Source of the DNA: Patescibacteria group bacterium | Lineage (GTDB): Bacteria; Patescibacteriota; Patescibacteriia; Buchananbacterales; UBA6539 | Assembly: GCA_041662625.1 (NCBI GenBank) | Contig: JBAZSB010000002.1 | Coordinates: 85,497 to 149,496 of the forward strand | Length of the DNA stretch: 64,000 nt | Direction: 5' to 3' | Shown: positions 1 through 64,000 of the stretch, piece by piece | Layout of the letters: every line of letters begins with the position of its first letter | Numbering within the stretch: position 1 is the stretch's first letter | Program-made: the position numbers and the translations under genes | The notes under the pieces: generated by a model | The model's input: only the letters and a program-made list of their open reading frames with translations | Told to the model about the DNA's origin: nothing | Database searches by the model: none

Positions 1-210
1 AAACACATCAAACTGTTGTTTGAGTGCTGACGCAAGTTTGGTTTGCCAGTTTGGTGTGAAGACCAAATCACAAACCTGCACTTCGCATCCCAGCTGCTTT
101 AGACCAGAAGCAATCGCCAGGATCCCGACTGGTAGCATTGCCTTTGCCGGAATCACCGCTTTGTGGTCAGCGGTCAGAGAATACGGCGGGATGATTGCTA
201 AGACTCTCAT
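1..210 (-). CDS. B12-binding-domain radical SAM protein, N-terminal fragment (gene continues beyond window start)
   Basis: Minus-strand ATG at 210-208 gives MRVLAIIPPYSLTADHKAVIPAKAMLPVGILAIASGLKQLGCEVQVCDLVF..., which fits the PxGxxxLAxxL...G-x-EV-x-D pattern of cobalamin-binding radical SAM N-termini. GGAAAGGAAAAG RBS just upstream on the minus strand. ~50% GC. Absent from the ORF track because it runs off the window. Confidence 0.45.
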   Translation of the reverse strand, partial: MRVLAIIPPYSLTADHKAVIPAKAMLPVGILAIASGLKQLGCEVQVCDLVFTPNWQTKLASALKQQFDVF

Positions 211-315
211 GGCTTTTCCTTTCCGCTAGACGTGATGGCTGTATTGTAATGAACTTAGTTAAGAATCATTCTTAACGATTAATTATATAAAAATTTGGCT
301 AAATTGTCAATAATT

Positions 316-333
316 TTCGTCAATATTGACGAA
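316..333. promoter_or_regulatory. 18-bp perfect palindrome TTCGTCAATATTGACGAA; candidate operator upstream of the TrmB-family gene
   Basis: Perfect inverted repeat, read directly. The half-site GTCAATATT recurs upstream of the second TrmB paralog (2743-2770). Confidence 0.5.
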
Positions 334-455
334 CTTTTTTAGATATGCTACAATTAAAATATAAAATAAGCTAAAAAATTAAATAAAAATGACTAAAGTT
401 TTTTCGTCATTCTTTTGGAAGACTCAATTTTTATCACTTTACCCTGTCTACAGCT

Positions 456-500
456 CCCCTCGCCCCGTCTCAAACGGGGAGAGGGGTTGGGGGTGAGGGG
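456..500. repeat. GC-rich hairpin element (CCCCTCGCCCC..GGGGAGAGGGG followed by GGGTGAGGGG); member of the CCCCTCACC-motif family
   Basis: Imperfect 11-bp stem around a 9-nt loop in AT-rich intergenic DNA. The terminal GGTGAGGGG is shared with the GIY-YIG element inverted repeats at 4335/4629 and with elements at 32212-32480. Confidence 0.5.
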
Positions 501-536
501 TAATGAGAGTACCTAACTCTTAAATTTATAAAACCC

Positions 537-1286
537 ATGCAGTTTGATCGGCTTTTAAGCCAACTTGGCTTTTCTCAAAATGAAACAAAAGTCTACCTAG
601 CCAGCCTGGAAACTGGCCTTAGTTCGGCCCAAAACATTGCCCAAAAATCCGGGCTGCAGCGCACTACGACTTATTCGGTTTTGGCCGCTTTGGTTAGCCG
701 GGGTGTAGTGGCCAAAACCAAAGTCAAAGGTAAAAGTCGTTTTCTGGCCGAGCCGCCGGAAAAGCTGGTTTCTTTACTAAATGATTTACAAGGTAAATTA
801 AAAAAAGCTTTACCAGAATTGGAAGCCATTTATAATCAAGGGGAAGTTAAACCAAAAATTGTTTTTTATGAAGGTAAACGTGCCATTCAAAATGTTTATG
901 ATGATACTTTGCAGGAAAAACCCAAAGAAATCTTGGAATGGAACACCAATGCTTATTTTGAAAATCCGACAGTTGATAAGGAATATATCAGAAAAAGAAT
1001 CGCTTTTAACATTCATGCCAAAAGAATTGCCGGCCAAGGCTCAATTTGGGATACCCAACATAAACGACGCGATGAAACTGAGCTTTCCGAAACTGTCATT
1101 GTTCCGGCTGAACAATTTTGGCCAAGGATCGAAGTCAATATCTATAATGATAAAATTGCTTTTATGAATTATGCCGAAAATATGTCAGTGATTATTGAAA
1201 GTAAAGCCATTGCCGAAGCAATGAAACAGGTTTATCATTTATCCTGGCAAGGCGCAAAATCAATTGAAATGGATAAACAAAATTAA
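537..1286 (+). CDS. TrmB-family HTH transcriptional regulator
   Basis: 249 aa. N-terminal winged-HTH LGFSQNETKVYLASLETGLSSAQNIAQKSGLQRTTTYSVLAALVSRGVV is typical of TrmB (PF01978-like). Paralogous to the ORFs at 2863..3666 and 6903..7706. Confidence 0.7.
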   Translation: MQFDRLLSQLGFSQNETKVYLASLETGLSSAQNIAQKSGLQRTTTYSVLAALVSRGVVAKTKVKGKSRFLAEPPEKLVSLLNDLQGKLKKALPELEAIYNQGEVKPKIVFYEGKRAIQNVYDDTLQEKPKEILEWNTNAYFENPTVDKEYIRKRIAFNIHAKRIAGQGSIWDTQHKRRDETELSETVIVPAEQFWPRIEVNIYNDKIAFMNYAENMSVIIESKAIAEAMKQVYHLSWQGAKSIEMDKQN

Positions 1287-2203
1287 TCCATTTTTATAAA
1301 TATTGGATTTGATTTTCTTTCTAGCAGTGGATAGAAAATCATATTTAGAATAATACCCAGATAAACTAATTCGATCAAAATTAAATAACTTGGGCTACTA
1401 GTAAAATATATTATCATTGAGATTGAAAAAAATGAGGTTGTGAAAATAAATAATTGATGCTGAATATAGTAATTAGTGTAAAAAATTAATCCGATAGCAT
1501 AGGCTAGCAAAGGTATAATTATCAAATAGGAACCAAAATAAAAATGCTGAATTAATATTGAAGTAATAAGCAAACTAAGGGCCAAAAATCGGCCTTTTTT
1601 TAAACCAAAAACAACGGGAAAAGTTTTTTTATTTGCTTCGGCATTATGCTTAATATCTCGAATATCACCAACCATTCCCCGGCTAAAGTAAAGTAAAAAA
1701 ATCAAAATTGCTAATATGATGGTAGTTTGGGAAAAAACTGCAGAATAAAATGTAAGGGCATAAAGAAAATAGCTAACTTGGATTAATCCTCGATTAACAG
1801 AATTAAGCTGACCTAAAATTTCATTTCTATTTTTTTGGAGGTAAAGCAAAACTAAAATGACGGAGATTAAAACTAAAAATATTGAGGAATAATTCTGGAG
1901 TAATCCAATTAAAAAGGTTAGGAGTAAGAAAAATATTGGTATAATAACCGAAACATTCCCCCGATATTGGTACTGATGTTTAACCTCCAATATTAAGTTA
2001 AAAAATATCCATAAAGCTAAAAGACCGATTATGGTTATTACGTCTTTAAGATTAAAAGATAAATAATTGATAACAGAAAATTTAGCTAATAATCCAAGAA
2101 GGGTCAAATCAATCCAAGAATAAGGACGACTATTTAATAAATAACGATAAATCATTTTAAAATTAAGATGTTTTGTTCGCAGCTTTAATAACATAGTTGT
2201 CAA
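1283..2203 (-). CDS. UbiA-family prenyltransferase-like integral membrane protein
   Basis: 306 aa, about 8 TM helices. YFSRGMVGDIRDIKHNAEANKKTFPVVFG matches the second Asp-rich motif of UbiA/MenA prenyltransferases (DIRDI....K.T.PV..G). The first NDxxDxxxD motif is not evident. Confidence 0.5.
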   Translation of the reverse strand: MTTMLLKLRTKHLNFKMIYRYLLNSRPYSWIDLTLLGLLAKFSVINYLSFNLKDVITIIGLLALWIFFNLILEVKHQYQYRGNVSVIIPIFFLLLTFLIGLLQNYSSIFLVLISVILVLLYLQKNRNEILGQLNSVNRGLIQVSYFLYALTFYSAVFSQTTIILAILIFLLYFSRGMVGDIRDIKHNAEANKKTFPVVFGLKKGRFLALSLLITSILIQHFYFGSYLIIIPLLAYAIGLIFYTNYYIQHQLFIFTTSFFSISMIIYFTSSPSYLILIELVYLGIILNMIFYPLLERKSNPIFIKMD

Positions 2204-2666
2204 AATAAATTTTTTCGATAGCTAGTGGCAGTTCATTCATATCATTTAGAAAAATGATTTTTTTATAATGCAAAATGTGATCATTGATAAGCTTCTGATA
2301 AGTATTGCGATTATCAGTAATGACATAATTTATTCCACCTTTAATCATCCAATCCCGAAGCCAATTAGTTTGGTGATGAACAAAAGCCACCAAGGGTTTG
2401 CTTGAATTACTATACCAGCCACATTCCCAAGCACAATCATTGCCAAAACCCGGTAAGCACAAGCCAATATCGGAACTCTTGATGGCATTGAGATCAACCT
2501 CAAAAACTTGGTAAGAAAAGCCCTCATGGCTGGAATTCCAGGGATTATGTTCATGAGGCTTAAACACCTGAATTTTATCTGTATATAAAAAACTGCTGAC
2601 CCAATTATTCCATTCATGGGCATCTTTAGAGATTCTGGCGATTAAATATATTTTAATTTTCTCCAT
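2163..2666 (-). CDS. nucleoside 2-deoxyribosyltransferase-like (Rossmann-type) protein
   Basis: Start moved to the internal Met (MEKIKIYLIARISKD...). KIYLIA...FGNDCAWECGWY resembles the KIYLAGP...DSGTAFELGYA motifs of the PF05014 family. The longer ORF-track start at 2708 has no RBS. Confidence 0.4.
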   Translation of the reverse strand: MEKIKIYLIARISKDAHEWNNWVSSFLYTDKIQVFKPHEHNPWNSSHEGFSYQVFEVDLNAIKSSDIGLCLPGFGNDCAWECGWYSNSSKPLVAFVHHQTNWLRDWMIKGGINYVITDNRNTYQKLINDHILHYKKIIFLNDMNELPLAIEKIYFDNYVIKAANKTS

Positions 2667-2805
2667 ATATTGGTGGTTTTTAAGACTTAACAAATCAATA
2701 TAGCACATCTTTTATAACTTGTCAATATTCACCGACAATATTTATACAATTTTACCATTTATTTAAAGGATTATTAACAATATATAAAAAATTTGTGGAA
2801 TACTA

Positions 2806-2834
2806 TTGACACAAATTTAAATAAGGAGTATACT
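2806..2834 (+). promoter_or_regulatory. sigma70-type promoter TTGACA-N17-TATACT for the TrmB paralog
   Basis: TTGACA 2806-2811, 17-nt spacer, TATACT 2829-2834. Confidence 0.55.
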
Positions 2835-2862
2835 ATAGATATAAACCTAATTTATTAACTTT

Positions 2863-3666
2863 TTGCTTAAAAATATGCTTAATCAAAAACAATTAACCGA
2901 ATTGGGATTCAGCCCTAAGGAAGCTAATGTTTATTTATCTCTATTAGAGCTAGGCCCTTCAACCGCTACGGAAATTGCCAGAAAGGCCAAAATTAACCGA
3001 ACTACCAGCTATGACATATTAGAGTCTTTAACCAGTGAAGGACTAGTTTATTTAATTGGTGAGACTAAAATCCAAAAATATGCTGCTGAAAATCCCCAAA
3101 AAGTAGTTAATTTTTTAGAAAATCGAATAAAAAAAACTGAGCAGCAATTAACAGCAGCCCACGATATCCTTCCCCAGCTATTTTCGATCTATAACACTAA
3201 AGAAAAACCTCGGGTAAAATTTTTTGAGGGCTTAGAAGGTATGAAAGAAGCTTTTGAAGATACTCTAAATGCTGAAAACGAAATATTAGCCTATGCCGTT
3301 GGTAATGATATGTTTAGTGCCTTTAATGAACAATATTTTCATGATTATTTTCAAAAGCGGGTAGCTAAAGACATATTTGTAAGGGTAATTGCCCCCGACG
3401 ATGAAGGAACAAGAAAGGTTATTGCTAATGATAAAAAAGAATTACGTACCACCCTTTTGGTACCAACTGATAAATTTTATTTTTCCGTCGAAACAAATAT
3501 CTATAATAACAAAATTCTAATTGTTTCCTGGAAAGAAAAATTCGCTGTAATTATTGAAAGTAAAGAAATTTCTGATGCCCAAAGAAAAACATTTGAATTG
3601 GCCTGGCTCGGGGCAAAATCGTTGGATATAAATAAAACCAGATACATACAGGCGCAAAAAATTTAG
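2863..3666 (+). CDS. TrmB-family HTH transcriptional regulator (paralog 2)
   Basis: 267 aa. LGFSPKEANVYLSLLELGPSTATEIARKAKINRTTSYDILESLTSEGLV is a TrmB-type HTH. The architecture and C-terminal domain resemble 537..1286. Confidence 0.7.
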   Translation: MLKNMLNQKQLTELGFSPKEANVYLSLLELGPSTATEIARKAKINRTTSYDILESLTSEGLVYLIGETKIQKYAAENPQKVVNFLENRIKKTEQQLTAAHDILPQLFSIYNTKEKPRVKFFEGLEGMKEAFEDTLNAENEILAYAVGNDMFSAFNEQYFHDYFQKRVAKDIFVRVIAPDDEGTRKVIANDKKELRTTLLVPTDKFYFSVETNIYNNKILIVSWKEKFAVIIESKEISDAQRKTFELAWLGAKSLDINKTRYIQAQKI

Positions 3667-4019
3667 AAAATACCTAAAATACCCCAAAAATAAACAAGTG
3701 AATTATCCCCAATCTTTGCTGCCAAAAGATGAAATTTTGGCTTTTTTTGTTTTACGACACTAATTTAGAACTAAATTTAGCGAATTATTAGACTAATTAA
3801 TTGTTTGTCAATAAATACTAACAAAAAATCACAAAAAGTTGCAATAAAAAACCTTAATTGAGTTTCTCTCTTAAAAATATATTGAATAATTAGCTTATTT
3901 TAGTCTAGTTCAGGCGTCGTTAAATACTTCCCAAAAAATGACTCCCTGCTCTTGACTTTTTTAAAAAATAGTATTAGAATAAGGTTACTTTTTTATCGAT
4001 AACGTTCTTTGCCATCATT

Positions 4020-4210
4020 CTTACCCTGTGCGCCTTGCCGGGTGCCACAGGGGCCCGTGCCTACCATGGGCACAAACGAGCTATCTGTTCTCTCCTCGAG
4101 AGACCAGAAACGCTCGCCTTCCGCGGGAACCAACGATCTTACCTCCACCTACAAAGCTTGCTTGGCGCAAGAGGGTCACGGGTACGATTTGCGGTTCCCT
4201 TATTTATTTC
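4020..4210. ncRNA. candidate structured RNA (unclassified): ~190-nt GC-rich island in AT-rich intergenic DNA
   Basis: About 58% GC against a ~30% GC flank. Several stable hairpins read directly (CCCTGTG..CACAGGG, GTGCC..GGCAC, GTTCTCTC..GAGAGACC, CTTGC..GCAAG). Only spurious overlapping ORFs with no RBS. Strand and family (SRP, 6S, other) could not be decided by eye. Confidence 0.3.
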
Positions 4211-4334
4211 CGTCAAAAGAATCACTTAAAACCAATAAAATTTACCTACTTTCCCCTACTTTTGACTTTTTTGGTAATAAACTGTATATTATAAAATATT
4301 CTGAATCAGTACCCCTCACTTTTAGGGGCCCTTA

Positions 4335-4629
4335 GCCCCTCACCTGAAAAGTTTTTATGTTTTATGTCTATATTCTAAAAAGTAAAAAAGATGGTAGTAT
4401 CTATGTTGGGTATACCAATGATTTAAAAAGAAGATTTTTAGAACATAATAATTTAAAAAGTAAATCAACAAAAAATAAGGCGCCTTTTGAGCTGATCTAT
4501 TATGAGGCCTATAAGGCAATGGCTGACGCCAAATATCGAGAAAATAACCTCAAAAGATTCGCTAAAGCCTATATTCAACTGAAAAGAAGGATTAAAAATA
4601 GCTTAATTTAAACTTTTCAGGTGAGGGGC
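4335..4629 (+). mobile_element. mini-element carrying a GIY-YIG ORF, bounded by perfect 20-bp terminal inverted repeats, inserted at the 5' end of tRNA-Ala
   Basis: GCCCCTCACCTGAAAAGTTT at 4335-4354 and its exact reverse complement AAACTTTTCAGGTGAGGGGC at 4610-4629. 11-bp direct repeat GGGGCCCTTAG at 4325-4335 and 4625-4635; the second copy is the 5' end of tRNA-Ala. Confidence 0.6.
4357..4611 (+). CDS. GIY-YIG nuclease family protein (small, ~84 aa)
   Basis: YVYILKSKKDGSIYVGYTNDLKRRFLEHN is the GIY-(10-11 aa)-YIG motif with the conserved Arg and Glu. Same size class as the second copy at 31038..31292. Confidence 0.85.
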   Translation: MFYVYILKSKKDGSIYVGYTNDLKRRFLEHNNLKSKSTKNKAPFELIYYEAYKAMADAKYRENNLKRFAKAYIQLKRRIKNSLI

Positions 4630-4702
4630 CCTTAGCTCAGTTGGCTAGAGCGCCTCCATGGCATGGAGGAGGCCAAGGGTTCAAATCCCTTAGGGTCCAC
4701 CA
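4626..4702 (+). tRNA. tRNA-Ala (anticodon GGC)
   Basis: Cloverleaf folded by hand: acceptor GGGCCCT/AGGGTCC with the G3:U70 Ala identity pair, D-arm GCTC/GAGC, anticodon stem CCTCC/GGAGG, loop ATGGCAT, T-arm AAGGG-TTCAAAT-CCCTT, encoded CCA. Confidence 0.85.
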
Positions 4703-4805
4703 TATAAACAATTAACTATTGGCAATTAACAGTTAACTCGTTTAGCTGTTTTTTGTTAAACAAATGATAGTTAATTGTTAAAGGTTAACTGTTAATTGTC
4801 GAATT

Positions 4806-4819
4806 GTTCCACGTGGAAC
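4806..4819. promoter_or_regulatory. parS-like 14-bp perfect palindrome GTTCCACGTGGAAC, plus a TTAAC-N-GTTAA palindrome array (4727-4737, 4771-4781, 4786-4796)
   Basis: Differs from the canonical chromosomal parS core GTTTCACGTGAAAC at one symmetric position. Lies about 100 bp beyond the 3' end of the ParB-like gene, between it and tRNA-Ala. Confidence 0.45.
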
Positions 4820-4916
4820 ATTTTTTTGTTATTAAAAAAAGAGCCGACATAAGCCTTATAAGCCCTGTGGCTCACTATAAAAAACTATAGATTACGCCTC
4901 CCTCCTGACTCTCCTC

Positions 4917-6113
4917 CTAAAATCTGGAGCTCTCCTTTGATCCGGAAATTCGCTTTGCCAAGCCGCCTAATTGAGTAGTTAGGGTACGAATTTGCGCCAG
5001 AGCATCATCGTGAATATCTGGGTCTTTACCGGCAAAACTGCTGCCAATAGCAGCTTCCTCACTTTGCAGGACCAGAACCAGACTACCAATTGCCGACATC
5101 ACTTCCCGGCGCCGTTCTTCAGCCACCCGAGCGGCGAGAACTTTGGGATCCTCCTGCCTTCTCTTGCCATCTGGGGCAGCATCAGGTTTTTTAGGCCGGG
5201 GATCGAGCTTTTTGAGTCGTTCTAGTAGCTTCCCGAGGTCTTCCAAAGATCTGGTTAGAACCCTGATAATAGTCTCAAAATCAGTGGTGGCATCCGAGGC
5301 TTTCGGAAAAATCGCTTTGAGTGTCACCACTGGAATATCAAGGGCTCGCTGGAGTGATGTTCCAACCCGCTCAACATGGCGGATCAGGCTACGGCGGACA
5401 TCTCTTGGCCGTGCTGGTTTAGCCGCGGCTGCTCCCTGCTGGCCAGCGACAATTGCCTTGACCTTTTCAACCGCCCGGCCAGTAGCCATCAGCATTACAC
5501 TGGTTGCCACCTTAGCTTGGTCAGCTGGAGGCAATTCGGCGATTTCCTTGGCAACACTAACCGGCAATTCACCTGAAATCACCCGCCGCTTAACGGCATC
5601 GGTAAGTTTCAGCAGGGCTAGCCGATCACGCAGCCAGGGTTCTGACTTCTGAAAGGTATCACAGACCTCAGTCCAGATAGCACCAAGGTCGAGCAATTCC
5701 TGGATGTTTCGAGCAGCTTCCAGTGGCGTATGCGGCAGGCGACCCCAATTACTGCCAATTGCCAGCATTTTCCTGCCTTTTCGGTCATTGACATCAATAT
5801 TCACGACCACCGCTTGAAATGGCCTCCCGTTGAGTTTACAGGATTCAAGGCGATGTTGGCCCTTGATTAACCCATAAGGGTGGCTGGAATCATCGGTTGG
5901 GATGACAATACCCGGCTCTTTCTGGCCATTCCGCTGAATGTTGGGAGCCAGATCAGTCTTGATATAGTCCCAGTTCAACCCGTCGCGGGGCTGTTCCAAA
6001 ACGACAATCAGATCGGTCGGAATACTTAGGACTTCCGAAACAACCTCTACTCCTGCTGGCAACCGAAATTTCGTACTGTCTCTCTCTGCTACTGCTGCGA
6101 CTTGTGCATGCAT
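4917..6113 (-). CDS. ParB-like nuclease domain protein (ParB/Srx fold), in a GC-rich island
   Basis: Start set at the Met preceded by AAAGGAG (6113). IVIPTDDSSHPYGLIKGQHRLESCKL is ParB N-terminal-domain-like (GxxxxHR motif). About 52% GC versus ~37% for the host. Confidence 0.6.
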   Translation of the reverse strand: MHAQVAAVAERDSTKFRLPAGVEVVSEVLSIPTDLIVVLEQPRDGLNWDYIKTDLAPNIQRNGQKEPGIVIPTDDSSHPYGLIKGQHRLESCKLNGRPFQAVVVNIDVNDRKGRKMLAIGSNWGRLPHTPLEAARNIQELLDLGAIWTEVCDTFQKSEPWLRDRLALLKLTDAVKRRVISGELPVSVAKEIAELPPADQAKVATSVMLMATGRAVEKVKAIVAGQQGAAAAKPARPRDVRRSLIRHVERVGTSLQRALDIPVVTLKAIFPKASDATTDFETIIRVLTRSLEDLGKLLERLKKLDPRPKKPDAAPDGKRRQEDPKVLAARVAEERRREVMSAIGSLVLVLQSEEAAIGSSFAGKDPDIHDDALAQIRTLTTQLGGLAKRISGSKESSRF

Positions 6114-6328
6114 AGCTAGATCTCCTTTTACACTGGTTTGTTTTCCTCCTCGATTTCCGATCAAGTCTGCCTAAAAATATGAATTCTTCATGATAGCAAA
6201 GAACAAATAAATACTAAAAGCATTTTATCATTTTAATTTCATTCCAACAAACCAATTAAACTAACAAAAAAGAGGGAGCAAGCAACTCGCCGCTACCCTC
6301 GAAAACCTTTGATCTAAAGACCCAAGTG

Positions 6329-6700
6329 CTACCCCCTCCATAGGCTCCGCAAACTCCGCAATCCTGGCAAAGACCAGAATATAGACGAGTGCCGACCGTT
6401 GGTCGGCTGGGAGGCAGGTTTGGCCAACTGTGTAGGCCGAGCTATCCGAAGAGCCGCAATAAGGCGGGCGTCACAGACTACCTCCTCAAATGGACAAACC
6501 TTGCGGAGTTGGTAGGGATTTATCGTCCTCAGGTTACCATCAGCTCCGAGCAACTGCACCATGGGATCAGCCATCCCCGGCCAGATTGTGACAAGTTTCA
6601 TCGGCCCGGCCCAAGCATCGCCATTGAACTTCGACTCACGCCGATAAACTATTGCCCCTACTGCCACCGTAGTGCCATCACCCAACTTCACTTGTTCCAT
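6329..6700 (-). CDS. hypothetical protein (GC-rich island)
   Basis: Start at the internal Met preceded by GGAGGG (7-nt spacer). No recognisable motif. Confidence 0.4.
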   Translation of the reverse strand: MEQVKLGDGTTVAVGAIVYRRESKFNGDAWAGPMKLVTIWPGMADPMVQLLGADGNLRTINPYQLRKVCPFEEVVCDARLIAALRIARPTQLAKPASQPTNGRHSSIFWSLPGLRSLRSLWRG

Positions 6701-6902
6701 TATCGATCCCTCCACGGTCGTACCGCCAATAAGACCCATGACTCTGACTTAGCAACTGGCTAAGCAGAGATACAGTCAAAATCCTAATATTTGATCGTAA
6801 TATTAAATAAGGTGTTTGTCAATCTTAATAAATTATAGCTAAAGATGTTCCCTGGGAAACAAAAAATCAGCCCTAGCTGGTTGGATTAAATCAAACTAAT
6901 TA

Positions 6903-7706
6903 TTACAAATTTTTCAAAAACGAGGCTGTATCTTTGGGATCAACAGTAATTTTTTTACATAACGGCCAGACTAATTCAAATTGGGATTTAATCAATTCCG
7001 TAAAATCGCGGCTGGTCACGGTGAAACCAAAACTTTCCTTTCTTGAAGAAATAAAAGCAACTTTATCGGCATAAGCCCATAAACCCATATTCCAAGTCAT
7101 GCCTTTGGGCGCTAAACGAATTTCGCGATAGAATTCTTTAGTAATACCTAGGAAAGGATATTGTTTAAATTTCACGGCTTTATCTGAAGGCCAAATAGTT
7201 CGCAAATAAATTTTTTTGCGAATTCTTTTTCTATTATTTTCCGCCAGCCAATCCGCGCCCAGTACCCCAATCATTTCGGAAATCGGCCAAATGACTAAAG
7301 TAGTAATATTTTCATACCACAAAATATCATTAACCGCGCGTCTGACTCCTTCTTGGCCGCTGTAAAATTTGATTTTCGGTTCCAAATAATCAGCTTGGGT
7401 AGAAAGTTTAGGAATAATTTCTTTAAGTTGTTTTTCCTGCTTTTGTAAATTAGAAATTTTATCATTAACTAAACGAGAAATATTTTTAACATCATCAACC
7501 CGGAATAATTTTTTATTTTCCTGATCAATCTCGGTGACTAAGCCTAAGCTGATTAAAATTTTTAAATTATCATAAACCGACGGCCGGGGAATATTGAGAT
7601 TTTCAGCAAGTTGTCTGGCGGAAGAAATGCCAATTTCCAAAAGGCGCAAATAAATTCGCGTCGCGGTTTCGGGGATGTTTAGGTTTTTGAGGATGTCTTG
7701 GAGCAT
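6903..7706 (-). CDS. TrmB-family HTH transcriptional regulator (paralog 3)
   Basis: 267 aa. ATRIYLRLLEIGISSARQLAENLNIPRPSVYDNLKILISLGLV HTH. Same length and layout as the other two paralogs. Confidence 0.65.
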   Translation of the reverse strand: MLQDILKNLNIPETATRIYLRLLEIGISSARQLAENLNIPRPSVYDNLKILISLGLVTEIDQENKKLFRVDDVKNISRLVNDKISNLQKQEKQLKEIIPKLSTQADYLEPKIKFYSGQEGVRRAVNDILWYENITTLVIWPISEMIGVLGADWLAENNRKRIRKKIYLRTIWPSDKAVKFKQYPFLGITKEFYREIRLAPKGMTWNMGLWAYADKVAFISSRKESFGFTVTSRDFTELIKSQFELVWPLCKKITVDPKDTASFLKNL

Positions 7707-7708
7707 TA

Positions 7709-7850
7709 ATGTAAATTACAAATCTCAAGTTCCAAATAAATTACAATTACCAAAATTTCAAATCACAAACCCCTTGAGATCAACGTTTGGAATTTTTAAT
7801 ATTGTGATTTGGAATTTGTTTGATATTTGTAATTTTGGATTTGGTGCTTT
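7709..7850. repeat. long imperfect inverted repeat (~60-bp arms of CAAAT/ATTTG-rich words); copy A of a dispersed hairpin repeat
   Basis: Left arm AAATTACAAATCTCAAGTTCCAAATAAATTACAATTACCAAAATTTCAAATCACAAAC mirrors the right arm GGAATTTTTAATATTGTGATTTGGAATTTGTTTGATATTTGTAATTTTGGATTTGGTGC. A second copy is at 55826-55972. Confidence 0.55.
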
Positions 7851-7945
7851 CTATGATAACGACTAGTAGTTTATAAATCCACTCTAACTATTACCACCTG
7901 AACCACACTTTCAAACTATCACATTTGTCGGTTTTCGTCAACAGA

Positions 7946-7974
7946 TTGACAGTTTTAACCTGCTATGTTAATTT
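7946..7974 (+). promoter_or_regulatory. promoter TTGACA-N17-TAATTT
   Basis: TTGACA 7946-7951, 17-nt spacer, TAATTT 7969-7974, upstream of the GC-rich ORF at 8048. Confidence 0.45.
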
Positions 7975-8047
7975 GAAGCGTTTACCGTGGCAGTAAACCT
8001 AGGGCGTGATAACCAGGTGTGCACCTGAAAAGCTAAGGAGGAGCGTC

Positions 8048-9118
8048 ATGCGAAACAACATAATTACGGTTTTGGTTTCAATGTTAGCAATAACGTCGGC
8101 CTGGGCCGAAGGAAAAACCGAGGCCAGGGACCCGACTAAACGGATCCCAATAATTAAGGTCGGTGACACGGCAACACTGGACTTCTGGGGATTTGGCCAA
8201 GGAGCGTTTGTCGAAGACGCTGAACCTGACGAATTCCAGTGGACCAATCTGAGGTTGTACGGCAACCTGGAGGGGAAGCAACTCGGACTCGGGTTTGTCC
8301 TGAACTTCGCCGACCTGCAAGAGCCAGAAGGTAATTGGCTGCGTGAGCTTTACGGTAAGTTCAAACTGACCGATACCCTGGAAACCCGCGCCGGCCTGAT
8401 CCTGACTTCGGTTGGTAATGGTGAGGCTTTCCCCGGACCGCCCAAAAACGAAACCGTACTTTTCCCCCGAAGCTTACAGTTTGGCCAATATGGCTATGGC
8501 CTTCAGCTTCGCTGGAAAACCGATTTCTGGTCAGTAGTGGCTGACATCACCGGTAATACGGCCTTGCCATTCGATGATCCAAACAAGTTCAAGGATCTCG
8601 AGTTCTCCGGCCGGGTCAAACGGATCTTTCGAAACCACGAGCGCGAACTGGGCTATCTGGGGGGAACCGTTCAATTGACTAAAGCTGTCAACCGATTTGG
8701 TCTCGACGGTCAAGGGCAGCCGACCAAGACGCTGACTCTGCGCGGTGGCGTGTTCTACTCTGACTACGCCAGTGAAAAGCAAAGCAACCAGCTTAGTGGT
8801 TTTGGTCTAGCCGCGTATCGACCAAAGTCTTGGTTCGAAGTCCACACGATGATCGAGGGCACGAAAGATTTCGCCAAGGAGTACCAAGACCTCCAAGAGA
8901 AGAAAGACAAGCAGGGGAATGTCATTCACGATGAGTGGGGGAATATCATTTACGAAGAGGTGACGCGGCGGACATCAGATGCGACCGAAATCAGTTGGAC
9001 CAACGGGGTACGCTTCTTTGGAAAAGATGATCATTGGTCGTTAACGCTAGACTACAAGACTGTGCTGGAGGGACAGCGGGAAGACCAAATCTCGTTACGA
9101 GTGCATATTCCGTTCTGA
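8048..9118 (+). CDS. secreted protein resembling an outer-membrane beta-barrel (signal peptide, C-terminal Phe)
   Basis: Start at the ATG 6 nt after AAGGAGG. N-terminus MRNNIITVLVSMLAITSAWA is a signal peptide. Alternating amphipathic segments, and the protein ends ...ISLRVHIPF with a terminal Phe as in Gram-negative beta-barrels. About 52% GC. Confidence 0.45.
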   Translation: MRNNIITVLVSMLAITSAWAEGKTEARDPTKRIPIIKVGDTATLDFWGFGQGAFVEDAEPDEFQWTNLRLYGNLEGKQLGLGFVLNFADLQEPEGNWLRELYGKFKLTDTLETRAGLILTSVGNGEAFPGPPKNETVLFPRSLQFGQYGYGLQLRWKTDFWSVVADITGNTALPFDDPNKFKDLEFSGRVKRIFRNHERELGYLGGTVQLTKAVNRFGLDGQGQPTKTLTLRGGVFYSDYASEKQSNQLSGFGLAAYRPKSWFEVHTMIEGTKDFAKEYQDLQEKKDKQGNVIHDEWGNIIYEEVTRRTSDATEISWTNGVRFFGKDDHWSLTLDYKTVLEGQREDQISLRVHIPF

Positions 9119-9149
9119 TTCCTCGGAATCCAGGAGAGGGTTACTAGCA

Positions 9150-9185
9150 GCGGCGCTTGCCTTTTGGTGAGCGCTCTTTTTTTAT
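9150..9185 (+). terminator. rho-independent terminator
   Basis: GCGCT..AGCGC stem followed by TCTTTTTTTA. Confidence 0.5.
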
Positions 9186-9301
9186 CTCTTATCCTCAATC
9201 TCCTTGTTAAACAAAACTGAAGCTGCTATAATTGCTAATGAAGGGGGTCGTCGATTAACTATTAAACTATTTAATATTAATTAACAGCTAATTTTAACTT
9301 T

Positions 9302-9820
9302 ATGACGCCATTACCTAATCAGGCGAGTATGCCCAAGCCAGCCGCACCCAAACCAGCTGGTAGTAAACCAAATGTTTGGCTGATTGTCAGTATTATTTTG
9401 GCAATCATTTTAGTTGTCGTTGTGGTTATGAACTATACTGCCAAGCAAGGCGGTCAAGATAAATCTTTAACGACAGTTTTATCAACCCAGGCGGCCGGCG
9501 ATAAATTACTGGATTTTGTTAATAAAATCTATGGCTCTCAATTGGGGGCAATGTCAGTTAAAGAGGTAGCGGAAGAAAGTGGTCTATACAAAGTAATCTT
9601 CAGCCTGACTGATCCGACTACCGGCCAACCAGCTGATCAACCAGCCTTTATTACCAAAGACGGTAAAAAATTCATTCCCCAGGCAGTTGATATCGCTGAA
9701 GCTTTAACTCAGTTCGACGCTTTACAACAGCAGCAACAGGCTGCCCCAACTGCCGGAACTCCAACACCAACACCTGAACCAACACCGACACCGGAGCCAG
9801 AAACTCCCCCAGCAGAATAA
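9302..9820 (+). CDS. membrane-anchored protein with Pro/Thr-rich C-terminal linker
   Basis: One TM helix (WLIVSIILAIILVVVVV), then a globular part, then the tail TPTPTPEPTPTPEPETPPAE. Confidence 0.5.
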   Translation: MTPLPNQASMPKPAAPKPAGSKPNVWLIVSIILAIILVVVVVMNYTAKQGGQDKSLTTVLSTQAAGDKLLDFVNKIYGSQLGAMSVKEVAEESGLYKVIFSLTDPTTGQPADQPAFITKDGKKFIPQAVDIAEALTQFDALQQQQQAAPTAGTPTPTPEPTPTPEPETPPAE

Positions 9821-9918
9821 TAAACAAAAAACTCAAAATAAAAACAACTCTGATTTTTCAGGGTTGTTTTTTTAATTAAAAAACCGAACACTTGACGGCA
9901 GATTATTCCAAGAATTTC

Positions 9919-9949
9919 TTGACAAAAAGAAAAATAATTAGTATTATAA
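9919..9949 (+). promoter_or_regulatory. near-consensus promoter TTGACA-N17-TATTAT(AAT)
   Basis: TTGACA 9919-9924; TATTATAAT 9942-9950. Confidence 0.55.
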
Positions 9950-10031
9950 TGAACTTGATCTTTAGCAATTTATACCATTTGGCAACAGATGTTTTGGCAA
10001 TACAGTCTAACGGTAAAGGGAGGAAAAGAGT

Positions 10032-10784
10032 ATGACCATAACGGTCGGGGAACAGCAGGTGCTTGACGCTTCTATTTCACCTGAGGTCGTAGTGTTGTAT
10101 CACAATGGTTCACGAGAGCCCTTTGGGATCATCAGGATTGAGCACCCTGAGACTATTCAAGCAGTTGACGGAAAGACACTCCAACATCTGCTTCGTGATA
10201 CCAATACGGATTGGCTCAGACTCCAGAGTGTTTCTCTTAGGCAAATTCGGGCGCGGCTCGGATTCGAGAAGTGCCTGAGAGCAGCTCGGGGTTTAGTGGA
10301 AACCATTATTGACACCACCGGTAGAGAGGGGGAATTCCAGCAAGCAGCCAGGCTGCTTGAGGACTACCTCCACCTTCCCAATTTGCGGGAAAGGTTGGAA
10401 AACATCCTCTGCTCGCCGACGACACCAATTGTGGTGAGTCTCGACGAAGTAATTAAGTCCATTGATCAGGACACAACGCCGATAGTCCATGAGTTACTCG
10501 TTGGAATTGAAGAATGCCGCAGTCAAAGTGGGACCATCAATTTGGCCTGGGGCACGCTTCCAGTACGGATTTTCGGCAGCCGGGAAAAACGGAAGTACTT
10601 GGAAACAGTTCTAACCCGACTCGGCGTTTTTCGCCGGCTGGCTCAAGGTCATGACCTACAAGCTATTTGTGACGGCTTACGCGCAAACAATCCAGAGTTG
10701 GCTGCGTTGCCAATCTTCGAGCAAGTGATGCGAAGCTGGCAGAGAGATCTACCTACGGGAACGACGGCAACGACGGCGCAGTAG
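10032..10784 (+). CDS. hypothetical protein (GC-rich operon, gene 1)
   Basis: RBS AAAGGGAGGAAAAGAGT-ATG. 250 aa, cytoplasmic, no motif recognised. Confidence 0.55.
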   Translation: MTITVGEQQVLDASISPEVVVLYHNGSREPFGIIRIEHPETIQAVDGKTLQHLLRDTNTDWLRLQSVSLRQIRARLGFEKCLRAARGLVETIIDTTGREGEFQQAARLLEDYLHLPNLRERLENILCSPTTPIVVSLDEVIKSIDQDTTPIVHELLVGIEECRSQSGTINLAWGTLPVRIFGSREKRKYLETVLTRLGVFRRLAQGHDLQAICDGLRANNPELAALPIFEQVMRSWQRDLPTGTTATTAQ

Positions 10785-10806
10785 ACAAGCGCCAGAAAGG
10801 AATGGT

Positions 10807-11415
10807 ATGAGAATCAATTGGATGGTTCTGGTAGCAACAGCGGCTTTCGTAATTGTGGAGATGGCGATCTCCGCATTGGGCCCAAAGACTGACTTCCCTT
10901 TGTGGAAACACGGGGGAATCTGGGGCGACCTGCTCCTATTCGCCGTGATCAACGCTGTCGTCTGGAATCACCTGCGCCTGCCCGGTCTCTGGGTAGTCGT
11001 GGTGATCCTGATAATCGCTGACACAGCGGCAATAGGAATGCACAAGATGTGGTTCGCCGGCCAGGAAGGCATGACCAGTGGGATTTGGCCGACTTGGCCG
11101 AATAACGGCTGCTGGGGCGGCATGAGCCCTGCTGGTTTCATGCACGTGGCTTTCATGACAACGCAGATCGCGATTCTGCTGCTGTTCGTGCTTTCACCCG
11201 CGCCACCTTCGGTCGTCTGGACCGCCGCCATCCTGCTGACAGCGTTCTGGCCGATCAGCGTCCTCCAGCCGTGCTGGTACATAACCAGCAAGTGGATTGA
11301 CGCGATGGCCATCACCAACTCAGCGATTATGGTGGTCGGCACCTGGGGAGCCTGCTGGGTCAAATTGGCCCGGCCGGAATGGATTAAGTTTGTAGTGAAG
11401 TTAACCAGAGGATAA
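10807..11415 (+). CDS. hypothetical Trp-rich integral membrane protein (GC-rich operon, gene 2)
   Basis: 202 aa, about 5 TM segments, ~57% GC. Confidence 0.5.
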   Translation: MRINWMVLVATAAFVIVEMAISALGPKTDFPLWKHGGIWGDLLLFAVINAVVWNHLRLPGLWVVVVILIIADTAAIGMHKMWFAGQEGMTSGIWPTWPNNGCWGGMSPAGFMHVAFMTTQIAILLLFVLSPAPPSVVWTAAILLTAFWPISVLQPCWYITSKWIDAMAITNSAIMVVGTWGACWVKLARPEWIKFVVKLTRG

Positions 11416-11429
11416 GAAGGAGATACCAG

Positions 11430-11672
11430 ATGGGACAAGACGGATTTACCTTCGACAAACTTATCGGCAAACGGTTCCGCTGCACCAAGACCATGCAGTG
11501 GATCCAAATCACAGCCGACGATAAGGACAAGGCCACTTCAGGAAATGACGGTCATCCTTACTGGGATGTGCCGTGTCCGGAACCGGGATGCGGTGGCTTT
11601 CACCGCTTCTGGCACAAGACCAACAACCACCGGCCGGGCAAAGCCGCACTGGCGCCAACGGCGGAAGCGTGA
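11430..11672 (+). CDS. small Cys/His-containing protein (GC-rich operon, gene 3)
   Basis: RBS AAGGAG 8 nt upstream. CPEPGCGGFHRFWH could be a small metal-binding motif. Confidence 0.4.
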   Translation: MGQDGFTFDKLIGKRFRCTKTMQWIQITADDKDKATSGNDGHPYWDVPCPEPGCGGFHRFWHKTNNHRPGKAALAPTAEA

Positions 11673-11912
11673 CCATGACCAGATGCCAAATTCAACGGTT
11701 CGCCGCCGGAGCTACAGCTTTCTTGAATGACCATGCCACCTGGCGGGCGCAACGCGGAAGAAGGCCATCAATGCCTTACATCAAACTCTGGGCAACCCTG
11801 AAAGCCACCCGGTCTACGTGGTACCGCCAGTAAAGGCAGCAGTGCCACTTCAACGGCAACGGCTAAACTAAGCCCAGTACACCTCGGAGGGGAAGGAGAG
11901 GAATTTATAATA

Positions 11913-11958
11913 AGAGCCCCAGCAGGACACCTTGTCCACTGGGCTCTTTTTCTTTTTA
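11913..11958 (+). terminator. rho-independent terminator ending the GC-rich operon
   Basis: GAGCCCCAG..CTGGGCTC stem followed by TTTTTCTTTTT. Confidence 0.6.
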
Positions 11959-11979
11959 CCTGAGGATAACAACCAAACT

Positions 11980-13482
11980 TTAACCTAAACTTTTCCGGAT
12001 TTTCCCCGATTCAATAATTTCTTTACTCAAAGGCTTTTTTGCCTGCCAAAGATAGTAAATATTGGAAGTGAGATTGCGATGGATAAAATCTGCATTAGTT
12101 TTGGGACCAAATTCCGTCTTAAAATGATTTTCTAAAATCTCAACATCAGTTTGAATCTGCTGCCAGACCCGCTGTTTTTTCGCCAATTGATTCAAATTTT
12201 CTTTATTAAGATAACGCCCGGCTAAAAAAATATCTTTTTTGAAATTGAGATAATATTTTTCTAATCTGATTCCCTTTTTACTCAAAGCCTGCAAGCCGCG
12301 GCCGGTACCGATAAACTCCGGCGGCACGCCCAAAGAATAAAGAATTGCCGTAAAGGGAATTGCCCGGGGCAGATGTCTTTTACCAATCAGGCGGGAATAA
12401 CCAAAAAGGCCGACGTGTAATTTGCGCTCCCGCCGCGACGGCACTTGCTCGGAAAGTTTATTGATTAAATCGGCCAACGGCTCAACGCTTCTTCGATAAA
12501 ACGGCTCAAACGTCCGACAAATTTCTTTGGCTTCCTGGAATTCTTTGGGGTTATAAATTTTAACTGGCGTTTTTGGTAATTTTGAATTCAAAATTTTGAT
12601 GGCCTGCTTAACTTTAGCCAGCGGAAAATCATAACGAAAAGCCGATTGAATATAAACTGTGCGCATCCCGGAATATTCTTTCAAGAAATCAGAAATTCTT
12701 TCCGGCGATAAACTGCCGCGGAAAGGCAGCGTGCCAACACCGATTGCCGGATAAACTTTTATCTTATGATCGCGGCCAAAACGATGATATTCTGATAAAG
12801 CAATTTTGCCTGCCACAACGGCCGGAACTAAGCCGGCATTAAGTGCCGGGTCACTGCGGGCAATATGCAACCTCAAATATTCCGGTTTTACCTTGTATTC
12901 TTTTTGATGTAAAACCAAATAGCGATCCAAAAGCTTGCGGCAGCCAATTAAAGTTTCCATTCGTTCCAAAAGCGGCAGAACGTTAAGGTAAGTAAAGCTA
13001 CAACGCTCATTAAAAAGCCGGCATTTAAACTTGGCCAGCTTGGTAAAAGTTTTTTGGATATAAATAATGTGTTCGGCCTTAATCGTCATTGGCAAAATCA
13101 CTTCAAAAAGCGGCGGATGATGAAATTTCAAATCCCGGGCAAAGCTATCAGCAGTCAGAATCCCCATTAATGCCCGCGTTAAGCCGTAACCTTTCTCCTG
13201 CCAGATATTAGGAATCCGAAAAGTCAAAAATTTATCCTTACCCAGCTGGTTAGTCTGGAAATATTGATGATAAGAATGAAACATTTTATCAACTACGGCT
13301 TCATCAACATATTTACCCTCCCAATCCCACATGAATTCCTGGCAATCTAAATCTTTGAAGGCGGAACAACATTCCAAAACCTCTTCATGGGTGGAAACAA
13401 AACCATCCCCATCTTTTTCCCAATAGGGGGCGCAGGCATTATCCGGATGTTGGGTGGCCATAGTGGCCGGTATTTGGCGCAT
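11980..13482 (-). CDS. ppcA: archaeal-type phosphoenolpyruvate carboxylase (PEPcase type 2)
   Basis: 500 aa. The N-terminus MRQIPATMATQHPDNA matches the conserved (M/S)TQHPDN start of archaeal-type PEPC, and the length fits. Confidence 0.75.
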   Translation of the reverse strand: MRQIPATMATQHPDNACAPYWEKDGDGFVSTHEEVLECCSAFKDLDCQEFMWDWEGKYVDEAVVDKMFHSYHQYFQTNQLGKDKFLTFRIPNIWQEKGYGLTRALMGILTADSFARDLKFHHPPLFEVILPMTIKAEHIIYIQKTFTKLAKFKCRLFNERCSFTYLNVLPLLERMETLIGCRKLLDRYLVLHQKEYKVKPEYLRLHIARSDPALNAGLVPAVVAGKIALSEYHRFGRDHKIKVYPAIGVGTLPFRGSLSPERISDFLKEYSGMRTVYIQSAFRYDFPLAKVKQAIKILNSKLPKTPVKIYNPKEFQEAKEICRTFEPFYRRSVEPLADLINKLSEQVPSRRERKLHVGLFGYSRLIGKRHLPRAIPFTAILYSLGVPPEFIGTGRGLQALSKKGIRLEKYYLNFKKDIFLAGRYLNKENLNQLAKKQRVWQQIQTDVEILENHFKTEFGPKTNADFIHRNLTSNIYYLWQAKKPLSKEIIESGKIRKSLG

Positions 13483-13590
13483 AAACTGAGTTTTATAATA
13501 AAAGTATTATAGCACAGAAACAAAAAAGCTAGAAAACATCAAGGTAAATTGCCTTTTTGGCTTTTAGTAAATATTCCTAAGCTATTTTAC

Positions 13591-13619
13591 TAGACAAAAA
13601 ATTCCCCCGGCGCTATAAT
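13591..13619 (+). promoter_or_regulatory. promoter TAGACA-N17-TATAAT for trxA-trxB
   Basis: TAGACA 13591-13596; TATAAT 13614-13619. Confidence 0.5.
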
Positions 13620-13673
13620 ACTTTTGTCTTTAAAAAAACCACCATTTTTTACGCTTAATAATAAAAACTTATT

Positions 13674-14000
13674 ATGTCTGAACTTAAATTTACTGATGAA
13701 AACTTCCAAGAAGAAGTCATAAACTCCAAAGTCCCAGTTTTAATTGACTTTTGGGCTCCTTGGTGCGGACCTTGTAAGATGCAAGCACCGATATTAGAAG
13801 AACTAGCCAAAGATTTTGAGGGCAAGAAGGTAAAAATTGGTAAACTCAACGTTGATGAAGCCGGGAAATCCGCCAGTCAGTTTCAAATCATGAGTATCCC
13901 CACTCTAATGATATTTAAAAATGGCAAACCCTTTGAACAAATGGTGGGTGTTCAGGATAAAAAAACTCTGACCGAAAAATTGAATAAATTATTAGCATGA
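13674..14000 (+). CDS. trxA: thioredoxin
   Basis: 108 aa with the WAPWCGPCK active site. Confidence 0.9.
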   Translation: MSELKFTDENFQEEVINSKVPVLIDFWAPWCGPCKMQAPILEELAKDFEGKKVKIGKLNVDEAGKSASQFQIMSIPTLMIFKNGKPFEQMVGVQDKKTLTEKLNKLLA

Positions 14001-14956
14001 AATCTGAAGATTTATACGATATTATCATCATTGGCGCCGGGCCAGCTGGACTGACAGCTGGTCTTTATAGTTCCAGACGGACTTTAAAGACTTTAATTTT
14101 ATCCAAAGACTTAGGCGGCCAAGCAGCCATTACCTATGAAGTGGAAAATTATCCCGGAGTTGATTTAACTGATGGTTTCAGTCTGATGAAAAGATTTGCC
14201 GAATCGGCCCAAAAATTCGGGGCCGAGATTAAATACAATGAAGTTAAAAAAATCATAAAACAGGAAGATAAATTTTTAGTCAAAACGGATAACGAAGAAT
14301 TTATTGCCAAGACTTTGGTCTTAGCGTTTGGCTTGATGCCTTCTGATCTCAATGTACCAGGGGAAAAAGAATTTAAAGGTCATGGTGTTTCCTATTGTGC
14401 CACTTGCGACGGGCCACTTTATAAAAATAAAACTGTTGCCGTTATCGGCGGCGGCAATTCCGCACTTGATGCCGCAGAATATTTAGCCAAACTAGCGGCT
14501 AAAGTTTATTTAATCCACCGGCGGGATCAGTTCCGCGGGGAAAAAGTTATTTTGGAAAAACTAAAGAATAATCAAAAAGTAGAAATGGTTTTAAGTTCGG
14601 AAATAAAAGAGATCAAGGGCAACGGAGTAGTTAAATCAATTGTTATCACTGATAATGGTCATGGCCAGCTTAAAGAATTAGAAGTTGATGGTGTTTTTGT
14701 GGAAGTTGGCTACTCGCCAAAAACCGAGTTAGTCAAAGATTTAGTCAAACTCAATGAACGAGGAGAAATTATCACTGACAAAGATTCTAATACTACCCAG
14801 CCCGGCATTTTTGCCTGCGGCGATGTTACTGACTCATCCTATAAACAAATTGTGATTTCGGCCGGCGAAGGCGCCAAAGCCGCTTTGCAAGCCTACAAAT
14901 ATCTTTATTTGGAACGCGGAGAAAAAATTCTGCCTGATTGGGAACAGAAAAAGTAG
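13997..14956 (+). CDS. trxB: thioredoxin-disulfide reductase
   Basis: GAGPAGLTAG FAD motif and CATCDG redox-active site. ATGA start/stop overlap with trxA. Confidence 0.9.
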   Translation: MKSEDLYDIIIIGAGPAGLTAGLYSSRRTLKTLILSKDLGGQAAITYEVENYPGVDLTDGFSLMKRFAESAQKFGAEIKYNEVKKIIKQEDKFLVKTDNEEFIAKTLVLAFGLMPSDLNVPGEKEFKGHGVSYCATCDGPLYKNKTVAVIGGGNSALDAAEYLAKLAAKVYLIHRRDQFRGEKVILEKLKNNQKVEMVLSSEIKEIKGNGVVKSIVITDNGHGQLKELEVDGVFVEVGYSPKTELVKDLVKLNERGEIITDKDSNTTQPGIFACGDVTDSSYKQIVISAGEGAKAALQAYKYLYLERGEKILPDWEQKK

Positions 14957-15001
14957 GGAAAAAGAGTTGATAGAGTGAATAAAGCGATAAAGTTAATAAA
15001 G

Positions 15002-15030
15002 TTAATAGCCCGAAAGGGTTATTTTTGTTA
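15002..15030 (+). terminator. terminator (GAAA tetraloop hairpin + T-run)
   Basis: AATAGCCC-GAAA-GGGTTATTTTTGTT. Confidence 0.5.
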
Positions 15031-15108
15031 TTGACAGAATAATATGCTCTTGCTAAGTTACCAGCAGAAAACAGGGAGGAAGTTTAATCACAATAGGAGG
15101 GCCACAAC

Positions 15109-15669
15109 ATGGCCAAACCAGTAATGGAAAAAGTAGTTCACCCCCTCTTGACCGCTGTTGCCAAAGACGATATCAACTCAGTTACGGATCTCCTGGCCGG
15201 AGAAGGGCAGACAGACGTTCTGGTCCGAGATGAATTTGGCTGCACCGCTTTACACATTGCAACATTCCGAGGCAATGTGGACCTCGCCTTTCTGCTGATC
15301 GATACGATGACCAGGAAAGACGAAAAAAGCCTTGACCTGAAGGAACGGGCTGGCGGCCAAGCCGCGTTGCACATCGCCGCAATGGGCAATACTACGGCCG
15401 AAAAAAAGGCCACCCGGTTGGAAATCGCCCGACTTTTGCTGAGCCATGGCGCCGACATCAACTTGAAGGATAATGGCGAAAGGACGGCACTCCACATCGC
15501 TTGCGCCGACGGCTGGTTGGAAATGGTCCAGTTACTCTGCGAAAAGCGAGAGAAGACCGCCGACATCAATGCGCGCGAACGCTGCACCAGCACAGCCTTA
15601 GGTCTGGCAGAAAAAGCGGGCCACCAGGAGATAGTGGACTATCTCAAAGAACGGGGCGGCACCCGCTAA
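15109..15669 (+). CDS. ankyrin-repeat protein (GC-rich single-gene island)
   Basis: Repeated TALHIA..G..D....LL..GAD.N modules (at least 4). RBS AGGAGGG. About 57% GC with its own terminator. Confidence 0.8.
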   Translation: MAKPVMEKVVHPLLTAVAKDDINSVTDLLAGEGQTDVLVRDEFGCTALHIATFRGNVDLAFLLIDTMTRKDEKSLDLKERAGGQAALHIAAMGNTTAEKKATRLEIARLLLSHGADINLKDNGERTALHIACADGWLEMVQLLCEKREKTADINARERCTSTALGLAEKAGHQEIVDYLKERGGTR

Positions 15670-15705
15670 GCCAAGGCCGCGGCGTGATTATAAGTGGACT
15701 ACAGA

Positions 15706-15742
15706 GACGGCTCGACTCAACTCAGCGAGCCGCTTTTTTTTA
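15706..15742 (+). terminator. rho-independent terminator
   Basis: CGGCTCG..CGAGCCG stem followed by T8. Confidence 0.65.
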
Positions 15743-15794
15743 TTCAAAAACTCAGTTATAATAAATAATACCATTAATAATTTATCAAAAAACT

Positions 15795-16994
15795 ATGCCA
15801 TTAAATGTCTCAAAAAGAACCCAACAATTGATTACTTCGCCCATCCGCAAATTCCTGCCATTAGTAGTGCAGGCGGAAAAAAGAGGGATCAAAGTTTACA
15901 AAATTAATGTCGGTGACCCAGACATTGCCCCCCCACCCCAGTTTTTGCAGACTGTCAAAAAATACAATAAAATAAATATCCGTTATGCTCCGTCCCCGGG
16001 TATTCCTGAACATGTCCAAGCCTGGATTAAATACTATGCCGGTTTTGGTATTAATTTAAAACCGCAAAATATTGTCCCGACCGTTGGCGGCGCCGAAGGC
16101 ATAATTTTGGCAATGATGGCTGTAGCTAATCCCGGCGATGAAATCATTGTCTTTGAACCGCTTTATACCAGCTACAAAGGTTTTGCCACAATGTGCGACG
16201 TTAAACTGGTACCAGTCACTTTGAAAGTGGAAAATAACTTTGCCCTGCCTTCCCAAAAAGAAATCGAAAAAAAGATTACCAAAAAAACCAAAGCCATCGT
16301 TGTTATTAATCCTAATAATCCGACTGGCACGGCTTTAACGGACAAGGAAATAAAGCTGGTTATTAAAATTGCCAAAATTCATAGCCTTTTTATTATTTCT
16401 GATGAAACTTACCGCGAGATTGTTTTTACGGGCAAACCCACCAGCTTGCTAAAATTTTCAGCAGCCAAAAAAAATCTGGTTTTAGTGGACAGCGCTTCCA
16501 AAAGATTTTCCATGCCCGGCGCCCGCATTGGCTGCATTGCCAGTTATAACCCAGATATTATGTGGTCAATCTTAAAACTGGCAATGATCCGGCTCTCCGT
16601 GCCGACTTTGGAGCAATACGGCTTAGTGCCAATTTTAAATAATTCCAAACCCTACACGACCAAACTTCAGCGCGAATACAAAAAGCGCCGTGACGTAATC
16701 TTCAACGCTTTGACTAAAATGCCGGGGGTGGAATGTAAAAAACCTCAAGGTGCTTTCTACATCATTGCTAAGCTGCCGGTAAAAAATGCTGAGGATTTCA
16801 TCAAATTTTTGCTGAATGATTTCAACTACCAGGGTAAAACCGTTTTACTGACTCCGGCGGCAGAATTCTATGTCACCCGTGGCATTGGCAAAAATGAAAT
16901 TCGGATTGCTTATGTTTTAAACACCAAGGAATTAAAGGAAGCAATGGTAGTCTTACAAAAAGCCTTGGAGCAATATCAGCTCTCTACATGCTAA
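15795..16994 (+). CDS. pyridoxal-phosphate-dependent aminotransferase, class I/II
   Basis: 399 aa. SASKRFSMPGARIGC carries the PLP-Lys motif. Confidence 0.75.
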   Translation: MPLNVSKRTQQLITSPIRKFLPLVVQAEKRGIKVYKINVGDPDIAPPPQFLQTVKKYNKINIRYAPSPGIPEHVQAWIKYYAGFGINLKPQNIVPTVGGAEGIILAMMAVANPGDEIIVFEPLYTSYKGFATMCDVKLVPVTLKVENNFALPSQKEIEKKITKKTKAIVVINPNNPTGTALTDKEIKLVIKIAKIHSLFIISDETYREIVFTGKPTSLLKFSAAKKNLVLVDSASKRFSMPGARIGCIASYNPDIMWSILKLAMIRLSVPTLEQYGLVPILNNSKPYTTKLQREYKKRRDVIFNALTKMPGVECKKPQGAFYIIAKLPVKNAEDFIKFLLNDFNYQGKTVLLTPAAEFYVTRGIGKNEIRIAYVLNTKELKEAMVVLQKALEQYQLSTC

Positions 16995-17077
16995 AAAAAT
17001 GGGAACAAAACTTATCAACTAATTATTCACCGATCATTCGACGATTTCCACAACTTATTCAGAGATTATACTAAATT

Positions 17078-17689
17078 ATGTATTACCCTAACCGGCGACA
17101 GGAAAAAAAGCTACAAAGAAAGGGTTTTAAATATATTGCCGGGATTGACGAAGCCGGCCGCGGGGCTTGGGCGGGCCCAATTGTTGCCGCAGCGGTAATT
17201 TTAAACCCCAAGGTTAAAATTAAAGGGATAAAAGATTCAAAACTCCTGCGTTCCCCTGATCGCAAAGAACTTTTTTTAAAAATTACCGAAAATGCCGTCG
17301 CTTGGGGAATCGGGGTAATTAGCCATAAAATGATTGATCAGATCGGCATCCAACAAGCCAACATTTTGGCGATGAAAGATGCTGTGAAGAACTTGGCGGT
17401 TTTGCCGGATTATTTATTAACTGATGCTTTAACAATTGAGTACAAAAAATTGCCGAACTTAGCAATTATTGACGGCGATTACAAAATTACGACCATTGCT
17501 GCCGCCTCAATTATTGCCAAAGTCAGCCGCGATCAGATTATGGATGGACTAGATGAGAAATATCCGCCTTATGGCTTTAAGCAGCATAAGGGTTATGGGA
17601 CCAGCCATCATTTTCAAATGATTAACCAGTATGGCATTTGCGAACTGCACCGTAAAAGTTTTGAACCAATCAAGTATTTTATAAACTAA
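17078..17689 (+). CDS. rnhB: ribonuclease HII
   Basis: GIDEAGRGAWAGPIVAAAV signature. Confidence 0.85.
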   Translation: MYYPNRRQEKKLQRKGFKYIAGIDEAGRGAWAGPIVAAAVILNPKVKIKGIKDSKLLRSPDRKELFLKITENAVAWGIGVISHKMIDQIGIQQANILAMKDAVKNLAVLPDYLLTDALTIEYKKLPNLAIIDGDYKITTIAAASIIAKVSRDQIMDGLDEKYPPYGFKQHKGYGTSHHFQMINQYGICELHRKSFEPIKYFIN

Positions 17690-17797
17690 TAAATTGCTGT
17701 ATAATTAAGTCGGGTATTAAATAAAAAAAATCCCTAATTCCTACCTGCCCGCCGAAGCCTCGGCGGAGGCGGGATTCCTAATTCCTAATTCCTAAAA

Positions 17798-18349
17798 ATG
17801 GTCTACGTTTCTGGTGGCAATGAGCTTTTAAATCCGACCACGATTTTAAGCCGGTTGGGAGTCAAAACCGGAGCTAAAATCGCCGATTTAGGCTGTGGCA
17901 GCGCTGGCCATTTCGTTATCCCCGCCGCCCACTTGGTTGGTTCACAGACTACTGTTTATGCAGTTGATATTTTAAAATCGGTCTTGCGTTCTGTTACCGG
18001 GGTTGCTAGACTGGAAGGAGTCAATAATATCAAACCAATCTGGTCAAATCTGGAAATCGTCGGGGCGACCAAGATCAAACCGGGCAGTCTGGATTTTACT
18101 TTGCTGATTAATAATCTGTTTCAGACAAAAAAAATGGAAAATATGATTAAAGAAGCGATCCGACTCCTGAAGCCAGAAGGCAAAATCTTAATCGTTGACT
18201 GGAACCAGGTTCCTGCTTCTTTCGGACCATCGCTGACTGATCGAGTTAAACCTGAGGTGGTAAAAAAAGTTGCCCAAAGTCTAGGCTTAAATTTAGTTGA
18301 GGAATTTGCCGCCGGCACTTATCATTATGGATTAATATTTGAAAAATGA
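17798..18349 (+). CDS. class I SAM-dependent methyltransferase
   Basis: IADLGCGSAGH motif I. Confidence 0.6.
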   Translation: MVYVSGGNELLNPTTILSRLGVKTGAKIADLGCGSAGHFVIPAAHLVGSQTTVYAVDILKSVLRSVTGVARLEGVNNIKPIWSNLEIVGATKIKPGSLDFTLLINNLFQTKKMENMIKEAIRLLKPEGKILIVDWNQVPASFGPSLTDRVKPEVVKKVAQSLGLNLVEEFAAGTYHYGLIFEK

Positions 18350-18750
18350 TCGAGTACTTAAAATACTTTTTTAACCTAAACCATTTATTCAACCTCCGGC
18401 CAGGAGTGATGCATAACCAGGCAATTATAATTTTGGCTGTAGCTTTTGGCTTACTAATAATTTTAGGAATTGTCAGTAAAGTTCTTGTGACAAAAACCAA
18501 AGATGGTCTGAAAGTAAAAGGCTGGCGGCGGCTTTTCCATCTATCTTTAACTATCGGCATCCTGGGTTTTGTTTATCTTTTTTTTGCCTGGCAAGGAGTG
18601 AGTTTGCTGGCCAGCCGGTTTTGGCTGCTAATTTTAGGGTTAACCGCTTTAGTCTGGTTGGGTTTTATTGCCAAATACCTCATGTGGGATGTGCCAAAAT
18701 TGAGAAAAGGCATTGAGGAAAAAAGAAAATTCGAAAAGTATATTCCATAA
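18346..18750 (+). CDS. small integral membrane protein
   Basis: 134 aa, 3 TM helices. ATGA overlap with the upstream gene. Confidence 0.45.
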   Translation: MIEYLKYFFNLNHLFNLRPGVMHNQAIIILAVAFGLLIILGIVSKVLVTKTKDGLKVKGWRRLFHLSLTIGILGFVYLFFAWQGVSLLASRFWLLILGLTALVWLGFIAKYLMWDVPKLRKGIEEKRKFEKYIP

Positions 18751-18791
18751 TTAGGAAGTAGGTTGTAGGAAGTAGGTTTTAGAATCAACAT

Positions 18792-18813
18792 AGCGCAGAG
18801 GTGCGCTTTTTTT
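18792..18813 (+). terminator. rho-independent terminator
   Basis: AGCGCA-GAGG-TGCGC followed by TTTTTTT. Confidence 0.6.
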
Positions 18814-18872
18814 ATAACTAAGAATTACTAAGCAACCTTAATTCTTGATTCATAATTCTTAATTCTAACCAT

Positions 18873-19235
18873 ATGACCGACAAACTCCAACTGGGCCAAC
18901 TTGGTGAAAGACTGGCGGCTGAATATCTAACCAAGAAAGGCTACCAAATTATCGCCAAAAATTACTCCACCCGGGGCGGCGAAATTGATCTGATTTGCCA
19001 AAAAGACAAAGTGATTCATTTTATCGAGGTCAAAACCCGGACTAACCAAAAATTCGGCTGGCCCGAAGAAGCCGTGACTGATGAAAAGCTGGAAAAAATA
19101 ATTATGGCTAGTGAAAAATATTGCCAAGAGTATGATTTAAATTCTGAATGGCAGATTGATATCATTAGTATCCTGATTAATCAGGCAACTAGAATTGCTG
19201 AATTAAGGCATCTGAAAAATATCGCCATTACCTGA
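18873..19235 (+). CDS. YraN-family (UPF0102) endonuclease-like protein
   Basis: GEIDLI......HFIEVKTR motif. Confidence 0.7.
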   Translation: MTDKLQLGQLGERLAAEYLTKKGYQIIAKNYSTRGGEIDLICQKDKVIHFIEVKTRTNQKFGWPEEAVTDEKLEKIIMASEKYCQEYDLNSEWQIDIISILINQATRIAELRHLKNIAIT

Positions 19236-19238
19236 TTC

Positions 19239-19267
19239 TTGACAGAAATTCGGGCTTGCTCTATACT
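19239..19267 (+). promoter_or_regulatory. consensus promoter TTGACA-N17-TATACT for nusA
   Basis: Read directly. The ORF-track TTG start at 19239 is this -35 box. Confidence 0.55.
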
Positions 19268-19364
19268 AAATTCATATTCAGATATTGATGTTTTTGGTCG
19301 CCACTGGCGGCCTTTTTTAAAAGCTCCCTACCGATCTACAAACTACTTACTACTACCTAAAAAT

Positions 19365-20774
19365 ATGGACCAACAATCAGTTGCCGAAGCGGTAAAACAA
19401 ATCTGCAGTGAAAAGGGCATCCCCCTAGAATCAGTTATTGAAACGATTGAAGCGGCTCTGGCCGCAGCCTACCGCAAAGACTTCGGCGAGAAAAACCAGA
19501 ACATTAAAGTTGATTTTGATTTAGCAAGTGGCAAATCAAAAGTTTTTGATATTAAAACCGTGGTGGAAGATATGCCCGAAATTGAAGAAATTGAAGAGGA
19601 AGAAGGCCAAGAAGCTGAGAGCTTAGAGCCAAGGGCTAAGGGCTCCGAAACTAAGAAAAAAGAGGTAGTCAAAGAAGCTCAAAGCCCAGAGCTCAAAGCT
19701 CAAGGCATTGAAGGCGAAGTTGTAGCTGAAGAAGAAATCAGGCGCTTTAACCCCAAGACAGAAATTCAAATCAGTGACGCCAAAAAAATTAAAAAAAGCT
19801 ATAAAGTTGGCGATGAAATCAAAACTGAATTAGAAATTCCTGGGGATTTTGGCCGCATGGCCGCCCAGACCGCCAAACAAGTTATTGTCCAGAAATTACG
19901 GGAAACCGAACGAGAAACTTTATACGAAGAATTCAAAAAACAAGAAGGCGAAATTCTGGTTGGCACTGTCCAAAGAAAAGAAGGCAGCTTGGTTTTAGTT
20001 GACCTGGGCCGCCTCACGGCTCTTTTGCCGCCTGAAGAACAAATCAGAAGTGAAAATTATACGCCGGGTGGCCATCTTAAAGTTTATGTTGTCTCGGTCA
20101 ACACCACGACCAAAGGGCCAGAAGTAATTGTCTCGCGATCACATCCGGAAATTGTTAAAAAACTTTTCAGCCTGGAAATTCCGGAAATTGCCAGCGGCGT
20201 AGTGGAAGTCAAAGCGATTGCCCGTGAGGCCGGCTCCCGCTCAAAAATCGCCGTTTGGACCAAACAAGAAAACATTGATCCAATTGGCTCCTGCATCGGT
20301 CAAAGGGGAGCACGGATTCAAACAATTATTTCTGAACTTAAAGGAGAAAAAGTTGATATTATTAAATATAGTGATGATCCCGCTGAATATATTGCTAATG
20401 CCTTATCACCGGCAAAAATTCTGGATATCAAAACTAATGATAACGAAAGAACGGCTGTGGCCCAAGTGGCCGAAGATCAGCTTTCGCTGGCAATCGGCAA
20501 GGCGGGCCAAAATGTCAGATTAGCCGCTAAACTTACCGGCTGGAAAATTGATATTGCTTCAGAAGCCGGAAAAAAACTCAGGGAAGAAAAAGAAGCAAGA
20601 GAAAAGAAGGAAGCGGAAGCAGAAGAACCAGCGGAGAAAGAGAAGGAAGAAGAAAAGACTCAAGAGACCGAACCGAAAAAAGAAGCTAAGGAAAAAAAGG
20701 AAAAGAAAGTAAAGAAAGAAACTAAAGAGAAAAAAACAAAAGTAAAGAAAGAAAAAACTAGTACCAAAGAGTAA
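19365..20774 (+). CDS. nusA: transcription termination/antitermination factor NusA with Lys/Glu-rich C-terminal tail
   Basis: Start at MDQQSVAEAVKQI. S1 and KH domains (GQRGARIQ, IGKAGQNVRLA). Confidence 0.8.
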   Translation: MDQQSVAEAVKQICSEKGIPLESVIETIEAALAAAYRKDFGEKNQNIKVDFDLASGKSKVFDIKTVVEDMPEIEEIEEEEGQEAESLEPRAKGSETKKKEVVKEAQSPELKAQGIEGEVVAEEEIRRFNPKTEIQISDAKKIKKSYKVGDEIKTELEIPGDFGRMAAQTAKQVIVQKLRETERETLYEEFKKQEGEILVGTVQRKEGSLVLVDLGRLTALLPPEEQIRSENYTPGGHLKVYVVSVNTTTKGPEVIVSRSHPEIVKKLFSLEIPEIASGVVEVKAIAREAGSRSKIAVWTKQENIDPIGSCIGQRGARIQTIISELKGEKVDIIKYSDDPAEYIANALSPAKILDIKTNDNERTAVAQVAEDQLSLAIGKAGQNVRLAAKLTGWKIDIASEAGKKLREEKEAREKKEAEAEEPAEKEKEEEKTQETEPKKEAKEKKEKKVKKETKEKKTKVKKEKTSTKE

Positions 20775-20849
20775 TCCAAAATAACAAAAAGAAGGTGCGA
20801 TTTATTGTTTTCACCTTTTTTTTGTTTCTTTAATTTCCTTATTTTTTTA

Positions 20850-20878
20850 TTGACTTACCCAAAGCAATATGTTACTAT
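20850..20878 (+). promoter_or_regulatory. promoter TTGACT-N17-TACTAT
   Basis: Upstream of the GC-rich ORF at 21013. Confidence 0.45.
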
Positions 20879-21012
20879 ATTTTACTGTTCTTTGACCAAA
20901 TTATTAATCTTGTTTGATCAGAACTGATTATAATTTTATTGTGGCCAGTTTTGGTCAAACAAGAGAAGTTGTGTCCAACAAACCCTACTAATGGTAGGGG
21001 GAGGGTGAAACA

Positions 21013-21549
21013 ATGAGTAAAGAGGTAAGCCCCAGAATCGTGATATGGATACTAGCGGCTATCGGGATTGGTTGCGCCGTCACGTTTATTCTCGCCCTGC
21101 GAGCCATTGTCCAACGGCCACCAGAGCCTGCCGTGACCGTGATCATTCCCGCCAACTCGGGCGCCAGCCAAGAAATGCCCCCGAAGCTCTTCTTCCGGGA
21201 AGGCTTTCCGACCCAAGAACCGGCGGTGGTCAAACTCGAGGTGCAGGATTACAAAACGGCCAACGACTCGCCCAAATACCAGGTGTCAATCTATGCTCGG
21301 CTGCGACGGGAAATCAAACCAAACCAGCCACCCCTGACACCAAGTTGTGACGTTGATGCTGATTCCGTGAGGAGTTGCGCGGCGGTCTTGAATAGCCCAA
21401 ATGAAGATGTGCCTGGCATCAAGTACGATGAAGGTTGGGTGTTCCTAGACACCTGCGATATCAACCAGGATTGCCAATGGGACATCCCGGTCCCGTTCGA
21501 CAAACAAATGATCCGGGAAGTTCGGGCCTATCTGGTCCGGCAACCGTAG
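21013..21549 (+). CDS. hypothetical membrane-anchored protein (GC-rich island)
   Basis: RBS GGGGGAGGG. N-terminal TM, four Cys in the C-terminal half. Confidence 0.5.
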   Translation: MSKEVSPRIVIWILAAIGIGCAVTFILALRAIVQRPPEPAVTVIIPANSGASQEMPPKLFFREGFPTQEPAVVKLEVQDYKTANDSPKYQVSIYARLRREIKPNQPPLTPSCDVDADSVRSCAAVLNSPNEDVPGIKYDEGWVFLDTCDINQDCQWDIPVPFDKQMIREVRAYLVRQP

Positions 21550-21567
21550 CTGGAAAGGAGCCAAGAA

Positions 21568-22008
21568 ATGACAACGACACTGATAGTTTGGTGCGCGGTG
21601 ATCGCGGTAATCATCCTTCTGACTTGGTTCGGCTTTAACCGCCGCGCCAAAGCCAACAAGGCTGATTCCCAACTTTTCGCAATCACCAACCTGCATGCCT
21701 GCAGCATCTCCACGGCAAGAGACCTGATGCCGATGTCAACGGAAGGTGTCTACGAATATTCGGCTGTACTGTCGTACCGGCTGCAAAGCTGGGCAGCGTT
21801 CTTCTTCGCCGCAACAGCGACTCTCGTAGCCATACTGTGTCTGCCTTTCGGCTGGTGGTATTTTCTCCCGGCCTGGATAGCAGCGATGACTATGCTCGTC
21901 AGCCTGATCTTCAGTGCACACTTCCTTTGGCGTGAATTCCTGCTGGATTACTCTGGCCGGATTACCGAAGGTGGCGGCATCAGACCGCCAATAACGCTGA
22001 CCGAGTAA
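21568..22008 (+). CDS. hypothetical integral membrane protein (GC-rich island)
   Basis: RBS GGAAAGGAG; 4 TM segments. Confidence 0.5.
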   Translation: MTTTLIVWCAVIAVIILLTWFGFNRRAKANKADSQLFAITNLHACSISTARDLMPMSTEGVYEYSAVLSYRLQSWAAFFFAATATLVAILCLPFGWWYFLPAWIAAMTMLVSLIFSAHFLWREFLLDYSGRITEGGGIRPPITLTE

Positions 22009-22050
22009 GGGGCAAAATAGGGGGAGGAGAATTCACACAACTTTATGGAT

Positions 22051-22077
22051 GAAGACCCACTGGGTCTTCTTTTCTTA
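22051..22077 (+). terminator. rho-independent terminator
   Basis: GAAGACC-CACT-GGTCTTC followed by TTTTCTT. Confidence 0.6.
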
Positions 22078-22086
22078 CAATTTTAA

Positions 22087-22115
22087 TTGACCTGAAACTA
22101 GATTTCTGCTAAAAT
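22087..22115 (+). promoter_or_regulatory. promoter TTGACC-N17-TAAAAT for tig
   Basis: Read directly. Confidence 0.5.
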
Positions 22116-22204
22116 TAATAAGCATTTTTTACTAATAATTTTACTTGAGAAGTAAAAGTAGCTGAAAAAACTTACCTACCTCCTACTTCCTACCTCCTAA
22201 TCTT

Positions 22205-23488
22205 ATGAAAACAGAAATCAATAAACTTCCCCGCGGCCAGGTTGAATTAACCATCGAACTAAGTATTGATGAATATCAGCCTTTTTTAGAACAGGCGGCT
22301 AAAACTATCTCGGAAGTAACGAAAATCCCGGGGTTCCGGCCGGGTAAAGCTGGTTTAGATATTGTTAAACAAAAAGTGGGGGAAGACAAAATCTGGCAAG
22401 AGGCGTTGGAACCAGCGGTGAGAAAAACTTTTTTACAAGCTCTGGATAAACAAAAGTTGCCGACCGTGGGTTCGCCAGAAATTGATGTGATCAAACTGGC
22501 ACCCGGCAACCCCGTGATTTATAAAGCCAAAGTTAATCTGCTCCCAAAAGTGGAGCTAGGTGATTTAACAAAAATTAAAGTTAGCCGCAAGCCGGTGGTA
22601 ATCAAACCTGAGGAAATCAGCCAAACAATAAGTAATATCCAAAAATCGCAAGCCAAAGAAAGCTTAGTCAGCCGCCCAGCCCAAAAAGGCGATAAAGTCG
22701 AAATTGATTTTTCCGTCTCTTTGGACCAAATCCCAATTGACCAGGGCCAAAGCCAAAATTTTCCTTTGGTCATCGGGGAAAAAGCATTTATTCCCGGCTT
22801 TGAAGAACAACTTATTGGCCTTAAAAGCGGCGAGGAAAAAAAATTCAGTTTGGAGTTTCCGAAGAATTACCACCAAAAAAACCTAGCCGGCCGCCTAGCC
22901 GATTTTAAAGTTAAACTCAATGCTGTCTATAATTTGGAATTACCAAAACTGGATGATGATTTCGCCAAAAGCCTCGGCCAGTTTCAAACCGTCAAAGATT
23001 TGGAAGAAGGGGTAAAAAATAAATTAACTAATGATGCTGAATTTCAGGAAAATCAAAGGTTAGAAGAAGAAATTATCGATGCCATCATTAATCAAAGTAA
23101 ATTTGATGATATCCCTGATCTTCTAATTAATACTGAAACAAAAAAAATGCTGGAGGAATTAGAACAAAGCATCAGCCAAAACGGACTTAAATTTGAAGAT
23201 TACTTAAGCCATCTTAAAAAAACCCAAGACGAGTTACTGCTGGATTTTGTGCCCCAAGCAATTAAACGGGTGAAAGGGGCTTTAATCCTCCGCCAGGCAG
23301 GCGAACTAGGTAAAATTCAAGCGACCGAAGAAGATATTGCCGAAGAAATCAAACAAACCAAAGTCTTATATCAAAATAATCCCGAAATTAGTAAACAAAT
23401 TGATAGCCCGGCTTATCACCAATACCTAAAGAATATCCTGACTGGCCGAAAAACTATGGAGTACCTTAAGTCGCTGACAGTAAAATAA
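22205..23488 (+). CDS. tig: trigger factor
   Basis: 427 aa. GFRPGKAG motif, FKBP-type middle domain. Confidence 0.85.
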   Translation: MKTEINKLPRGQVELTIELSIDEYQPFLEQAAKTISEVTKIPGFRPGKAGLDIVKQKVGEDKIWQEALEPAVRKTFLQALDKQKLPTVGSPEIDVIKLAPGNPVIYKAKVNLLPKVELGDLTKIKVSRKPVVIKPEEISQTISNIQKSQAKESLVSRPAQKGDKVEIDFSVSLDQIPIDQGQSQNFPLVIGEKAFIPGFEEQLIGLKSGEEKKFSLEFPKNYHQKNLAGRLADFKVKLNAVYNLELPKLDDDFAKSLGQFQTVKDLEEGVKNKLTNDAEFQENQRLEEEIIDAIINQSKFDDIPDLLINTETKKMLEELEQSISQNGLKFEDYLSHLKKTQDELLLDFVPQAIKRVKGALILRQAGELGKIQATEEDIAEEIKQTKVLYQNNPEISKQIDSPAYHQYLKNILTGRKTMEYLKSLTVK

Positions 23489-23494
23489 AGGGTT

Positions 23495-23995
23495 ATGAAA
23501 ATTGCTATTGTCTCTGACTCTCATGATAATCTGCCCAACATTGAAAAAATGTTAGATTTTGTTAATAAAAATGAGATTAAAATAATAATTCATTGCGGTG
23601 ACTTGGCCGCGCCTTCAATTATCATCGAGGAATTAGGACCTAAGTTTAAAGGTCCGATTCATTTTGTCCATGGTAATGTCGCGGACCGGGAATTGAACGA
23701 CAAATTTGCCAAAGATTTTTCTCAAGTTACTTCACATGGCGAGCTGGGCGAGCTGGAAGTTGACGGCAAAAAAATTGCTTTCTGCCATTACCCAGATCAA
23801 GCCAAAGAATTGGCCCAAAGCGGCAAATATGATTTGGTTTTTTACGGCCACAATCATACGCCCTGGGAAGAAATGATTGGCAAAACAAAAATGTTAAACC
23901 CCGGAACTTTGGCCGGAATGTTTAATAAAGCTACATTCGCCATTTACGACACCAAAACTGACAAGGCAGAATTAATTTTATTAGAGAAGTTATAA
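23495..23995 (+). CDS. metallophosphoesterase (YfcE/MJ0936-like)
   Basis: IAIVSDSHDN...HCGDL...GNHD... motifs. Confidence 0.7.
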   Translation: MKIAIVSDSHDNLPNIEKMLDFVNKNEIKIIIHCGDLAAPSIIIEELGPKFKGPIHFVHGNVADRELNDKFAKDFSQVTSHGELGELEVDGKKIAFCHYPDQAKELAQSGKYDLVFYGHNHTPWEEMIGKTKMLNPGTLAGMFNKATFAIYDTKTDKAELILLEKL

Positions 23996-24032
23996 TAAAC
24001 TCGCTTAAGATTGCTTTTACCAGCTTTAAACT

Positions 24033-24794
24033 ATGAAAAGCTTTATCATTCAACTGGCAAAAAAAACTGGCGACCAAATTCTTCAACACTTCAACAAAGA
24101 CAGAGTCATCAGAATTAAAAAGAAATCCCAGGTTGTCACCCAGGCTGACTTGATTGCCGACCAAATTATCATTAAAAGCCTTCGAAAAAAATTCCCTGGG
24201 TACGGAATTTTGAGCGAAGAGTCGGGCCAGCATAAAACTCAATCAAAATATCTTTGGGTAATTGACCCCCTCGATGGAACAACTAATTACGCCATCGGCA
24301 GCCCTTTGTTTGCCGTCGGCATTTCCTTATTTTTTGAAAACCAACCAATTTTGGCTTGTGCCTATATGCCGGCAATGAAAGAGCTTTATTTTGCCCAAAA
24401 AGATAAAGGCGCTTTTTTAAACAATAAAAAAATAAAAGTTTCTAAAAGCACTCGTTTGGCTGAATCATTTTTGACTTTCTGCCATGGCAGTGCCAGAAAA
24501 GACATTAAACGCGCTCTTGAAGTCTATAACAAAATTAAACTTATTACTGTTGACTCCCGTCAGCTGGGTGCGGCCGCCGTTGAAATGGGCTTTGTTGCTT
24601 GTGGCCGGACCGACTGCATTATTATTCCCGGTGCCCATGCCTGGGATGTCGGCCCGGGCACATTATTAGTCAGGGAAGCCGGGGGCCAAGTCACTGATTT
24701 TGCCGGGGCGGACTGGAACCTGAAATCAAAAGACATGGTAGCTTCCAATGGCAAAATCCATGGCCAGCTGCTCAAACTTCTAAAAAATATCTAA
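24033..24794 (+). CDS. inositol monophosphatase family protein
   Basis: WVIDPLDGTTNY and GAAAVEM motifs. Confidence 0.8.
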   Translation: MKSFIIQLAKKTGDQILQHFNKDRVIRIKKKSQVVTQADLIADQIIIKSLRKKFPGYGILSEESGQHKTQSKYLWVIDPLDGTTNYAIGSPLFAVGISLFFENQPILACAYMPAMKELYFAQKDKGAFLNNKKIKVSKSTRLAESFLTFCHGSARKDIKRALEVYNKIKLITVDSRQLGAAAVEMGFVACGRTDCIIIPGAHAWDVGPGTLLVREAGGQVTDFAGADWNLKSKDMVASNGKIHGQLLKLLKNI

Positions 24795-24804
24795 AGTTCA
24801 AAAT

Positions 24805-25026
24805 ATGGACATCTTGGTTAAAGTAATTCCCCGCTCCAGCCAAACTGAAATTATCGAGGAAAGACCAGACTACCTCAAAATTCGGCTCAAAGCCGCACCA
24901 GTCAAAGGCAAAGCCAATGCCGAGCTGATTAAATTTTTGGCTAAAAAATACCAAGTTAGTCAGTCGCAAGTGGAAATCATCAAAGGCTTGACCGCCAAAG
25001 AAAAATTGGTTAGAATCTATCAGTAA
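24805..25026 (+). CDS. DUF167 / YggU-family protein
   Basis: 73 aa. KIRLKAAPVKGKANAELIKFLAK pattern. Confidence 0.6.
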   Translation: MDILVKVIPRSSQTEIIEERPDYLKIRLKAAPVKGKANAELIKFLAKKYQVSQSQVEIIKGLTAKEKLVRIYQ

Positions 25027-25078
25027 TTAAAGTTAAAAATAAAAACACCGGTCAAACCGGTCAAAAGAAAAACAAAAA

Positions 25079-25103
25079 AATCGCTAAATTTGGCGATTTT
25101 TTG
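25079..25103 (+). terminator. rho-independent terminator
   Basis: AATCGC..GCGATT followed by TTTTTG. Confidence 0.55.
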
Positions 25104-25123
25104 CTATTCTACAACCGAAACTA

Positions 25124-25155
25124 TTGACAAAGTTTTTAAATTATGCTACCATAAT
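25124..25155 (+). promoter_or_regulatory. orphan promoter TTGACA-N17-TACCATAAT
   Basis: No CDS downstream before the terminator at 25461-25496. Confidence 0.5.
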
Positions 25156-25159
25156 CAGT

Positions 25160-25496
25160 TATTTCGACCATTGAAAAATCGGCAATTTCAATCTGCTCAA
25201 AAGTCTGCAGACAGCCCAAACCGGGTCGCAACACCCTCCGCGGTGCTTATTGTGCCAAGCAGAGAGGGGGCTCTTAGTGCCTGTAGAAATTTGGATAGCA
25301 AGTAACATTTGTACCTTTCAATACAAACCTCCTTTCACTTGCTGTCCAATTTCTGCAGGCACGACAAGCACGGAGTTTGTTTCTTGGAAAATTCGGCTTT
25401 GGCTCAATTCCTCCCAGAAATAAACTTCTTGTCTGCAGACTTCTGAGTAGATTAATCAGGAAACCACTCACTATAACTAACGAGTGGTTTTTTGTT
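25160..25496 (+). ncRNA. candidate ~340-nt structured non-coding RNA (unclassified), delimited by a promoter and a terminator
   Basis: No ORF with a start context. A 13-bp long-range helix AAGTCTGCAGACA (25201-25213) pairs with TGTCTGCAGACTT (25430-25442), and there are internal hairpins. Ends in AACCACTC..GAGTGGTT followed by TTTTTG. Confidence 0.4.
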
Positions 25497-25517
25497 AATT
25501 TCAAACCTTAAGCTAAA

Positions 25518-27416
25518 TTATTGACTTGGGGTTTCAACCACTGGCAAATCTTCGGCTGGGGGCGTAGTCTGATCGGTAGGCGTAAGCTCATCAGTACTAG
25601 TCGCCGTCAGCTCTTTACCTACTAGCCAAACTTCTGGCCAGGCGACATAATGACTTTTGAATTCCTGTTCCTTCACCTCACCATTAGGATATGTGACCGT
25701 ATATTTAAAATAAGTATCCGCCCCTTTATGAGCAGTTTCGATCTTTTTCTTTTCACCCGGTTTTAAATCCTCGGTTTCAATGTAGCGTGGCTCACCCGGG
25801 CTAGAAATATTAAATATTGATGGCGGATCAGGGGAAATTTCTATTTGGCGACCGTCTTTGGTGCCATAAAATTCAAAAATCAAAGTGTCACCGGAAATTC
25901 GGGTGGTAAATAAAACGTAATACCCGGTGTCATTGATAAACTTCATATCCGGGGCGGGATTATAAATAGTGGCATCCATGCCTGCGGGTTCGTAATACAC
26001 CACGCGATAAGAATGATTCTGCCGTTTGGTAATCGGCAAGCCGGAATATAAAGCGGCCCGAAAAGTCGTAGTGCCAATCTGGCAAAGACCACCGCCGTAT
26101 TCCGGAATAGTTCGGTCGCCTTTAATAACCAACTCCTGCTTATAGCCATGCTCACCATCAACCGGACCCAAAGCTTTAAGTAAAGAAAACTCTTCATCTG
26201 GTTTAATTAAAATTCCATTTAAACTGGCGGCGCCAACCGCAATATTATGCCGCCGGTTTTTTGGACTGCCGGCAAAATTAGAAGTCCCTCGACCAATTAT
26301 TTCTTTAATCCCTAAATTGGTCACATCAGTATCAGCCGTTTTAATTCTGGCCGGCTGAACAATAACCACTAACTCAATATCTTTGGCTTCGCCAGTAATA
26401 ACTTGGCTGTTAATTTTTTGGTAACTAGCTTCTGAATCCAAAGTTTTGCCATCTTGGCTAGCCTGAAATTCAGTCACCCGGTCGTTTTCTATTTTCATCT
26501 TGCCATCTTGAACTTCAATGTTGACCGCTTCAATAATTGGCTTTAAAAATTCTAAAACTTTATCTTGGTTAAGACCAAGGACCACTTCACCATTAACGAA
26601 CTGAAATTCTAGCCAATTAACCAATTCTTCTTTTTTAATCTCCCACTCCTGAGAATCGGCAATTAATTTTATTGATTCAATGGCTAGAATTTTCTCCAGG
26701 CTATTGACCGCTGAACCAGTCTGGGCTTTTTTGATTTGCGGCTCCTGGAATTTTAATTCGAAACTAATTGGGGAAAAATCCAAATTATTGATGTTTTTTG
26801 CTAATTGTTCAACGGCTTTCTGATATTCAAAAATATAGCCTGATTGCTCGCCAATTACTTCAATTTCTTTGCCTTGGATTTTCAATTGGGCACCAAGGGG
26901 CGGCTTTTCCAAACTAGCAAAGTTGGCTTGTAAAATATTAACTAACTCGGGGTAATTTAAAGAGTAAGAAATTGGGATTTGCTTTTGAAAAACGGCAAGC
27001 TTAAATTGGCTGACCAAATCATTAAATAAATTCCCTGAATGGCCAGCGGCAAAAGCGGAATCCAAAGTTTTTTCCCAGTCAAAAACTAAAATTGGATTGG
27101 CTAAATCCGGATCAGTGGCCGAAACCATAATCGGGTTGATATCCACTTCTTTTCCCGCCGCACTAAATTTCAAACCTTTAGTTTGGACATTGCCCTCAAT
27201 GGCTTTTAGTTGATCTAGTACCTGATCTTTAGTCTGACCGCCAATTTTTAAATAGCCAATTTTCACACCGGGATAGAACCGCTGGGCATAACTAGTTTCG
27301 ACCCAAAAAATTAGGCCGGCACCAACTAAAACTAAAATAAAAAAAGCGGCGGCCACAATTAACCACCCCTTCTTACTTTTAACTTTACCCGATTTATCAA
27401 AAGGTTTATTTGTCAT
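25518..27416 (-). CDS. VanW-family protein with N-terminal TM anchor
   Basis: GGGLCQIGTTTFRAALYSGLPI is the VanW-domain signature. 632 aa. Confidence 0.7.
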   Translation of the reverse strand: MTNKPFDKSGKVKSKKGWLIVAAAFFILVLVGAGLIFWVETSYAQRFYPGVKIGYLKIGGQTKDQVLDQLKAIEGNVQTKGLKFSAAGKEVDINPIMVSATDPDLANPILVFDWEKTLDSAFAAGHSGNLFNDLVSQFKLAVFQKQIPISYSLNYPELVNILQANFASLEKPPLGAQLKIQGKEIEVIGEQSGYIFEYQKAVEQLAKNINNLDFSPISFELKFQEPQIKKAQTGSAVNSLEKILAIESIKLIADSQEWEIKKEELVNWLEFQFVNGEVVLGLNQDKVLEFLKPIIEAVNIEVQDGKMKIENDRVTEFQASQDGKTLDSEASYQKINSQVITGEAKDIELVVIVQPARIKTADTDVTNLGIKEIIGRGTSNFAGSPKNRRHNIAVGAASLNGILIKPDEEFSLLKALGPVDGEHGYKQELVIKGDRTIPEYGGGLCQIGTTTFRAALYSGLPITKRQNHSYRVVYYEPAGMDATIYNPAPDMKFINDTGYYVLFTTRISGDTLIFEFYGTKDGRQIEISPDPPSIFNISSPGEPRYIETEDLKPGEKKKIETAHKGADTYFKYTVTYPNGEVKEQEFKSHYVAWPEVWLVGKELTATSTDELTPTDQTTPPAEDLPVVETPSQ

Positions 27417-27672
27417 TTTCGTTATTGGTTTTTAAAATTTTGTTCAAAATCGTTTTGGCTGTTTTTTCCCGGTCTTCCTGGTCAGTTTTACTGGTGCTTA
27501 AAATAATTCGGACTTTTTGGCCTTTATCAGAATCTTCCGGCAAATTTTTGATTGGCCAAAGCAACTTTTGGCCATCCTCAACTATAATTACGGCCATTTT
27601 ATCCTCAAACCGATCAATCGTCCCTTCAAAAAAATAGCGGTCTTTTGTTTGATCTAAATCATCACTGGTCAT
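27406..27672 (-). CDS. small hypothetical protein (DUF3006-like)
   Basis: 88 aa, acidic. The family call is a weak guess. Confidence 0.35.
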   Translation of the reverse strand: MTSDDLDQTKDRYFFEGTIDRFEDKMAVIIVEDGQKLLWPIKNLPEDSDKGQKVRIILSTSKTDQEDREKTAKTILNKILKTNNENDK

Positions 27673-27673
27673 C

Positions 27674-28126
27674 TTACTCCTCTTTTATTTTGATCGGAAT
27701 ATTTCTTTTCCTTTCAAGCTTAGGTAGGGTAATAGTTAGCACCCCATTTTTTAAAGTTGCTGAAATCTTATCACTTTTTACTTCGGTTGGCAAGATGATC
27801 GAACGGGAAAAGTTGCCCCAGTAACATTCCTGGAAAAAATAGTCTTTTCCATCCACGGCCTGCTCGTGACTCCGACTGCCGCGGATAGTCAGCATGTCGT
27901 TATTAACCGAGATATCCAAATCCTGCGGCCGCACGCCGGCAATGGTTGATTTGATATAAATGTTTTTGTCATCCTGATAAACATCCAAAAGCAGCTGACC
28001 TTCATTTTCTTCATCTAACCAATTTCGGCCAAGTAATGAATCATCTTCATGATAAAAAGCAACTTTCCCCCCGGCCGAAGACTCGTTTTTAGCCAATAAT
28101 TTTTGTTTCTTTTTTAATAACCCCAT
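27674..28126 (-). CDS. Hsp20/alpha-crystallin family small heat-shock protein
   Basis: Alpha-crystallin domain (...DISVNNDMLTIRGSR...GVLTITLPK). Confidence 0.85.
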   Translation of the reverse strand: MGLLKKKQKLLAKNESSAGGKVAFYHEDDSLLGRNWLDEENEGQLLLDVYQDDKNIYIKSTIAGVRPQDLDISVNNDMLTIRGSRSHEQAVDGKDYFFQECYWGNFSRSIILPTEVKSDKISATLKNGVLTITLPKLERKRNIPIKIKEE

Positions 28127-28163
28127 TGTTTTAAATTTTATTGTCCGATTTTATTGCGCTCTT

Positions 28164-28192
28164 ATTATATAAAATTAGGCTAATAAAAGCAA
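28164..28192 (-). promoter_or_regulatory. promoter TTGCTT-N17-TATAAT for hsp20; a 7-bp inverted repeat ACTCGCA..TGCGAGT (28197-28227) lies just upstream
   Basis: Read on the minus strand. The inverted repeat is a possible heat-shock operator but does not match the CIRCE consensus. Confidence 0.4.
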
Positions 28193-28418
28193 GAAAAACT
28201 CGCATCGGCAAAGTGCTTTGGTGCGAGTAAAAGTCAGGAGTTCTCTTCCCTAATCCGTCTTCCCCATGACAAAAATGGCTATCATTTAATCCGGCAAACG
28301 CCCAAAGGAATTCGCATCAACGGTCCAAAGCCGCTAGGGCAATGAGTGACCTGGTAGATCAGGTAGGGATGATATTCGTTTTATCTGGGCTAGGCTGAAT
28401 CTCCAAAATCCCAAGTTC

Positions 28419-28447
28419 TTGACAAAATAAAGAAGGTATGCTATAAT
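28419..28447 (+). promoter_or_regulatory. consensus promoter TTGACA-N17-TATAAT for the PA14/Fn3 surface protein
   Basis: Exact consensus in both hexamers. Confidence 0.6.
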
Positions 28448-28453
28448 TGAATA

Positions 28454-30847
28454 TTGTTAAAATCCATAAATCTTATGACTACATTTAGCCAAAAAATTCA
28501 ATCAAATTTAAGCAAAAAAGTGGTTATGACCCAACTAATTATTATGACGGTCTTAGCCAGTCTTTTGATTCCTACTGGCATACTTTCAGCCGCTAGTCCT
28601 TTGACGATTTCTAATATTAAAATCGTCAATAAGACGGATAAAACCGCCACGATTAGTTGGCAAACTAACCGGCCGGCTTATGCTAAAATCCAGTATGGTC
28701 TCTTTTCCAATGACTATAATTGGACTTTGCAAACCAACCAAAAAACTAGCGAACAAACTATGACCATTTCCGGTCTTTTGTCGGACACGGACTATTTTTT
28801 CCGAATCACGGCTGATGATGATACCAGCGAAGTTATTTCCTTTGAACAAAATTTCACAACCAATAAAGCGGGTGATAGTAAAAGCCCAACCATTTCTGAC
28901 GTCGCCGTTGCCTATACCACTGGCGGGACAGCTACTATCCAATGGCTGACTGATGAAAATGCCACTAGTGAAGTAGTTTATGGTATGACTACCAGCTACG
29001 GCAAAACTAAAACTGATGGCAAATTGGTTAGAGTTCATGATCTAACTTTAACCGGTCTGACTGATGGCACTTACTATCATTTTCAGGTCCGGTCAAAAGA
29101 TGGAGATAGCAACATTTCAAAATGGTATGATATGACTTTTTGGACTAAAGTCACTAATGTCAGTGATAATGATGCATTAATTATTTATGATATTAAACCT
29201 ACCGGTGAAAATGATTCTGGTGTCACTCAGACGACAGCGGTAATTTCCTGGCGGACTAATAAACTCGCGTCAGGCACTGTGCGTTATGGCACCAGTTCTT
29301 CTTTAGGCAAAACTGTCAGCACTAATCCGCCCCGCGACTTCAGCCAATCGGTTACTTTGGCTGACCTAAAAACTGGTACCCTTTATTATTATGAGATTGA
29401 AGTTAAAGACGTTTTGAATAAAAAAGTAAAAACTGAAGGTCATACTTTCGTAACTAAATCCGCCTCCAGCGATGTCGGCGGCTCTGACCAAGAAACACCG
29501 GATTATCCGGGCCAAGTTTTAGGCGCTTCAACCTGCGATGTTAATTTCAAAACTGACATTGGTTTCTATGGCCTTTACTACAACTTAACCTCAAGCCATC
29601 CAGACATGAACCTCTGGCGCGGCAAAGCAATTTCTAATTCCAAAGTTGCCAGAGAAAATGACTGGTATAATGACCAATATTTCAGTTTCAGCCGAGTTGA
29701 CCAAAGAATTGATTTTGGCTCTCGTTTTTTCCCCATTGACGAAGGTAAGCCTGGCGACCCCTATCACTTTGCTGTCAACTGGCGGTCAATCATCAAGGTA
29801 CCAACCGATGGTGATTACACTTATAAACTTACCTCCGATGATGATTCCTGGTTTTTTATCGATGATAAATTAGTTGCTGACTTAAACGGCGTTCATCCGG
29901 CCAAAACTGAAGAAAAATCAGTCCACTTAACCGCCGGCTACCATAAACTAGAAATATATTATGCTGAAAGAAGCAAAAGTGGCGCAGTCTTCACTTTTAA
30001 AGGCGACAGTCGTTTGAGTTTCTACCCTTTACCCGAAGGTTGCAGTATTCAGGATGTCTTAAACTACAATCAATCACTAGGTAGTGGTTCGGGCGGTGGG
30101 GTAGTCTTAGGCGCCACAACTGACGATGATTACCAACTCGGTTACCAGAAAGGTTATACTGACGGCAGAAACGATGGTGACGCTGACAGAAGTTATGATA
30201 ACAAACGTGGTAATACCGGTGATAACAGCGACAGCTACAATCAAGGTTACGAAGCCGGCTATGATGATGGCTACTACAAAAAAGCTTCAACCAATGTTCC
30301 GTCATACGTCTGTAACCCCAACTTAGGTTATACTAAATTCAAGGCTTTATATAAAACCTCCGACAGTCCTGACATTTGGGCAATCCTGGAAACTGGCCAA
30401 AAGCATTACATCACTAGTCCCCAGGCTTTTGCTAAATACCAATGCCAATGGAGCGAAGTCAAAATTGTGTCTCGCTCGGTTTTAAACAGTTATGCCATTG
30501 CCAATTTGGTCCGGACACCAACTAACCCAGTTATCTATCATTTATTTCAACGGCCTGACCATAAATGGCTGAAAATCAATATTCCTTCACCCACAGTTTT
30601 TGTCAGCTATGACAATAACTACTGGGGTAATGTTGCCCGGGTCGACCAGCTGGATATTGACGCCTATCCTAGTGCTAAATTGATCAAAACTGGCAACCAA
30701 TCCCAAGTTTATCTGATTGATGGCAATAAAAAACGCTTGATTAAATCAGCCGCTGTCTTTGAGGCCAATGACTTTGAATGGGCCGAAGTTGTCGCCCTAA
30801 ATCAAATCCACTTCGATTATTACGAAGACGGCCCGGTGCTGGAATAG
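28454..30847 (+). CDS. large surface protein: signal/TM anchor, ~4 fibronectin-III-like repeats, PA14 domain, Gly/Asp/Tyr-rich linker, C-terminal domain
   Basis: Repeated ...T..ISW.TN...(G/A)...YG.(T/S)..YG.T... modules. PA14 hallmarks WYNDQYFSF....GDYTYKLTSDDDSWFFIDDKLVADLNGVH. Confidence 0.7.
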   Translation: MLKSINLMTTFSQKIQSNLSKKVVMTQLIIMTVLASLLIPTGILSAASPLTISNIKIVNKTDKTATISWQTNRPAYAKIQYGLFSNDYNWTLQTNQKTSEQTMTISGLLSDTDYFFRITADDDTSEVISFEQNFTTNKAGDSKSPTISDVAVAYTTGGTATIQWLTDENATSEVVYGMTTSYGKTKTDGKLVRVHDLTLTGLTDGTYYHFQVRSKDGDSNISKWYDMTFWTKVTNVSDNDALIIYDIKPTGENDSGVTQTTAVISWRTNKLASGTVRYGTSSSLGKTVSTNPPRDFSQSVTLADLKTGTLYYYEIEVKDVLNKKVKTEGHTFVTKSASSDVGGSDQETPDYPGQVLGASTCDVNFKTDIGFYGLYYNLTSSHPDMNLWRGKAISNSKVARENDWYNDQYFSFSRVDQRIDFGSRFFPIDEGKPGDPYHFAVNWRSIIKVPTDGDYTYKLTSDDDSWFFIDDKLVADLNGVHPAKTEEKSVHLTAGYHKLEIYYAERSKSGAVFTFKGDSRLSFYPLPEGCSIQDVLNYNQSLGSGSGGGVVLGATTDDDYQLGYQKGYTDGRNDGDADRSYDNKRGNTGDNSDSYNQGYEAGYDDGYYKKASTNVPSYVCNPNLGYTKFKALYKTSDSPDIWAILETGQKHYITSPQAFAKYQCQWSEVKIVSRSVLNSYAIANLVRTPTNPVIYHLFQRPDHKWLKINIPSPTVFVSYDNNYWGNVARVDQLDIDAYPSAKLIKTGNQSQVYLIDGNKKRLIKSAAVFEANDFEWAEVVALNQIHFDYYEDGPVLE

Positions 30848-30896
30848 ATTGACTAAACGACTAGATTAGATTATTATATAATTTGTTAGAATAAAG

Positions 30897-30923
30897 CTAA
30901 AACTGCCACTTGGCAGTTTTAGC
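30897..30923 (+). terminator. 12-bp perfect hairpin GCTAAAACTGCC-ACTT-GGCAGTTTTAGC
   Basis: Read directly. Confidence 0.5.
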
Positions 30924-30946
30924 TTAGAAAATTTGATGCCATGATG

Positions 30947-31031
30947 GCGCCTTCGTCTAGTGGTTAGTGCCGATGTAAAATCGGCATCCCGATTCGCCGC
31001 ATCGGCGGCGACATCGGGAGACACCAGGTTT
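30947..31031 (+). pseudogene. partial duplicate of the tRNA-Glu 5' half (nt 1-22, then a 53-nt structured insert, then nt 24-34)
   Basis: GGCGCCTTCGTCTAGTGGTTAG and ACACCAGGTTT are identical to the intact tRNA-Glu at 31301. The insert TGCCGATGTAAAATCGGCATCCCGATTCGCCGCATCGGCGGCGACATCGGGAG folds into two hairpins. Confidence 0.6.
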
Positions 31032-31037
31032 CTATCT

Positions 31038-31292
31038 ATGTCTCACTTTTACATTCTAAAAACAAATAAACAGAGCTATTATATAGGCAGTACAGATAAT
31101 TTAGAAACTAGATTAAAATATCATCAAGGCGGTAGGGTAAAAAGCACTAAAGATAAATTGCCAATTGAACTAGTTTTTAAAGAATATTACAAAACAAGGG
31201 CCGAAGCGCAAAAAAAAGAATACAAGGTTAAGGGTTGGAAAAGTAAAAAAATGATTGAAAGATTAATTAAACTTGGCCCGCATCAAAAATAA
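31038..31292 (+). CDS. GIY-YIG nuclease family protein (small, ~84 aa), copy 2
   Basis: HFYILKTNKQSYYIGSTDNLETRLKYHQ is the GIY-YIG motif. The ORF-track N-extension (from 30960) lies over the pseudo-tRNA and is rejected. Confidence 0.85.
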   Translation: MSHFYILKTNKQSYYIGSTDNLETRLKYHQGGRVKSTKDKLPIELVFKEYYKTRAEAQKKEYKVKGWKSKKMIERLIKLGPHQK

Positions 31293-31300
31293 AATAATAT

Positions 31301-31375
31301 GGCGCCTTCGTCTAGTGGTTAGGACACCAGGTTTTCATCCTGGTAACAGGGGTCCGATTCCCCTAGGCGCTACCA
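31301..31375 (+). tRNA. tRNA-Glu (anticodon TTC)
   Basis: Hand-folded: acceptor GGCGCCT/AGGCGCT, D-loop AGTGGTTA, anticodon stem CCAGG/CCTGG with loop TTTTCAT, T-arm AGGGG-TCCGATT-CCCCT, encoded CCA. Confidence 0.85.
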
Positions 31376-31439
31376 AAAAAGATTTCCGGACAAAGAAGTC
31401 TTTTTTGTTTAATCGGGTTTTGTAATATAATAAAGTTAT

Positions 31440-32183
31440 ATGAAAAAAATTTATCTGATTATAATCATTTTGCTTATTGCTCTGGGGGTATACCTAAACC
31501 GTTCATATGCTTATATTTATAATGAAATCGGCAGCGCTGATTTGCGTTCGCCCGACAGCCAGCGCACTTATATGATTACTAACACCAACAAAAACCAGGC
31601 TGAACCAATAGTATACGCGGCATTGGGTGACAGCTTGACTGCCGGCGTAGGCACGGACAACTACCAGCAGGCTTACCCGTATTTAGTTGCCACAAAATTG
31701 GCCGAAAGGGGACCGGCAGTGACTTTGAAAGACTTGGCAGTTTCCGGCGCCAATACCAGCGATGTCATCAAAGGCCAGCTAGCCGAAGCTATTGCGAGCA
31801 AGCCAAACATCATTACTTTGCTAATTGGCGTCAATGACATCCACAATAATGTCGGCAAAGCCACTTTTCAAAAAAATTATGAGGAAATCCTGACGCAGCT
31901 GGCCAAAAACACCAGCGCCAAAATTTATGCTATCAGCATTCCTTACATCGGTACCCACAAGCTTTTTCTGTCGCCTTATCAATTATATTTCAACTTCAAA
32001 ACCAAAAAATTCAACGGGGTGATTAAAGAGGTTGCCGCCGCTTATAAAGTCCAATATATAGATATCTATACTCCCACGGTGAACATATTTAAAAAATCAG
32101 GGCCGCACTATTCAGCTGATTTGTTTCATCCTTCAGCTGCCGGCTACAAATTATGGGCGGACATAATCTCCAAATCGCTGTAA
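31440..32183 (+). CDS. SGNH/GDSL-family hydrolase with signal peptide
   Basis: GDSLTAG block and a GVNDI block. Confidence 0.7.
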   Translation: MKKIYLIIIILLIALGVYLNRSYAYIYNEIGSADLRSPDSQRTYMITNTNKNQAEPIVYAALGDSLTAGVGTDNYQQAYPYLVATKLAERGPAVTLKDLAVSGANTSDVIKGQLAEAIASKPNIITLLIGVNDIHNNVGKATFQKNYEEILTQLAKNTSAKIYAISIPYIGTHKLFLSPYQLYFNFKTKKFNGVIKEVAAAYKVQYIDIYTPTVNIFKKSGPHYSADLFHPSAAGYKLWADIISKSL

Positions 32184-32211
32184 AGACGTGGCTGTGCTTT
32201 CAGCGCTGTTC

Positions 32212-32368
32212 TTCCCCCTCACCCACGCCTTGTCATTGCGAGACCCGCGCTTCACTAAGCTAAGGGCGGGTCGAAGCAATCTCTTTGGCTGTGAGATTGC
32301 TTCGTCGCCTTGCCATCATCGCGACACTCCTCGCAATGACAATAGAAAAACGGAGGGAGAGGGGGAGC
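32212..32368. repeat. ~155-bp GC-rich palindromic mini-element (outer CCCCCTCACC / GAGGGAGAGGGGG ends, 13-bp TTGTCATTGCGAG inverted repeat, three internal hairpins)
   Basis: TTGTCATTGCGAG 32230-32242 pairs with CTCGCAATGACAA 32330-32342. Internal stems GACCCGC/GCGGGTC, GAAGCAATCTC/GAGATTGCTTC (11 bp) and GTCGC/GCGAC. Confidence 0.55.
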
Positions 32369-32442
32369 TAAAAATAAGCTTTTGGCAAAACTTAAGATAA
32401 AAGGGAAGTTAAGCAAGACGCTATACTTAAGTTTCCCCTCCC

Positions 32443-32480
32443 CCCTTGTGGGGGAGGGTTAGGGAGAGGGGGAAGCAAAG
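32443..32480. repeat. GC-rich hairpin element (CCCCTCCCCCC-TTGT-GGGGGAGGG-TTAG-GGAGAGGGGG); same family as 456-500
   Basis: Read directly. Its end GGGAGAGGGGGAAGC matches 32352-32367. Confidence 0.5.
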
Positions 32481-32490
32481 AAAACACTCT

Positions 32491-33639
32491 ATGACCCTAT
32501 CAATCACTGACGCAATTCTATCCACCCAGATATTTACCGTAATTTTTTTACTGTTTGTCTTGGCGTCGGTCAAAGCCAGAAAAGACAACCAAATATTTCC
32601 CTTGGCCACAACCCACGAACTCAAAGGCCTGGCGATTTTAATGGTGGTGTTTTCCCACATCGGCTATTTTTTGACAAGCGACCACCAATTTCTGTTTCCG
32701 CTTTCCATTGCCGCGGGCGTGGGCGTCAATTTATTTTTGTTTTTGTCCGGCTACGGCCTGGCTGTCTCTAACCAGCACAAGCCGCAGACCATCGGCCAAT
32801 TCTACGGCCGCCGCTTAATTCGGCTGCTTCTACCCGTCTGGATTGTTTTGACGATCTTTTTTTTGCTGGATTATTTTATTCTGCATCTTGCCTACGGCAG
32901 CCAATATATTGCCCAGTCGTTCCTTGGCTATTTTCCCACCGCCGACCTATACCACGACATTGATTCGCCGCTTTGGTATTTTACCCTGATTTTATTTTAC
33001 TATCTTATTTTCCCGATATTTTACAGCCGCCGGCGGCCCTGGCTTAGCGCGGCAATAATTTATTTGCTGTCTTATTTTATAATTTTGTGGCAGCCGCCGG
33101 CTTTGCAAAATGTCTTAGGCTTATACAAAGTCCATTTTGCCGCTTTCCCTTTGGGCATCGCCTTTGCCTGGCTGCTGTCTAAGCCGGATTGGTTTAAACT
33201 TAGCTGGCTGAAAAAAATGCTGTGGCGTTTTAAAAAGCCATCGCTGGACAAACTGATTGTAAAATCTTTCGGCTATGCCGGCTATTACGCTTTATTTGCC
33301 GTGCTGCTTGCCGTGACCGCTTACACCGCTTACTATTCCAACATCGGCGGCGGCATGTTTAAAGAACAGCTAACCAGCTTAATTACCATGTCAGCGATCG
33401 TACTGCTATTTTTAATCAAGAAATTTGAGTTTAAACTGTTCGCCCTTTTCGGCACATTCTCCTATGAAATTTATCTGCTCCACTGGCCGGCCATGTCCCG
33501 CTACAATATTTTTTTCACCCTTCTGCCGTCCTGGCTGGCAGTCACATTATACCTAGCAATCTTTCTAGCCCTCGGCTGGCTTTTGCACCGCCTGACAGGC
33601 TGGGCGTTGCGTAAAGTGATGCCAAAGGCTCGGGCTTGA
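32491..33639 (+). CDS. acyltransferase family 3 (membrane O-acyltransferase) protein
   Basis: Start at MTLSITD; the ORF-track start at 32446 lies inside the hairpin element. LKGLAILMVVFSHIGYF is typical of the family. Confidence 0.65.
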   Translation: MTLSITDAILSTQIFTVIFLLFVLASVKARKDNQIFPLATTHELKGLAILMVVFSHIGYFLTSDHQFLFPLSIAAGVGVNLFLFLSGYGLAVSNQHKPQTIGQFYGRRLIRLLLPVWIVLTIFFLLDYFILHLAYGSQYIAQSFLGYFPTADLYHDIDSPLWYFTLILFYYLIFPIFYSRRRPWLSAAIIYLLSYFIILWQPPALQNVLGLYKVHFAAFPLGIAFAWLLSKPDWFKLSWLKKMLWRFKKPSLDKLIVKSFGYAGYYALFAVLLAVTAYTAYYSNIGGGMFKEQLTSLITMSAIVLLFLIKKFEFKLFALFGTFSYEIYLLHWPAMSRYNIFFTLLPSWLAVTLYLAIFLALGWLLHRLTGWALRKVMPKARA

Positions 33640-33712
33640 TTAAAAATAACTTAATCAGAACTATCAAAAAACCGCTAGCATTTCTTGATCTACCGGCTTA
33701 AAGGCAGAGGAA

Positions 33713-33741
33713 TTGACAAAAATAGTTATTCATGCTATCAT
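33713..33741 (+). promoter_or_regulatory. promoter TTGACA-N17-TATCAT with a ~150-nt leader for the cold-shock protein gene
   Basis: Read directly. Confidence 0.5.
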
Positions 33742-33894
33742 GTCTTTAAGGTCAATTAACCGCACTACCAAACCTCCTGCGTTTAGGGGGTTTAAAATTT
33801 GCTGGTTTATTGGCTGAATATAGTAAGCGTAGAAATGAAGTCGAATTTCTAGCTTGGACTATATAGTCTAATTCACTTTTTTTCTACATCTATT

Positions 33895-34092
33895 ATGCAA
33901 GGAACAATCAAAAAACTGACTGACAAAAACTTCGGTTTTATCAGCCAAGACGGCGAACAGAAAGATTTATTCTTTCACGCCAATGAAGTGGTTGGGACTG
34001 ATTTCAGTTCACTCAGAGAAGGCGATACCGTGACTTTCGAAGTCAAAGATACGCCAAAAGGCCCGGCCGCGACTCAAGTTCAGAAGGCCTAA
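33895..34092 (+). CDS. cspA: cold-shock protein (CspA family)
   Basis: GTIKKLTDKNFGFISQDGEQKDLFFHANEV carries the RNP motifs. Confidence 0.9.
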   Translation: MQGTIKKLTDKNFGFISQDGEQKDLFFHANEVVGTDFSSLREGDTVTFEVKDTPKGPAATQVQKA

Positions 34093-34110
34093 ATTCTCTT
34101 CTAAATAACA

Positions 34111-34166
34111 GTCACAAAAAATCGCCCCGAGTTCATCGAGGGGCGATTTTTTGCTATACTGATGCT
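34111..34166 (+). terminator. terminator hairpin (AAATCGCCCC..GGGGCGATTT followed by T-run), copy A of a duplicated ~55-bp terminator/-10 cassette
   Basis: About 90% identical to 42349-42404. TATACT lies 6-7 nt before the next gene's ATG. Confidence 0.6.
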
Positions 34167-35309
34167 ATGGATATTAAAACTGTCAAAACCATAAATGACT
34201 TGGAGAGAATAACTGGACAGAAGGTTAAAGAAAATGACCGAAAAAAAATCCAAGAAGTCTTGGAAAGATATCCAGCTAAGTTCACTAGTCACCTAGCCAA
34301 GTTGATGAAAAAATCTAAAGAGGTAGCACAACAATTTCTGCCTAACATTTTAGAATTGGAAAAATGTGGAACTTTGGCACCCTACGAAGAAGGTTTACAT
34401 GCTGCTGATATTTATGGTTTAGAAAGATTATATACTGACAGAGTAGTTATAACCATAAATTTTAATTGTCCTTCTTATTGTCGATTTTGTTTTAGAAAAA
34501 GTCGGGTGTTGAAGAATAAACCAACAATGTCATATCAAGATATCGATAAAGCAGTAAATTTCATAGATAAACAAAAAGATATTAAAGGGGTTCTAATTAC
34601 CGGCGGTGACCCTTTGGTTCAGCCTGATAAACTCATTTATCTAATCGAAAAATTAGAAAAGATTGATCATCTGATACTTGTTAGAATCGGAACGAGAAGT
34701 TTTCTATACCAACCTGAAAAATTGACTGCTGATCTTGCCAAAAAATTAGCTAGGTTTGTAAAATTCAACTGCCAAAATCCAGCAAAAAGTAAAACTTTAT
34801 CTATTGTTACTCATTTTAACCATCCTGATGAGATTACAGTTGAATCAGTCAGGGCATTTAAAAAATTTACTAGCCAAGGCATTATTTTTCGCAATCAAAC
34901 TGTTCTTTTAAAAGATATAAATGATGATCGGGAAACTTTAAGAAAGTTATTTGAAACTTTAGTCGCCAACAATTTAGTACCTTACTATTTATTTCATTGC
35001 ATGCCTTTGGAAGGTATAAAATATCTTCGACCGCCTGTCCAAAAAGGAATTGACCTTCTAAAAGACCTCTCTAAATTATCCGGTTTAATCAGCCCTCATT
35101 ATGCTGTGGTCACGCCGATCGGAAAAATCAGATTAATTCATAGCAGTAAATTGAAATGTAAAACTAAACATCAGCAGAGATTTGTTATTCTAAAAAGTCC
35201 CTATAAAGTCAAGGAATTTTTACATAATACTAATCAAAAAAAATTGCCAAAGAATTGTTACGCCGACAAAGATGATTTTATTATGGTTGATTATTTAGAT
35301 GGAGAATAA
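34167..35309 (+). CDS. KamA-family radical SAM protein (lysine 2,3-aminomutase / EpmB-like)
   Basis: CPSYCRFCFRK CxxxCxxC motif in KamA-family context. Confidence 0.75.
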   Translation: MDIKTVKTINDLERITGQKVKENDRKKIQEVLERYPAKFTSHLAKLMKKSKEVAQQFLPNILELEKCGTLAPYEEGLHAADIYGLERLYTDRVVITINFNCPSYCRFCFRKSRVLKNKPTMSYQDIDKAVNFIDKQKDIKGVLITGGDPLVQPDKLIYLIEKLEKIDHLILVRIGTRSFLYQPEKLTADLAKKLARFVKFNCQNPAKSKTLSIVTHFNHPDEITVESVRAFKKFTSQGIIFRNQTVLLKDINDDRETLRKLFETLVANNLVPYYLFHCMPLEGIKYLRPPVQKGIDLLKDLSKLSGLISPHYAVVTPIGKIRLIHSSKLKCKTKHQQRFVILKSPYKVKEFLHNTNQKKLPKNCYADKDDFIMVDYLDGE

Positions 35310-35388
35310 TGAATCTAGAAAACTTGGAAACAATTCTAGCCAGCGAGCCTAAATACCGGATTAAAAAAATTGACCAGACAATTTTTTG
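35309..35388 (+). repeat. degenerate duplicate of the first ~80 nt of rlmN (would encode MNLENLETILASEPKYRIKKIDQTIF*)
   Basis: First 54 nt are identical to 36974-37027 except for 1 nt; the rest has diverged. It begins at the TAATG overlap with the KamA-like stop. Confidence 0.7.
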
Positions 35389-35402
35389 ATATAGTTAATG
35401 AT

Positions 35403-36350
35403 ATGCAGTTTATAGACAACTTAAGCCTGAAAAATTTAAAAACAATAATAATTGCTGACTACCCAAGCCTAAAGATCAAATCCACTAAAATCATAAATAA
35501 CGGCTGGGATTTTTTGGCTTTGGAAATAAATAATAAGTACATCTTTCGTTTTCCTCGCCAGCAAACAAGCGAATTAATCGACTACAAAAACAACATTGAA
35601 CGGATGAGGGCAGAAATTCGGGTCTTGAATGGATTAAAAAATAAAATCAGCCTACAAATTCCAAAAGTAAAATATGTCGGCAAAAAATTTGCTTATTTCG
35701 GCTACCAGAAAATCAACGGACAAAAGCTTAGTATGTCTATTATAAAAAAGTTAAATGATAGACAATATAATCAACTGGTGGCTGATGTGGCCAAATTTTT
35801 AAAAGAAATCCACAAGGCTTTAAGTTTGAAGCAGGCCAAAAAGCTTGGCGTCTTATACGAGAATTACGATTCTTACCACCAATTGATAACATCAAAAATC
35901 ATAAGGCCGAAAAAAATAACTGATCAAAAAATTTACAATTTTATTGTTGATACCGTTAAAGAATACAAAAAAATGATACCAAAAAAACAACTAAACGTTT
36001 TTTTATATAATGATTTACATGGTGACAATATGGCTTTTGACAAGAGCCGAGGTAGGCTTAACGGGATTTTCGATTTTAGCGACGTTATGATCGGCGATAT
36101 CCATCTTGATTTCATTTACCACTTTGACATAAATTTTATGCAAGACCTAATCAACAAATATCAGCAAATTACCAATATAAAAAACCTTAATAAACGGCGG
36201 GCCATAATTTACACCAGAATCAACGAAATTTCAGACCTGGCGGCGGTAATTAATCAGCCAAATTGCCAGGTTTACAAAAGGGTAATCAAAGATCTGAAAA
36301 AATGGCAAAAAGAAAAAAATATTTATTATGAAAAAATATTTGCGAGATAA
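35403..36350 (+). CDS. phosphotransferase enzyme family protein (APH/choline-kinase-like)
   Basis: LHGDNMAF and IFDFSDVMIGDIHLD are the Brenner and DFG-like motifs of APH-type kinases. The start is ambiguous: the ORF-track TTG at 35370 lies inside the rlmN-duplicate. Confidence 0.6.
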   Translation: MQFIDNLSLKNLKTIIIADYPSLKIKSTKIINNGWDFLALEINNKYIFRFPRQQTSELIDYKNNIERMRAEIRVLNGLKNKISLQIPKVKYVGKKFAYFGYQKINGQKLSMSIIKKLNDRQYNQLVADVAKFLKEIHKALSLKQAKKLGVLYENYDSYHQLITSKIIRPKKITDQKIYNFIVDTVKEYKKMIPKKQLNVFLYNDLHGDNMAFDKSRGRLNGIFDFSDVMIGDIHLDFIYHFDINFMQDLINKYQQITNIKNLNKRRAIIYTRINEISDLAAVINQPNCQVYKRVIKDLKKWQKEKNIYYEKIFAR

Positions 36351-36966
36351 TCAACAGGTTTATGACCAGCTGGCGGGTGAATACCAAGAACGATTGAAAA
36401 AATTTATTGTTCGGGATCTAAAAATTGCCTCACCATTTATTAACTACTTAAAACATTCCTTTACTAGAGCTAGGGTATTGGACCTTGGACCGGGGTCAGG
36501 CTTAAATTCCGCCTATTTTGTCCAGGCCGGTTTTAAAACTACTGCCATTGATATTTCTAGAAAAATGCTTGCCATCGCGAAAAAAACTTCGCCCCAGACT
36601 AAATTTATTCTGGCTGATTTTTTGCAATACGACTTTAAAAATTTAAAATTTGAAGGAGTTTTTGCCAAAGCCTTTATTCACCTGTTCCCAAAAAAAGATG
36701 CCGTTTTGGTGCTGGAAAAAATTAATAGGATACTAGTACCAAAAGGCGTGCTATTTGTCGCTACCACTTTTCATCAAAAATCAACCCAGGGTTATTTTAT
36801 TAAAAAAGACTACAACCAAAAGCTCAAAAGATTCCGCCGGCAGTGGGCCAAAAAAGATTTGGTACAAACTTTAAAAAATTCTGGTTTTATTATCAAAATG
36901 ATCAAAACTGGCTATGATGCTTCATTGGATAAAAAATGGATTAATATTTTGACCTACAAAAAGTAG
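36328..36966 (+). CDS. class I SAM-dependent methyltransferase
   Basis: VLDLGPGSGLNS motif I. Confidence 0.7.
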   Translation: MKKYLRDNQQVYDQLAGEYQERLKKFIVRDLKIASPFINYLKHSFTRARVLDLGPGSGLNSAYFVQAGFKTTAIDISRKMLAIAKKTSPQTKFILADFLQYDFKNLKFEGVFAKAFIHLFPKKDAVLVLEKINRILVPKGVLFVATTFHQKSTQGYFIKKDYNQKLKRFRRQWAKKDLVQTLKNSGFIIKMIKTGYDASLDKKWINILTYKK

Positions 36967-36973
36967 AATTACT

Positions 36974-37978
36974 ATGAATCTAGAAAACTTGGAAACAATT
37001 TTAGCCAGCGAGCCTAAATACCGGATTAAGCAAATTGATCAGGCGATTTTTGTTAATTTAATTGATGACTGGTCAAAAATTTCTAATCTCCCTTTGGCGC
37101 TACGGGAAAAATTGGCGGTGGGGTGTGATTTAAAAATTTCCGGCCAAAATTTTATTGCTAAAGATGAAAATACTCAGAAAGCTTTAATTACTTTAAGTGA
37201 TGGCCTAAAGATTGAAACCGTATTACTAGGGCATCGTGATGGCCGCAGCACCATTTGCGTCTCCTCCCAAGTGGGCTGCCCGCTTGGCTGCCTTTTTTGT
37301 GCCACCGGCCAGATGGGTTTCAAACGCAATTTAAAGGCTTGGGAAATTATTGAACAAGTTTTATTTTTTGCCCGATTGCTAAAAAAAGAAAATAAAAAAA
37401 TAACTAATGTGGTTTTTATGGGCATGGGCGAACCATTCTTAAATTATGACGAGGTGCTAAAAGCAATCAGAATGATAAACAATCCGGCTTATTTTAACAT
37501 TGGCAGCCGAAAAATTTCTATTTCCACCTGTGGCATAATTGAAGGGATAAAAAAATTGGCCGGGGAAAATCTGCAGGTCAACTTAGCTATTTCGCTTCAT
37601 GCCCCAAATGACAAACTACGTTCCCAGCTGATGCCGATTAATAAAAACTACCCCCTGAAAGAATTGCTGCCAGTAATCGATGATTATGTCAAAAAAACTT
37701 CCCGCCAGGTGATGTTTGAATACTTAATGATTAAAGACGTGAATGATTCACTGGCTCAAGCCAAAGAATTAGCCGCCCTGCTTAAAAACAAACTTTATCT
37801 GGTCAACCTGATTACCTATAATCCGACGGGAAAATTTAAACCAACCAGCGGATCAGTAATTCAGGCTTTCAAAAAAGAATTGGAAAAAAATGGAGTCAAA
37901 GTGACCCAACGCTACAATTTTGGGCAAGACATTGCTGCGGCCTGCGGCCAGCTGGCAACTAAATTAGAGGATGACTAA
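36974..37978 (+). CDS. rlmN: 23S rRNA (adenine2503-C2)-methyltransferase RlmN (radical SAM)
   Basis: CPLGCLFCATG cluster and the GMGEP motif. Confidence 0.85.
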   Translation: MNLENLETILASEPKYRIKQIDQAIFVNLIDDWSKISNLPLALREKLAVGCDLKISGQNFIAKDENTQKALITLSDGLKIETVLLGHRDGRSTICVSSQVGCPLGCLFCATGQMGFKRNLKAWEIIEQVLFFARLLKKENKKITNVVFMGMGEPFLNYDEVLKAIRMINNPAYFNIGSRKISISTCGIIEGIKKLAGENLQVNLAISLHAPNDKLRSQLMPINKNYPLKELLPVIDDYVKKTSRQVMFEYLMIKDVNDSLAQAKELAALLKNKLYLVNLITYNPTGKFKPTSGSVIQAFKKELEKNGVKVTQRYNFGQDIAAACGQLATKLEDD

Positions 37979-37981
37979 AAT

Positions 37982-38806
37982 ATGAAAAAAATATTTTTAA
38001 TAATTACCATAATTTTGAGTCTGGCTCTTTCCGGCTGTACCTTTTTTCAAAAGGATAATTTTATTAGCCCTGACGCAAAGAATGGCGCCTCAAGTTATGA
38101 AGAATCACCACTGGTAGACCCAAAAAATCTTGAAGCTAAAGTGCCGATTTTAATTTACCATCATATTCGTGAGGCAACGACAACTGACGCTGAAAAGAAC
38201 AAACAATTCATTCTTAGCCCGGCAGATTTTGAGCACCAGCTCCAGTACTTAAAGGATAATAATTTTGAGACAATTTCTTTGGCTGACTTGAATAACTACT
38301 TTGCCGGCCAGTTCAGCCTGCCCCAAAAACCAGTCATTATTACTTTTGACGATGGCCTAATCAGCCAATATACCAATGCCTTACCGCTTTTGCAAAAATA
38401 TAATTTTACCGCCACTTTTTTTATTTTTACTAATCCGATTGGCAAAAGCAAAAATTACCTGACCTGGGAACAGCTCAAAGAACTTGATAAGTTGGGAATG
38501 GAAATTGGCGTTCACGGTAAATATCATCTTTATTTAAACAAAGAAAAAGACCAAAAAAAATTGGCTGATGAAATCTTGGGCAGCAAAGAAAAAATTGAAG
38601 AAGAGCTGGGCAAAAAAATCAGCACTTTTTCCTATCCTTTCGGCGCCTATAATGACCAAGTAATTGAAATGGTAAAAAATGCCGGCTACACTTCAGCCCG
38701 CGATATTATTAACGGCGTAAGCCATAAAAAAGCCAATTTATACAAATTAAAAGCTTATTTTATCACCGATAGCTTCCCTCGCTTTACTAAAATAGTAGGG
38801 CAATAA
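37982..38806 (+). CDS. polysaccharide deacetylase family lipoprotein
   Basis: Lipobox LSGC; NodB motifs ITFDDG and HG.YH. Confidence 0.75.
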   Translation: MKKIFLIITIILSLALSGCTFFQKDNFISPDAKNGASSYEESPLVDPKNLEAKVPILIYHHIREATTTDAEKNKQFILSPADFEHQLQYLKDNNFETISLADLNNYFAGQFSLPQKPVIITFDDGLISQYTNALPLLQKYNFTATFFIFTNPIGKSKNYLTWEQLKELDKLGMEIGVHGKYHLYLNKEKDQKKLADEILGSKEKIEEELGKKISTFSYPFGAYNDQVIEMVKNAGYTSARDIINGVSHKKANLYKLKAYFITDSFPRFTKIVGQ

Positions 38807-38819
38807 TTGAAATAATAAA

Positions 38820-38855
38820 AAGAAGGCCAGTTTTAAACCAGGCCTTCTTTTTGGA
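38820..38855. terminator. bidirectional terminator hairpin AAGAAGGCC..GGCCTTCTT
   Basis: 9-bp stem between convergent genes, followed by TTTTG. Confidence 0.55.
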
Positions 38856-38861
38856 AATGAT

Positions 38862-39638
38862 TTATTTCACTTGATAATTCAGACTAACTTCGATGATAAT
38901 TTCCTGTAAACCACTAGGAACTGAACCACCACCAGTGCCACCAGCGCTGGCACCGCCCTTGCCATCAGCATAATAAGCTATTGGGCTCCCCGGCGCCTGA
39001 ATAATATTTTCCCACCAGCCAACGACTTTTTTCAGTCGGATGCCCGCGGCTTGGGCGAGGCTACCGGCTTTACCTTTGGCATCAGAAATGGCCTTAATCC
39101 TGGCCTGATTTTTCAAATCTTCCAAATTAGAAACATCAAAAGAAACGCCATTAATTTGATTGGCCCCGGCTTCACTGCTTTTGGTAATAATGCTATTAAC
39201 TAAATCAGAATTCTGGTCAAGATTTCTGACCTTAACTACCACCTGCTGATTAGCATTATAACCGGCAGGAATAGTTTTGCCGTCGATATAATCATATTGG
39301 GAAAAAACTGTAAAATTTTGGGTCTGAATATCTTCTGGCGGGATACCAAGATCCTTCACAATTTTTAGAACTGCCGCCATTTTTTTGTTAAGTTGATCAA
39401 GTGCTACCTGAGCAGTTGCTGCCTTATCGATTTGCACTCCCAAATTGACAATGGCAATATCGGGTTGATATTTTATTTTGCCTTGGCCAATGACTGACAC
39501 CTGCCACTGGGGCGAATTGACGATGCGATCCCGTAAAATCGAAACTGTAATAATGCCGGCTAAAAGCAGCATACCAATTATGACTAAAATTACATGCGGG
39601 CTGCGCCAAGAGCAACAGGCGGATTCATTTTTTAACAT
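38862..39638 (-). CDS. SIMPL-domain (DUF541) protein with N-terminal TM anchor
   Basis: Call is by overall sequence pattern; moderate confidence. Confidence 0.55.
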   Translation of the reverse strand: MLKNESACCSWRSPHVILVIIGMLLLAGIITVSILRDRIVNSPQWQVSVIGQGKIKYQPDIAIVNLGVQIDKAATAQVALDQLNKKMAAVLKIVKDLGIPPEDIQTQNFTVFSQYDYIDGKTIPAGYNANQQVVVKVRNLDQNSDLVNSIITKSSEAGANQINGVSFDVSNLEDLKNQARIKAISDAKGKAGSLAQAAGIRLKKVVGWWENIIQAPGSPIAYYADGKGGASAGGTGGGSVPSGLQEIIIEVSLNYQVK

Positions 39639-39792
39639 ATATTTTCCCTCTTCTGGCTTGAGGCTAAAGCCAATAATAATTTAATACCTCAAAATCAATT
39701 ATCTCATAGAAGAGGAAAAAATAAAATAGGTGGCAAAAATCAATAAAAATTACTTTTGCTTAGCCCTCTTCGGTGGGGTATAATAGAGATAT

Positions 39793-40395
39793 ATGAATAA
39801 CCGACTAACTAAACATCATTTAATTATTTTGGCGGCCAATGCTTTAATGGTAGTCATCTTTGCTTTTATATTTCTCGCGGATAAAAATTCAGAGTTTATT
39901 TATTATCTGATTTTAATTTTAGCGATGATTTCTTTAGTTTTTTATTCAATGAAAAAAATAAAATATACTTACGGTTTATTATGGTGGCTGTCGTTATGGG
40001 GATTAATGCATTTTGCCGGCGGTGGAATTTCTCTGAAAGGCCAAAGGCTCTATGACCTGATCCTAATACCAATCACCAATGACGTATTTCGTTATGACCA
40101 ATTAGTTCATATTATCGGCTTTGGGGCTTGCACCCTCTTGATGTACCAAATTATTCGAGCCTCTTTGAACTATCCGATCAAAGACTGGTTCGGCGTCGGA
40201 GTGGTGGTGGTGATGGCTGGCTTAGGCATCGGCGCTGTAAACGAAATCATCGAGTTTATTGCCGCCGCATCATTACCCAATACTAATAATGGAGGATACC
40301 TCAATACCTCTTTAGATCTGGTCGCAGATTTGATTGGCGGCCTTTTATTTTTTACTTATATTTACTTCAAAAATCGGGGGGCAAAAATCACTTAA
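39793..40395 (+). CDS. hypothetical integral membrane protein
   Basis: 200 aa, 5-6 TM segments. Confidence 0.45.
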   Translation: MNNRLTKHHLIILAANALMVVIFAFIFLADKNSEFIYYLILILAMISLVFYSMKKIKYTYGLLWWLSLWGLMHFAGGGISLKGQRLYDLILIPITNDVFRYDQLVHIIGFGACTLLMYQIIRASLNYPIKDWFGVGVVVVMAGLGIGAVNEIIEFIAAASLPNTNNGGYLNTSLDLVADLIGGLLFFTYIYFKNRGAKIT

Positions 40396-40448
40396 AAATA
40401 ACTTTAGTCACTTGAAAGAAGCCCCCACTTTATTGCGTATTAATCTAT

Positions 40449-41015
40449 ATGGTGGAAAGCCCTGAATTTGCCAAAAAAACCGACTCTGAACTAGTAGAAT
40501 TGACCCTGGAAAATCAGGACAATTTTTTATATATCGTCAACCGCTACGAGACTAAGTTGCTTCATTTCATCCGGCGTATCTCCAATGTTTCTCTTGACGA
40601 AGCCCGTGATTTGCTGCAAGAAGTTTTTATCAAAGTCTACCAAAACCTCAATGACTTTAACCCAAGTTTAAAATTTTCTTCCTGGATTTACCGGATTACC
40701 CGAAACCACGTAATTTCCCATTACCGAAAAAATAAAAATAAACCAATCCTGCTGGCGGCAGAAATTAATGAAGAAGCGCTAAACAATTTATCCAGTGAAT
40801 TTGACATTGATAAAAAAATCGACCAGCAGATACTAAAACAAAGTATCGACGGAATCCTAAACCAAATGGACAACCGCTATAAAGAAGTAATCGTCTTAAA
40901 ATATTTTGAAGAAAAAAATTACCAGGAAATTTCTGACATTATTAAAAAACCAACTGGTACCGTTGCCACTTACCTCAACCGGGGTAAAAAGCAGTTTAAA
41001 GAAAAATTTAAATAA
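40449..41015 (+). CDS. ECF-type RNA polymerase sigma factor
   Basis: Region 2 (LLQEVFIKVYQ...FSSWIYRITRNHVISHYRK) and region 4 HTH (YQEISDIIKKPTGTVATYLNRGK). Confidence 0.8.
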   Translation: MVESPEFAKKTDSELVELTLENQDNFLYIVNRYETKLLHFIRRISNVSLDEARDLLQEVFIKVYQNLNDFNPSLKFSSWIYRITRNHVISHYRKNKNKPILLAAEINEEALNNLSSEFDIDKKIDQQILKQSIDGILNQMDNRYKEVIVLKYFEEKNYQEISDIIKKPTGTVATYLNRGKKQFKEKFK

Positions 41016-41016
41016 T

Positions 41017-41760
41017 ATGACTGAACAAATTGGCGAAAAGATTCTAGAAAAAATTAAAGAAGGCCATATCAAGCCTAAACCCAGATGGGAATTTTTGCTT
41101 AAAAATTATGTTACCTGGGCAATTTTTGCTATTGCGATTTTGATCGGCAGCCAGGCCACCGGCGTAATGATTTTCATGATGAATCACACCGAATGGGAAG
41201 ATTATATTCAGCAAGAAAGCTTCCCTCAGCAAATTTTAATGAATCTGCCTTTCTTTTGGCTGGTTGTTTTAATAATTTTTATCGCTGTGGCTTTCTATAA
41301 TATCAAACATACTAAACAAGGCTACAAACATAGCCCTTTGATCATTGTCTTGCTCAGTATTATCATCAGCCTGGCGATTGGTACCATTGTTTATGCAACT
41401 GGCGGCGGGGAAAGACTGGAAGATATCTTTTATCGTCGGGTTGGATTCTACCAACAAATTATGCGCCAAAGCGGCCGAATGTTTATTAATCCAGAACAAG
41501 GCCGGATTGCTGGAGTAATAATAGAAATTACTCCGGATTCGGTTATTGTTGAAGATTTTCAGGGTAATATCTGGAAGATTGTAACCAGCACAGAAAATCT
41601 TATTTTGGGACAACGTGTCCATATCTTGGGTAACATGCTACCGGATCAACAATTTGAAACACAAATAATTAAACCACACTTCCGGCCTTTTCGGCCACCA
41701 AAAAATCCGTGTTTAGATCCTCAAATCTGTCCCGGTCCACCGCCAATGCCAGGACTCTGA
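41017..41760 (+). CDS. membrane protein immediately downstream of the ECF sigma gene (possible anti-sigma factor), Pro-rich C-terminus
   Basis: Starts 1 nt after the sigma stop. The ORF-track N-extension (40906) overlaps the sigma gene and is rejected. Confidence 0.45.
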   Translation: MTEQIGEKILEKIKEGHIKPKPRWEFLLKNYVTWAIFAIAILIGSQATGVMIFMMNHTEWEDYIQQESFPQQILMNLPFFWLVVLIIFIAVAFYNIKHTKQGYKHSPLIIVLLSIIISLAIGTIVYATGGGERLEDIFYRRVGFYQQIMRQSGRMFINPEQGRIAGVIIEITPDSVIVEDFQGNIWKIVTSTENLILGQRVHILGNMLPDQQFETQIIKPHFRPFRPPKNPCLDPQICPGPPPMPGL

Positions 41761-41842
41761 AAGAAAATTTTAAACCAGACGTATTACTAAATATAAAAGG
41801 AATTTTGGCCAATTCCAAATTAACAATTAAAGTAATACGCCT

Positions 41843-42298
41843 ATGAAGAAATCCTATTATTTGGCATCAGCGATTTTGGGGCTATTAATTACCACTGCGG
41901 CGATTGGTTTCACCACTTTAGCGGCGTCAGATAATCAGGGGCCGGCTGACCAAGCTGGCCGAAGGGAAGAAAAAAGAGAAATTCACCAAGCCATAATTAA
42001 TAATAATTATGAAACTTGGGAAACCGCAATGCAAGAAATGGTGGCTGACCTACGTGCCAAAGCTGATGAGATGGAGGCAAAAATAAACCAGGACACCTTC
42101 AATAAACTGGTTTTAGCTGATCAGCTAATGAAAGATGGCAAAACTGATGAAGCCAAAGCTATCTTTGAAGAATTAGGCATGGGTGGCCCTGGCCCAATGG
42201 GGCATGGCGGACCAAGAGGTAATCACCAACCGCTAAATGACGCCGCTAGCAATAGGCAAATGCCACAACCTCCTGAACAAGCGCCTGCTGCTGAATAA
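41843..42298 (+). CDS. secreted hypothetical protein (signal peptide, Gly/Pro-rich C-terminus)
   Basis: N-terminal signal peptide. Confidence 0.45.
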   Translation: MKKSYYLASAILGLLITTAAIGFTTLAASDNQGPADQAGRREEKREIHQAIINNNYETWETAMQEMVADLRAKADEMEAKINQDTFNKLVLADQLMKDGKTDEAKAIFEELGMGGPGPMGHGGPRGNHQPLNDAASNRQMPQPPEQAPAAE

Positions 42299-42348
42299 TA
42301 AAAACTAAAAATAAAATCACAATTAAATTCAGGAAACAAGACACCTCC

Positions 42349-42404
42349 TTTCAAAAAATCGCCCCGAGTTTATCAAGGGGCGATTTTTTGGTATACTTAT
42401 GCTA
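42349..42404 (+). terminator. terminator hairpin, copy B of the duplicated terminator/-10 cassette
   Basis: AAATCGCCCC..GGGGCGATTTTTTGGTATACT; see 34111-34166. Confidence 0.6.
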
Positions 42405-42427
42405 ATAGTTATCAAAGTTATATTCTT

Positions 42428-43198
42428 ATGTTATTACCAATAATTCTTGCTACTCTCTTAATCGGCCTAATTTCACTGGCCGGCGTTATTATAATCTTTA
42501 ACCGTAAAGTAAAGCCGGAATTTTTAAAATCATTAATCAGTTTAGCGGCCGGTTCACTTTTGGCCGTATCATTTCTAGATTTACTGCCAGAAGCCTTGGA
42601 ACAAAGTAATTTTAAACCCCAGCTTATTTTTGGCATTACTCTGGTGAGTATTTTATTTTTCTTTCTCTTTGAACGAGTTTTGCACTGGCATCATTGCCGT
42701 TGCGAGCTTCAAGGTTTGCCTTGCGGGCAGAATCGGGATAAAAAAAACTTGATTTATCTAAACTTAAGTGGTGATGGAATTCATAATTTAGTTGATGGCT
42801 TTTTGGTGGCTTCGGCTTTTATGCTTGATTTCCGAACCGGAATTGTAGTAACTTTAGCTGTAGTTATCCATGAAATTCCCCAGGAAATTTCCGATTTTGG
42901 TATTTTGCTTTATGCCGGCCTAAACAAAATTCGGGCTTTGGCCTATAATTTTTTTGTCGCTTTAACGGCAATTTTTGGGGCAATTGTTTTTTATTATTTC
43001 GGCAGTAATTTCGAACCAGCCGTTCCTTTGATGGTAGCTTTTGCGGCTGGTAATTTTATCTATTTGGCTACAGCTGACTTAATGCCGGAACTTCACCAGG
43101 AAAAAGATCCCCAAAAAATAATCCAGCACTCCTTTTGGCTTATCATTGGTGTTATTATTATTTATTTGGTTGGCTGGATTGCGCCCCATTCTGGCTAG
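42428..43198 (+). CDS. ZIP-family metal transporter (ZupT-like)
   Basis: HEIPQEISDFG motif; 8 TM segments. Confidence 0.75.
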   Translation: MLLPIILATLLIGLISLAGVIIIFNRKVKPEFLKSLISLAAGSLLAVSFLDLLPEALEQSNFKPQLIFGITLVSILFFFLFERVLHWHHCRCELQGLPCGQNRDKKNLIYLNLSGDGIHNLVDGFLVASAFMLDFRTGIVVTLAVVIHEIPQEISDFGILLYAGLNKIRALAYNFFVALTAIFGAIVFYYFGSNFEPAVPLMVAFAAGNFIYLATADLMPELHQEKDPQKIIQHSFWLIIGVIIIYLVGWIAPHSG

Positions 43199-43328
43199 TA
43201 GCCAGTAAAAATCTCAATTGGCCAAAAAGGGTGAAGAACCCTCTTTTTTTTATCCACAAGCCAAGCCTTGACAATACTGTTAGAAATATATAACATGACT
43301 ATGTGTTAATTATTTCTAACATAAAATT

Positions 43329-43874
43329 ATGACTTTAAAACAATTCCAAACGATTAAATTAGTCACTGTAGTCATTTTGGCCATCATTTTTAGCCGATCA
43401 ATAATCTACGAAAATTACCTAGTTCCTGTCGTCGTTTTAGTAATAAGCACCCTGGTTCTTTGGTATCTACGTCGTTATGTCAAAGAAGTGATTGCTGATG
43501 AACGCGACTGGCAGACCGCCGGCAAAGCTGCCAGCCTGGCAATCCAAATCTATGCTTGGTTTGCCGTAATTGTAATGATAGTCCTTTATGCCCAGCGCGA
43601 TCTAAACCCATCCTATTTACCAATCGCTGCTACTCTAGCCTACTCGACTTGTTTTTTAATGCTTTTGTATGCTTTGATTTTTCGCTACTACCATAAGTTT
43701 AGTTTGTCGAATAAAAAAACATTTTATCTCATAGCAATTATTTTAGCAATTGCTGTACTGGCGGTTTTTGGCCTGCGACTTTTTTCCGGCGAGGATGATT
43801 GGATTTGTGTTGACGGTCAATGGGTTGAACATGGCCATCCTGATTTTCCCGCACCAGATCAACAATGCCAATAA
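43329..43874 (+). CDS. hypothetical integral membrane protein
   Basis: 181 aa, 4 TM segments, C-terminal CxxGxW....C. Confidence 0.45.
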   Translation: MTLKQFQTIKLVTVVILAIIFSRSIIYENYLVPVVVLVISTLVLWYLRRYVKEVIADERDWQTAGKAASLAIQIYAWFAVIVMIVLYAQRDLNPSYLPIAATLAYSTCFLMLLYALIFRYYHKFSLSNKKTFYLIAIILAIAVLAVFGLRLFSGEDDWICVDGQWVEHGHPDFPAPDQQCQ

Positions 43875-43892
43875 TTAATAACCAATAAAATT

Positions 43893-44327
43893 ATGAAAAA
43901 AGACAAAATTCGCCTTATCCTAATTGCCACTGGAACTATTTTACTTTTAACCACGGCAATTTTATATAGTTTGATGATAGCCCAAAAAGAAAAAATAAAT
44001 TTAGGGAATTTAATCCCTCTGATTATTCCGTTACTTATTATCATCTTTATGGCATTTTTTATCATTAGGCGATATAAAGGTATAAAATCAGGCATGCCGC
44101 TGGAAGATGAGTATTCAAAAAAAGTAATGCTTAAAGCTAGCTCTGTATCCTATTATCTTACTTTGTATTGGCTGCTTTTTATTGGCTGGTTTGAAGAACC
44201 AATTGCTAATTTATTCGGCTTGCAACATTTAGATGCTGGCCAAACGACTGGCGCTGGCATTGTCGGCATGGCAATATTTCTTTTTGCCTTGTGGTTTTAT
44301 TACAGCAAAAAACCAAATCTGGCCTAA
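43893..44327 (+). CDS. hypothetical membrane protein paired with a downstream XRE regulator
   Basis: 144 aa, 4 TM segments. Stop is 1 nt before the XRE gene start. Confidence 0.45.
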
Positions 44328-44328
44328 T

Positions 44329-44520
44329 ATGAAAAATAAAATAAAAGAATTAAGAACAAAATATAACCTAACACAAGAGGAACTCGCCAGACGGGTTGGC
44401 GTCCGGCGCGAAACTATTGTTTTTTTGGAACAAGGCAAATATAATCCTTCGTTGCAATTGGCCCATGACGTCGCCGAAGCTCTCAAAACAAAACTTGATG
44501 AATTGTTTACTTTTGATTAA
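44329..44520 (+). CDS. XRE-family (Cro/C1-type) HTH transcriptional regulator
   Basis: 63 aa. [39 protein letters not shown]. Confidence 0.8.
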
Positions 44521-44614
44521 ATAGCAATCAAAAAAATGACACTTTTAAATTAAAGTGGCATTATAATAATTATTGGTCCAGTCATTTGAACTTAAGCCAC
44601 TGGGTTACCTAGAT

Positions 44615-45415
44615 TCAGTGGTATTTTTTAAAAGGCCAAAATAATATTTTTGTCGCTAAAAAATGGATGAAAGAAATAATTACAGCATAGCTGAAAACGG
44701 CAATAAAGATACTGAAGTAACTCATGATTTTCAAAATTAATTTTGTCGCATCAAATTGAAGAATAAAGGCAAAGATATCAAAAAATAACAAGCTAAAAAT
44801 AATAAAAAGTAAGCCTTGCCACATTCCTCTTCGGTCTTGCTTGCTCGGGCTCATATGGGTAGCAATACAAAAAGAAGTATATAAAAAAAGCCAGAAATGC
44901 CAGCTGGAAATATTAGCCAGGTTGAACAGCTTGACTAAAATCTGCCAAATTGACTGACAAAAAATAACAAAGGATAATTGGCTAAAAGAAAACTCATTAA
45001 AAATTTCTAGGCCATTAGGCACTAAAAAAATAAGCAAAATAACCAGAATAATTGAACCAAAAATCATTGGCCCTAAGGCAATAAAAAAATTACCAATATT
45101 TTGGTAAAAACTTTTTTCGGAATAAGAATGGTCGACCCAACCCAATTCTCCAGTAGCAAAATCAGGTTGAAATAAGGCCACTCGGTTAATTTTATGAAAA
45201 AAAACTTTAGCAAAAATAATATGGCTTAACTCATGAATTGGCGTTCCCAACCAGCCAGTCCAAAAAATGCCCTTCCAGCCAACACTTTTTTGGTAATTAT
45301 CCAAAGTCCACTTCTGCAGTTTAGTCAGAATAAAACCAAAAACAAAAAAAATACCAAAAATAATGAATAATTGGACAATAACTAACAAAATGATTTGTAA
45401 AATAAATTGCTCCAT
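44615..45415 (-). CDS. integral membrane protein with HExxH motif (putative membrane metalloprotease)
   Basis: GTPIHELSHIIFAKVF in a TM context. Confidence 0.45.
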   Translation of the reverse strand: MEQFILQIILLVIVQLFIIFGIFFVFGFILTKLQKWTLDNYQKSVGWKGIFWTGWLGTPIHELSHIIFAKVFFHKINRVALFQPDFATGELGWVDHSYSEKSFYQNIGNFFIALGPMIFGSIILVILLIFLVPNGLEIFNEFSFSQLSFVIFCQSIWQILVKLFNLANISSWHFWLFLYTSFCIATHMSPSKQDRRGMWQGLLFIIFSLLFFDIFAFILQFDATKLILKIMSYFSIFIAVFSYAVIISFIHFLATKILFWPFKKYH

Positions 45416-45480
45416 CCTGATTTAATTATATATATAGATTGAAAAATTAGCCAATTTGGGTTAGAATATTAATACTATTT

Positions 45481-45513
45481 ATGATAATACTAAGCATTGA
45501 AAGCTCCTGTGAC
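45481..45513 (+). pseudogene. duplicated tsaD 5' end (ATGATAATACTAAGCATTGAAAGCTCCTGTGAC, MIILSIESSCD)
   Basis: The 17-mer GAAAGCTCCTGTGAC is identical to 45693-45707 in the intact tsaD start (ILGIESSCDE). Confidence 0.55.
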
Positions 45514-45629
45514 CCCGCCCCAATTCCGCGAGACACATTAATAAAATTTTTAGGTCAAGTGGGCGCGGAGTCGCCTTACGGCTTACTCTCCCCGATGAAC
45601 AAAGTTTAGGTTATAGAATTGGAGCGGGG
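45513..45629. mobile_element. ~117-bp GC-rich mini-element with 14-bp terminal inverted repeats, inserted between the duplicated tsaD 5' fragments
   Basis: CCCCGCCCCAATTC at 45513-45526 versus GAATTGGAGCGGGG at 45616-45629 (13 of 14). Internal CCGCG..CGCGG hairpins. Confidence 0.45.
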
Positions 45630-45656
45630 CGAGATGAAGTACCAATCAAACTTTTT

Positions 45657-46694
45657 ATGAATAAAGAAAATAATCTCATTATTTTAGGAATAGAAAGCTC
45701 CTGTGACGAAACCGCTGCTGCCTTAGTTCAAAAACGAGGAAGCATTTTTAAAATACTTTCAAGTGTAGTATCTTCCCAAATCGAAATCCATAAAAAATAC
45801 GGCGGCGTAGTACCCGAAGTTGCCGCCAGAAATCACATCCTCAATATTATTCCAGTCATCGATCAGGCTTTAGTTGAAGCCAAAGTTAAGCCCGGCCAAA
45901 TTGATAAAATTGCTGTGACCACTGGGCCGGGACTAATCACTTCACTGCTGATTGGTGTTGAAACCGCCAAAACTTTGGCTTACACCTGGCAAAAGCCAAT
46001 TTGCAGCATTAACCACCTTAAGGCCCACCTTTACGCTAACTGGCTAAGTAACCAGCCAATTAAATTCCCTGCCCTGGCATTGATTGTTTCTGGCGGCCAT
46101 ACAGAATTGATTTTAATGAAAAATGAAAAGAGTCTAAAAAAAATCGGCCAGACTTTAGATGATGCCGCCGGTGAAGCTTTTGATAAAGTGGCTCAATTAC
46201 TAAATATTGGCTATCCGGGCGGACCAATAATTTCTCAGTTGGCAAAAAAGGGAAATACCCAAGCTTTTAACTTTGCCCGGCCTATGATTAACAGTAGCGA
46301 TTTTAACTTCAGCTTTTCCGGCCTGAAAACCTCAGTACTCTATACCATCCAAAAGCTCAGAGTTCAGAGTTCAGAGTTCAGAGCCGCCAACTCCAAGCTC
46401 AAAGCTGACCTCTGTGCTTCATTCCAGCAAGCCGCAGTTGATGTCTTGGTGGCAAAAACTTTCAAAGCGGCCAAATATTATCAAGCCAAAACCGTGATGC
46501 TATCTGGCGGCGTCGCCGCTAACTCGCTTTTGCGTGAAAGCTTAAAGCTCAAAGCCCAAAGCTTAAAGCTAAATTTTTTAATGCCAAACATCAACCTCTG
46601 CACTGACAATGCCGCTATGATTGCGGCAGCCGCCACTTTTGAAAAACCAACCCCTTGGCAGAAACTCAGAGTCGATCCGAATTTAGAGATATAA
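45657..46694 (+). CDS. tsaD: tRNA N6-adenosine threonylcarbamoyltransferase TsaD
   Basis: ILGIESSCDETAAAL at the N-terminus and CTDNAAMIA at the C-terminus. Contains in-frame CAGAGTT x3 and AAAGCT-type repeats (46358-46383, 46540-46580). Confidence 0.85.
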   Translation: MNKENNLIILGIESSCDETAAALVQKRGSIFKILSSVVSSQIEIHKKYGGVVPEVAARNHILNIIPVIDQALVEAKVKPGQIDKIAVTTGPGLITSLLIGVETAKTLAYTWQKPICSINHLKAHLYANWLSNQPIKFPALALIVSGGHTELILMKNEKSLKKIGQTLDDAAGEAFDKVAQLLNIGYPGGPIISQLAKKGNTQAFNFARPMINSSDFNFSFSGLKTSVLYTIQKLRVQSSEFRAANSKLKADLCASFQQAAVDVLVAKTFKAAKYYQAKTVMLSGGVAANSLLRESLKLKAQSLKLNFLMPNINLCTDNAAMIAAAATFEKPTPWQKLRVDPNLEI

Positions 46695-46721
46695 AAAAGC
46701 ACAACCCTACGTGCCGCAAGA

Positions 46722-47045
46722 TTATGCTTGCTGATCTTTAACCTGTCGAGTGATGCGCAAGAAACGCGCGAAGCGCTTACCGCTCCATCGGCTTTCTTCA
46801 CAAGAGAAGGTTTTGCCCTCCCAAGCAGCTTCAAGGATTTCATCCGGTTCAGCCGCGACGTTCAGGGCCTGCTGAAAAAACGGCTGAAAATCGAGGCTGT
46901 CCCAAGCTGGGTCAAAACGACGGGCCGTAACGGCAGTCACACAAACCCGAACCGATGCGCAGCCGGATTTCAAATCACTCAAAACCCTACACAGAGTGAC
47001 GGAAAAATCCTTATTCGCATCCTGATGGTAGACTCTTGTCTTCAT
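46722..47045 (-). CDS. hypothetical protein (GC-rich single-gene insertion between tsaD and tsaE)
   Basis: GGGAGGG RBS (minus strand); ~52% GC; no motif recognised. Confidence 0.45.
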   Translation of the reverse strand: MKTRVYHQDANKDFSVTLCRVLSDLKSGCASVRVCVTAVTARRFDPAWDSLDFQPFFQQALNVAAEPDEILEAAWEGKTFSCEESRWSGKRFARFLRITRQVKDQQA

Positions 47046-47133
47046 CTATTCCCTCCCTGACCTAGCCCCACTGGCTAGTCGGTCGTTGACTCTAATCAAA
47101 ATCAGCCTATTACCTTATAATAAAACCAGTAAA

Positions 47134-47577
47134 ATGTCAATAAAAAAAATACTCACTAAATCTGAAAAACAAACCCATAGCTTAGGGAAAAAATTGGCTA
47201 AGCAACTTAGAGGTGGCGAAGTTTTGGCGTTGACTGGCCAGCTAGGTGCGGGCAAGACAGTTTTGGTCAAAGGTATTGCCGCGGGTTTAGGTATAAAAAA
47301 AATTATTACCAGCCCAACCTTTGTGCTGATGAAAGTCTACCACCTACAACCTACCACCTACAACCTACCACCTACTCAACTCGTCCACATTGACTGCTAC
47401 AGGACATCAAGCCAGCAAGAAATTGCTGACATCGGCGCTGCTGAATACTTTGGCCGAAAAGACACAATTACCGTCATTGAATGGGCGGAAAAAATAAAAA
47501 AAATCCTCCCTTCACAAAAAATTGAAATTGAGATAAGGTTAAAGCGCCAAAATACCAGAGAAATAACCATAAAATAA
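47134..47577 (+). CDS. tsaE: tRNA threonylcarbamoyladenosine biosynthesis ATPase TsaE
   Basis: Start at MSIKKIL; GQLGAGKT Walker A. In-frame CTACCACCTACAAC repeat at 47338-47376. Confidence 0.7.
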   Translation: MSIKKILTKSEKQTHSLGKKLAKQLRGGEVLALTGQLGAGKTVLVKGIAAGLGIKKIITSPTFVLMKVYHLQPTTYNLPPTQLVHIDCYRTSSQQEIADIGAAEYFGRKDTITVIEWAEKIKKILPSQKIEIEIRLKRQNTREITIK

Positions 47578-47578
47578 T

Positions 47579-48586
47579 ATGGGAATAGAAGAAAATCCAA
47601 GATTTGGCCGACAAGTGCAAAGAGACCTCGGCGAAGATCCAAACCGAGAAGATGATCCCAGAATTGATGATTTTATCGCAAAAAGCAGAAAAAGATGGGA
47701 ACCAGAAAGGCCAAAGTTGGAACAATTTATGCCGCCGCGGGAAGCCCAAGCGATGACGGCTGAACTGGGAGAAATGAAAAAAGAATTTGGTGATAAGACG
47801 CCAGAATCAATTGCGGCTGAGTTTATGGTAATGGAAGGAATCTATGAATATGGCTGGACTGGTGGCGGCAAAACTGAAGGCCGGGAAGAACCGGCTGACG
47901 TTTATGTCATTCCGGCTTCAGAATCTGATGACATTAAAAATGGCATTGATTTAGTGGTGGCAATAAGAGAAGGAGACGGGGAATGGATGTATTTAGGGAT
48001 TGATGTTACTACTACTCAAGATATGGTAGAACTCCGGGAAAAACTGGAAAGAACAATCCACCCATTGCAAGATAAAAAGTCACCTCACGTTGATTTTTAT
48101 TATTCCAGTGACAGCCCGGACAAAACTATAGGCAGAATTGATCTCCCAAGAGTAGTAATTGGCATTGATAAAGAAAGAATAGGCGAGCTGTCTAATGACT
48201 TTTTACACAATCCAGGTTCATTGGCCGAGCACCCAATCCAGCTTGAGATAAACCAAGAAATAATTGACCAGCTGACAACTGCTATTGAAATAATTGTTAA
48301 TAACATATCACGGCAAAGAAAAAATTTTGTTGAGTATGATTTTGACTCTCCAAAAGAAGCCTTAGATTTAGTCCGTGGCCAAAGGCATCGCCAAGAATTT
48401 GAACAAATCCAACCCGGAGTTTTGAAAATTATAGATAAACACGCAAAAATTTTAGAATATATGGTTGCTGTCCAAAAAGAAAAGGGCTCAGTGAGCGAAA
48501 TTCCTACCCAAAGAGCCACAGAATCATTCACATTTCGGCAGCTGGCGCCGAAAACGACCAAAGAACTACTTCGAAAGGCGGGTTGA
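47579..48586 (+). CDS. hypothetical cytoplasmic protein
   Basis: 335 aa, acidic, no motif. ATG overlaps the tsaE stop. Confidence 0.5.
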   Translation: MGIEENPRFGRQVQRDLGEDPNREDDPRIDDFIAKSRKRWEPERPKLEQFMPPREAQAMTAELGEMKKEFGDKTPESIAAEFMVMEGIYEYGWTGGGKTEGREEPADVYVIPASESDDIKNGIDLVVAIREGDGEWMYLGIDVTTTQDMVELREKLERTIHPLQDKKSPHVDFYYSSDSPDKTIGRIDLPRVVIGIDKERIGELSNDFLHNPGSLAEHPIQLEINQEIIDQLTTAIEIIVNNISRQRKNFVEYDFDSPKEALDLVRGQRHRQEFEQIQPGVLKIIDKHAKILEYMVAVQKEKGSVSEIPTQRATESFTFRQLAPKTTKELLRKAG

Positions 48587-48589
48587 CCG

Positions 48590-48780
48590 CTTCCTTTTCC
48601 GCGACCGCGGACCCATTTGGGCTTGCTGCCTCATCACCCTAGCCAAAGATAACACGTAATGTCGGGGCAGATGCGGCGTTGAATTGCGGCCCGAAAGATC
48701 AACCGGTTTGACATTCCAATATCTGTCTTTACCCAAGGTTATTTCCTCCCTCCAAGTATTTCCTTTCCCGCAGCCAATTT
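48590..48780. other. GC-rich (~55%) non-coding island between convergent genes; candidate structured RNA
   Basis: CGGGG..CCCG and CCGCG-A-CCGCGG hairpins. Only an RBS-less antisense ORF (48566..48805) overlaps. Confidence 0.25.
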
Positions 48781-48900
48781 GCAAAACAGTAAAGTAGTAT
48801 AACAAAAATATCTAGCGATGTCAAGCTATGCTAAAACAAAAAACCCCGAATAAATCGGGGACTTTTTTTCTATTTGGTTAAAAATTGTAAGTTAAAAAAG

Positions 48901-50637
48901 CTAAAGCTTGGCACTGATATCTTTGGCCACCCGGAAGACTTCTTCAACACTAGTAATGCCGTCAACGGCCTTTAATAAACCATCCTGAATCATGGTAATC
49001 ATCCCGTGTTTAACTCCGATTGCCCGCATGTCGTATTCCGAAACTTGGCCGGACAAAATCAAAGTTTCCACTTCTTTATTCATTGTCATGATTTCAAAAA
49101 TACCAATCCGGCCTTTGTAACCCAGGCCTTGGCATTCTTCGCAGCCACCACCTTTATAAAATTTTAATCTTTTTAATTCTTCTTTGGGAACCCTAAAGCC
49201 TGACTCTTCGGGAATTTCCGATAATATCTCCATCACCCGCGACATAGTTTTATTGTCTAATTCAGTTTCTTTTTTACAATTCTTACAAATTTTACGGATT
49301 AACCGCTGGCCAATCATGGCGTTGATGGCTGGTGCTAATAAAAACGGCTTGACCTGCATTGAAAGCAGGCGGGGGATGGTGCCAGCGGCATCATTAGTAT
49401 GTAAAGTACTGATGACTAAATGGCCGGTTAAAGCGGCGTTAATGGCAATTTCTGCAGTTTCCAAATCCCGGATTTCACCAACCATCACAATATCCGGATC
49501 CTGCCGTAAAATCGAGCGCAGGCCATTAGCAAAAGTGTAATTTTTACTATGGTCAACTTGACTTTGATTGATCCCCCCTAATTTATATTCAATTGGATCT
49601 TCAATGGTGATAATTTTGGTGCCTGGATCATTTAATTTATTCAAAACTGCGTAAAGAGTCGTAGTTTTACCTGAACCAGTCGGCCCAGTAGTAACAATCA
49701 TCCCATTAGGTTTGGTGATTTCGATCTTTAAAGCCTCAAAGGCTTTCCCCCGGATACCTAAATCCTCAAAAGCTAAACCCACAGCTGAAGACATTAAAAG
49801 CCGCATGACGACGCTTTCGCCATAGGCAGTCGGCAGCGTCGAGACCCTAACATCAATTTTTTCCTTAGTCATGAATATCGTAAACCGGCCATCTTGCGGT
49901 CGGTCTTCAATATTGATCTTTAATTTAGCCACTAATTTAACGCGGGACACAACCTGCGGCCAAACTTTTGGCTCAAGCTGGGCGGCATCATGCAAAATTC
50001 CATCAATCCGGAAACGAATTTTGACGCCATGTTCTTCAGCTTCAATATGAATATCTGAAGATCGGGCTTTAATCGCGGCAGCGATAATTAAAGTGAACAT
50101 GTCCGTGATCGATACTTCTTTCAATTTATCATTTAGATCACGAAAAGTTTGAATGTCCTGTTCATATTGTTTAATGTCTTCCTCAGTAATTTCCACGCCG
50201 CTGATAAATTTTCTAATTTTTGGTACGGCTTGATACAGTTTCCAGGCAAAATCAAAGCTATAGGGAGAGATTAAATAAACTTGTACTTCTGAGTGGTTTT
50301 CTTTACCCACTCTTGCAGCAGCGGCTTGAACATTAGGGTCAGTTGGGTCAACAGCGCCAATCCGAATATCATAAGAGCCGCGAAAAAAACAAATTGCTTT
50401 TAATTCCTTGGATTCTTCTTCAGAAAAAAGAACTAAAGTTTCCGGACTAATCGGTAAACCCTTAAGATCAATGTATTGAATGCCCATGATCTGGGCTTGG
50501 GTTTGGGCTTCTCTTTCCTTTTCCTTAATCTTAATATTTTTCATTTTATCAGAAAATTTCTCGGCAGTTTCCGCCGAGGAAATTTTTGGCTTTTGGGTCG
50601 CTAAAACTCCTTTAAGTAAATTATCGTCTGGAAGCAT
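48901..50637 (-). CDS. pilB: type IV pilus assembly ATPase PilB (GspE family)
   Basis: GPTGSGKTTTLYA Walker A; Asp and His boxes; C-terminal CxxC....CxxC. Confidence 0.85.
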   Translation of the reverse strand: MLPDDNLLKGVLATQKPKISSAETAEKFSDKMKNIKIKEKEREAQTQAQIMGIQYIDLKGLPISPETLVLFSEEESKELKAICFFRGSYDIRIGAVDPTDPNVQAAAARVGKENHSEVQVYLISPYSFDFAWKLYQAVPKIRKFISGVEITEEDIKQYEQDIQTFRDLNDKLKEVSITDMFTLIIAAAIKARSSDIHIEAEEHGVKIRFRIDGILHDAAQLEPKVWPQVVSRVKLVAKLKINIEDRPQDGRFTIFMTKEKIDVRVSTLPTAYGESVVMRLLMSSAVGLAFEDLGIRGKAFEALKIEITKPNGMIVTTGPTGSGKTTTLYAVLNKLNDPGTKIITIEDPIEYKLGGINQSQVDHSKNYTFANGLRSILRQDPDIVMVGEIRDLETAEIAINAALTGHLVISTLHTNDAAGTIPRLLSMQVKPFLLAPAINAMIGQRLIRKICKNCKKETELDNKTMSRVMEILSEIPEESGFRVPKEELKRLKFYKGGGCEECQGLGYKGRIGIFEIMTMNKEVETLILSGQVSEYDMRAIGVKHGMITMIQDGLLKAVDGITSVEEVFRVAKDISAKL

Positions 50638-50668
50638 AAATTGCTACTTTCTACTTGATTATATAGTT

Positions 50669-50697
50669 ATTATAGTTTTTTTTTCGCTTACTGACAA
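50669..50697 (-). promoter_or_regulatory. promoter TTGTCA-N17-TATAAT for pilB
   Basis: Read on the minus strand. Confidence 0.5.
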
Positions 50698-50707
50698 GAA
50701 ATTGAAT

Positions 50708-50733
50708 TTTAAAACCCCCTAATTAAAGGGGGT
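50708..50733 (-). terminator. terminator hairpin CCCCCT-AATTAA-AGGGGG
   Basis: Follows the membrane-protein gene on the minus strand. Confidence 0.5.
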
Positions 50734-50761
50734 AGGCGAAATGAAACAAACTATTATAAAT

Positions 50762-51691
50762 CTAGCTAAAAATCCTTTGTAAAAGACTAGACATAGCCAG
50801 CTTCCGACCAGCGATTAATTCAAAGACTAAAACCCAGCTGCCCCAACGGAAGGTAACTAAAATAATCTCAACAAACAGAAAAATTACTAATAAAGCCAGG
50901 AATAAAAGAATCAAACCAAAAGTAAACCCGGCATAAACTCCAAGAAAAGTCAGTAAAATAAAAGGCAAAATAATAAATAATAGACCATTGACCAAAAAAG
51001 AGATAAGGAAAAGAATGATAGCAATCTCCAAGCTTAAAAGCCAATTCTTTTTAAAAATTTCTAAAGCTAAGGGAATTGACTCTTTTAATGACCAATCCCT
51101 TAAAACTACACCGCAAATGGCATAACGGCCAATAAAAGAAACAACCAGTTCAATCACCAAAATGATATCAAAAAGTATAATGAAAAGCAGCAGATAGCCG
51201 GGGAATTTGATGGCGGATAATAAAAAGATAATTCCAGTTAAAGACCAGGTGATAATTCTTAAAAATACATTTAAACCTAAAACCGGCCAAAATTTTATTA
51301 AACCAAAATTAAAGCCAGCGCGCCAACTCAAACGTTTACTCTTAGTAACACTAACGACCTGGCTAATCAATGCTGATTGGGAAACAAGGGCCAACCAAAC
51401 TGTTACCACAACAAAACCAAGAAGTACTAGAAAAATCAAAATTATTAAAAATAAAAATAAAGGATGAGCAAAAAATACTTTTAAAGCACCACTCAAACCG
51501 CTAAGGGAAAATAAACCGCCAGCCTGTAGGCCATCCAAAAAAGCAAACAAAATCTGGTCAACGCCGAAATTGTAGCTGCTAAAAATTATATCGCCACCTA
51601 AAAAAACAGCAAAAAATCCGAAAAACCAAATGCTTGGAGTCTGCCAAGCGACTTTAAAAGCTTGTTTGAAAATTTGGCGGTAAGTGTACAT
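50762..51691 (-). CDS. hypothetical polytopic membrane protein
   Basis: 309 aa, about 8 TM segments. Confidence 0.45.
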   Translation of the reverse strand: MYTYRQIFKQAFKVAWQTPSIWFFGFFAVFLGGDIIFSSYNFGVDQILFAFLDGLQAGGLFSLSGLSGALKVFFAHPLFLFLIILIFLVLLGFVVVTVWLALVSQSALISQVVSVTKSKRLSWRAGFNFGLIKFWPVLGLNVFLRIITWSLTGIIFLLSAIKFPGYLLLFIILFDIILVIELVVSFIGRYAICGVVLRDWSLKESIPLALEIFKKNWLLSLEIAIILFLISFLVNGLLFIILPFILLTFLGVYAGFTFGLILLFLALLVIFLFVEIILVTFRWGSWVLVFELIAGRKLAMSSLLQRIFS

Positions 51692-51706
51692 AGGCTAAAT
51701 TGATGA

Positions 51707-53569
51707 TTAAATATTAGCTTTCGCCTCTTCCTTAACAAAAATTGCGTCAAATTCTTCTTTTTCCAAAGTCTCTTTTTCCAAAAGCAATTTGACAATTGCT
51801 TCGAGTCGATCTCGTTTTTTTCTAATGATATTAGTGGCAGTTTTAATTGATTGATTAATAAAATTATTAATTTCTTTATCAATCAATTCGGCGACTTTTT
51901 CACTATAATCACGCTGTTCGGTGATTTCCCGGCCTAAAAATATCAGCTCTTCTCTTTTACCAAATGTCCGGGGACCTAAAACTTTACTCATCCCGTATTG
52001 CATGATTAATTGGCGGGCAATTTTAGTTGCTTCCTTCAGGTCATTGGAAGCGCCAGTTGTCACATCACCAAAAACTTCTTTCTCCGTAATATAACCGGCT
52101 AAAAGAACAGCTAATTCATCAATAAATTCAGCCCGCGATTGCAAGTATTTATCCCGGATCGGCATTTTTAAAGTATAGCCAGCCGCTCGGCCCCGCGAAA
52201 CAATCGAGACTTTCTGAACCGGATCAGCATTGGGTAACTCATGAGAAACTAAAGCATGACCGGCCTCATGATAAGCCGTAATTTTCTTTTCCTCATCAGA
52301 AAGCAGGTGACTTTTCCGCTCTGGCCCTAAAATAACTTTTTCAATACTTTCCAAAATGTCAATCATTTCGATCTTTTTTTGATTCCGCCGGGCGGCCAAA
52401 ATCGCGGCTTCATTAAGTAAATTATTCAAATCAGCGCCGGTGAATCCCGGAGTTCTTTCGGCAACTCGCCGTAAATTAGCTTCTTTGTCCAAAGGTTTCT
52501 TCCGGGCATGAACCTTTAAGATTGCCTCCCGGTCATCGATGTTTGGTGCATCCAAGACAATCCGCCGATCGAACCGCCCCGGCCGCAGTAAAGCGATATC
52601 TAAAATATCGGGACGGTTAGTTGCCGCAATTACAATGATATTAGTACTAATATCAAAACCATCCAATTCCACCAAAATTTGATTTAAAGTCTGCTCTCGT
52701 TCGTCATTAGAACCACCCAGTCCCGCACCACGTTGACGACCAACGGCATCAAGTTCATCAATAAAAATAATACAAGGCGAATTTTTTTTAGCTTTACGAA
52801 ATAAATCGCGGACTCGTGACGCGCCAACACCAACAAACATTTCAACAAATTCCGAGCCAGAAATACTGAAAAATGGAACATTGGCCTCGCCGGCAACCGC
52901 TCGAGCCAGTAAGGTTTTACCGGTTCCCGGAGGACCAACTAATAATACTCCCTTAGGCACGCGGGCACCCAAATTAATGAATTTCTTGGGATTTTTCAAA
53001 AATTCAATGATTTCCAATAATTCTTCCTTGGCCTCTTTAGCACCAGCAACATCCTGAAAAGTTACTTTATTGCGTCGATCCTGGGGCGCGGTTTCCCGGG
53101 CCCGGCTTTGGCCAAACATCAAAGCTTTGCTGTTGGCCCCCTGAACTTGCCGCATCATCAGATAAATAAAGCCAACAATTAAAATCAAAGGAATTAGAAA
53201 TGGCAAAAGCATAGTTAACCAAAATTCAAAGCCAGAGGGTTGCCCCACGGAAACTTGAATTCCTGCTAACTTGGCCGGATCAACATTATAATTCTTCAAT
53301 AAAGTACTTAAAGATTCGGTTGTTTCTTTTTGAGTTTGGACAGTACTATTATCTTTCAGAGTTAAAATGATTTGGTTATCAACTACTTTGATTTCTTTAA
53401 CTTCGCCCTGGTCAATTTTACTGATCATAGTGGTAATATCAATATCAGTTGGCGGTTTTTCCGGATTAATGTAGACACTAAAAAGGCTAGCGATAACCAA
53501 AAAAACTAGAAAGATTACTAAAAAATTTCTTGATAATTTCTTCATAATTTTTAGGGTAATTCCCTCCAC
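51707..53569 (-). CDS. ftsH: ATP-dependent zinc metalloprotease FtsH
   Basis: [18 protein letters not shown]. Confidence 0.9.
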
Positions 53570-53719
53570 CCTGACTAACTCGTGAGGTTAAAATTCAAGC
53601 AGTTGAGAGTCCAGATAAAACCTCACCCCTTAATTAATAGATTAAGGTGGGGCAAAACTAATATTATTATAACCGTTTTAGATGATATAATCAACCAAAT
53701 TATAATTTTTTCGGCTGTT

Positions 53720-54961
53720 TTAAGATTTTTCCGTTTGGCTTAATTCAGCCGGAGATTCTAATTCGGTTTTTGGCGGGGCCAAAGCTTCTGATTTTAGTTC
53801 AGCCGAATCAACTTTTTTGGCCGGTTCTGATTTTTCCTTCAAGGCTTTCAGGCTTAAACCTAACCGATGATTAGTCGGCTCAATGGACAACACTTTGAAA
53901 TCCAAGGTATCTCCGGGCTTAGCGATCTCGCTGGTATCACTAATCGGTTTATCAGACAATTCAGAAATATGAGCTAAACCGTGAATATCCGGATCGAGCT
54001 CAACAAAAAGACCAAAAGGATTAGCTTTTAAAACCTTACCTTTCACGACCTGACCGACTTTATACTTCTCAGCCACATTCTTCCAAGGATCTTCCTTGAG
54101 TTTTTTCATGGAAAGAAAAATCTTAGAACCTTCAACATTGATAATTTCTGCTTTGATTTTATCACCAACCTTAACTAAGTCAGAAGGATTATCAATTCGC
54201 TGCCAAGCTAATTCCGAAATATGGACTAAACCTTCAAGTTTATCAGCGCCAAACTCGACAAAAACACCAAAGTCAGTCACGGCTGTAACTTTGCCACTAA
54301 CGGCATCGCCCACTTTATAACTGGCAATAACATCTTTTTGTTTTTCTTCCCAACCGGCCTTTTCCGATACAATTAATTTTTCTTCAGCTTCGTCCACATC
54401 AATCACTTTGACTTCAAAATCATGGCCGATGTAGCTTCTTAGTCGTTCCAAAATTCGATTTTTATCGCCACCCGGAACCCGCGGATAGTGTTCAGGCATC
54501 AATTGCGAAACCGGTAAAAAGCCAGGAATCCGGCCAACCCTAACCATTAAACCACCTTTATTCGCATCAGTAATTGTTGCTTTGACAATTGATTCTTTTT
54601 GTCTTAAGTCGGTTAAATTGTCCCAGGCCTTTTGGTGACCGGCAAAACGAAACGAAAGTTCCATCTCTCCGTTTTCGTTCTCCAGCTCAATTACCGTTGC
54701 TTCAACGTCATCACCTATTTTTAGACCCGAGTACTCATTTGATTCGTCATAAAATTCTCGGCCCCTCACCACACCGGTGGTAAAACCATCAATGTCTAAA
54801 CGAATTTCGGACCGAGAAATATCAATTATTTTGCCTTTGACCAAGTCACCAACTTTCGGAATCTTAATAAAATCCCCCTCAGCAAGGATTTTCTTAAACT
54901 GAGAGGATTGGTCTTTAGTCTTAATATCAGGCTCATCAAGTTTAGTGTCTTTTGCAGTCAT
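53720..54961 (-). CDS. rpsA: 30S ribosomal protein S1-like (4 S1 domains)
   Basis: Four consecutive S1 (OB) repeats (G.V..V..FG.FV....GL.H.SE pattern). Confidence 0.75.
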   Translation of the reverse strand: MTAKDTKLDEPDIKTKDQSSQFKKILAEGDFIKIPKVGDLVKGKIIDISRSEIRLDIDGFTTGVVRGREFYDESNEYSGLKIGDDVEATVIELENENGEMELSFRFAGHQKAWDNLTDLRQKESIVKATITDANKGGLMVRVGRIPGFLPVSQLMPEHYPRVPGGDKNRILERLRSYIGHDFEVKVIDVDEAEEKLIVSEKAGWEEKQKDVIASYKVGDAVSGKVTAVTDFGVFVEFGADKLEGLVHISELAWQRIDNPSDLVKVGDKIKAEIINVEGSKIFLSMKKLKEDPWKNVAEKYKVGQVVKGKVLKANPFGLFVELDPDIHGLAHISELSDKPISDTSEIAKPGDTLDFKVLSIEPTNHRLGLSLKALKEKSEPAKKVDSAELKSEALAPPKTELESPAELSQTEKS

Positions 54962-55145
54962 AAATTTTTAATTAACCTCTCTTTTACCCAGAGAAGCCCC
55001 TAAATTAATAGGGTAGATTGATTAAAAGTTAATACTAAAAAAGTATAGTCTATATTAACATGCTAGTAAAGATTAGTCAAGCTACCTATCTTAAAACCAT
55101 TATTTATGCTAAAATAAAGGCAAGTTAATCAAAAAATCAGTCTTT

Positions 55146-55760
55146 ATGTACCGAGTATCAACCAATATATCAAAAGAAAAATTTGAGAAAATGATTTCTG
55201 GAAATAAAGGCTACATTCCCAGTGAAACTCTTCGGGCTTTACAAGAAAATAAAAAAGGCGATCTGCTGTACAAAAAATCAGTTAAAAAAGAAGAGGCTCT
55301 AGAAGTTATTCAATACTTGGCCAAAAAAGGCTTAATTCCAATGACGCGCAGCCCTTATAAATTAGTTCAAGCGGCACTTGAAGAACAACAAAAAGAGGAA
55401 CAGAAAAAGCAAGATGAGGAAAAGACCAAGCTGAAAAAACAAAAACAAGCTGAGGAAGAAAAAGCAAAAGAAGAAGCAATGACTAAAAGTATGTCCCCAG
55501 CAAGAGCCAAGGCTTATATTGCTATGGAACGAGGTGAAGAATTATTAGCGGAAGACAGGGGCGAATCTAAAATTCAATATGATCAGCGCAGTCCAAGTAA
55601 TCGGCTACTAGATGAGCTTGATCGAGAAAAGGAAACGCGGGACACCAAGGCCGCTAAGGAAAAAGAAGGGGTGGAAAAATACTATAGTAAAAAAGATAGC
55701 CGGCGACGAAAACCGGACTTAGTGGATATGAGCAAATTACACGATATGGATATTGGTTAA
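55146..55760 (+). CDS. hypothetical Lys/Glu-rich protein ending in DMDIG
   Basis: 204 aa. Shares an N-terminal xNIS motif and the C-terminal DxDIG with 56033..56704. Confidence 0.45.
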   Translation: MYRVSTNISKEKFEKMISGNKGYIPSETLRALQENKKGDLLYKKSVKKEEALEVIQYLAKKGLIPMTRSPYKLVQAALEEQQKEEQKKQDEEKTKLKKQKQAEEEKAKEEAMTKSMSPARAKAYIAMERGEELLAEDRGESKIQYDQRSPSNRLLDELDREKETRDTKAAKEKEGVEKYYSKKDSRRRKPDLVDMSKLHDMDIG

Positions 55761-55825
55761 ATTACATCATTGCCGGCTGGAAGTCAGAATAATCTTTATA
55801 AAGTCTGAAGTATAAACACCAACAA

Positions 55826-55972
55826 TAAAATTACAAATTACAAATCTCAAATACCAAACAAATTACAATTACCAAAATTATAAATTCAAAACTCTTAGGA
55901 TTGCCGTTTCGGATTTTAAAAGTTGGAATTTGAGATTTGCTTGGAATTTGTGATTTTGAATTTGGTGCTTGT
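55826..55972. repeat. copy B of the long CAAAT/ATTTG-rich imperfect inverted-repeat element
   Basis: Shares AAATTACAAATCTCAA, CCAAA(T/C)AAATTACAATTACCAAAATT, TTGGAATTTG and TTTGGTGCTT with copy A (7709-7850). Confidence 0.55.
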
Positions 55973-56032
55973 TCCATACTGTATGTTACATAATAAGGAA
56001 ATAACCCACCTAAATTAAAACCTTATATTAAT

Positions 56033-56704
56033 ATGGCAACAAATCGTTTTTCGGACAATATTTCTCCAATGGCTAGCGGCACTGGCTCTCACTATGCTAA
56101 GGGTAGCTTCACTAGTCGTCGGCCTAAAGGACTATCCAAAGCATTACTAGGAGCTCGCCAAAAAGGAAAACATACCTGGGCTAAAAATTTATCTAATTCA
56201 AATCTTGAAACTATCCGCGAAAAAATTGGCATAAGGGCAAGAAAACTTTCAAAATATTCTAAAGGTTTTTCCCGCAAAACGGTAAAGGAGTTAAATGCTG
56301 AGTTCAGAAAAGAATGGAAAGAAAATCCTGATTTTTCTTATGAAGATTTTAAAGATGCTAAAAAAGTAGTTGAGGCGATGAGGGCTTATAAACCTAACCA
56401 AAAAACTACTACGGCTGAACCAGAAGCGGCCGCGACCGAACCAACAAGGCGAGCAGTTCATTTTATTACCGATAAAAATACAGAAGAGCCATTCAACCCA
56501 GTTTTAGATTCACTAGCCGGCACCACACTTAAAACGACTATGAGAGCTGATACCACCCTATCTAAACCCAAAACAACTAACCCTGCTCCAGATCCAGTTA
56601 AACCAGGAGTTGAGCCAACAAAACCAGACATTATTGCTAAAAGAGAAGGAGACAATTTATCCCCGGATAAAGATGGAAAAGTAGTGGATATTGATATAGG
56701 CTAA
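56033..56704 (+). CDS. hypothetical protein ending in DIDIG
   Basis: 223 aa; see 55146..55760. Confidence 0.45.
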   Translation: MATNRFSDNISPMASGTGSHYAKGSFTSRRPKGLSKALLGARQKGKHTWAKNLSNSNLETIREKIGIRARKLSKYSKGFSRKTVKELNAEFRKEWKENPDFSYEDFKDAKKVVEAMRAYKPNQKTTTAEPEAAATEPTRRAVHFITDKNTEEPFNPVLDSLAGTTLKTTMRADTTLSKPKTTNPAPDPVKPGVEPTKPDIIAKREGDNLSPDKDGKVVDIDIG

Positions 56705-56845
56705 AAATTAAAAAAATACCTAAAAAAATTGCTAAAATTAGCTAAACTTTAAGGCATATTTTTCTTGCCAAAAAACCAAATATTTGCTAAAATAAAAGTG
56801 ACAAAAGAAAGTCATTTTTTAGTTTATAACTAGTAATTAACACCT

Positions 56846-57499
56846 ATGATTATTAACTGGTTTGGCCAATCCTGCTTCAAAATTCAAGGAGAAAAAAGTA
56901 TCGTGGTTACAGATCCTTTTGATAAATCCTGTGGCCTAAAAGTACCGCGTTTGGCCGCCGACATTGTTACAATCAGCCATAATTTTGATGATACTGATAT
57001 TTCCTCGGGGGTCAAAGGTATCACCGAGAATGAACCATTTGTTATTAATGGACCAGGTGAATATGAAATAAAACAAGTATTTGTCTACGGTATCCCTTCT
57101 TATTCAAATAACCAAGGCGACAAGGAGCAAAAAAAGAGCCTTCTCTACCGCCTGGAAATTGACGGCATTAGTTTGGCCCATCTAGGAAACTTGGATCACG
57201 TCTTAGCCAATGGTGAAATTGAAAAATTAGAAGGCGTTGATATATTAATGATTCCGGTAGGCGGCACTTACACTATTAATGCTAAGCAAGCAACTGAAAT
57301 AATTAGTCAGCTTGAGCCAAGAATAGTTATCCCGATGGCTTATGATACTCCCGGTTTAAAGTTAAAGCATAAAATTGATGATATTAAAGTTTTCTGCAAA
57401 GAATTTGGTGCCTGCCCCAGAGAAGAAATCGGCAAATTTAAAGTAACCAAAAAGGACTTACCCCAAGAAGACCTGAAAGTAATTATCCTTCAACCTTAA
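56846..57499 (+). CDS. MBL-fold metallo-hydrolase
   Basis: Short-form MBL pattern with HxHxD-like motifs. Moderate confidence. Confidence 0.6.
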   Translation: MIINWFGQSCFKIQGEKSIVVTDPFDKSCGLKVPRLAADIVTISHNFDDTDISSGVKGITENEPFVINGPGEYEIKQVFVYGIPSYSNNQGDKEQKKSLLYRLEIDGISLAHLGNLDHVLANGEIEKLEGVDILMIPVGGTYTINAKQATEIISQLEPRIVIPMAYDTPGLKLKHKIDDIKVFCKEFGACPREEIGKFKVTKKDLPQEDLKVIILQP

Positions 57500-57500
57500 T

Positions 57501-57905
57501 ATGGCCAGGGGCAAAAAATCAGTTGACCAAAAGAGTAAAATTAAAAAATTTAAAGTCCAGGATTTACCGGAAGATGCCAGAAAAAAAATTCTAATTACTA
57601 GCGTCACGATCCTAACTTTAATAATATTTTCAATTTGGCTAGTTTATTTAAAAGCTAATTTTGAACGGGCAAATAATCAACCTCCGGATGAACAATGGGA
57701 ACAAATCAAAAAAGATTTATCAGGATTTCTAGAAACTACCGGAGAAGATTTAAATAAACTAACAAATCAAGTTAAACAAGAAAATGAATCGACTACTACT
57801 CCGCCAAGTTTACTTGAGGAAACCACCCAACCAACCACGACTCCTAATCTTTCTGAAAAAGAGCTGGAAGAAATAAAAAATAAACTACTGGAAAAAACTA
57901 ATTAA
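57501..57905 (+). CDS. membrane-anchored hypothetical protein
   Basis: One TM segment, then Thr/Pro-rich. Confidence 0.4.
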   Translation: MARGKKSVDQKSKIKKFKVQDLPEDARKKILITSVTILTLIIFSIWLVYLKANFERANNQPPDEQWEQIKKDLSGFLETTGEDLNKLTNQVKQENESTTTPPSLLEETTQPTTTPNLSEKELEEIKNKLLEKTN

Positions 57906-57908
57906 GAT

Positions 57909-60467
57909 ATGCCAAAAAAAGTAAAAAAATCAAAGTTGCCAAAAGCCAAAAAGCAAGGGCCGGAAGAGAAAAAAAAGACCGGCAAGAAAGAAGCTGTCAC
58001 ACAAGAAACTTCGACCCCTTCAGACAAAAAAAATATCGGCAAATTAGTTCAAAGACCAATTGTTGCAGAAATGCAAGAATCATATTTGGATTATGCCATG
58101 TCAGTAATTATTGCCCGGGCCTTACCTGACGTCCGCGATGGTTTAAAACCAGTGCACCGCCGAATTTTATACGCGATGTGGAATATTGGCTTACGGCCGG
58201 GGGCAAAATTTAGAAAATCAGCCACCGTCGTCGGCGAAGTCTTAGGTAAATATCATCCTCATGGTGATGCGGCCGTCTATGAATCAATGGTGCGCATGGC
58301 CCAGGACTTTTCTTTGCGTTACCCTTTAATTAAAGGCCAAGGTAATTTTGGCTCAATGGACGGTGATGGTGCCGCAGCGATGCGCTATACGGAAGCCAAA
58401 TTAGCCAATATTACTGAGGAACTTTTGGCCGATATTGAAAAAGAAACGGTTAATTTTACGCCTAATTATGATGGTACCCAAAAAGAACCAACCGTCATGC
58501 CGGCCAGACTACCAAATTTACTGATTAACGGCACAATGGGAATTGCCGTTGGTATGGCCACCAATATTGCGCCTCATAATTTGACTGAGGTGGTGGACGG
58601 AACAATTCATTTAATCGATCACCCCAACGCGAATGTTGATGATTTATTTAATTTCATTAAAGGACCGGATTTCCCAACTGGCGGCATAATTTTTGATGTC
58701 AACGAAATTAAACAAACATTTGCCACCGGCAAAGGCGGAGTAGTAGTTCGAGCCAAAACTGAAATTATTGAAGGTAGTGGTGGCGCTTTCAAAATTATTG
58801 TCTCAGAAGTTCCTTATCAAGTTAATAAAGCCTCAATTTTAGAAAAAATTGCTGAATTAGTTAAAGATAAAAAAATCGACGGCATCAAAGATTTAAGAGA
58901 TGAATCATCAAAAGAAGGGGTGCGAGTAGTCATTGAATTAAAAAAAGATGCTTATCCAAAAAAAGTTTTAAATACTCTTTTTAAATTAACCGACCTTCAG
59001 ACGACATTTCATTCCAATATGCTGGCCCTAGTGGACGGCATTCAGCCCCGGGTTTTAACGTTGAAGATGATTTTGGAAGAATATATCAAGCATCGTCAGG
59101 AAGTGATTCGAAAACGAACAGAATATGATTTAGCCAAAGCCAAAGAGCGAGCCCATATTTTAGTTGGCTTAAAAATGGCTTTGGCCAAAATTGATGCGGT
59201 CATCAAAACCATTAAACAATCAAAAGATAAGGAAGTTGCCAAAGTTAACTTAATTAAAAAATTCAAACTTTCTGAACGGCAAGCCGTAGCAATTCTGGAA
59301 ATGAGACTACAACAGTTGGCTAATCTGGAACGGCTAAAAATTGAGCAGGAATTGAAAGAAAAACTGGCTCTAATTAAAGATTTAGAATCAATCCTGAAAT
59401 CACCAAAAAAGATTTCGGATATTATTAAAAAAGAATTGACTGATATTAAAGAAAAATATGGTAATGAACGGCGAACGCAAATTGTTGCCCATGGGGCTAA
59501 AAGCTTTTCCACTGAAGACTTAATCCCTAATGAAGACACAATTGTAACAATTACTAAAGATGGCTACATTAAACGCCTACCACCTGAGACTTTTAAAACC
59601 CAAGGCCGAGGCGGCAAAGGAGTGGTCGGCTTAACCACTAAGGAAGAAGATGCCGTCGAACAATTCTTTACTACCACGACCCACTCTGACATCCTATTTT
59701 TCACGACCAAGGGCCGAGTTTTTCAACTAAAAGCTTATGATATTCCCAAAGGTTCCCGTACCGCCAAGGGTCAGGCGATTGTTAATTTCTTGCAACTAGC
59801 CCCGGAAGAAAAAATTTCAGCCGCTTTACCTTTAAGTGAACTAGGTGATTATAAATTTTTGGTGATGGTAACTAATAGAGGTAATATTAAAAAAGTTAAC
59901 GTTACTGATTTTGATAATATTCGCCGTTCCGGTCTGATTGCTATTCGGCTAAAGAAAAATGATGAATTAGAATGGGTTAAACCTTCAGCCGGCAAGGATG
60001 AAGTAATTTTAGTCACGGCCCTGGGCCAAGCCATTAAATTCCGCGAGTCACAAGTCCGACCAATGGGTCGAGCCGCCGCCGGCGTCCGAGGCATTAGATT
60101 AAAAGGCAATGACCAGGTGATTGGGATGGACATTATTGACCCGACCCTAGCTAAAGTTGGCCATCTTTTAACGATTATGGCTCATGGCTATGGCAAACGC
60201 AGCAGCCTGACCAATTATAAAACCCAAGGCCGAGGCGGATCAGGCATTAAAACAGCCAAAATTACCCCCAAAACTGGCAATATTGTTGCTGCCACCGTTG
60301 TTAATGCCAAAGCGGTTGAAGAAGATATGATTATCATTTCCGCCAAAGGCCAAGTAATTCGACTCCCCCTAAAATCAGTCAATGTGTTGGGTCGAGCCAC
60401 CCAGGGGGTAAGATTAATGAAATTCAAAGAAGAGGATGATAAAGTCGCCTCCACCACCTTTGTTTAG
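57909..60467 (+). CDS. gyrA: DNA gyrase subunit A with Lys-rich N-terminal extension
   Basis: [35 protein letters not shown]-terminal beta-pinwheel repeats. Confidence 0.9.
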
Positions 60468-60569
60468 ACCTTGTCTCTTCATTGATTAAAACTTAAAATT
60501 AGCGTAAAATAATTCTAGTTACCAGCTACTGATCACTAACTACTAACAACTATTTACTAAATAACTACT

Positions 60570-60770
60570 ATGTCTGTACCTGCCAAAAGAAGAAGCAGAT
60601 CAAAAGGTAAAAGAGGACGAGCACACCAAGCTTTAGTCAGAAAAAAATTGACTAAATGTTCGAAATGCGGCAAACCAACCTTACCCCACCGGGTTTGTCT
60701 GTTTTGTGGCGCTTATCAAGGTCGCGAAATCATTAAACTAAAAACAAAAAAGAAGAAGGAAAAGAAATAA
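60570..60770 (+). CDS. rpmF: 50S ribosomal protein L32 with Lys-rich tail
   Basis: MSVPAKRRSRSKGKRGRAH....CxxCG...HRVC..CG.Y. Confidence 0.8.
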   Translation: MSVPAKRRSRSKGKRGRAHQALVRKKLTKCSKCGKPTLPHRVCLFCGAYQGREIIKLKTKKKKEKK

Positions 60771-60774
60771 CGCG

Positions 60775-60880
60775 ATGCTAATTTACGGATATCCCGATTC
60801 GTCGGGATCCCGACTTCTTTATTCAAAATAAATTAATGCGTCGGGACATTCGAATAAATTCGCATCATTAGCATTATACT
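60775..60880 (+). promoter_or_regulatory. structured GC-rich leader upstream of nusB
   Basis: ATCCCGA-TTCG-TCGGGAT is a 7-bp stem with a UUCG-type loop. ATGCTAAT (60779-60786) pairs with ATTAGCAT (60866-60873). Shares ATCCCGATTCG with the 53-nt insert at 30990-31005. Confidence 0.4.
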
Positions 60881-61345
60881 ATGTCTAACCGCCACTTAGC
60901 TCGCACGATTGCCTTGCAAACTCTTTATCAATGGGATTTTAATAATAGGAATAAAGAGAATTTAGAAACAGTAATCAGACGCAATCTAAAAGAGTTTGCT
61001 CCTCAATTCGATGACAAAGGTTTCATTGAGCACCTCGTTAAGGGTGTGATTAAAAATCAACCTGAAATTGACCAACTAATTACAACCTATGCTCCGGAAT
61101 GGCCAATTGAACAAATTACGATGGTTGATCGTAATGTCTTGCGAATTGGTATCCAAGAAATGAAGTATGATCCGGAAATCCCGGAAAAAGTGGCAATCAA
61201 TGAGGCAATTGAATTAGCTAAAACTTTTGGCGGCGAATCGTCCGGTAAATTCGTCAATGGAGTGCTGGGGACAATTTATAAAGAATTACTCAAGCAAAAG
61301 CCAGAAGGCAAAAAATTAGACGGGGTAAAACCAACTAACGATTAA
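60881..61345 (+). CDS. nusB: transcription antitermination factor NusB
   Basis: [14 protein letters not shown] and NusB fold motifs. Confidence 0.85.
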
Positions 61346-61366
61346 CTAGCTGGTAGCTTGTAGGAA

Positions 61367-61402
61367 GTAGCTTGGAGAAAGTTACTACCTCCCACAAGCT
61401 AC
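61367..61402 (+). promoter_or_regulatory. stem-loop between nusB and rnc (GTAGCTT-GGAG .. CTCC-cac-AAGCTAC)
   Basis: 7+4-bp stem with a 3-nt bulge, 16 nt before the rnc ATG. Contains the recurring GTAGGAAGTAG motif. Confidence 0.45.
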
Positions 61403-61417
61403 AAGCTAAAAGCTAAA

Positions 61418-62110
61418 ATGAAAGATTTCTCTCGTTTTGAAAAAAAACTTAAAATAGACTTCAAAAATCAGGATCTACTTAAACAGGCTTTTGTTCATCG
61501 CTCTTACATTAATGAAAATCCCAACTTTTCTCTTGGCCATAATGAACGACTGGAATTTTTAGGCGATGCTGTCCTGGAACTGGTGGTCACTGAATATCTC
61601 TATGAAAACTATCCTAATCCGGAAGGTGAATTAACTAACTGGCGGGCAAGCTTAGTCAATAGCCAAATGCTGGCCAAGCTGGCCAAAAAAATTGAAATGG
61701 AGGATTACCTTTATTTAAGCCGGGGTGAAACTAAAGACTCAAACAGTAAAGCCAGAAATTACATCTTGGCCAATGCCTTCGAAGCCTTGATTGGATCAAT
61801 TTACCTTGACCAGGGCTACAAAAAATCCAGCGAATTCATCAATAAAGTGCTAATTCCTGAACTCCCATATATTCTTTCACATCAGCTTTATCTTGATCCC
61901 AAAAGTAAATTTCAAGAAATGGCTCAAGAAAAAATAGGAATCACGCCAACTTATCGAGTCATTAAGGAAAGTGGCCCTGATCATGACAAAAAATTCCAAG
62001 TTGGTGTTTATCTGAACGAAGAATTAATTGCCCAAAGCAGCGGCTCAAGTAAGCAAGAAGCTCAGGTTAAAGCTGCTGCCAAAGCCTTGACTAAAAAAAA
62101 CTGGGAGTAG
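61418..62110 (+). CDS. rnc: ribonuclease III
   Basis: ERLEFLGDAVLELVV signature and C-terminal dsRBD. Confidence 0.9.
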   Translation: MKDFSRFEKKLKIDFKNQDLLKQAFVHRSYINENPNFSLGHNERLEFLGDAVLELVVTEYLYENYPNPEGELTNWRASLVNSQMLAKLAKKIEMEDYLYLSRGETKDSNSKARNYILANAFEALIGSIYLDQGYKKSSEFINKVLIPELPYILSHQLYLDPKSKFQEMAQEKIGITPTYRVIKESGPDHDKKFQVGVYLNEELIAQSSGSSKQEAQVKAAAKALTKKNWE

Positions 62111-62202
62111 TCTCAGGCCTGGAGAAGTTAAAATAAAAATGAGTCGAGACAAGAAAACTTATCTTGACTTATCTGGGCTTAATTCTTATCTTGACTAAAA
62201 TT

Positions 62203-63243
62203 ATGAAGATTGACGATTTATTTAAAGCCGCCGTTGACAGCAAGGCTTCGGACCTCCATATTGTCGTTGGGATGCCACCAATCTTAAGAATTGATGGCAA
62301 TTTAGAAGAAATTAAAGGCCAGACAAGAATCACGGCTAAAGCCGCCGAAGAACTAATTTTTCCTATCTTAACCGAAAAACAAAAAGAGATTTTTCAAACT
62401 AAAAGGGAATTGGATTTATCTTATGAAATAAAAAGTGGCCATCGTTTTCGGGTTAACCTCCATTGGGAAAGAGATAATGTTGGTCTAGTCGCCCGGGTCA
62501 TTTCCTCTAAAATTCCGACTATGGAAGACTTGAGTATGCCCGAAGTTGCTTATAAACTCTTAGAGATGAAGCAGGGTTTAATTCTGATTACCGGACCAAC
62601 TGGCTGCGGCAAATCAACAACTTTAGCGGCAATGATTAATTATATTAATACTCATCGCTCCGTTAATATTATTACCCTTGAAGATCCGATTGAATTTTTG
62701 TTTAAACCTGACAAAAGTATTATTAAACAACGCCAACTCCATACTGACATGATTACCTTTAATGATGCTTTGGTCCACGTTTTGCGTCAGGATCCAAATG
62801 TAATTATGGTGGGTGAGATGCGCGACTTAGAAACAATTGCCGCCACTATCACGATTGCTGAAACCGGTCATTTGGTGCTGGCAACTCTTCATACTCATAA
62901 TGCCGCCCAGACTATTGATCGGATTATCGATATTTTTCCGCCCCATCAACAACAACAAATTAGGCTGCAAGTTTCACTGACGCTCAATGCCGTCTTATCC
63001 CAGCAGCTGATTCCCAAAAAGGATGGCGGTCGGATTGCCACCCGTGAAATTCTTCTGAATGTTCCGGCAATTTCCAATTTAATCCGGGAAAATAAAATCA
63101 CCCAGATTAAAACCGTAATCCAAACCAGTGGCGAAGAAGGGATGGTGACCATGGATCAAGATTTGATCAATATGTATAACAACAGTCTGATTGAAAAAGA
63201 AGTAGCCCAGTCCCATATGACTAGTCCGGATTTACTTGATTAA
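62203..63243 (+). CDS. pilT: type IV pilus twitching-motility ATPase PilT
   Basis: Start at MKIDDLF; GPTGCGKSTT Walker A; AIRNLIRE-like motif (ISNLIRE). Confidence 0.85.
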   Translation: MKIDDLFKAAVDSKASDLHIVVGMPPILRIDGNLEEIKGQTRITAKAAEELIFPILTEKQKEIFQTKRELDLSYEIKSGHRFRVNLHWERDNVGLVARVISSKIPTMEDLSMPEVAYKLLEMKQGLILITGPTGCGKSTTLAAMINYINTHRSVNIITLEDPIEFLFKPDKSIIKQRQLHTDMITFNDALVHVLRQDPNVIMVGEMRDLETIAATITIAETGHLVLATLHTHNAAQTIDRIIDIFPPHQQQQIRLQVSLTLNAVLSQQLIPKKDGGRIATREILLNVPAISNLIRENKITQIKTVIQTSGEEGMVTMDQDLINMYNNSLIEKEVAQSHMTSPDLLD

Positions 63244-63442
63244 TTTAATCCAATTATATTAGCATTGGGGCATTGCCCCGCACCAATTCCAATTGCTGAT
63301 TTTGTCTTTAAATGACCCAAGTTGTTAGACGATTCCGCACGTAAACAACAAACTAAACTAGCGTTAACTACCCCGCGGAATTTAGTGCGGGGTTGATTTT
63401 TTTAAAATTTTATGATAGTCTATTGAAGTTAATTACACTTAC

Positions 63443-63518
63443 GCGCTCGTAGCTCAATGGATAGAGCACTTGGCTTCGGACCAAGGGGTTGTAGGTTCGA
63501 CTCCTACCGGGCGCGCCA
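63443..63518 (+). tRNA. tRNA-Arg (anticodon TCG)
   Basis: Acceptor GCGCTCG/CGGGCGC, anticodon stem CTTGG/CCAAG with loop CTTCGGA, T-arm GTAGG-TTCGACT-CCTAC, encoded CCA. Confidence 0.8.
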
Positions 63519-63535
63519 ATTTTAACCATCAGTAC

Positions 63536-63608
63536 GGGCGCATAGCTCAGCTGGTAGAGCTGCTCCCTCTTAAGGAGAAGGTCGCAGGTTCGAATCCTGC
63601 TGCGCCCA
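63536..63608 (+). tRNA. tRNA-Lys (anticodon CTT)
   Basis: Acceptor GGGCGCA/TGCGCCC, anticodon loop CTCTTAA, T-arm GCAGG-TTCGAAT-CCTGC. CCA not encoded. Confidence 0.8.
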
Positions 63609-63665
63609 CTTTAAAGTCACCTCGTAATTGGGGTGGTTTTTTGATATAATACTTAGGTACTATTT

Positions 63666-64000
63666 ATGAAAAAAATATTTGCTGTCACAATTTTAATTTT
63701 ATTTATTTGGCCCCATTTGGTCCAAGCTACGGAAACTGATTTAGCTCAACAACTTAGTGGCCGGATTCTGCTCCAAGTTGAAAGCTACGGCCGGGCCTGG
63801 TATGTTGATCCAATTGGTAAAGAAAGGTATTACTTGCAAGATGGCAATATGGCTTATGAAATCATGAGAAATATGAGCCTAGGTATTACTAATGCTGATT
63901 TGGCAAAAATTCCAACTGCCAGGGGACAGAAGGCCAATAGTAAACTAGTTAACCGCCTTTTGGGCCGAATACTGCTCCAGGTCGAAAAAAATGGTGAGGC
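63666..64000 (+). CDS. secreted repeat protein, partial (runs off window end); possible cell-wall-binding-type repeats
   Basis: ATG at 63666 and signal peptide MKKIFAVTILILFIWPHLVQA. Repeated GRILLQVE..G.AWYV.P modules. Absent from the ORF track because no stop falls within the window. Confidence 0.5.
   Translation, partial: MKKIFAVTILILFIWPHLVQATETDLAQQLSGRILLQVESYGRAWYVDPIGKERYYLQDGNMAYEIMRNMSLGITNADLAKIPTARGQKANSKLVNRLLGRILLQVEKNGE

What the first reader, a model, noticed from the sequence alone, without database searches (positions are those of the whole stretch)
4318..4640. Mini-element carrying a tiny GIY-YIG nuclease, with perfect 20-bp terminal inverted repeats, inserted exactly at the 5' end of tRNA-Ala and flanked by a duplicated tRNA 5' end
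Seen directly: GCCCCTCACCTGAAAAGTTT at 4335-4354 and its exact reverse complement at 4610-4629 bracket only the 84-aa GIY-YIG ORF (4357..4611). The 11-mer GGGGCCCTTAG, which is the first bases of tRNA-Ala, occurs once immediately left of the element (4325-4335) and once at the tRNA itself (4625-4635). This has the form of a target-site duplication. A further partial repeat CCCCTCACTTTT sits at 4321-4332. GIY-YIG proteins are homing-type nucleases, not transposases. So either an unknown partner mobilises this inverted-repeat-bounded unit, or the inverted repeats are RNA structure (they would pair and bring the flanks together). A second locus at 31038 has the same ORF-before-tRNA arrangement. 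The inverted-repeat end CCCCTCACC is shared with ORF-less palindromic elements elsewhere in the window.
Basis: partly seen in the sequence, partly recalled or inferred. Interest (0 to 1): 0.72.

Follow-up and report, generated by a model that had tools for sequence, protein, structure and literature searches.

The report
Tiny palindrome-bounded nuclease element in tRNA gene
A 293-bp DNA parasite carrying only an 84-amino-acid nuclease gene between inverted-repeat ends sits inside a tRNA-Ala gene, rebuilds the tRNA it interrupts, and belongs to a large, apparently undescribed family that colonises tRNA, tmRNA, RNase P and rRNA genes of ultra-small (CPR/Patescibacteria) bacteria.

Summary
An exact 20-bp inverted repeat (4335-4354 / 4610-4629) brackets an 84-aa GIY-YIG ORF (4357-4611). 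The first 10-11 nt of tRNA-Ala(GGC) (4626-4702) are repeated at 4325-4336.

This is not a one-off. About 70 of 82 related loci from Patescibacteria have the same ~300-bp unit. Its tips are conserved, CCCC(C/T)CAC...GTG(A/G)GGGG, and the inner arms covary. The ORF is under strong purifying selection (dN/dS 0.05-0.17). Flanking direct repeats of 4 nt or more occur in 23 of 55 loci, against 1.4 expected.

Lineages target tRNA 5' ends (Ala/Val/Lys/Ile), tRNA-His 3' ends in both orientations, the tmRNA 5' end, RNase P RNA hairpins, 16S and 23S rRNA, and TTATCCACA sites. Tandem identical copies exist, as do ORF-less copies with identical tips.

The element's G-rich tip replaces tRNA positions 1-3, so an intact tRNA is regenerated and an orphan 5' piece remains. 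At tRNA 5' ends the ORF is always sense (27:0), which implies expression from the host promoter.

Best reading: a miniature autonomous mobile element whose only protein is a minimal Slx1/UPF0213-type nuclease. The enzymology is inferred, and no empty site was recovered.

The parts
4262..4290 (+). Sigma-70-like promoter (TTGACT-17-TATATT). It is presumably the original tRNA-Ala promoter and now drives the orphan, the element and the tRNA.
   Evidence: 10 of 12 matches. No promoter-like site lies between the ORF and the tRNA. Inferred function.
4312..4328 (+). Small hairpin CCCCT-CACTTTT-AGGGG. It begins with the element's left-tip motif CCCCTCAC and may be the relic of a collapsed earlier tandem copy.
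Evidence: A similar CCCCT-att-GGGG lies upstream of the orphan in L009.
4326..4335 (+). Orphan copy of tRNA-Ala positions 1-10 (GGGCCCTTAG). Positions 4-10 (4329-4335, CCCTTAG) form the flanking direct repeat.
   Evidence: A locus-specific equivalent is present in 19 of 20 comparable loci.
4336..4628 (+). The mobile unit itself, 293 bp from the C-run to the G-run.
   Evidence: Homology between copies in different genomes stops at these repeat tips. The same anatomy is seen in about 70 of 82 loci.
4335..4354 (+). Left terminal inverted repeat. The conserved tip CCCCTCAC is at 4336-4343. The inner arm is lineage-variable.
4357..4611 (+). 84-aa minimal GIY-YIG nuclease gene of the Slx1/UPF0213 type.
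   Evidence: Pfam E = 7.8e-17. PDB sequence hits: 1zg2 at 1e-12, Slx1 at 1e-3. AlphaFold2 pLDDT 93.7, with fold matches to UPF0213 and Slx1. Y5, Y16, G18, R26 and E62 are invariant; H30 and N31 are nearly so. dN/dS is 0.05-0.17.
4610..4629 (+). Right terminal inverted repeat. It overlaps the stop codon at its inner end. Its conserved tip GTGAGGGG (4621-4628) supplies G-1 and G1-G3 of the tRNA.
4626..4702 (+). Complete tRNA-Ala(GGC) with G3:U70 and an encoded CCA. It is regenerated by the element tip plus the duplicated positions 4-10.
   Evidence: ARAGORN; Rfam 66 bits.
4805..4820 (+). Terminator-like hairpin followed by a T-run; likely the end of the transcription unit.

Best explanation
The feature is one copy of a large family of miniature mobile elements of Patescibacteria (CPR).

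Anatomy. Each unit is about 290-300 bp. It holds a pair of ~20-bp terminal inverted repeats and, packed between them, an 84-aa minimal GIY-YIG nuclease gene of the Slx1/UPF0213 type. The repeat tips are conserved: CCCC(C/T)CAC...GTG(A/G)GGGG. The repeats often overlap the start and stop codons.

Shown:
- The unit is discrete.
- It occurs at many unrelated sites.
- It is flanked by short target duplications, 4 nt in most lineages and 7 nt in this tRNA lineage.
- It forms tandem identical copies.
- It has ORF-less derivatives with identical tips.

In this window the unit entered the tRNA-Ala(GGC) gene after position 10. tRNA positions 4-10 were duplicated. The G-run of the right tip replaces positions 1-3. 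A complete tRNA therefore lies downstream, and a 10-nt orphan remains upstream.

Inferred:
1. The nuclease is the element's own mobility enzyme. It recognises the repeat tips, and tip-like sequences in targets, and makes the staggered breaks. Host polymerase and ligase finish the job.
2. The element has no promoter of its own and is expressed from the host RNA gene's promoter. This would explain the strict sense orientation.
3. In the transcript the ~20-bp helix folds the insert out of the precursor. The helix is of RNase III substrate size, so it may be cleaved there. RNase P would then release the tRNA.
4. Survival is biased towards sites where the tips mimic a helix end of a stable RNA.
For: Anatomy in the window.

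Family:
- More than 1000 close homologues, all of about 84 aa and from Patescibacteria.
- 7250 clusters at 50% identity.
- An inverted repeat tightly brackets the ORF in about 70 of 82 loci, with conserved tips.
- Inner arm positions are 88% complementary within loci, against 37% with shuffled partners.
- Homology between genomes ends at the tips.

Target duplications: 23 of 55 loci have a flanking repeat of 4 nt or more, against a mean of 1.4 and a maximum of 7 in 2000 shuffles.

Orphan tRNA piece:
- It matches each locus's own tRNA (Ala, Lys, Val, Ile) in 19 of 20 cases.
- It is found at 24 of 34 tRNAs with an adjacent ORF, against 2 of 31 without.

Targets:
- RNase P RNA, P9 loop: 250-bit Rfam match with a 291-nt insert.
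- Just upstream of the conserved AGGAAAGUCC (P4) of RNase P RNA, read by eye as the P3 hairpin, and the tmRNA 5' end.
- 16S and 23S rRNA.
- tRNA-His 3' end in both orientations, with TAGG/CCTA duplications.

Signs of activity:
- Tandem copies in L012 (100% identical) and L132 (same architecture).
- ORF-less 72-75-bp copies with identical tips, stacked at a tRNA in L027.
- Target tRNA types are interleaved in the ORF tree.

Protein:
- Catalytic residues conserved.
- dN/dS 0.05-0.17.
- Slx1/UPF0213 fold.

Orientation: 27 sense against 0 antisense at tRNA 5' ends; 9:0 in RNase P, tmRNA and rRNA (strands); 4:3 at tRNA 3' ends.

Transcript fold: the RNA forms the 20-bp helix.
Against: - No empty site or filled/empty polymorphism was recovered. 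A synteny scan through the neighbouring TrmB gene found no orthologous tRNA-Ala locus.
- No GIY-YIG protein is known to carry out transposition, and 84 aa is very small for both end recognition and target recognition.
- Duplication length is not uniform. It is 4 nt in most lineages, 7 nt here and 0 detectable in 17 of 55 loci. This is unusual for one transposase.
- Lineage-specific targets with tip/target similarity also fit homing or microhomology-mediated repair.
- Orphans stay perfect although synonymous divergence between related elements is near saturation. This could mean functional constraint at the RNA level rather than recent insertion.
- RNase III processing and dependence on the host promoter are untested.
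Confidence: 0.68

Rival explanations
1. It is a free-standing homing endonuclease cassette, as in 'intronless homing' by the T4 Seg proteins. The nuclease cuts element-free alleles of the same RNA gene, for example in incoming DNA. Recombinational repair then copies the cassette. The inverted repeats serve only as an RNA or DNA insulator. The direct repeats would be by-products of microhomology-mediated repair.
For: - It is a member of the GIY-YIG superfamily.
- Lineages are strongly site-specific: the tRNA-His, TTATCCACA and tRNA-5' clades.
- Targets are conserved RNA genes, as for classical homing.
- T4 SegB precedent in a tRNA cluster (PMC2330249).
- Repeat tips resemble the adjacent target sequence.
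Against: - There is no DNA-binding extension; the protein is 84 aa, against about 220-250 aa for Seg and I-TevI.
- The nearest relatives are Slx1 and UPF0213, not I-TevI.
- Insertion regenerates the target, and tandem re-insertions exist. The usual immunity logic is therefore absent.
- Terminal inverted repeats, 4-nt duplications and ORF-less copies with identical tips are not features of homing endonuclease genes.
- Left-side homology for homing would be only 10 nt.
Confidence: 0.17
2. It is primarily an RNA-level device. The orphan 5' strand plus the long-range helix would form a functional alternative pre-tRNA architecture, like an intervening sequence or a tmRNA. The small GIY-YIG protein would be a domesticated RNA- or tRNA-processing factor rather than a mobility enzyme.
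For: - The minimum-free-energy fold pairs the orphan GGGCCCU with the tRNA 3' acceptor strand and forms the 20-bp helix.
- Orphans remain perfect despite saturated synonymous divergence.
- The one orphan mismatch (L006, C4 to T) would keep a G.U pair.
- Median stem length is 21 bp, the size of an RNase III substrate.
- Orientation is strictly sense in transcribed RNA genes.
- Prokaryotic Slx1-like domains are sometimes fused to tRNA methyltransferases (PMC1564403).
Against: - Both orientations occur at tRNA 3' ends, and elements sit at non-RNA sites such as TTATCCACA and AT-rich 4-mers, with duplications.
- There is no excess of G.U over A.C mismatches in the stems (22 against 21).
- The downstream tRNA is complete without any splicing.
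- Tandem and ORF-less copies point to DNA-level amplification.
Confidence: 0.08
3. It is a non-autonomous element that is mobilised in trans by a conventional transposase encoded elsewhere. The GIY-YIG gene would be passenger cargo.
For: - Terminal inverted repeats plus a 4-nt duplication are classic for DDE transposons.
- ORF-less copies move or amplify without their own ORF.
Against: - The cargo is intact, of uniform size and under strong purifying selection in hundreds of units across the phylum.
- The repeats abut or overlap its start and stop codons, so nothing else fits inside.
- No transposase gene was seen next to any of about 90 loci.
- CPR genomes are small.
Confidence: 0.05
4. It is not mobile. 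The repeats would be ancestral tRNA leader sequence and the ORF an ordinary neighbouring gene.
For: No empty site could be recovered here.
Against: - The same unit occurs inside RNase P RNA and in 16S and 23S rRNA, at the tmRNA 5' end, at tRNA 3' ends in both orientations and at non-RNA sites.
- Homology stops at the tips.
- Duplications are highly significant.
- Tandem identical copies exist.
Confidence: 0.02

Closest known systems
UPF0213 / YhbQ / prokaryotic stand-alone Slx1-like GIY-YIG proteins (PDB 1zg2 BH0048, 1ywl EF2693; eukaryotic Slx1)
   Same: It is a minimal GIY-YIG domain of about 85-100 aa with no accessory domain. It gives the best sequence and fold matches: 1e-12 and 2e-10 to the UPF0213 structures, and Slx1 with TM 0.68 and rmsd 1.9 A. 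Catalytic Tyr, Tyr, Arg and Glu are conserved.
   Different: Those proteins are annotated as ordinary chromosomal genes of unknown function, or, for Slx1, as a structure-specific repair nuclease that works with Slx4. None is described as enclosed in inverted repeats with target duplications or as inserted in RNA genes. Whether UPF0213 genes outside CPR share this anatomy was not tested.
Free-standing GIY-YIG homing endonucleases (T4 SegA-G, including SegB in the tRNA cluster; I-TevI)
   Same: It is a selfish GIY-YIG nuclease gene next to or within conserved RNA genes, and its lineages are site-specific.
   Different: It has no DNA-binding domain. It has terminal inverted repeats, short target duplications and ORF-less derivatives. 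The target is regenerated rather than destroyed, and tandem insertions occur.
Bacterial IS elements and their MITE derivatives
   Same: It shows terminal inverted repeats, short target-site duplications, multiple sites per genome, non-autonomous copies with identical ends, and insertion next to end-like sequences.
   Different: It has no DDE, HUH, serine or tyrosine transposase. The only protein is an 84-aa GIY-YIG nuclease. At 293 bp the unit is less than half the size of the smallest known autonomous IS (about 700 bp; from my own knowledge). The inner repeat arms are not conserved but covary.
Intervening sequences (IVS) of 23S rRNA, and the non-intron 'insertion sequences' of CPR rRNA genes (Brown et al. 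2015; Tsurumaki et al. 2024, PMC11270868)
   Same: It is a helix-forming insert at the tips of hairpins of stable RNAs, sometimes with an ORF. The CPR literature already records GIY-YIG ORFs in non-intron rRNA inserts and judges them not to be homing-driven. L024 (16S) and L044 (23S) are such cases.
   Different: The published descriptions found here do not report the conserved palindromic tips, the target duplications, the tRNA/tmRNA/RNase P targets, the regeneration of tRNA ends or the ORF-less derivatives. RNase III excision is unproven for this family.
Group I introns in Patescibacteria tRNA genes (PMC13011429)
   Same: It is a mobile insertion in CPR tRNA genes.
   Different: There is no ribozyme core and no Rfam hit. 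The insertion is at positions 7-10, not in the anticodon loop. The tRNA is restored by duplication, not by splicing.

Membership tests
GIY-YIG nuclease superfamily (PF01541) | Profile match above the curated threshold | tested here: met
   61.8 bits against a cut-off of 22.6, E = 7.8e-17. The second ORF scores 53.3 bits.
GIY-YIG nuclease superfamily (PF01541) | Catalytic residues: Tyr of GIY, Tyr of YIG, Arg, and the metal-binding Glu | tested here: met
   Y5, Y16, G18, R26 and E62 are invariant and H30 and N31 are at least 90% conserved in 28 sequences.
GIY-YIG nuclease superfamily (PF01541) | GIY-YIG alpha/beta fold | tested here: met
   AlphaFold2 pLDDT 93.7 with the order beta-beta-alpha-beta-alpha. 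Foldseek hits are to UPF0213, Slx1, I-TevI and UvrC.
Slx1 / UPF0213 minimal clade | Closest to Slx1/UPF0213 rather than to the UvrC/I-TevI lineage, with no accessory domain | tested here: met
   1zg2 at 1e-12, 1ywl at 2e-10, Slx1 at 1e-3, I-TevI at 0.03. The fold ranking agrees. Length is 84 aa.
Slx1 / UPF0213 minimal clade | Structure-specific cleavage of branched or hairpin DNA | not testable with these tools
   This needs biochemistry.
Homing endonuclease gene (Seg / I-TevI type) | Nuclease domain tethered to a sequence-specific DNA-binding domain | tested here: not met
   The 84 aa are entirely catalytic domain.
Homing endonuclease gene (Seg / I-TevI type) | Insertion disrupts the recognition site, with no terminal inverted repeats and no target duplication | tested here: not met
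   The target is regenerated and there are tandem insertions. Terminal inverted repeats and duplications are present.
Homing endonuclease gene (Seg / I-TevI type) | Presence/absence polymorphism at one conserved site across genomes | tested here: inconclusive
   Site-specific lineages exist, but no empty allele was recovered.
IS / MITE-type DNA transposon | Terminal inverted repeats that define the unit | tested here: met
   About 70 of 82 loci. Homology ends at the tips.
IS / MITE-type DNA transposon | Target-site duplication | tested here: met
   23 of 55 loci have 4 nt or more, against 1.4 expected. Length is not uniform: 4, 5 and 7-8 nt.
IS / MITE-type DNA transposon | Non-autonomous derivatives with the same ends | tested here: met
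   L027 has two ORF-less copies with identical 12-nt and 9-nt tips beside one ORF copy. L007 and L011 carry a hairpin-only unit.
IS / MITE-type DNA transposon | Encodes a recognised transposase (DDE, HUH, Ser/Tyr recombinase, Cas1) | tested here: not met
   The only ORF is GIY-YIG; Pfam and NCBIfam give nothing else.
rRNA-type intervening sequence (IVS) | Helix-forming insert at a hairpin tip of a stable RNA gene | tested here: met
   RNase P P9; 16S (at helix 17 by my reading of the flanks) and 23S. In the window the insert is in a tRNA 5' region instead.
rRNA-type intervening sequence (IVS) | Excision from the transcript by RNase III without religation | not testable with these tools
   Only the stem length is suggestive (median 21 bp).
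Group I intron | Ribozyme core detectable; insertion in the anticodon loop | tested here: not met
   No Rfam intron hit at E <= 1 in 3650-4950. There is no space for a core.

The most novel reading that the evidence does not exclude
This is a new superfamily of prokaryotic DNA transposons. Its sole protein is a minimal 84-aa GIY-YIG (Slx1-like) nuclease that acts on its own palindromic ends. At about 290 bp these would be the smallest autonomous mobile elements known. They would persist in ultra-reduced CPR genomes by using stable-RNA genes as safe harbours and as promoters, and by mimicking helix ends so that the host RNA is rebuilt.
Probability: 0.4. Interest if true: 0.9.

Novelty: new variant of a known kind. 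Interest (0 to 1): 0.8.

Why it matters
If the nuclease is the mobility enzyme, several things follow:
- GIY-YIG would join the short list of protein folds that drive DNA transposition.
- The minimum size of an autonomous mobile element would be redefined.
- The enigmatic UPF0213/YhbQ family would gain a testable function.

It would also explain part of the unusual load of insertions in CPR stable-RNA genes. Those insertions distort rRNA, tRNA and RNase P annotation and phylogeny.

It shows a tidy 'safe-harbour' strategy. The element tips rebuild the interrupted RNA end, and the host promoter expresses the parasite.

A tiny nuclease that recognises short palindromic ends could also be of interest as a tool.

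Tried and rejected
1. Empty-site search by synteny. The upstream TrmB-like gene was used to fetch 40 metagenome loci. None carried tRNA-Ala or a GIY-YIG ORF, and similarity to the window ended just after TrmB.
2. Group I intron or other known RNA. Rfam gave only the tRNA, at both the gathering and the E <= 1 thresholds.
3. Test for RNA-specific selection on the stems. A first count showed a G.T excess, but my scoring favoured wobble pairs. The unbiased recount gave 22 against 21, so there is no evidence either way.
4. A general 'GGGG-N4-CCCC' palindromic target. It is seen at some sites (L037, L045, L062, the tRNA lineage) but not in the flank composition overall. Rejected as a general rule.
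5. The window's other CCCCTCAC sites as ORF-less relatives.
   - 493 and 32215 belong to different GC-rich palindromic repeats.
   - 54762 shows no hairpin or repeat partner.
   - 63273-63397 has family-like tips but no ORF remnant, and its right arm doubles as a terminator hairpin.
6. L129 against L131 as a filled/empty pair. They diverge at a GC-rich repeat, most likely an assembly or recombination breakpoint.
7. MAFFT alignment of the arm pairs shifted the register. Covariation was therefore computed directly.
8. Literature. Six searches found no description of this architecture.
Full report
**1. Observation**

- GCCCCTCACCTGAAAAGTTT lies at 4335-4354 and its exact reverse complement at 4610-4629.
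- Between them, with 2 nt to spare on the left and a 2-nt overlap on the right, lies an 84-codon ORF at 4357-4611.
- tRNA-Ala(GGC) lies at 4626-4702. It has G3:U70 and an encoded CCA.
- The tRNA's first bases are repeated upstream. The exact match is 13 nt, AGGGGCCCTTAGC, at 4324-4336 and 4624-4636.
- The ORF is a GIY-YIG domain: PF01541, E = 7.8e-17.

Two details need correction.
- The partial repeat CCCCTCACTTTT is at 4312-4323.
- The right repeat overlaps the tRNA by four bases. The unit is therefore inside the gene rather than at its edge.

**2. The unit is one member of a very large family**

The protein has more than 1000 close relatives. Nearly all are about 84 aa, the best 120 listed are 65-90% identical, and those that are named come from Patescibacteria. 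An exhaustive search gave 7250 clusters at 50% identity with E <= 1e-3.

I fetched 80 genomic loci and found the same anatomy in about 70 of 82 loci.
- The ORF is tightly bracketed by an inverted repeat with a median length of 21 bp. The repeat often includes the ATG and the stop codon.
- The outer tips are conserved: 5'-CCCC(C)ACAC(C)...(G)GTGTGGGG(G)-3'. In the tRNA lineage they are CCCCTCAC...GTGAGGGG.
- The inner arms differ between loci but stay complementary. Positions 9-18 are 88% paired within loci, against 37% (maximum 44%) when partners are shuffled.
- Similarity between elements in different genomes (83-88%) stops at the tips.
- The ORF is under strong purifying selection, with dN/dS of 0.05-0.17. 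The catalytic residues are conserved.

**3. Signs of insertion at the DNA level**

*Flanking repeats.* With boundaries set at the C-run and the G-run, 23 of 55 loci carry an exact flanking direct repeat of 4 nt or more. Shuffled pairings gave a mean of 1.4 and a maximum of 7. Typical repeats are TTTA, TTAT, ATAA, TTGA, TAAA and TATGA.

*The tRNA lineage.* Here the repeat is tRNA positions 4-10 (7 nt). In L019 and L081 it is positions 4-7, read by eye from the flanks. Preceded by the target's own GGG, it forms the 'orphan'.
- The orphan matches the local tRNA in 19 of 20 cases, although the tRNAs differ: GGGCCCTTAG, GGGCCGGTAG, GGGCGGTTAG, GGGCACGTAG and others.
- L133 has an ORF 86% identical to the window's. 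Its orphan and its tRNA both have G7 where the window has T7.
- An exact orphan of 8 nt or more is found at 24 of 34 tRNAs with an adjacent ORF, against 2 of 31 without one.

*Amplification.*
- L012 and L132 carry tandem copies, each with its own orphan; the L012 copies are 100% identical.
- L027 carries one ORF copy at tRNA-Ala(CGC). It also carries two ORF-less units of 72-75 bp stacked before tRNA-Ala(GGC). These have identical tips, CCCCTCACTTGG and CCAAGTGAG.
- L007 and L011 have a hairpin-only unit at the same tRNA position.

*Target switching.* In an approximate ORF tree the tRNA-5' clade interleaves Ala-GGC, Ala-TGC, Val, Lys and Ile targets. Targets have therefore been switched repeatedly, each time with a new local duplication.

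**4. Targets**

Besides tRNA 5' regions, the family is found at these sites.
- tRNA-His 3' ends, in both orientations, with TAGG or CCTA duplications. There the left tip CACCCA rebuilds the tRNA 3' end.
- A tRNA-Phe 3' end and a tRNA-Ile 3' end.
- The tmRNA 5' end. The Rfam tmRNA match starts in the G-run of the right tip.
- Inside RNase P RNA. L016 has a full-length 250-bit Rfam match with a 291-nt insert in the P9 hairpin. Four loci have the element directly 5' of AGGAAAGUCC; by eye against the Rfam consensus this is the P3 hairpin, which I did not verify with an alignment.
- Inside 16S rRNA (at the tip of helix 17, by my reading of the flanking sequence) and inside 23S rRNA.
- TTATCCACA sites, which resemble DnaA boxes.

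In the RNA-gene cases the C-run and G-run tips stand in for a helix end of the host RNA.

Orientation is informative.
- At tRNA 5' ends the ORF is sense in 27 of 27 unique cases.
- In RNase P, tmRNA and rRNA it is sense in 9 of 9 (strands).
- At tRNA 3' ends, where read-through is not needed, it is 4 sense to 3 antisense.

The tips are symmetric, so this bias points to selection for expression from the host promoter. In the window a good promoter-like site (TTGACT-17-TATATT, 4262-4290) lies upstream of the orphan, and none lies between the ORF and the tRNA.

**5. The protein**

By sequence it is closest to the UPF0213 structures BH0048 (1e-12) and EF2693 (2e-10). Slx1 comes next (1e-3), and I-TevI is much weaker at 0.03. 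The AlphaFold2 model is confident (pLDDT 93.7) and ranks the same way: UPF0213, then Slx1 with TM 0.68 and rmsd 1.9 A.

It is therefore a minimal Slx1-type domain without any DNA-binding extension. It is unlike homing endonucleases. Dunin-Horkawicz et al. describe these prokaryotic stand-alone domains as of unknown role and note fusions to tRNA methyltransferases (PMC1564403).

**6. The RNA level**

Folding 4297-4705 as RNA gives the 20-bp long-range helix. Because that helix sequesters G1-C4 of the real tRNA, the fold pairs the orphan GGGCCCU with the tRNA 3' acceptor strand (z = -3.5). This alternative fold follows necessarily from the duplication, so it may or may not matter biologically.

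An unbiased count of stem mismatches shows no excess of G.T over A.C (22 against 21 among 1304 positions). There is thus no signature of selection specific to the sense RNA.

The ~21-bp stem length matches an RNase III substrate (from my own knowledge). This suggests processing like that of intervening sequences, but it is untested.

**7. Interpretation**

*Shown.* There is a discrete, repeat-bounded unit that encodes only a nuclease. It is present at many sites, with target duplications, tandem copies and ORF-less derivatives. In RNA genes it rebuilds the interrupted end.

*Inferred.* The GIY-YIG nuclease is the mobility enzyme and acts on the tips, including in trans. Host enzymes complete the insertion. 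Expression comes from the host promoter. The helix insulates the host RNA.

*Against the inference.*
- No empty site was recovered.
- Duplication length varies.
- There is no precedent for GIY-YIG-driven transposition.
- The orphans are strikingly well preserved although synonymous divergence between related elements is near saturation. That fits frequent re-insertion, but it fits an RNA-level constraint equally well.

Rival readings are weighed in the Rival explanations section: a homing cassette, an RNA device, a cargo-bearing non-autonomous element, and a non-mobile leader.

**8. Literature**

Six full-text searches found no description of this architecture.

The nearest statements concern CPR rRNA insertions.
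- GIY-YIG ORFs occur in inserts that are not introns.
- Most inserts sit at stem-loop tips (PMC11270868).

The study of Patescibacteria tRNA introns does not mention GIY-YIG or duplications. The existence of GIY-YIG inserts in CPR RNA genes is therefore known. I did not find these features reported: the palindromic tips, the duplications, the tRNA/tmRNA/RNase P targets, the end mimicry and the ORF-less derivatives.

**9. The second locus in the window**

The ORF at 31038-31292 is 41% identical to the first. It precedes tRNA-Glu (31301-31375) but has no bracketing repeat.

Instead, tRNA-Glu positions 1-22 (30946-30967) and 23-34 (31020-31031) are duplicated upstream. They are separated by a 52-nt module of two GC-rich hairpins.

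Four of the five homologous loci examined (L123, L124, L126, L128) show the same design, with a 40-50-nt hairpin module; L127 keeps only a degenerate form without the D-loop piece and the first hairpin. In each locus where the downstream tRNA-Glu can be read, the 5' half matches it. The hairpin stems covary (GCCGAT/ATCGGC against CCCGAT/ATCGGG). In four of the five the ORF runs into the tRNA and stops at the TAG of its D-arm.

This is a related but distinct architecture, and I cannot explain it.

**10. Verdict**

The 'homing-type nuclease needing a partner' framing is not needed.

I rate the feature as a new variant of known kinds (transposon, intervening sequence, homing cassette). I put the chance that it represents a categorically new GIY-YIG-based transposon superfamily at about 0.4.

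Noticed in passing
window 30944-31375: A second GIY-YIG ORF (31038-31292) lies before tRNA-Glu and has a different design. tRNA positions 1-22 and 23-34 are duplicated upstream, split by a 52-nt module of two GC-rich hairpins (30968-31019). There is no bracketing inverted repeat. Four of five homologous loci (L123, L124, L126, L128) repeat the design with covarying hairpins; L127 keeps a degenerate form. In four of the five the ORF ends at the TAG inside the tRNA D-arm. The mechanism is unexplained. Possibilities are a 34-38-nt 'duplication', Campbell-type integration of a circle carrying a tRNA fragment, or an intron relic.
   Followed up: partly
window 3952-4215: A GC-rich stretch of about 180 nt (about 4024-4205) follows a promoter-like site (TTGACT-17-TAGAAT, 3952-3980). 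On the + strand it folds into four strong hairpins (z = -5.2, against -1.95 on the - strand). It has no Rfam match at E <= 1. It is a candidate unannotated structured RNA just upstream of the tRNA-Ala unit.
   Followed up: partly
window 4703-12000: Directly 3' of tRNA-Ala lies a stretch rich in GTTAAC/GTTAAT-like repeats (4710-4800). After it comes a region of much higher G+C (up to 53-55%, against 31-40% upstream) that starts with a ParB/HTH-like gene (4917-6164, - strand). This may be an island integrated at the tRNA 3' side. Further high-GC blocks lie at 8001-9000, 10001-12000 and 21001-22000.
   Followed up: no
window 63273-63397: An ORF-less segment is bounded by CCCCGCACCAATTCC and GGAATTTAGTGCGGGG. 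These tips resemble the family's CCCCGCACC variants. It lies 45 nt upstream of tRNA-Arg and shows no trace of a GIY-YIG remnant. Its right arm also forms a terminator-like hairpin with a T-run, so any relationship is uncertain.
   Followed up: partly
window 455-500 and 32210-32470: Other GC-rich palindromic repeats are built from CCCCTC/GAGGGG-type motifs, for example CTCCCCTCGCCCCGTCTCAAACGGGGAGAGGGG...GGGGTGAGGGG and CCCCCTCACCC...tgtcattgcgag...ctcgcaatgaca...GGAGGGAGAGGGGGAG. They share the octamer CCCCTCAC with the element but have no ORF, no tRNA and a different structure.
   Followed up: partly
L077 977-1330 (- strand): The first 15 nt of tRNA-Gln, plus part of its leader, are duplicated about 270 nt upstream and flank an ORF-less insert. 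Orphan 5' pieces may be a general scar of insertions into CPR tRNA genes, not only of this family.
   Followed up: no
L129 620-2000; L016 1398-2050: L129 shows an array tRNA-Ile / GIY-YIG / tRNA-Val / GIY-YIG / tRNA-Ala / a third GIY-YIG-like ORF called as a fusion with a pseudouridine synthase. The first ORF overlaps the start of tRNA-Val. In L016 a complete RNase P RNA carries the element in its P9 loop. This raises the question whether such RNAs work uncut or fragmented.
   Followed up: partly
L042, L045, L073, L040, L047 (flanks of the element): One closely related element lineage sits repeatedly at TTAT|CCACA, a DnaA-box-like sequence, with a TTAT or ATAA duplication. Two copies lie 12 kb apart on one contig. 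Whether these are real DnaA boxes or origin regions was not examined.
   Followed up: no

Follow-up and report, generated by a model that had tools for sequence, protein, structure and literature searches.

Two GC-rich segments, A and B, of a Buchananbacteria-related Patescibacteria chromosome are probably made up of accessory genes in a plastic zone, with segment A encoding an exported, predicted 16-stranded porin-type beta-barrel. This would place a conserved, secreted, porin-shaped barrel in a bacterial group thought to be without an outer membrane. The plastic zone would begin at tRNA-Ala (4626-4702) and extend as far as the thioredoxin genes (13674 onward) of the window, that is, the whole 64-kb stretch of DNA analysed here (Table 1).

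Table 1. Features in and around the two GC-rich segments (window positions)
Feature	Position	Strand	Basis or remarks
TrmB-family transcriptional regulator, 267 aa	6903..7706	-	Pfam TrmB, E 3e-11
Conserved non-coding region, putative promoter/operator	7911..7997	+	Upstream of porin-like gene; blastn, three-way alignment
SD AAGGAGGAG	8035-8043	+	4 nt 5' of ATG at 8048; read from sequence
Porin-like protein, predicted beta-barrel, 356 aa	8048..9118	+	AlphaFold2, Foldseek and family evidence; GC 52%, GC3 0.60
24-nt (8-codon) tandem duplication in polar loop, GNVIHDEW / GNIIYEEV	8914..8959	+	TRF period 24, 1.9 copies
Intrinsic terminator of porin-like gene	9152..9185	+	Hairpin 9152-9175, 10-bp stem, 6 GC pairs, then T-run
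172-aa protein, backbone gene between the two GC-rich segments	9302..9820	+	GC3 0.36, no SD
Sigma-70-type promoter TTGACA-17-TATTAT of operon B	9919..9947	+	11/12 consensus matches
SD GGGAGG	10018-10023	+	Precedes 250-aa gene
250-aa cytoplasmic protein, strain-specific add-on to operon B	10032..10784	+	GC 52%, GC3 0.54
202-aa Trp-rich integral membrane protein, operon B core	10807..11415	+	Hydropathy, homologues; GC 57%, GC3 0.72
SD AAGGAG	upstream of 11430	+	Precedes 80-aa gene
80-aa protein, second operon B core gene	11430..11672	+	Conserved Cys18, Cys49, Cys54, His58; GC 57%, GC3 0.65
52-aa ORF, unsupported	11675..11833	+	Ambiguous codon-position GC
Hairpin and T-run terminator	11912..11958	.	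Fold dG -23.7 kcal/mol, z -2.9
PEP carboxylase gene	11980-13482	-	Convergent; shares the 11912-11958 terminator with operon B

The window belongs to a Patescibacteria metagenome-assembled genome (MAG) of ~39% GC, in keeping with its initial annotation as CPR-like, and the median GC3 of its genes is 0.38. The GC content of 52-57% and the Shine-Dalgarno (SD) sequences ascribed to the two segments in that annotation were confirmed on the sequence. Both segments are real, but they are not the only ones of their kind: four further GC-rich, mostly SD-led genes are present in the window (a ParB-like gene at 4917-6164, 6329-6739, an ankyrin gene at 15109-15669, and 21013-22008). Window-wide, AGGAG, GGAGG or GGGAG is found at -20 to -4 in six of the nine GC3-rich genes and in none of the 53 other (native) genes (Fisher p=1.4e-6). 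SD use is tied to GC-richness in the window far above chance.

The porin-like protein contains a Sec signal peptide at residues 1-21 (nt 8048-8110) with an AWA cleavage motif (N-terminus MRNNIITVLVSMLAITSAWA/EG) and terminates in ...LRVHIPF; the signal peptide and the terminal aromatic residue noted earlier were thus both verified from the translation. No match to Pfam, NCBIfam or PDB sequence profiles was detected. An AlphaFold2 model based on an 11-sequence alignment is an all-beta barrel (pLDDT 78.4, pTM 0.72) with 16 predicted strands, or 18 if a polar hairpin is counted. A Foldseek search with this model gave 234 matches to the PDB at E ≤ 1e-3; outer-membrane channel proteins, mostly classical porins, make up the 50 that were listed. 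Among them are OmpU, OmpT, OmpC, OprP and OmpM1 (E 3e-11 to 1e-8, TM 0.54-0.65), and the top query TM-score among the matches listed is 0.61, for OprP/OprO. A strand dyad analysis identified 16 amphipathic strands with alternating hydrophobic and polar faces and one fully polar hairpin. Strands 5 and 6 are joined by a conserved long, putatively in-folded loop (residues 120-147), and the polar hairpin loop is located at residues 278-308. Within the alignment of 11 homologues, the 8-residue insertion in the latter is restricted to the window protein and P0002, the homologue closest to it. The model thus predicts that the 356-aa protein folds as a 16-stranded porin-type beta-barrel, and the earlier proposal of an outer-membrane-barrel-like secreted protein fared well in this fold test, in which classical outer-membrane porins were the best structural matches.

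The window protein shares with OmpF, OmpC, OmpU and OprP/OprO (Porin_O_P, PF07396; outer-membrane beta-barrel clan) the Sec signal peptide, a mature size of about 335 aa, the 16 amphipathic antiparallel strands of the model, a strand 5-6 loop corresponding in position to loop L3, an acidic and Cys-free composition, and a C-terminal strand with alternating hydrophobic residues and a final Phe. The likeness extends to the Foldseek matches (E to 3e-11) and to weak Porin_O_P sequence matches in 9 of 40 relatives. However, the window protein is no more than 9-14% identical in sequence to porins of solved structure, it lies below every curated family threshold, and its long polar hairpin loop is a further difference from classical porins.

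At E ≤ 1e-3, the porin-like family comprises at least 175 clusters. Its C-terminal strand (...R-x-Q-x-R-F) is conserved, and Phe is the final residue in 124 of 159 members. Unlike classical porins, for which we know of no such coupling or fusion, family members in other lineages often follow a polytopic alpha-helical membrane protein of 415-465 aa or are fused to it. An N-terminal membrane-domain fusion is present in 23 of the 159 members, and L006, the P0015 contig and L017 each carry a separate partner gene ahead of the porin-like gene; in the window, the partner is absent beside the porin-like gene and was not detected elsewhere within the 64 kb. Each of the 11 close homologues is Patescibacteria or CPR-like, as is each of the eight contexts that we examined for the wider family; where homologues or adjacent genes carry an NCBI name, it is Ca. 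Buchananbacteria, Patescibacteria group or Ca. Paceibacterota. No diderm homologue was detected, either among 5.8 billion proteins by word-indexed search or among 1.84 billion representatives, which were scanned in full with HMMER. As far as examined, these proteins form an unnamed, previously undescribed family, confined to Patescibacteria in the eight contexts.

A porin barrel physically tethered to the inner envelope layers is also found in the OmpM-type/SLH-tethered porins of diderm Firmicutes, Deinococcus and Cyanobacteria, and Veillonella OmpM1 is among the Foldseek matches (E about 1e-8). Unlike in OmpM, the tether of the present family, where present, is a polytopic membrane domain and not a peptidoglycan-binding domain, and no SLH domain was detected. 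Another counterpart, likened by description and not by sequence or structure, is Ompbeta of the Thermotogae toga, a porin-type barrel that is a major envelope component in a lineage with an atypical outer layer. It sets an example of barrels that are not housed in a canonical LPS membrane. Thermotogae, however, possess BamA, whereas we know of no BAM machinery, BamA included, in Patescibacteria. In these bacteria, the membrane partner, where present, would substitute for BAM by tethering or assembling the barrel.

Patescibacteria/CPR have been proposed to lack an outer membrane, and reports describe both this membrane and its accessory systems as missing (PMC6744442, PMC12102498), which sets the window protein apart from classical porins. 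The exported barrel would lie beyond the cytoplasmic membrane, in an outer lipid or protein layer of the cell's own or at the host-contact face, and would serve there as a diffusion channel. It is possible, but in our view unlikely, that the barrel is not a transmembrane channel and instead acts as a surface sheath or S-layer unit, as in the Thermotogae toga, or as a secreted pore-former against host membranes. Such a role would suit CPR cells, which are described as having a surface layer and not a Gram-negative envelope (PMC6744442). There is also a precedent in Thermotoga, where a porin-type protein is a main envelope constituent (reference cited in PMC8871954) and beta-barrel trimer arrays have been reported (bioRxiv 10.1101/2022.09.22.508938). 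The membrane-anchor fusions in 23 of 159 members would likewise suit a tethered sheath, and the fast-evolving alleles and duplicated polar loop suggest surface exposure. However, a barrel embedded in lipid requires just such a hydrophobic belt on 16 strands and an aromatic residue at the end, and any arrays would be hypothetical here. Known beta pore-forming toxins, moreover, assemble from oligomers, not from 16-stranded monomers, which argues against a pore-former.

The porin-like gene is transcribed divergently from the TrmB gene, which is of native composition and occupies the same position in L001, L004 and L015 (267 aa, 79-84% identity). The intervening DNA contains a 30-nt invariant block (7925-7954, TTGTCGGTTTTCGTCAACAGATTGACAGTT) with TTGACA at 7946-7951 and a small palindrome (TCAACAGATTGA). 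In blastn comparisons, the upstream region is 30/30 identical in L001, 82% identical in L004 and 87% identical in L015, and the three-way alignment revealed that TAAGGAG of the SD is kept in L001 and L004. Because four related genomes carry the gene in the same TrmB-adjacent slot, behind the 30-nt element and the SD, the gene represents an old resident locus. We infer from the conserved adjacency that the upstream element may be a TrmB operator; in the window's clade, the porin-like gene would then be transcribed from this conserved promoter/operator under the adjacent regulator, a member of a sugar-responsive family. The 172-aa protein encoded downstream contains a single N-terminal membrane anchor (residues 25-43) and a Pro/Thr-rich tail, and its L015 counterpart is 84% identical.

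Segment B contains operon B, for which a consensus promoter and its own terminator had been proposed. Both exist, but they lie in backbone DNA common with L015 (9136-9974 including the promoter, 79% identity; 11898-14955 including the terminator, 86%) and do not belong to an imported cassette, and the terminator is shared with the PEP carboxylase gene. Operon B would be an orphan module, with a backbone promoter driving its expression. Three of the four genes originally assigned to it stand and have neither a known family nor a homologue of known function, whereas the fourth, the 52-aa ORF, does not: 11673-11897 has no counterpart in L015, the ORF was not called in L007 or L013, and it is probably non-coding or a gene remnant. 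The core would pair a Trp-rich membrane protein with a small Cys3His protein, the 250-aa gene being an upstream addition. The former, recognized as Trp-rich from the outset, contains 7.9% Trp, about 5-6 hydrophobic helices by hydropathy and conserved Cys102, Cys156 and Cys183; it has no family match, but its motifs are strongly conserved in homologues from L015 (61%) and L014, P0182 and P0183 (about 80%). The 80-aa protein, which has no family or PDB match, is 46-51% identical to an 83-aa L015 protein that keeps the Cys/His residues and PYWDVPCP...C.G.HRFW. Its motif is C-P-E-P-G-C (CxxxxC), not the CxxGC originally given, and its residues make it a putative zinc-binding mini-protein. Tentatively, and as a guess, the pair may be a membrane complex whose cytoplasmic subunit binds zinc. 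L015, a close relative, lacks the 250-aa gene, which is the sole gene that looks truly strain-specific; the 250-aa product yielded two matches among 5.8 billion proteins, itself and P0013 (59% identity), and no family, PDB or fold match (AlphaFold2 model poor, pLDDT 55).

Porin alleles are ~57-66% identical between relatives and still GC-rich, whereas flanking genes are 73-93% identical. In the sharpest contrast, alleles are 57% identical against 84-93% for the flanks; the L015 allele is equidistant from all others (55-61%), although the L015 backbone is 84-93% identical to the window. Between close relatives, the GC-rich genes in general have diverged much further than the DNA beside them. 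Such diverged yet GC-rich alleles amid conserved flanks point to cassette or allele turnover: the locus would be old and syntenic while its alleles turn over. From strain to strain, the same intergenic slots are also filled by unrelated genes (flavin reductase, DUF1858, ankyrin versus a 203-aa ORF). It is plausible that the GC-rich genes were turned over from some GC-richer gene pool, apparently within Patescibacteria. Conserved flanks, deeply diverged alleles and loop indels or duplications recall Neisseria porB, and different genes in the same slots of close relatives recall accessory-gene hot spots. The differences are that no mobility genes or integron attC-type sites were found and no integrase or att repeats flank either of them, and that a GC3 of 0.6 against 0.38 for the genome, coupled to exclusive SD use, is unusual.

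That selection on these genes (for example on mRNA structure, translation mode or expression level) has kept the high GC and SD, which would then be no relic of a foreign source, with diversifying selection acting on a vertically inherited surface protein, seems to us doubtful. In its favour, the SD and synteny are conserved across genomes, and GC3 stays at 0.50-0.75 in five lineages despite nearly saturated four-fold sites (0.36-0.47 identity, like native genes). However, the distance of the L015 allele from all others despite a backbone so close to the window, and the filling of the same slots by unrelated genes, argue against it. EF-Tu in L006 is not GC3-rich, so high expression alone fails to explain the composition.

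The initial annotation had favoured recent transfer of both segments from a GC-rich donor that uses SD sites, possibly the organism hosting an episymbiont; with a diderm as this donor, the porin would be a captured host outer-membrane protein. The atypical GC and GC3, the confinement of SD use to GC-rich genes, the porin fold with its weak Porin_O_P similarity, the lack of the 250-aa gene in L015, and divergent operon B copies on short contigs of 52-55% GC are all compatible with such an import. We nevertheless consider it improbable and did not retain it: the searches described above found no diderm homologue, all named or contextualized matches are Patescibacteria, and four related genomes retain the porin locus together with its upstream DNA and SD. 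Moreover, porin-like family genes of native composition are present in L017 and L018, and the segments lack integrase genes, att repeats, and plasmid or viral matches.

Despite the sharp compositional steps at gene boundaries, there is next to no chance that the segments are contaminant DNA or assembly chimeras on a CPR contig, and misassembly was excluded: the same joins were assembled independently in L007 (Logan SRR18595301; 100% identical over 9529-19874) and L013 (JGI 3300014208; 99.97% over 10553-13767), and the TrmB-porin junction, with its non-coding DNA, recurs in syntenic position in several MAGs (L001/L002/L003, L004/L005 and L015/L016/L020).

The protein encoded in block A, a GC-rich segment, carries a predicted Sec signal peptide with a signal-peptidase I site (MRNNIITVLVSMLAITSAWA↓EG; AWA↓E), a pattern kept in the aligned homologues, and ends in ...LRVHIPF; both features read from the sequence as the initial annotation had described them. 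The mature protein is acidic and Cys-free. An AlphaFold2 model built from an 11-sequence alignment of this protein and its close homologues (A1; mean pLDDT 78.4, pTM 0.72) is all beta except for the signal helix. A Foldseek search of the PDB yielded 234 matches at E ≤ 1e-3; all 50 of those listed are outer-membrane channel proteins, mostly classical porins, including Vibrio OmpU/OmpT, OmpC/OmpF/OmpK36, chitoporin, OprP/OprO, Campylobacter MOMP and Veillonella OmpM1. The listed porin matches have E-values of 3e-11 to 1e-8 and TM-scores of 0.54-0.65; the top ones are 16-stranded porins, and OprP/OprO show the highest query TM-score (0.61) among the matches listed. When the predicted strands were mapped onto the sequence, 16 were found to have one hydrophobic and one polar face, and two more (residues 278-284 and 302-308) are entirely polar and are therefore read as an external hairpin. 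A closed antiparallel barrel of 16 amphipathic strands, as in OmpF/OprP-type porins, is thus supported by the model, and the earlier suggestion that this ORF encodes a beta-barrel holds, as both structure prediction and Foldseek gave a porin fold and not a non-barrel one. Between strands 5 and 6 lies a 28-residue loop (120-147), which contains invariant G125, P129, T136 and P140 and was modelled at pLDDT below 50; in classical porins, the constriction loop L3 sits between these two strands. An 8-codon tandem duplication is present in a polar loop of the window allele and of its closest homologue (P0002).

The protein has no match in Pfam, NCBIfam or PHROGs. It also has no PDB sequence match in profile searches, which were performed with A1 and four other protein alignments (A2, A3, A5 and A6) and gave nothing significant. 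Matches to DruF/PDC-S26 in PADLOC (E 0.005-0.03) were dismissed as noise. OmpM-type porins, which are tethered by an N-terminal SLH domain, differ from the window protein, in which no SLH domain was detected; none was detected in eight long family members either.

A word-indexed search of 5.8 billion proteins identified no more than 11 relatives, at 34-100% identity; those that are named belong to Ca. Buchananbacteria and a 'Patescibacteria group bacterium', and an A2 profile search of the same database added almost nothing. Among 1.84 billion cluster representatives, a profile built from the 11 sequences detected 175 proteins at E ≤ 1e-3, of which 131 also passed E ≤ 1e-10. The last residue is Phe in 124 and aromatic (F, W or Y) in 134 of the 159 family members retrieved, whose consensus last strand is phi-phi-A-R-phi-Q-phi-R-F. 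Such an alternating C-terminal strand with a terminal Phe is the pattern recognized by BAM in diderms. The C-terminal Phe is described as required in a passage of PMC10629564 that cites Struyve et al. 1991. By a simple heuristic, a signal peptide is present in 95 of the 128 short members. Among 40 members scanned individually, nine gave weak matches to Porin_O_P (best E 7.3e-5; the two with reported scores reached 18-19 bits, below the gathering cut-off of 20.9), and a few matched other outer-membrane barrel families (DUF2490, OMP_b-brl and DUF481). Therefore, distant homology to diderm porins is likely, at sequence scores that do not reach the curated thresholds. These proteins constitute a sizeable, undescribed family of porin-fold proteins.

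Every family context examined (eight, of 175 clusters) is Patescibacteria-like. Among the contigs of related genomes, L001, L002 and L011 belong to Ca. Buchananbacteria, and L004 and L012 to a Patescibacteria group bacterium; genes of L009 match Ca. Paceibacterota entries at 90% identity or more. L006, L017, L018 and the contig encoding the homologue P0015 present small-genome contexts with ribosomal clusters, DUF5667, DUF8128/TrwB and LysM-M23. On these eight contexts of 175 clusters, the family is likely restricted to Patescibacteria. An A1 profile scan of genome contigs detected only the two known Buchananbacteria/Patescibacteria MAGs, and metagenome scans matched only the same lineages. 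Scanning of viral contigs gave no match to the family, and no plasmid was matched by tblastn. No gene for BamA-like or other outer-membrane proteins was found among the ORFs scanned within the 64 kb. CPR bacteria have been proposed to be without an outer membrane, on the basis of microscopy, a monoderm-type T4SS and the absence of PilQ and TonB-ExbBD (PMC6744442; PMC12102498). In the literature searched, we found no prior description of porins, beta-barrels or BamA in Patescibacteria/CPR.

In L006, L017 and the P0015 contig, an ORF of 415-465 aa with several hydrophobic helices lies immediately upstream of the barrel gene and in some cases overlaps it. The ORFs share homology with each other (E 2e-49) and match no Pfam family. 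In addition, 23 of the 159 family members have a membrane domain N-terminal to the barrel (total length 460-790 aa), and the first ∼440 residues of one member, P0028, align to the 415-aa ORF. In the true fusions, our reading of the sequences is that a hydrophobic segment ending in an AxA-like motif replaces the signal peptide. Gene order and gene fusion argue that the cytoplasmic-membrane protein and the barrel are functionally linked, and the 415-465-aa protein is a candidate tether or insertase. No homologue of it is encoded beside the barrel gene of the window or elsewhere in the 64 kb. Partner-like N-terminal parts were also seen in P0028, P0037, P0055, P0080 and P0105, and an RGPP motif is conserved near the C-terminus of the partner.

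The mean GC content of the window is ∼39%, but several sharp GC-rich blocks interrupt it, two of which (blocks A and B) lie within 7940-11970. The GC3 of the genes in these two blocks is 0.54-0.72, compared with a median of 0.38. An AGGAG, GGAGG or GGGAG motif at -20 to -4 precedes six of the nine genes with GC3 ≥ 0.54 and none of the 53 others (Fisher p=1.4e-6), giving strong statistical backing to the impression in the initial annotation that the GC-rich genes use SD sites; its sequence-level observation was confirmed overall. As the window contains further GC-rich, mostly SD-led genes (see table), blocks A and B represent one instance of a genome-wide gene class. Four-fold-site GC at conserved residues did not cleanly separate the porin genes from native genes, and therefore the GC3 contrast lies mainly elsewhere. 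Several window proteins are identical to NCBI entries from a MAG titled 'Patescibacteria group bacterium' (locus tags WC675_050xx, 172-kb contig), and the background genes are typical of CPR (GyrA, FtsH, trigger factor, NusA, type IV pilus ATPases, VanW and an archaeal-type PEP carboxylase). At the position of the ankyrin-repeat gene, L015, a close relative, contains an unrelated GC-rich gene for a 203-aa protein on the opposite strand.

An independent Logan assembly (L007, SRR18595301) matches window 9529-19874 at 100% identity, and a JGI contig from another sample (L013, 3300014208) matches 10553-13767 at 99.97%, which shows that block B is genuinely joined to its flanks on both sides. Other, separately assembled MAGs reproduce the join of TrmB to block A together with the conserved non-coding DNA. 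Chimerism is excluded for practical purposes.

Features of the window and of contigs from related genomes (positions on the contig named)
Feature	Contig	Position	Remarks
TrmB-family paralogues	window	2863-3666, 6903-7706	clustered
TrmB-family paralogues	L004	3868-4608, 6868-7626, 8680-9483	clustered
ParB-like gene	window	4917-6164	GC-rich; adjoins tRNA-Ala
136-aa protein without assignment	window	6329-6739	GC-rich; 42% homologue in L015
Palindromic intergenic element	window	7713-7849, 55835-55970	∼137 nt; imperfect
Palindromic intergenic element	L015	609-739	one copy
SD of block A	window	8035-8043	AAGGAGGAG; precedes ORF 8048-9118
Block A ORF, porin-like protein	window	8048-9118	356 aa; GC 0.52, GC3 0.60
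Hairpin and T-run	window	9152-9185	3' of block A ORF
172-aa gene	window	9302-9820	native composition; separates blocks A and B
Near-consensus promoter	window	9919-9947	TTGACA-17-TATTAT; block B begins 3' of it
Block B ORF	window	10032-10784	250 aa; SD-like site upstream
Block B ORF	window	10807-11415	202 aa; SD-like site upstream
Block B ORF	window	11430-11672	80 aa; SD-like site upstream
Hairpin/T-run	window	11912-11958	dG -23.7 kcal/mol, z -2.9; past block B end
PEP carboxylase, archaeal-type	window	11980-13482	minus strand; PEPcase_2, E 8e-127
Ankyrin-repeat protein	window	15109-15669	GC-rich; SD site
Two-gene cassette, proteins without assignment	window	21013-21549, 21568-22008	GC-rich; SD sites on both
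Acyltransferase_3	window	32446-33639	moderately GC-rich
Tandem repeats of 7-nt units	window	4770-4808, 17774-17795, 18837-18866, 19675-19703, 22175-22199, 46357-46383, 46537-46570, 47337-47375, 55828-55890, 61396-61418	
103-aa ORF	L001	9688-9999	between SD and barrel gene
80-aa ORF	L004	9741-9983	two-helix; between SD and barrel gene
Flavin reductase	L015	5099-5899	between SD and barrel gene
Two DUF1858 proteins	L015	7183-7422, 7663-7896	near porin-like gene
Partner ORF	L006	8757-10004	polytopic membrane protein
Partner ORF	L017	1169-2566	polytopic membrane protein

A homologue of the porin-like gene occupies the same site in L001, L004 and L015, lying downstream of the same 267-aa TrmB gene and divergent from it, and the series of genes for thioredoxin, thioredoxin reductase, an aminotransferase, RNase HII and a methyltransferase follows further on, as in the window. 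Three genomes share an identical 30-nt intergenic block (7925-7954) with TTGACA and a small palindrome, and the upstream SD (TAAGGAG) is conserved across genomes as well. Nothing intervenes between this SD and the barrel gene in the window; the ORFs found there in the three relatives are listed in the table. The small genes, GC-rich or unrelated, that flank the barrel gene in the relatives are all read from the same conserved promoter/SD region.

Between the window and L015, PEP carboxylase is 93% identical, thioredoxin 94%, thioredoxin reductase 93% and TrmB 84%; the barrel protein is 57.5% identical. The L015 allele is roughly equidistant (55-61%) from all other alleles, and the alleles of the more distant genomes L001 and L004 are 66% and 62% identical to that of the window, respectively. 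Our first reading, simple vertical inheritance of the porin, was revised because of this incongruence of the L015 allele. The barrel alleles are all GC-rich relative to their own genomes (GC3 0.50-0.75); L017 and L018 contain family members of native composition. From these comparisons, the simplest reading is an ancient regulated locus, the occupant of which has been repeatedly replaced or has evolved under strong diversifying pressure. Both processes are typical of exposed surface proteins.

The initial annotation had proposed recent acquisition of the GC-rich segments from an SD-using donor, possibly the host of an episymbiont. An integrative element at tRNA-Ala was rejected because att-like repeats are absent: no tRNA-Ala fragment of at least 11 nt is repeated, and no flanking direct repeats were detected. 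Base composition and codon usage are indeed atypical, as seen in GC3 and SD use. The barrel gene is present, and not missing, at the same site in L001, L004 and L015, and no donor lineage closer than the vertical relatives was found: the best homologues are all from Patescibacteria, and no diderm donor is visible among the homologues. Searches of 4.7-13.7 kb against Pfam, NCBIfam and PHROGs identified no integrase or transposase, the ParB-like gene being the only plasmid- or phage-type gene nearby. Given the old syntenic locus and the lack of a diderm donor or of any integrase or att site, recent acquisition from a host was not borne out, and this description should be replaced by that of slots for accessory genes in which alleles or cassettes turn over rapidly within Patescibacteria.

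Two minor features of this region were also noted. TrmB-family paralogues are clustered both in the window and in L004. The two window copies of the ∼137-nt palindromic element (hairpin dG -31.7, z -3.0), one of which lies between TrmB and the porin promoter, are ∼80% identical; the element may represent a REP/MITE-like repeat or act as a bidirectional terminator.

Structure prediction shows a Sec-exported protein with a 16-stranded porin fold, belonging to a conserved family with a barrel-closing aromatic C-terminus, and sequence-based prediction likewise shows a conserved regulatory region adjoining a TrmB-family regulator. The barrel would be sited beyond the cytoplasmic membrane and form a diffusion channel there, and its expression may respond to the TrmB-type regulator. 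The TrmB family contains sugar-responsive regulators, and sugar-metabolism genes (PFK and GFO/IDH/MocA oxidoreductase) flank the porin locus in L001 and L004. Where a lineage has the membrane partner, this protein would tether or insert the barrel. The barrel may be received by an unrecognized outer layer of CPR cells, by a protein sheath, or, where the cell attaches to a Gram-negative host, by the outer membrane of that host. [quoted passage not shown] The persistence of this class might reflect a gene pool or translation regime of its own.

These results touch on two open questions, namely whether the CPR ancestor lost an outer membrane and how such tiny cells take up host nutrients. Present genome-based arguments about the CPR envelope rest on the absence of outer-membrane components, and a porin-fold family with a signal peptide and a BAM-type C-terminal strand would provide a concrete and directly testable counter-example. 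The family, a surprising one for the phylum, includes members from Paceibacterota and Buchananbacteria-like lineages at least, and both gene order and gene fusion link it to a novel membrane protein. If the barrel assembles without BAM, the partner would represent a barrel insertase or tether of a new kind; were the barrel to enter the host membrane, this would be a new parasitic mechanism. Furthermore, SD use is strictly tied to the GC-rich accessory genes, which offers a clean natural system for studying the limits that translation initiation sets on gene flow.

Operon B, the gene group of block B, remains an orphan. Its 250-aa protein is a near-orphan even among 5.8 billion proteins, where the only hits were the protein itself and, on a short contig, one relative of 59% identity; the gene is absent from L015. 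An AlphaFold2 model from these two sequences (pLDDT 55) gave only meaningless Foldseek matches (E ≥ 0.49), and a 251-aa ORF located after the porin gene in L004 was rejected as a homologue (BLASTP E 0.98). Cluster look-up and L015 reveal the 202-aa membrane protein and the small one of ∼80 aa as a conserved pair, located in L015, as in the window, between the 172-aa gene and PEP carboxylase. For the membrane protein, identity is 61% to the L015 homologue and ∼80% to the L014 and P0182 variants; for the small protein, identity to that of L015 is 46% by BLAST and 51% across the full alignment. The conserved motifs of the former (KHGGIWGDLLLF, GCW.GMS and QPCWYIT) and the conserved Cys18/Cys49/Cys54/His58 and PYWDVPCP of the latter show, at the level of sequence conservation, that both are real proteins. 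Tentatively, the two may form a small membrane complex with a putative zinc-binding cytoplasmic subunit. The operon B proteins have no match in Pfam, NCBIfam, PHROGs or PDB profile searches, or in PADLOC-DB at E ≤ 0.1, and thus no known anti-phage defence component was detected at that threshold. Viral contigs gave no match to the 250-aa or 202-aa protein or to the membrane-protein alignment.

The promoter and terminator that the initial annotation assigned to the operon are both present. The DNA around them can be aligned to L015 at 79-86%, and on this alignment both elements are part of the backbone and not of an imported cassette. The possible fourth gene, a 52-aa ORF (11675-11833), is not counted here: it lies in a 225-nt stretch without an L015 counterpart, was not called in L007 or L013, which are two other assemblies of the same sequence, and shows ambiguous codon-position GC. 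Similar to block A, the block B genes diverge far more between close relatives than their flanks do. A divergent copy of operon B is present in the short NCBI contigs L008 and L014 (GCA_041643015.1/GCA_041643025.1), in which nucleotide identity is uneven (67% for the 250-aa gene and 84% for the membrane gene), a perfect inverted repeat lies between these two genes, and the 3' end of the membrane gene is replaced after ...VKLA. This pattern points to recombination within the operon B module. Archaeal-type PEP carboxylase is present in the window and L015 lineages; at the corresponding site, L001 and L004 instead contain a GC-rich GFO/IDH/MocA oxidoreductase gene and a gene for a CoA-binding protein. 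Elsewhere in the window, tandem repeats of 7-nt units (3-9 copies; e.g. ATTCCTA, CTTAATT, CCTACCT and AAGCTAA) were observed, many of them in leaders directly upstream of SD-less native genes.

Follow-up and report, generated by a model that had tools for sequence, protein, structure and literature searches.

Positions 25105-25500 of the window, which is the whole 64,000-nucleotide stretch of DNA that was analysed, very probably hold a real structured RNA on the + strand, belonging to a family that spans the ultra-small Patescibacteria (CPR) plus a few of their phages. The family appears to be new within the stand-alone structured bacterial non-coding RNAs. An earlier note on this DNA had proposed a promoter-to-terminator unit for a ~340-nt structured non-coding RNA between convergent protein genes, and the proposal holds: promoter, terminator, fold and covariation were all found. 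A DUF167 gene (24805-25026, + strand) lies upstream of the unit. A VanW/PG_binding_4 gene (25518-27416, - strand), the usual neighbour of the family, is convergent and lies downstream, outside the RNA. The functional centre of the RNA is its 3' third (25360-25429).

The promoter is formed by the -35 hexamer TTGACA (25124-25129, + strand), which is at the same position in 12 of 12 lineage relatives, and, after a 17-nt spacer, the extended -10 element TGcTACCAT (25144-25152, + strand), with the TG at 25144-25145 and TACCAT at 25147-25152. It scored 10/12 plus TG in the consensus scan. What had been described as consensus-like is a near-consensus extended -10 promoter (25124-25152) that is kept in relatives. 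The promoter signals predict a start site at about 25158-25160. The 5' leader that would follow (25158-25189, + strand) is poorly conserved, and the small hairpin predicted in it is not supported by the lineage alignment, where only 59% of cells are paired. The unit ends in an intrinsic terminator, a hairpin plus U-run at 25457-25496 (+ strand), in which AAACCACUC (25461-25469) pairs with GAGUGGUUU (25482-25490) and the U-tract extends to 25493; the clean terminator noticed earlier is thus present. The consensus scan missed it for the sole reason that its loop is 12 nt long. In relatives this position holds either a terminator that is not homologous or a U-run that immediately follows the outer stem. 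We infer the 3' end and the abundance of the RNA from the sequence signals, and in all likelihood the unit makes an independent transcript of ~340 nt from its sigma-70-type promoter.

The region contains no conserved open reading frame. The ORFs vary in frame, start codon and length among the 12 relatives, and those within 25105-25500 look unlike proteins. A small protein gene was considered and rejected, as comparison of the 12 relatives gave no conserved RBS-bearing ORF, in agreement with the earlier reading of the region as free of such ORFs. The unit is present once in the 64-kb window.

The + strand sequence 25160-25496 folds with a minimum free energy of -143.6 kcal/mol, compared with -79.9 +/- 5.6 kcal/mol for shuffles (z = -11.3), so that structure prediction, one of the checks suggested, places the fold far beyond shuffled sequence. 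The fold of the - strand is weaker (z = -8.3). The exact 13-nt long-range pairing reported before is real. It is the centre of a 24-nt inverted repeat, 92% complementary, in which 25190-25213 pairs with 25430-25453 across 216 nt, and this stem covaries in the 12 relatives. The 12-mer AAGTCTGCAGAC is found at these two arms only in the 64-kb window (expected 0.12). The minimum-energy fold of the window RNA is a four-way junction (-127.5 kcal/mol).

Relatives were gathered through the neighbouring protein and through the RNA itself. VanW homologues from species-representative genomes assign the organism to Patescibacteria, with Candidatus Buchananbacteria nearest, and 6 of 11 VanW loci carry a homologue of the flagged region just past the VanW stop codon. 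Distant relatives retain only the 3' third, a variable-stem hairpin containing GGCACGACAAGCAYGGRG...CUUCUUG. A metagenome scan with this pattern returned at least 120 stretches; about 95 of the matches listed have complementary flanks, and the remainder are GC-rich chance matches. The covariance model built from 81 distinct sequences, with the window among the seed (model R1), finds 118 copies in the loci fetched. Homologues are present in more than 110 metagenomic and genomic loci. It aligns to the window over its full length with 81.9 bits, the window being part of the seed. All 12 loci later reached by VanW protein look-ups contain the RNA; they include VanW proteins labelled Uhrbacteria, 'Parcubacteria group' or 'Patescibacteria group'. 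Near five VanW loci, among them the ones labelled Komeilibacteria and Peregrinibacteria, the RNA is missing even when the filters are switched off. Two cores are located on one predicted transcript in eight loci. The family is absent from Rfam 15, and no description of it was found in the literature on Patescibacteria/CPR and RNA, of which our coverage is incomplete, so an earlier description is possible. The fallback reading of the earlier note, a novel sRNA, fits an RNA that is unannotated and matches nothing in Rfam.

The common core is ~97 nt long and consists of P1, a 10-nt bulge on the 5' side (CGACAAGCAY) that faces a single U, and the helices P2, P3 and P4. P2 opens with a G-C pair followed by a G.U pair, P3 is AGG/CCU, and P4 is GGY-loop-RCU and capped. 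The base of P4 has an invariant G.U, usually beside an A.C; the apical loop is variable and UNCG-like. Across the 81 sequences standard pairs occupy 88.6% of cells, as compared to 67.3% in shuffled alignments (0 of 500 reach the real value) and 38-53% when the partners are slid. Changes on both sides of a pair occur in 564 cells versus 192 in shuffles. Two G.U pairs never vary in this alignment. G.U exceeds A.C by 393 to 89 in the family and by 125 to 45 in the lineage alignment, and the excess identifies the + strand as the RNA. Covariation, which had been named as a check on relatives, is strong in the family (81 sequences) and is also seen in the lineage (12 sequences). The scan pattern fixed the bulge sequence and a later filter favoured P1 complementarity, while P2-P4 were unselected; because of this preselection, the support for P1 and for the invariance of the bulge rests on smaller, unbiased sets. 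An invariant bulge cannot itself show covariation. The five tandem second copies, although they depart from the scan pattern elsewhere, have the 12-mer CACGACAAGCAY intact. So do 18 copies located by way of VanW; the VanW proteins at these loci share only 35-87% identity with that of the window. The window has CACGACAAGCAY followed by GG (25360-25373) with the matching YCUUG on the 3' side (25427-25431), and also the P2-P3-P4 hairpin, in which the second pair of P2 is G.U and P4 has a GG/CU base.

Expression signals recur across the family. Upstream of 103 of the 118 copies there is a promoter of the form TTGACA-N16-18-TAnnnT, in most cases with TG; most copies have N17 spacing with TGnTAnnnT. 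In minimal forms it is located 23-50 nt before the start of the model. A promoter scoring at least 11.5 is found within 120 nt upstream of 57 of 113 copies and in 8 of 565 random windows drawn from the same loci (~35-fold enrichment). In about half of the copies a U-run follows the core at a distance of 4-18 nt, so that the closing stem doubles as the terminator. Among the others, many show a U-run, or a GC-rich terminator hairpin of its own, 40-80 nt further on. From the positions of promoter and terminator, minimal RNAs would be ~125-160 nt long and the window form ~340 nt.

The form that the RNA takes in the window's lineage was examined in an alignment of 12 sequences (the window, eight VanW-anchored relatives and the loci L001, L019 and L107) covering ~300 nt. 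The nested fold is 89.8% paired, with double changes in 27 pairs versus 14.8 in shuffles (0 of 500). The outer closing stem, whose 5' arm is segment A (25190-25213, + strand), comprises 23 pairs, of which 11 have compensatory changes, and is 93.5% paired. In this lineage 25190-25213 acts as the P1 5' strand of the family, and three hairpins are inserted between it and the bulge. The first, the small hairpin h0 (GCCC/GGGU, 25214-25226, + strand), is 87.5% paired and has zero double changes. Hairpin 1 (25234-25270, + strand) has a CCUCC...GGAGG stem and a conserved top of GUGCU-loop-GUGCC; it is 78% paired, with double changes in 4 pairs. Hairpin 2 (segments B:C, 25277-25362, + strand) is a stem of ~25 bp, with two helices that are 96% and 90% paired, and many of its U.G/G.U pairs are possible on the + strand only. 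An apical mini-hairpin is predicted at its top (25308-25313 with 25322-25327, + strand), as is a single-stranded AAACCUCCUUUCA (25325-25337, + strand), an anti-Shine-Dalgarno look-alike. The three insertions make the RNA a four-way junction closed by the 24-bp outer stem.

On the 3' side of the insertions is the family-invariant CACGACAAGCAC (consensus CACGACAAGCAY, 25360-25371, + strand), of which GACAAGCAC (25363-25371) is unpaired in every model. It is followed by the P2-P3-P4 hairpin of the core (25372-25428, + strand), 95.7% paired in the lineage; its invariant G.U pairs are 25373 with 25427 and the one in the GG/CU base of P4. Next come a lone unpaired U (25429) and the 3' arm of the outer stem (segment D, 25430-25453, + strand). 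In the window lineage this arm pairs with the distal 25190-25213 (11 compensatory pairs) and not with the adjacent P1 strand. A family-type P1 (25352-25361 with 25430-25439) is complementary in the window, and forcing it costs 28 kcal/mol relative to the nested fold. The family-type P1 competes with the nested fold in the window lineage in these models, and the two may form a conformational switch. The invariant bulge is modelled as unpaired in both. The 5' additions differ in other lineages, some of which have a second copy of the P1 5' strand.

The surroundings of the RNA are recurrent. The VanW gene of the window closes an hsp20-DUF3006-VanW array, with trigger factor further upstream. The window copy has its own sigma-70-type promoter and terminator and lies at the VanW 3' end. 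A VanW homologue adjoins 80 of the 118 copies (about two-thirds), convergent in 63 and upstream on the same strand in 16, and the gap to a convergent VanW can be as small as 9 nt. The clpP gene is also frequent (upstream on the same strand 13 times, downstream and convergent 10 times), and hsp20 recurs. Taken together, the copies occupy the space where VanW and clpP converge, or lie close to tig, and they do so in both orientations. A separate group of copies is flanked by RNase J on one side and by a convergent gene of 245 aa on the other. The tight linkage to the VanW 3' end could indicate a cis or local role. Since both orientations occur between VanW and clpP, there is no fixed antisense target and no 5' leader, which weakens fixed antisense control of VanW. 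A riboswitch or 5' leader position was rejected, as in the window and at most loci the next gene downstream points towards the RNA; L001 and L256 depart from this with small, unrelated ORFs. The earlier statements that the flanking genes converge and that the unit is not a leader agree with the arrangement in the window and with the varying orientation to neighbours across the family.

Away from VanW, copies occur on three types of phage-like contig. These copies lie among recombinase, ParB-methylase, PAPS-reductase and YopX genes, and one is located 460 nt upstream of a GroEL-like gene. The GenBank phage collection gave zero matches, and among the pattern matches in IMG/VR viral contigs only four are real copies.

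The best explanation for these data, to which we give an even chance, is a trans-acting RNA whose invariant bulge docks a conserved partner. The RNA would be made from its strong promoter, would be abundant and would act in trans. The bulge, held at a fixed distance of about two helical turns from the G.U/A.C site of P4, would be the docking surface, and one highly conserved cellular partner would dock there. Judged by the sequences, action in trans through the bulge is evenly balanced. The partner would most plausibly be a protein, so that the RNA would form an RNP or be a titrating RNA, and we propose this only tentatively. Lineage-specific add-on domains would give extras, for example pairing with Shine-Dalgarno sequences by the anti-SD-like loop. 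The phage-like copies away from VanW count as support for action in trans, and the loci with two cores on one transcript count as behaviour of a binding module.

The same bulge could instead serve as the seed of a base-pairing sRNA directed at an ultra-conserved RNA (rRNA, tRNA or an AUG-containing mRNA start), with the anti-SD-like loop blocking ribosome binding sites in the window's lineage. We consider this unlikely. In its favour, every model leaves the bulge single-stranded, and the bulge includes CAU. Against the CPR 16S rRNA encoded on the contig of L093, which also carries a family member, it matches best at helix 34 (5' strand), with 11 of 14 Watson-Crick pairs, a count reached by 34 of 1000 shuffles. 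The match was found post hoc, and its p of ~0.03 fails correction, as several targets were tried; by duplex energy it is ordinary, since 58 of 500 shuffles are as good (p ~0.12). Pairing with or mimicry of rRNA by the bulge was therefore rejected as unproven, and the sense-strand similarity of the bulge to 16S and 23S rRNA is not significant. No recurring site complementary to the bulge is present in 880 kb of neighbouring sequence, and none in the window. A 10-nt bulge within a rod is in addition a poor geometry for a seed. As for the loop of hairpin 2, ACCUCCUUU is kept in essentially all 12 lineage sequences (L260 retains it, misaligned by one base) and is identical to the 3' tail of 16S rRNA, the CPR 16S of L093 ending in GAUCACCUCCUUU. 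This is a feature of the window lineage only: across the family CCUCC is not enriched (24 versus 19 for GGAGG), and an anti-SD motif was rejected as a family trait.

A ligand-sensing element, in which a ligand of the bulge would stabilise P1 and the outer stem, which would also serve as the terminator, and so gate antisense read-through into VanW or clpP, is improbable. The conservation resembles that of an aptamer, with invariant junction nucleotides and covarying helices; tandem cores exist, many copies have a U-run straight after the closing helix, the downstream gene is convergent in most contexts, and the duplicated P1 strand upstream offers an alternative pairing in several lineages. The would-be antisense target, however, shifts with orientation between VanW, clpP and the 245-aa gene. 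Many copies, that of the window included, have a separate constitutive terminator and no visible anti-terminator, phage copies sit within co-directional gene arrays, and near-consensus promoters suggest a high constitutive output.

It is very improbable that the RNA is one of the known housekeeping RNAs (6S, SRP, RNase P or tmRNA) that has diverged in this lineage. A strong promoter, a broad spread in the phylum and a rod-like shape would suit such an RNA, and divergent 6S RNAs are known to escape the Rfam 6S model. The cmscan check named earlier was run, and nothing in Rfam 15 matches the unit. At gathering thresholds the whole window yields four tRNAs only, and at E <= 10 the flagged region yields chance matches to terminator-like sRNAs only. 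The minimal homologue and five other carrier loci, searched at permissive or gathering thresholds, gave no match to the RNA; the canonical 16S, 23S and 5S rRNAs of carrier contigs are recovered as usual. ARAGORN finds no tmRNA in 24900-25700, where Rfam is negative too. SRP RNA of the small bacterial type was rejected, with no Rfam match and no GNRA-capped domain IV, and so was RNase P RNA, for which there is no Rfam match and the P4 and CR-I to CR-V motifs are not seen on reading the sequence. The earlier failure to recognise tmRNA, RNase P or SRP RNA by eye is thus matched by the Rfam models at E <= 10. The suggestion that 6S is the most plausible identity fails: its model is unmatched even at E <= 10, the conserved loop is one-sided (10 nt opposite 1 nt) with no two-sided central bubble, and the window form is multi-branched.

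It is scarcely credible that the element works mainly at the level of DNA or termination, whether as a long hairpin for two-way termination or insulation where genes converge or as a mobile miniature inverted-repeat element (MITE). Both strands do fold well, and many minimal members are one long hairpin at the VanW stop (gaps 9-33 nt) with an A-run on its 5' side and a U-run on its 3' side. However, the excess of G.U over A.C of ~4 to 1 marks one functional strand, a terminator or MITE could do without a dedicated consensus promoter and without an invariant 12-mer, and the unit, single-copy in the 64 kb of the window, is syntenic across loci and not dispersed, for which reason a MITE or repetitive palindromic element was rejected.

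Comparison with known systems places the RNA, by analogy of form, nearest to small protein-binding rods such as 4.5S/SRP RNA, which it appears to resemble most. 4.5S RNA is a hairpin of ~110-130 nt with covarying helices and conserved internal loops, both symmetric and asymmetric, that dock protein. The sequences and sizes of its loops differ from those of the new RNA, which has no GNRA tetraloop and whose UNCG-type P4 loop is variable. 6S RNA (ssrS, RF00013) is likewise stand-alone, rod-like and for the most part double-stranded, has a strong promoter and one conserved unpaired region, and is, as the new RNA probably is, abundant. In 6S, however, this region is a large two-sided bubble that mimics an open promoter, as compared to 10 nt facing 1 nt here; at ~125-160 nt the minimal family members fall below the usual length of 6S, and the RNA of the window forms a four-way junction. 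The raiA motif, OLE, ROOL and GOLLD share with the new RNA covariation together with invariant nucleotides, restriction to lineages, occasional carriage by phages and a function that was unknown at discovery. There is no homology to them (cmscan negative), the new RNA occurs in Patescibacteria in synteny with VanW, and it is much smaller than OLE, ROOL and GOLLD. The titrating sRNAs CsrB/RsmZ also have one or several binding modules per transcript, as do the eight tandem loci; their module is a short GGA hairpin loop, whereas that of the new RNA is a structured domain of ~97 nt. B12-AspocR of Listeria and the S-box antisense RNA of ubiG in Clostridium are structured, are convergent to the 3' end of a gene and give antisense RNA upon terminator read-through. 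The convergent gene of the new RNA varies, it has no evident ligand or anti-terminator, and it is also found in phage arrays.

A large part of bacterial diversity belongs to the Patescibacteria, whose genomes are tiny. To our knowledge, they have almost no characterised regulatory RNAs. The 12-nt stretch at the bulge is unchanged while the neighbouring VanW protein drifts to ~30% identity. The unchanged 12-mer, the near-perfect promoters and the phage copies together suggest a role that these organisms cannot do without. It is possible, and we hold it as a doubtful proposal, that the RNA represents a new abundant class in much of Patescibacteria with a biochemical role of its own, as an undescribed RNP, a ligand-sensing or catalytic RNA, or a stand-in for a function such as that of 6S in these reduced genomes. 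Such a class may tie a candidate ligand-sensing or catalytic role to envelope or proteostasis genes (hsp20-VanW, clpP, tig), and the RNA would be valuable enough for phages to carry. New RNA motifs whose function is open are not rare in themselves, but this family is widespread, sharply defined and tractable. The covariance model, the boundaries and a clear site for mutation make work on its partner, ligand or structure feasible, and thousands of metagenome-assembled genomes would gain an annotation that they now lack.

The core domain of the RNA is duplicated in several members of the family. Two cores in tandem, spaced 130–380 nt apart, are found in eight loci (L034, L023, L122, L130, L088, L128, L097, and L025), for example at 6570–6666 and 6954–7050 in L034 and at 2277–2378 and 2499–2595 in L023. 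The sole promoter found is located upstream of the first core, and the two cores therefore apparently share a single transcript. The sequence of the first core is ...GCAUAGGA.../...UUUCUUUG in four loci, which departs from the pattern used for scanning but retains the invariant 12-mer.

Partial repeats of the pairing arms also occur. L016, L103, and L067 carry a look-alike, CUGUAUCCACGAC-CC(hairpin)GG-CWGGACGAGG, located 100–200 nt 5′ of the core, which duplicates the 5′ strand of P1 and the initial bases of the invariant motif. Judged by its sequence, the look-alike would be an alternative partner for the 3′ strand of P1; it parallels the duplication of the A/C segment in the window (25201–25213 and 25350–25362). 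The intergenic region of L255 (4328–5412, read on the minus strand) is an unusually long spacer (1.1 kb), and 3′ of the RNA it holds two further, degenerate repeats of the outer stem's 3′ arm with its tail (GGGGTCTGCAGACTTTAAAGCAGATTCCACAACTAAA...). The tip of hairpin 2, directly past the anti-Shine–Dalgarno-like loop, is the site of large insertions in relatives from the lineage of the window: L002 has gained about 110 nt that fold into a hairpin of their own (~6128–6235), and L107 has gained 24 nt (columns 212–235 of alignment A3).

Proteostasis and envelope genes are abundant around the RNA, both in the window (22205–28126) and at many other loci; these include trigger factor, an hsp20-DUF3006-VanW array, and, in relatives, clpP, and one of the phage copies has a GroEL-like gene in its vicinity. 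This gene content may reflect a functional link or merely a shared, inherited order of genes. In L092 the RNA (1642–1739, minus strand) is located about 460 nt 3′ of the 23S and 5S rRNA genes (23S 3′ end at 2390–2772, 5S at 2203–2321) on the same strand, with the VanW gene still convergent to it. Two loci have a small co-directional minus-strand ORF with a strong GGAGG ribosome-binding site that starts about 30 nt past the U-run of the RNA (L256, ~4379–4700, 105 aa; L001, ~2590–2760, 55 aa; both as translated here). The two ORFs show no similarity to each other and are unrelated; they are lineage-specific insertions that separate the RNA from VanW.

Only four of the viral pattern matches from IMG/VR are true family members. 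The L109 copy (6845–6951, plus strand) scores 39 bits with the covariance model R1, has an exact CACGACAAGCAUGG and a covarying P1, and is embedded in a phage-like array of genes for ERF recombinase, ParB_N, PAPS-reductase/DUF3440, YqaJ, PD-(D/E)XK, and YopX. Its phage type is the same as that of the viral contigs L244 (4205–4311) and L281 (1–103), and the L109 copy lacks its own promoter. The IMG/VR contig L216 carries a 65% GC version (2465–2564, minus strand) with the promoter TTGACG-N17-TAGGGT. A further IMG/VR contig, L273, has a copy at 2508–2603 (plus strand). A Cpn60/GroEL-like gene is located about 460 nt 3′ of this copy, and the contig also encodes Rad52 and a ParB-N6 methylase.

The terminator stem in the window (25461–25490, ACCACTC-N12-GAGTGGT) loosely resembles the half-sites of the CIRCE heat-shock operator (GCACTC-N9-GAGTGC), but this is probably a coincidence, as both spacing and sequence differ and the stem is not conserved in relatives. 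Two hairpins 3′ of the DUF167 gene (25047–25061 and 25075–25102) score as minus-strand terminators. Flanked by A-runs and T-runs, they look bidirectional, and would also stop any antisense transcript that enters from VanW and runs across the gene for the RNA.
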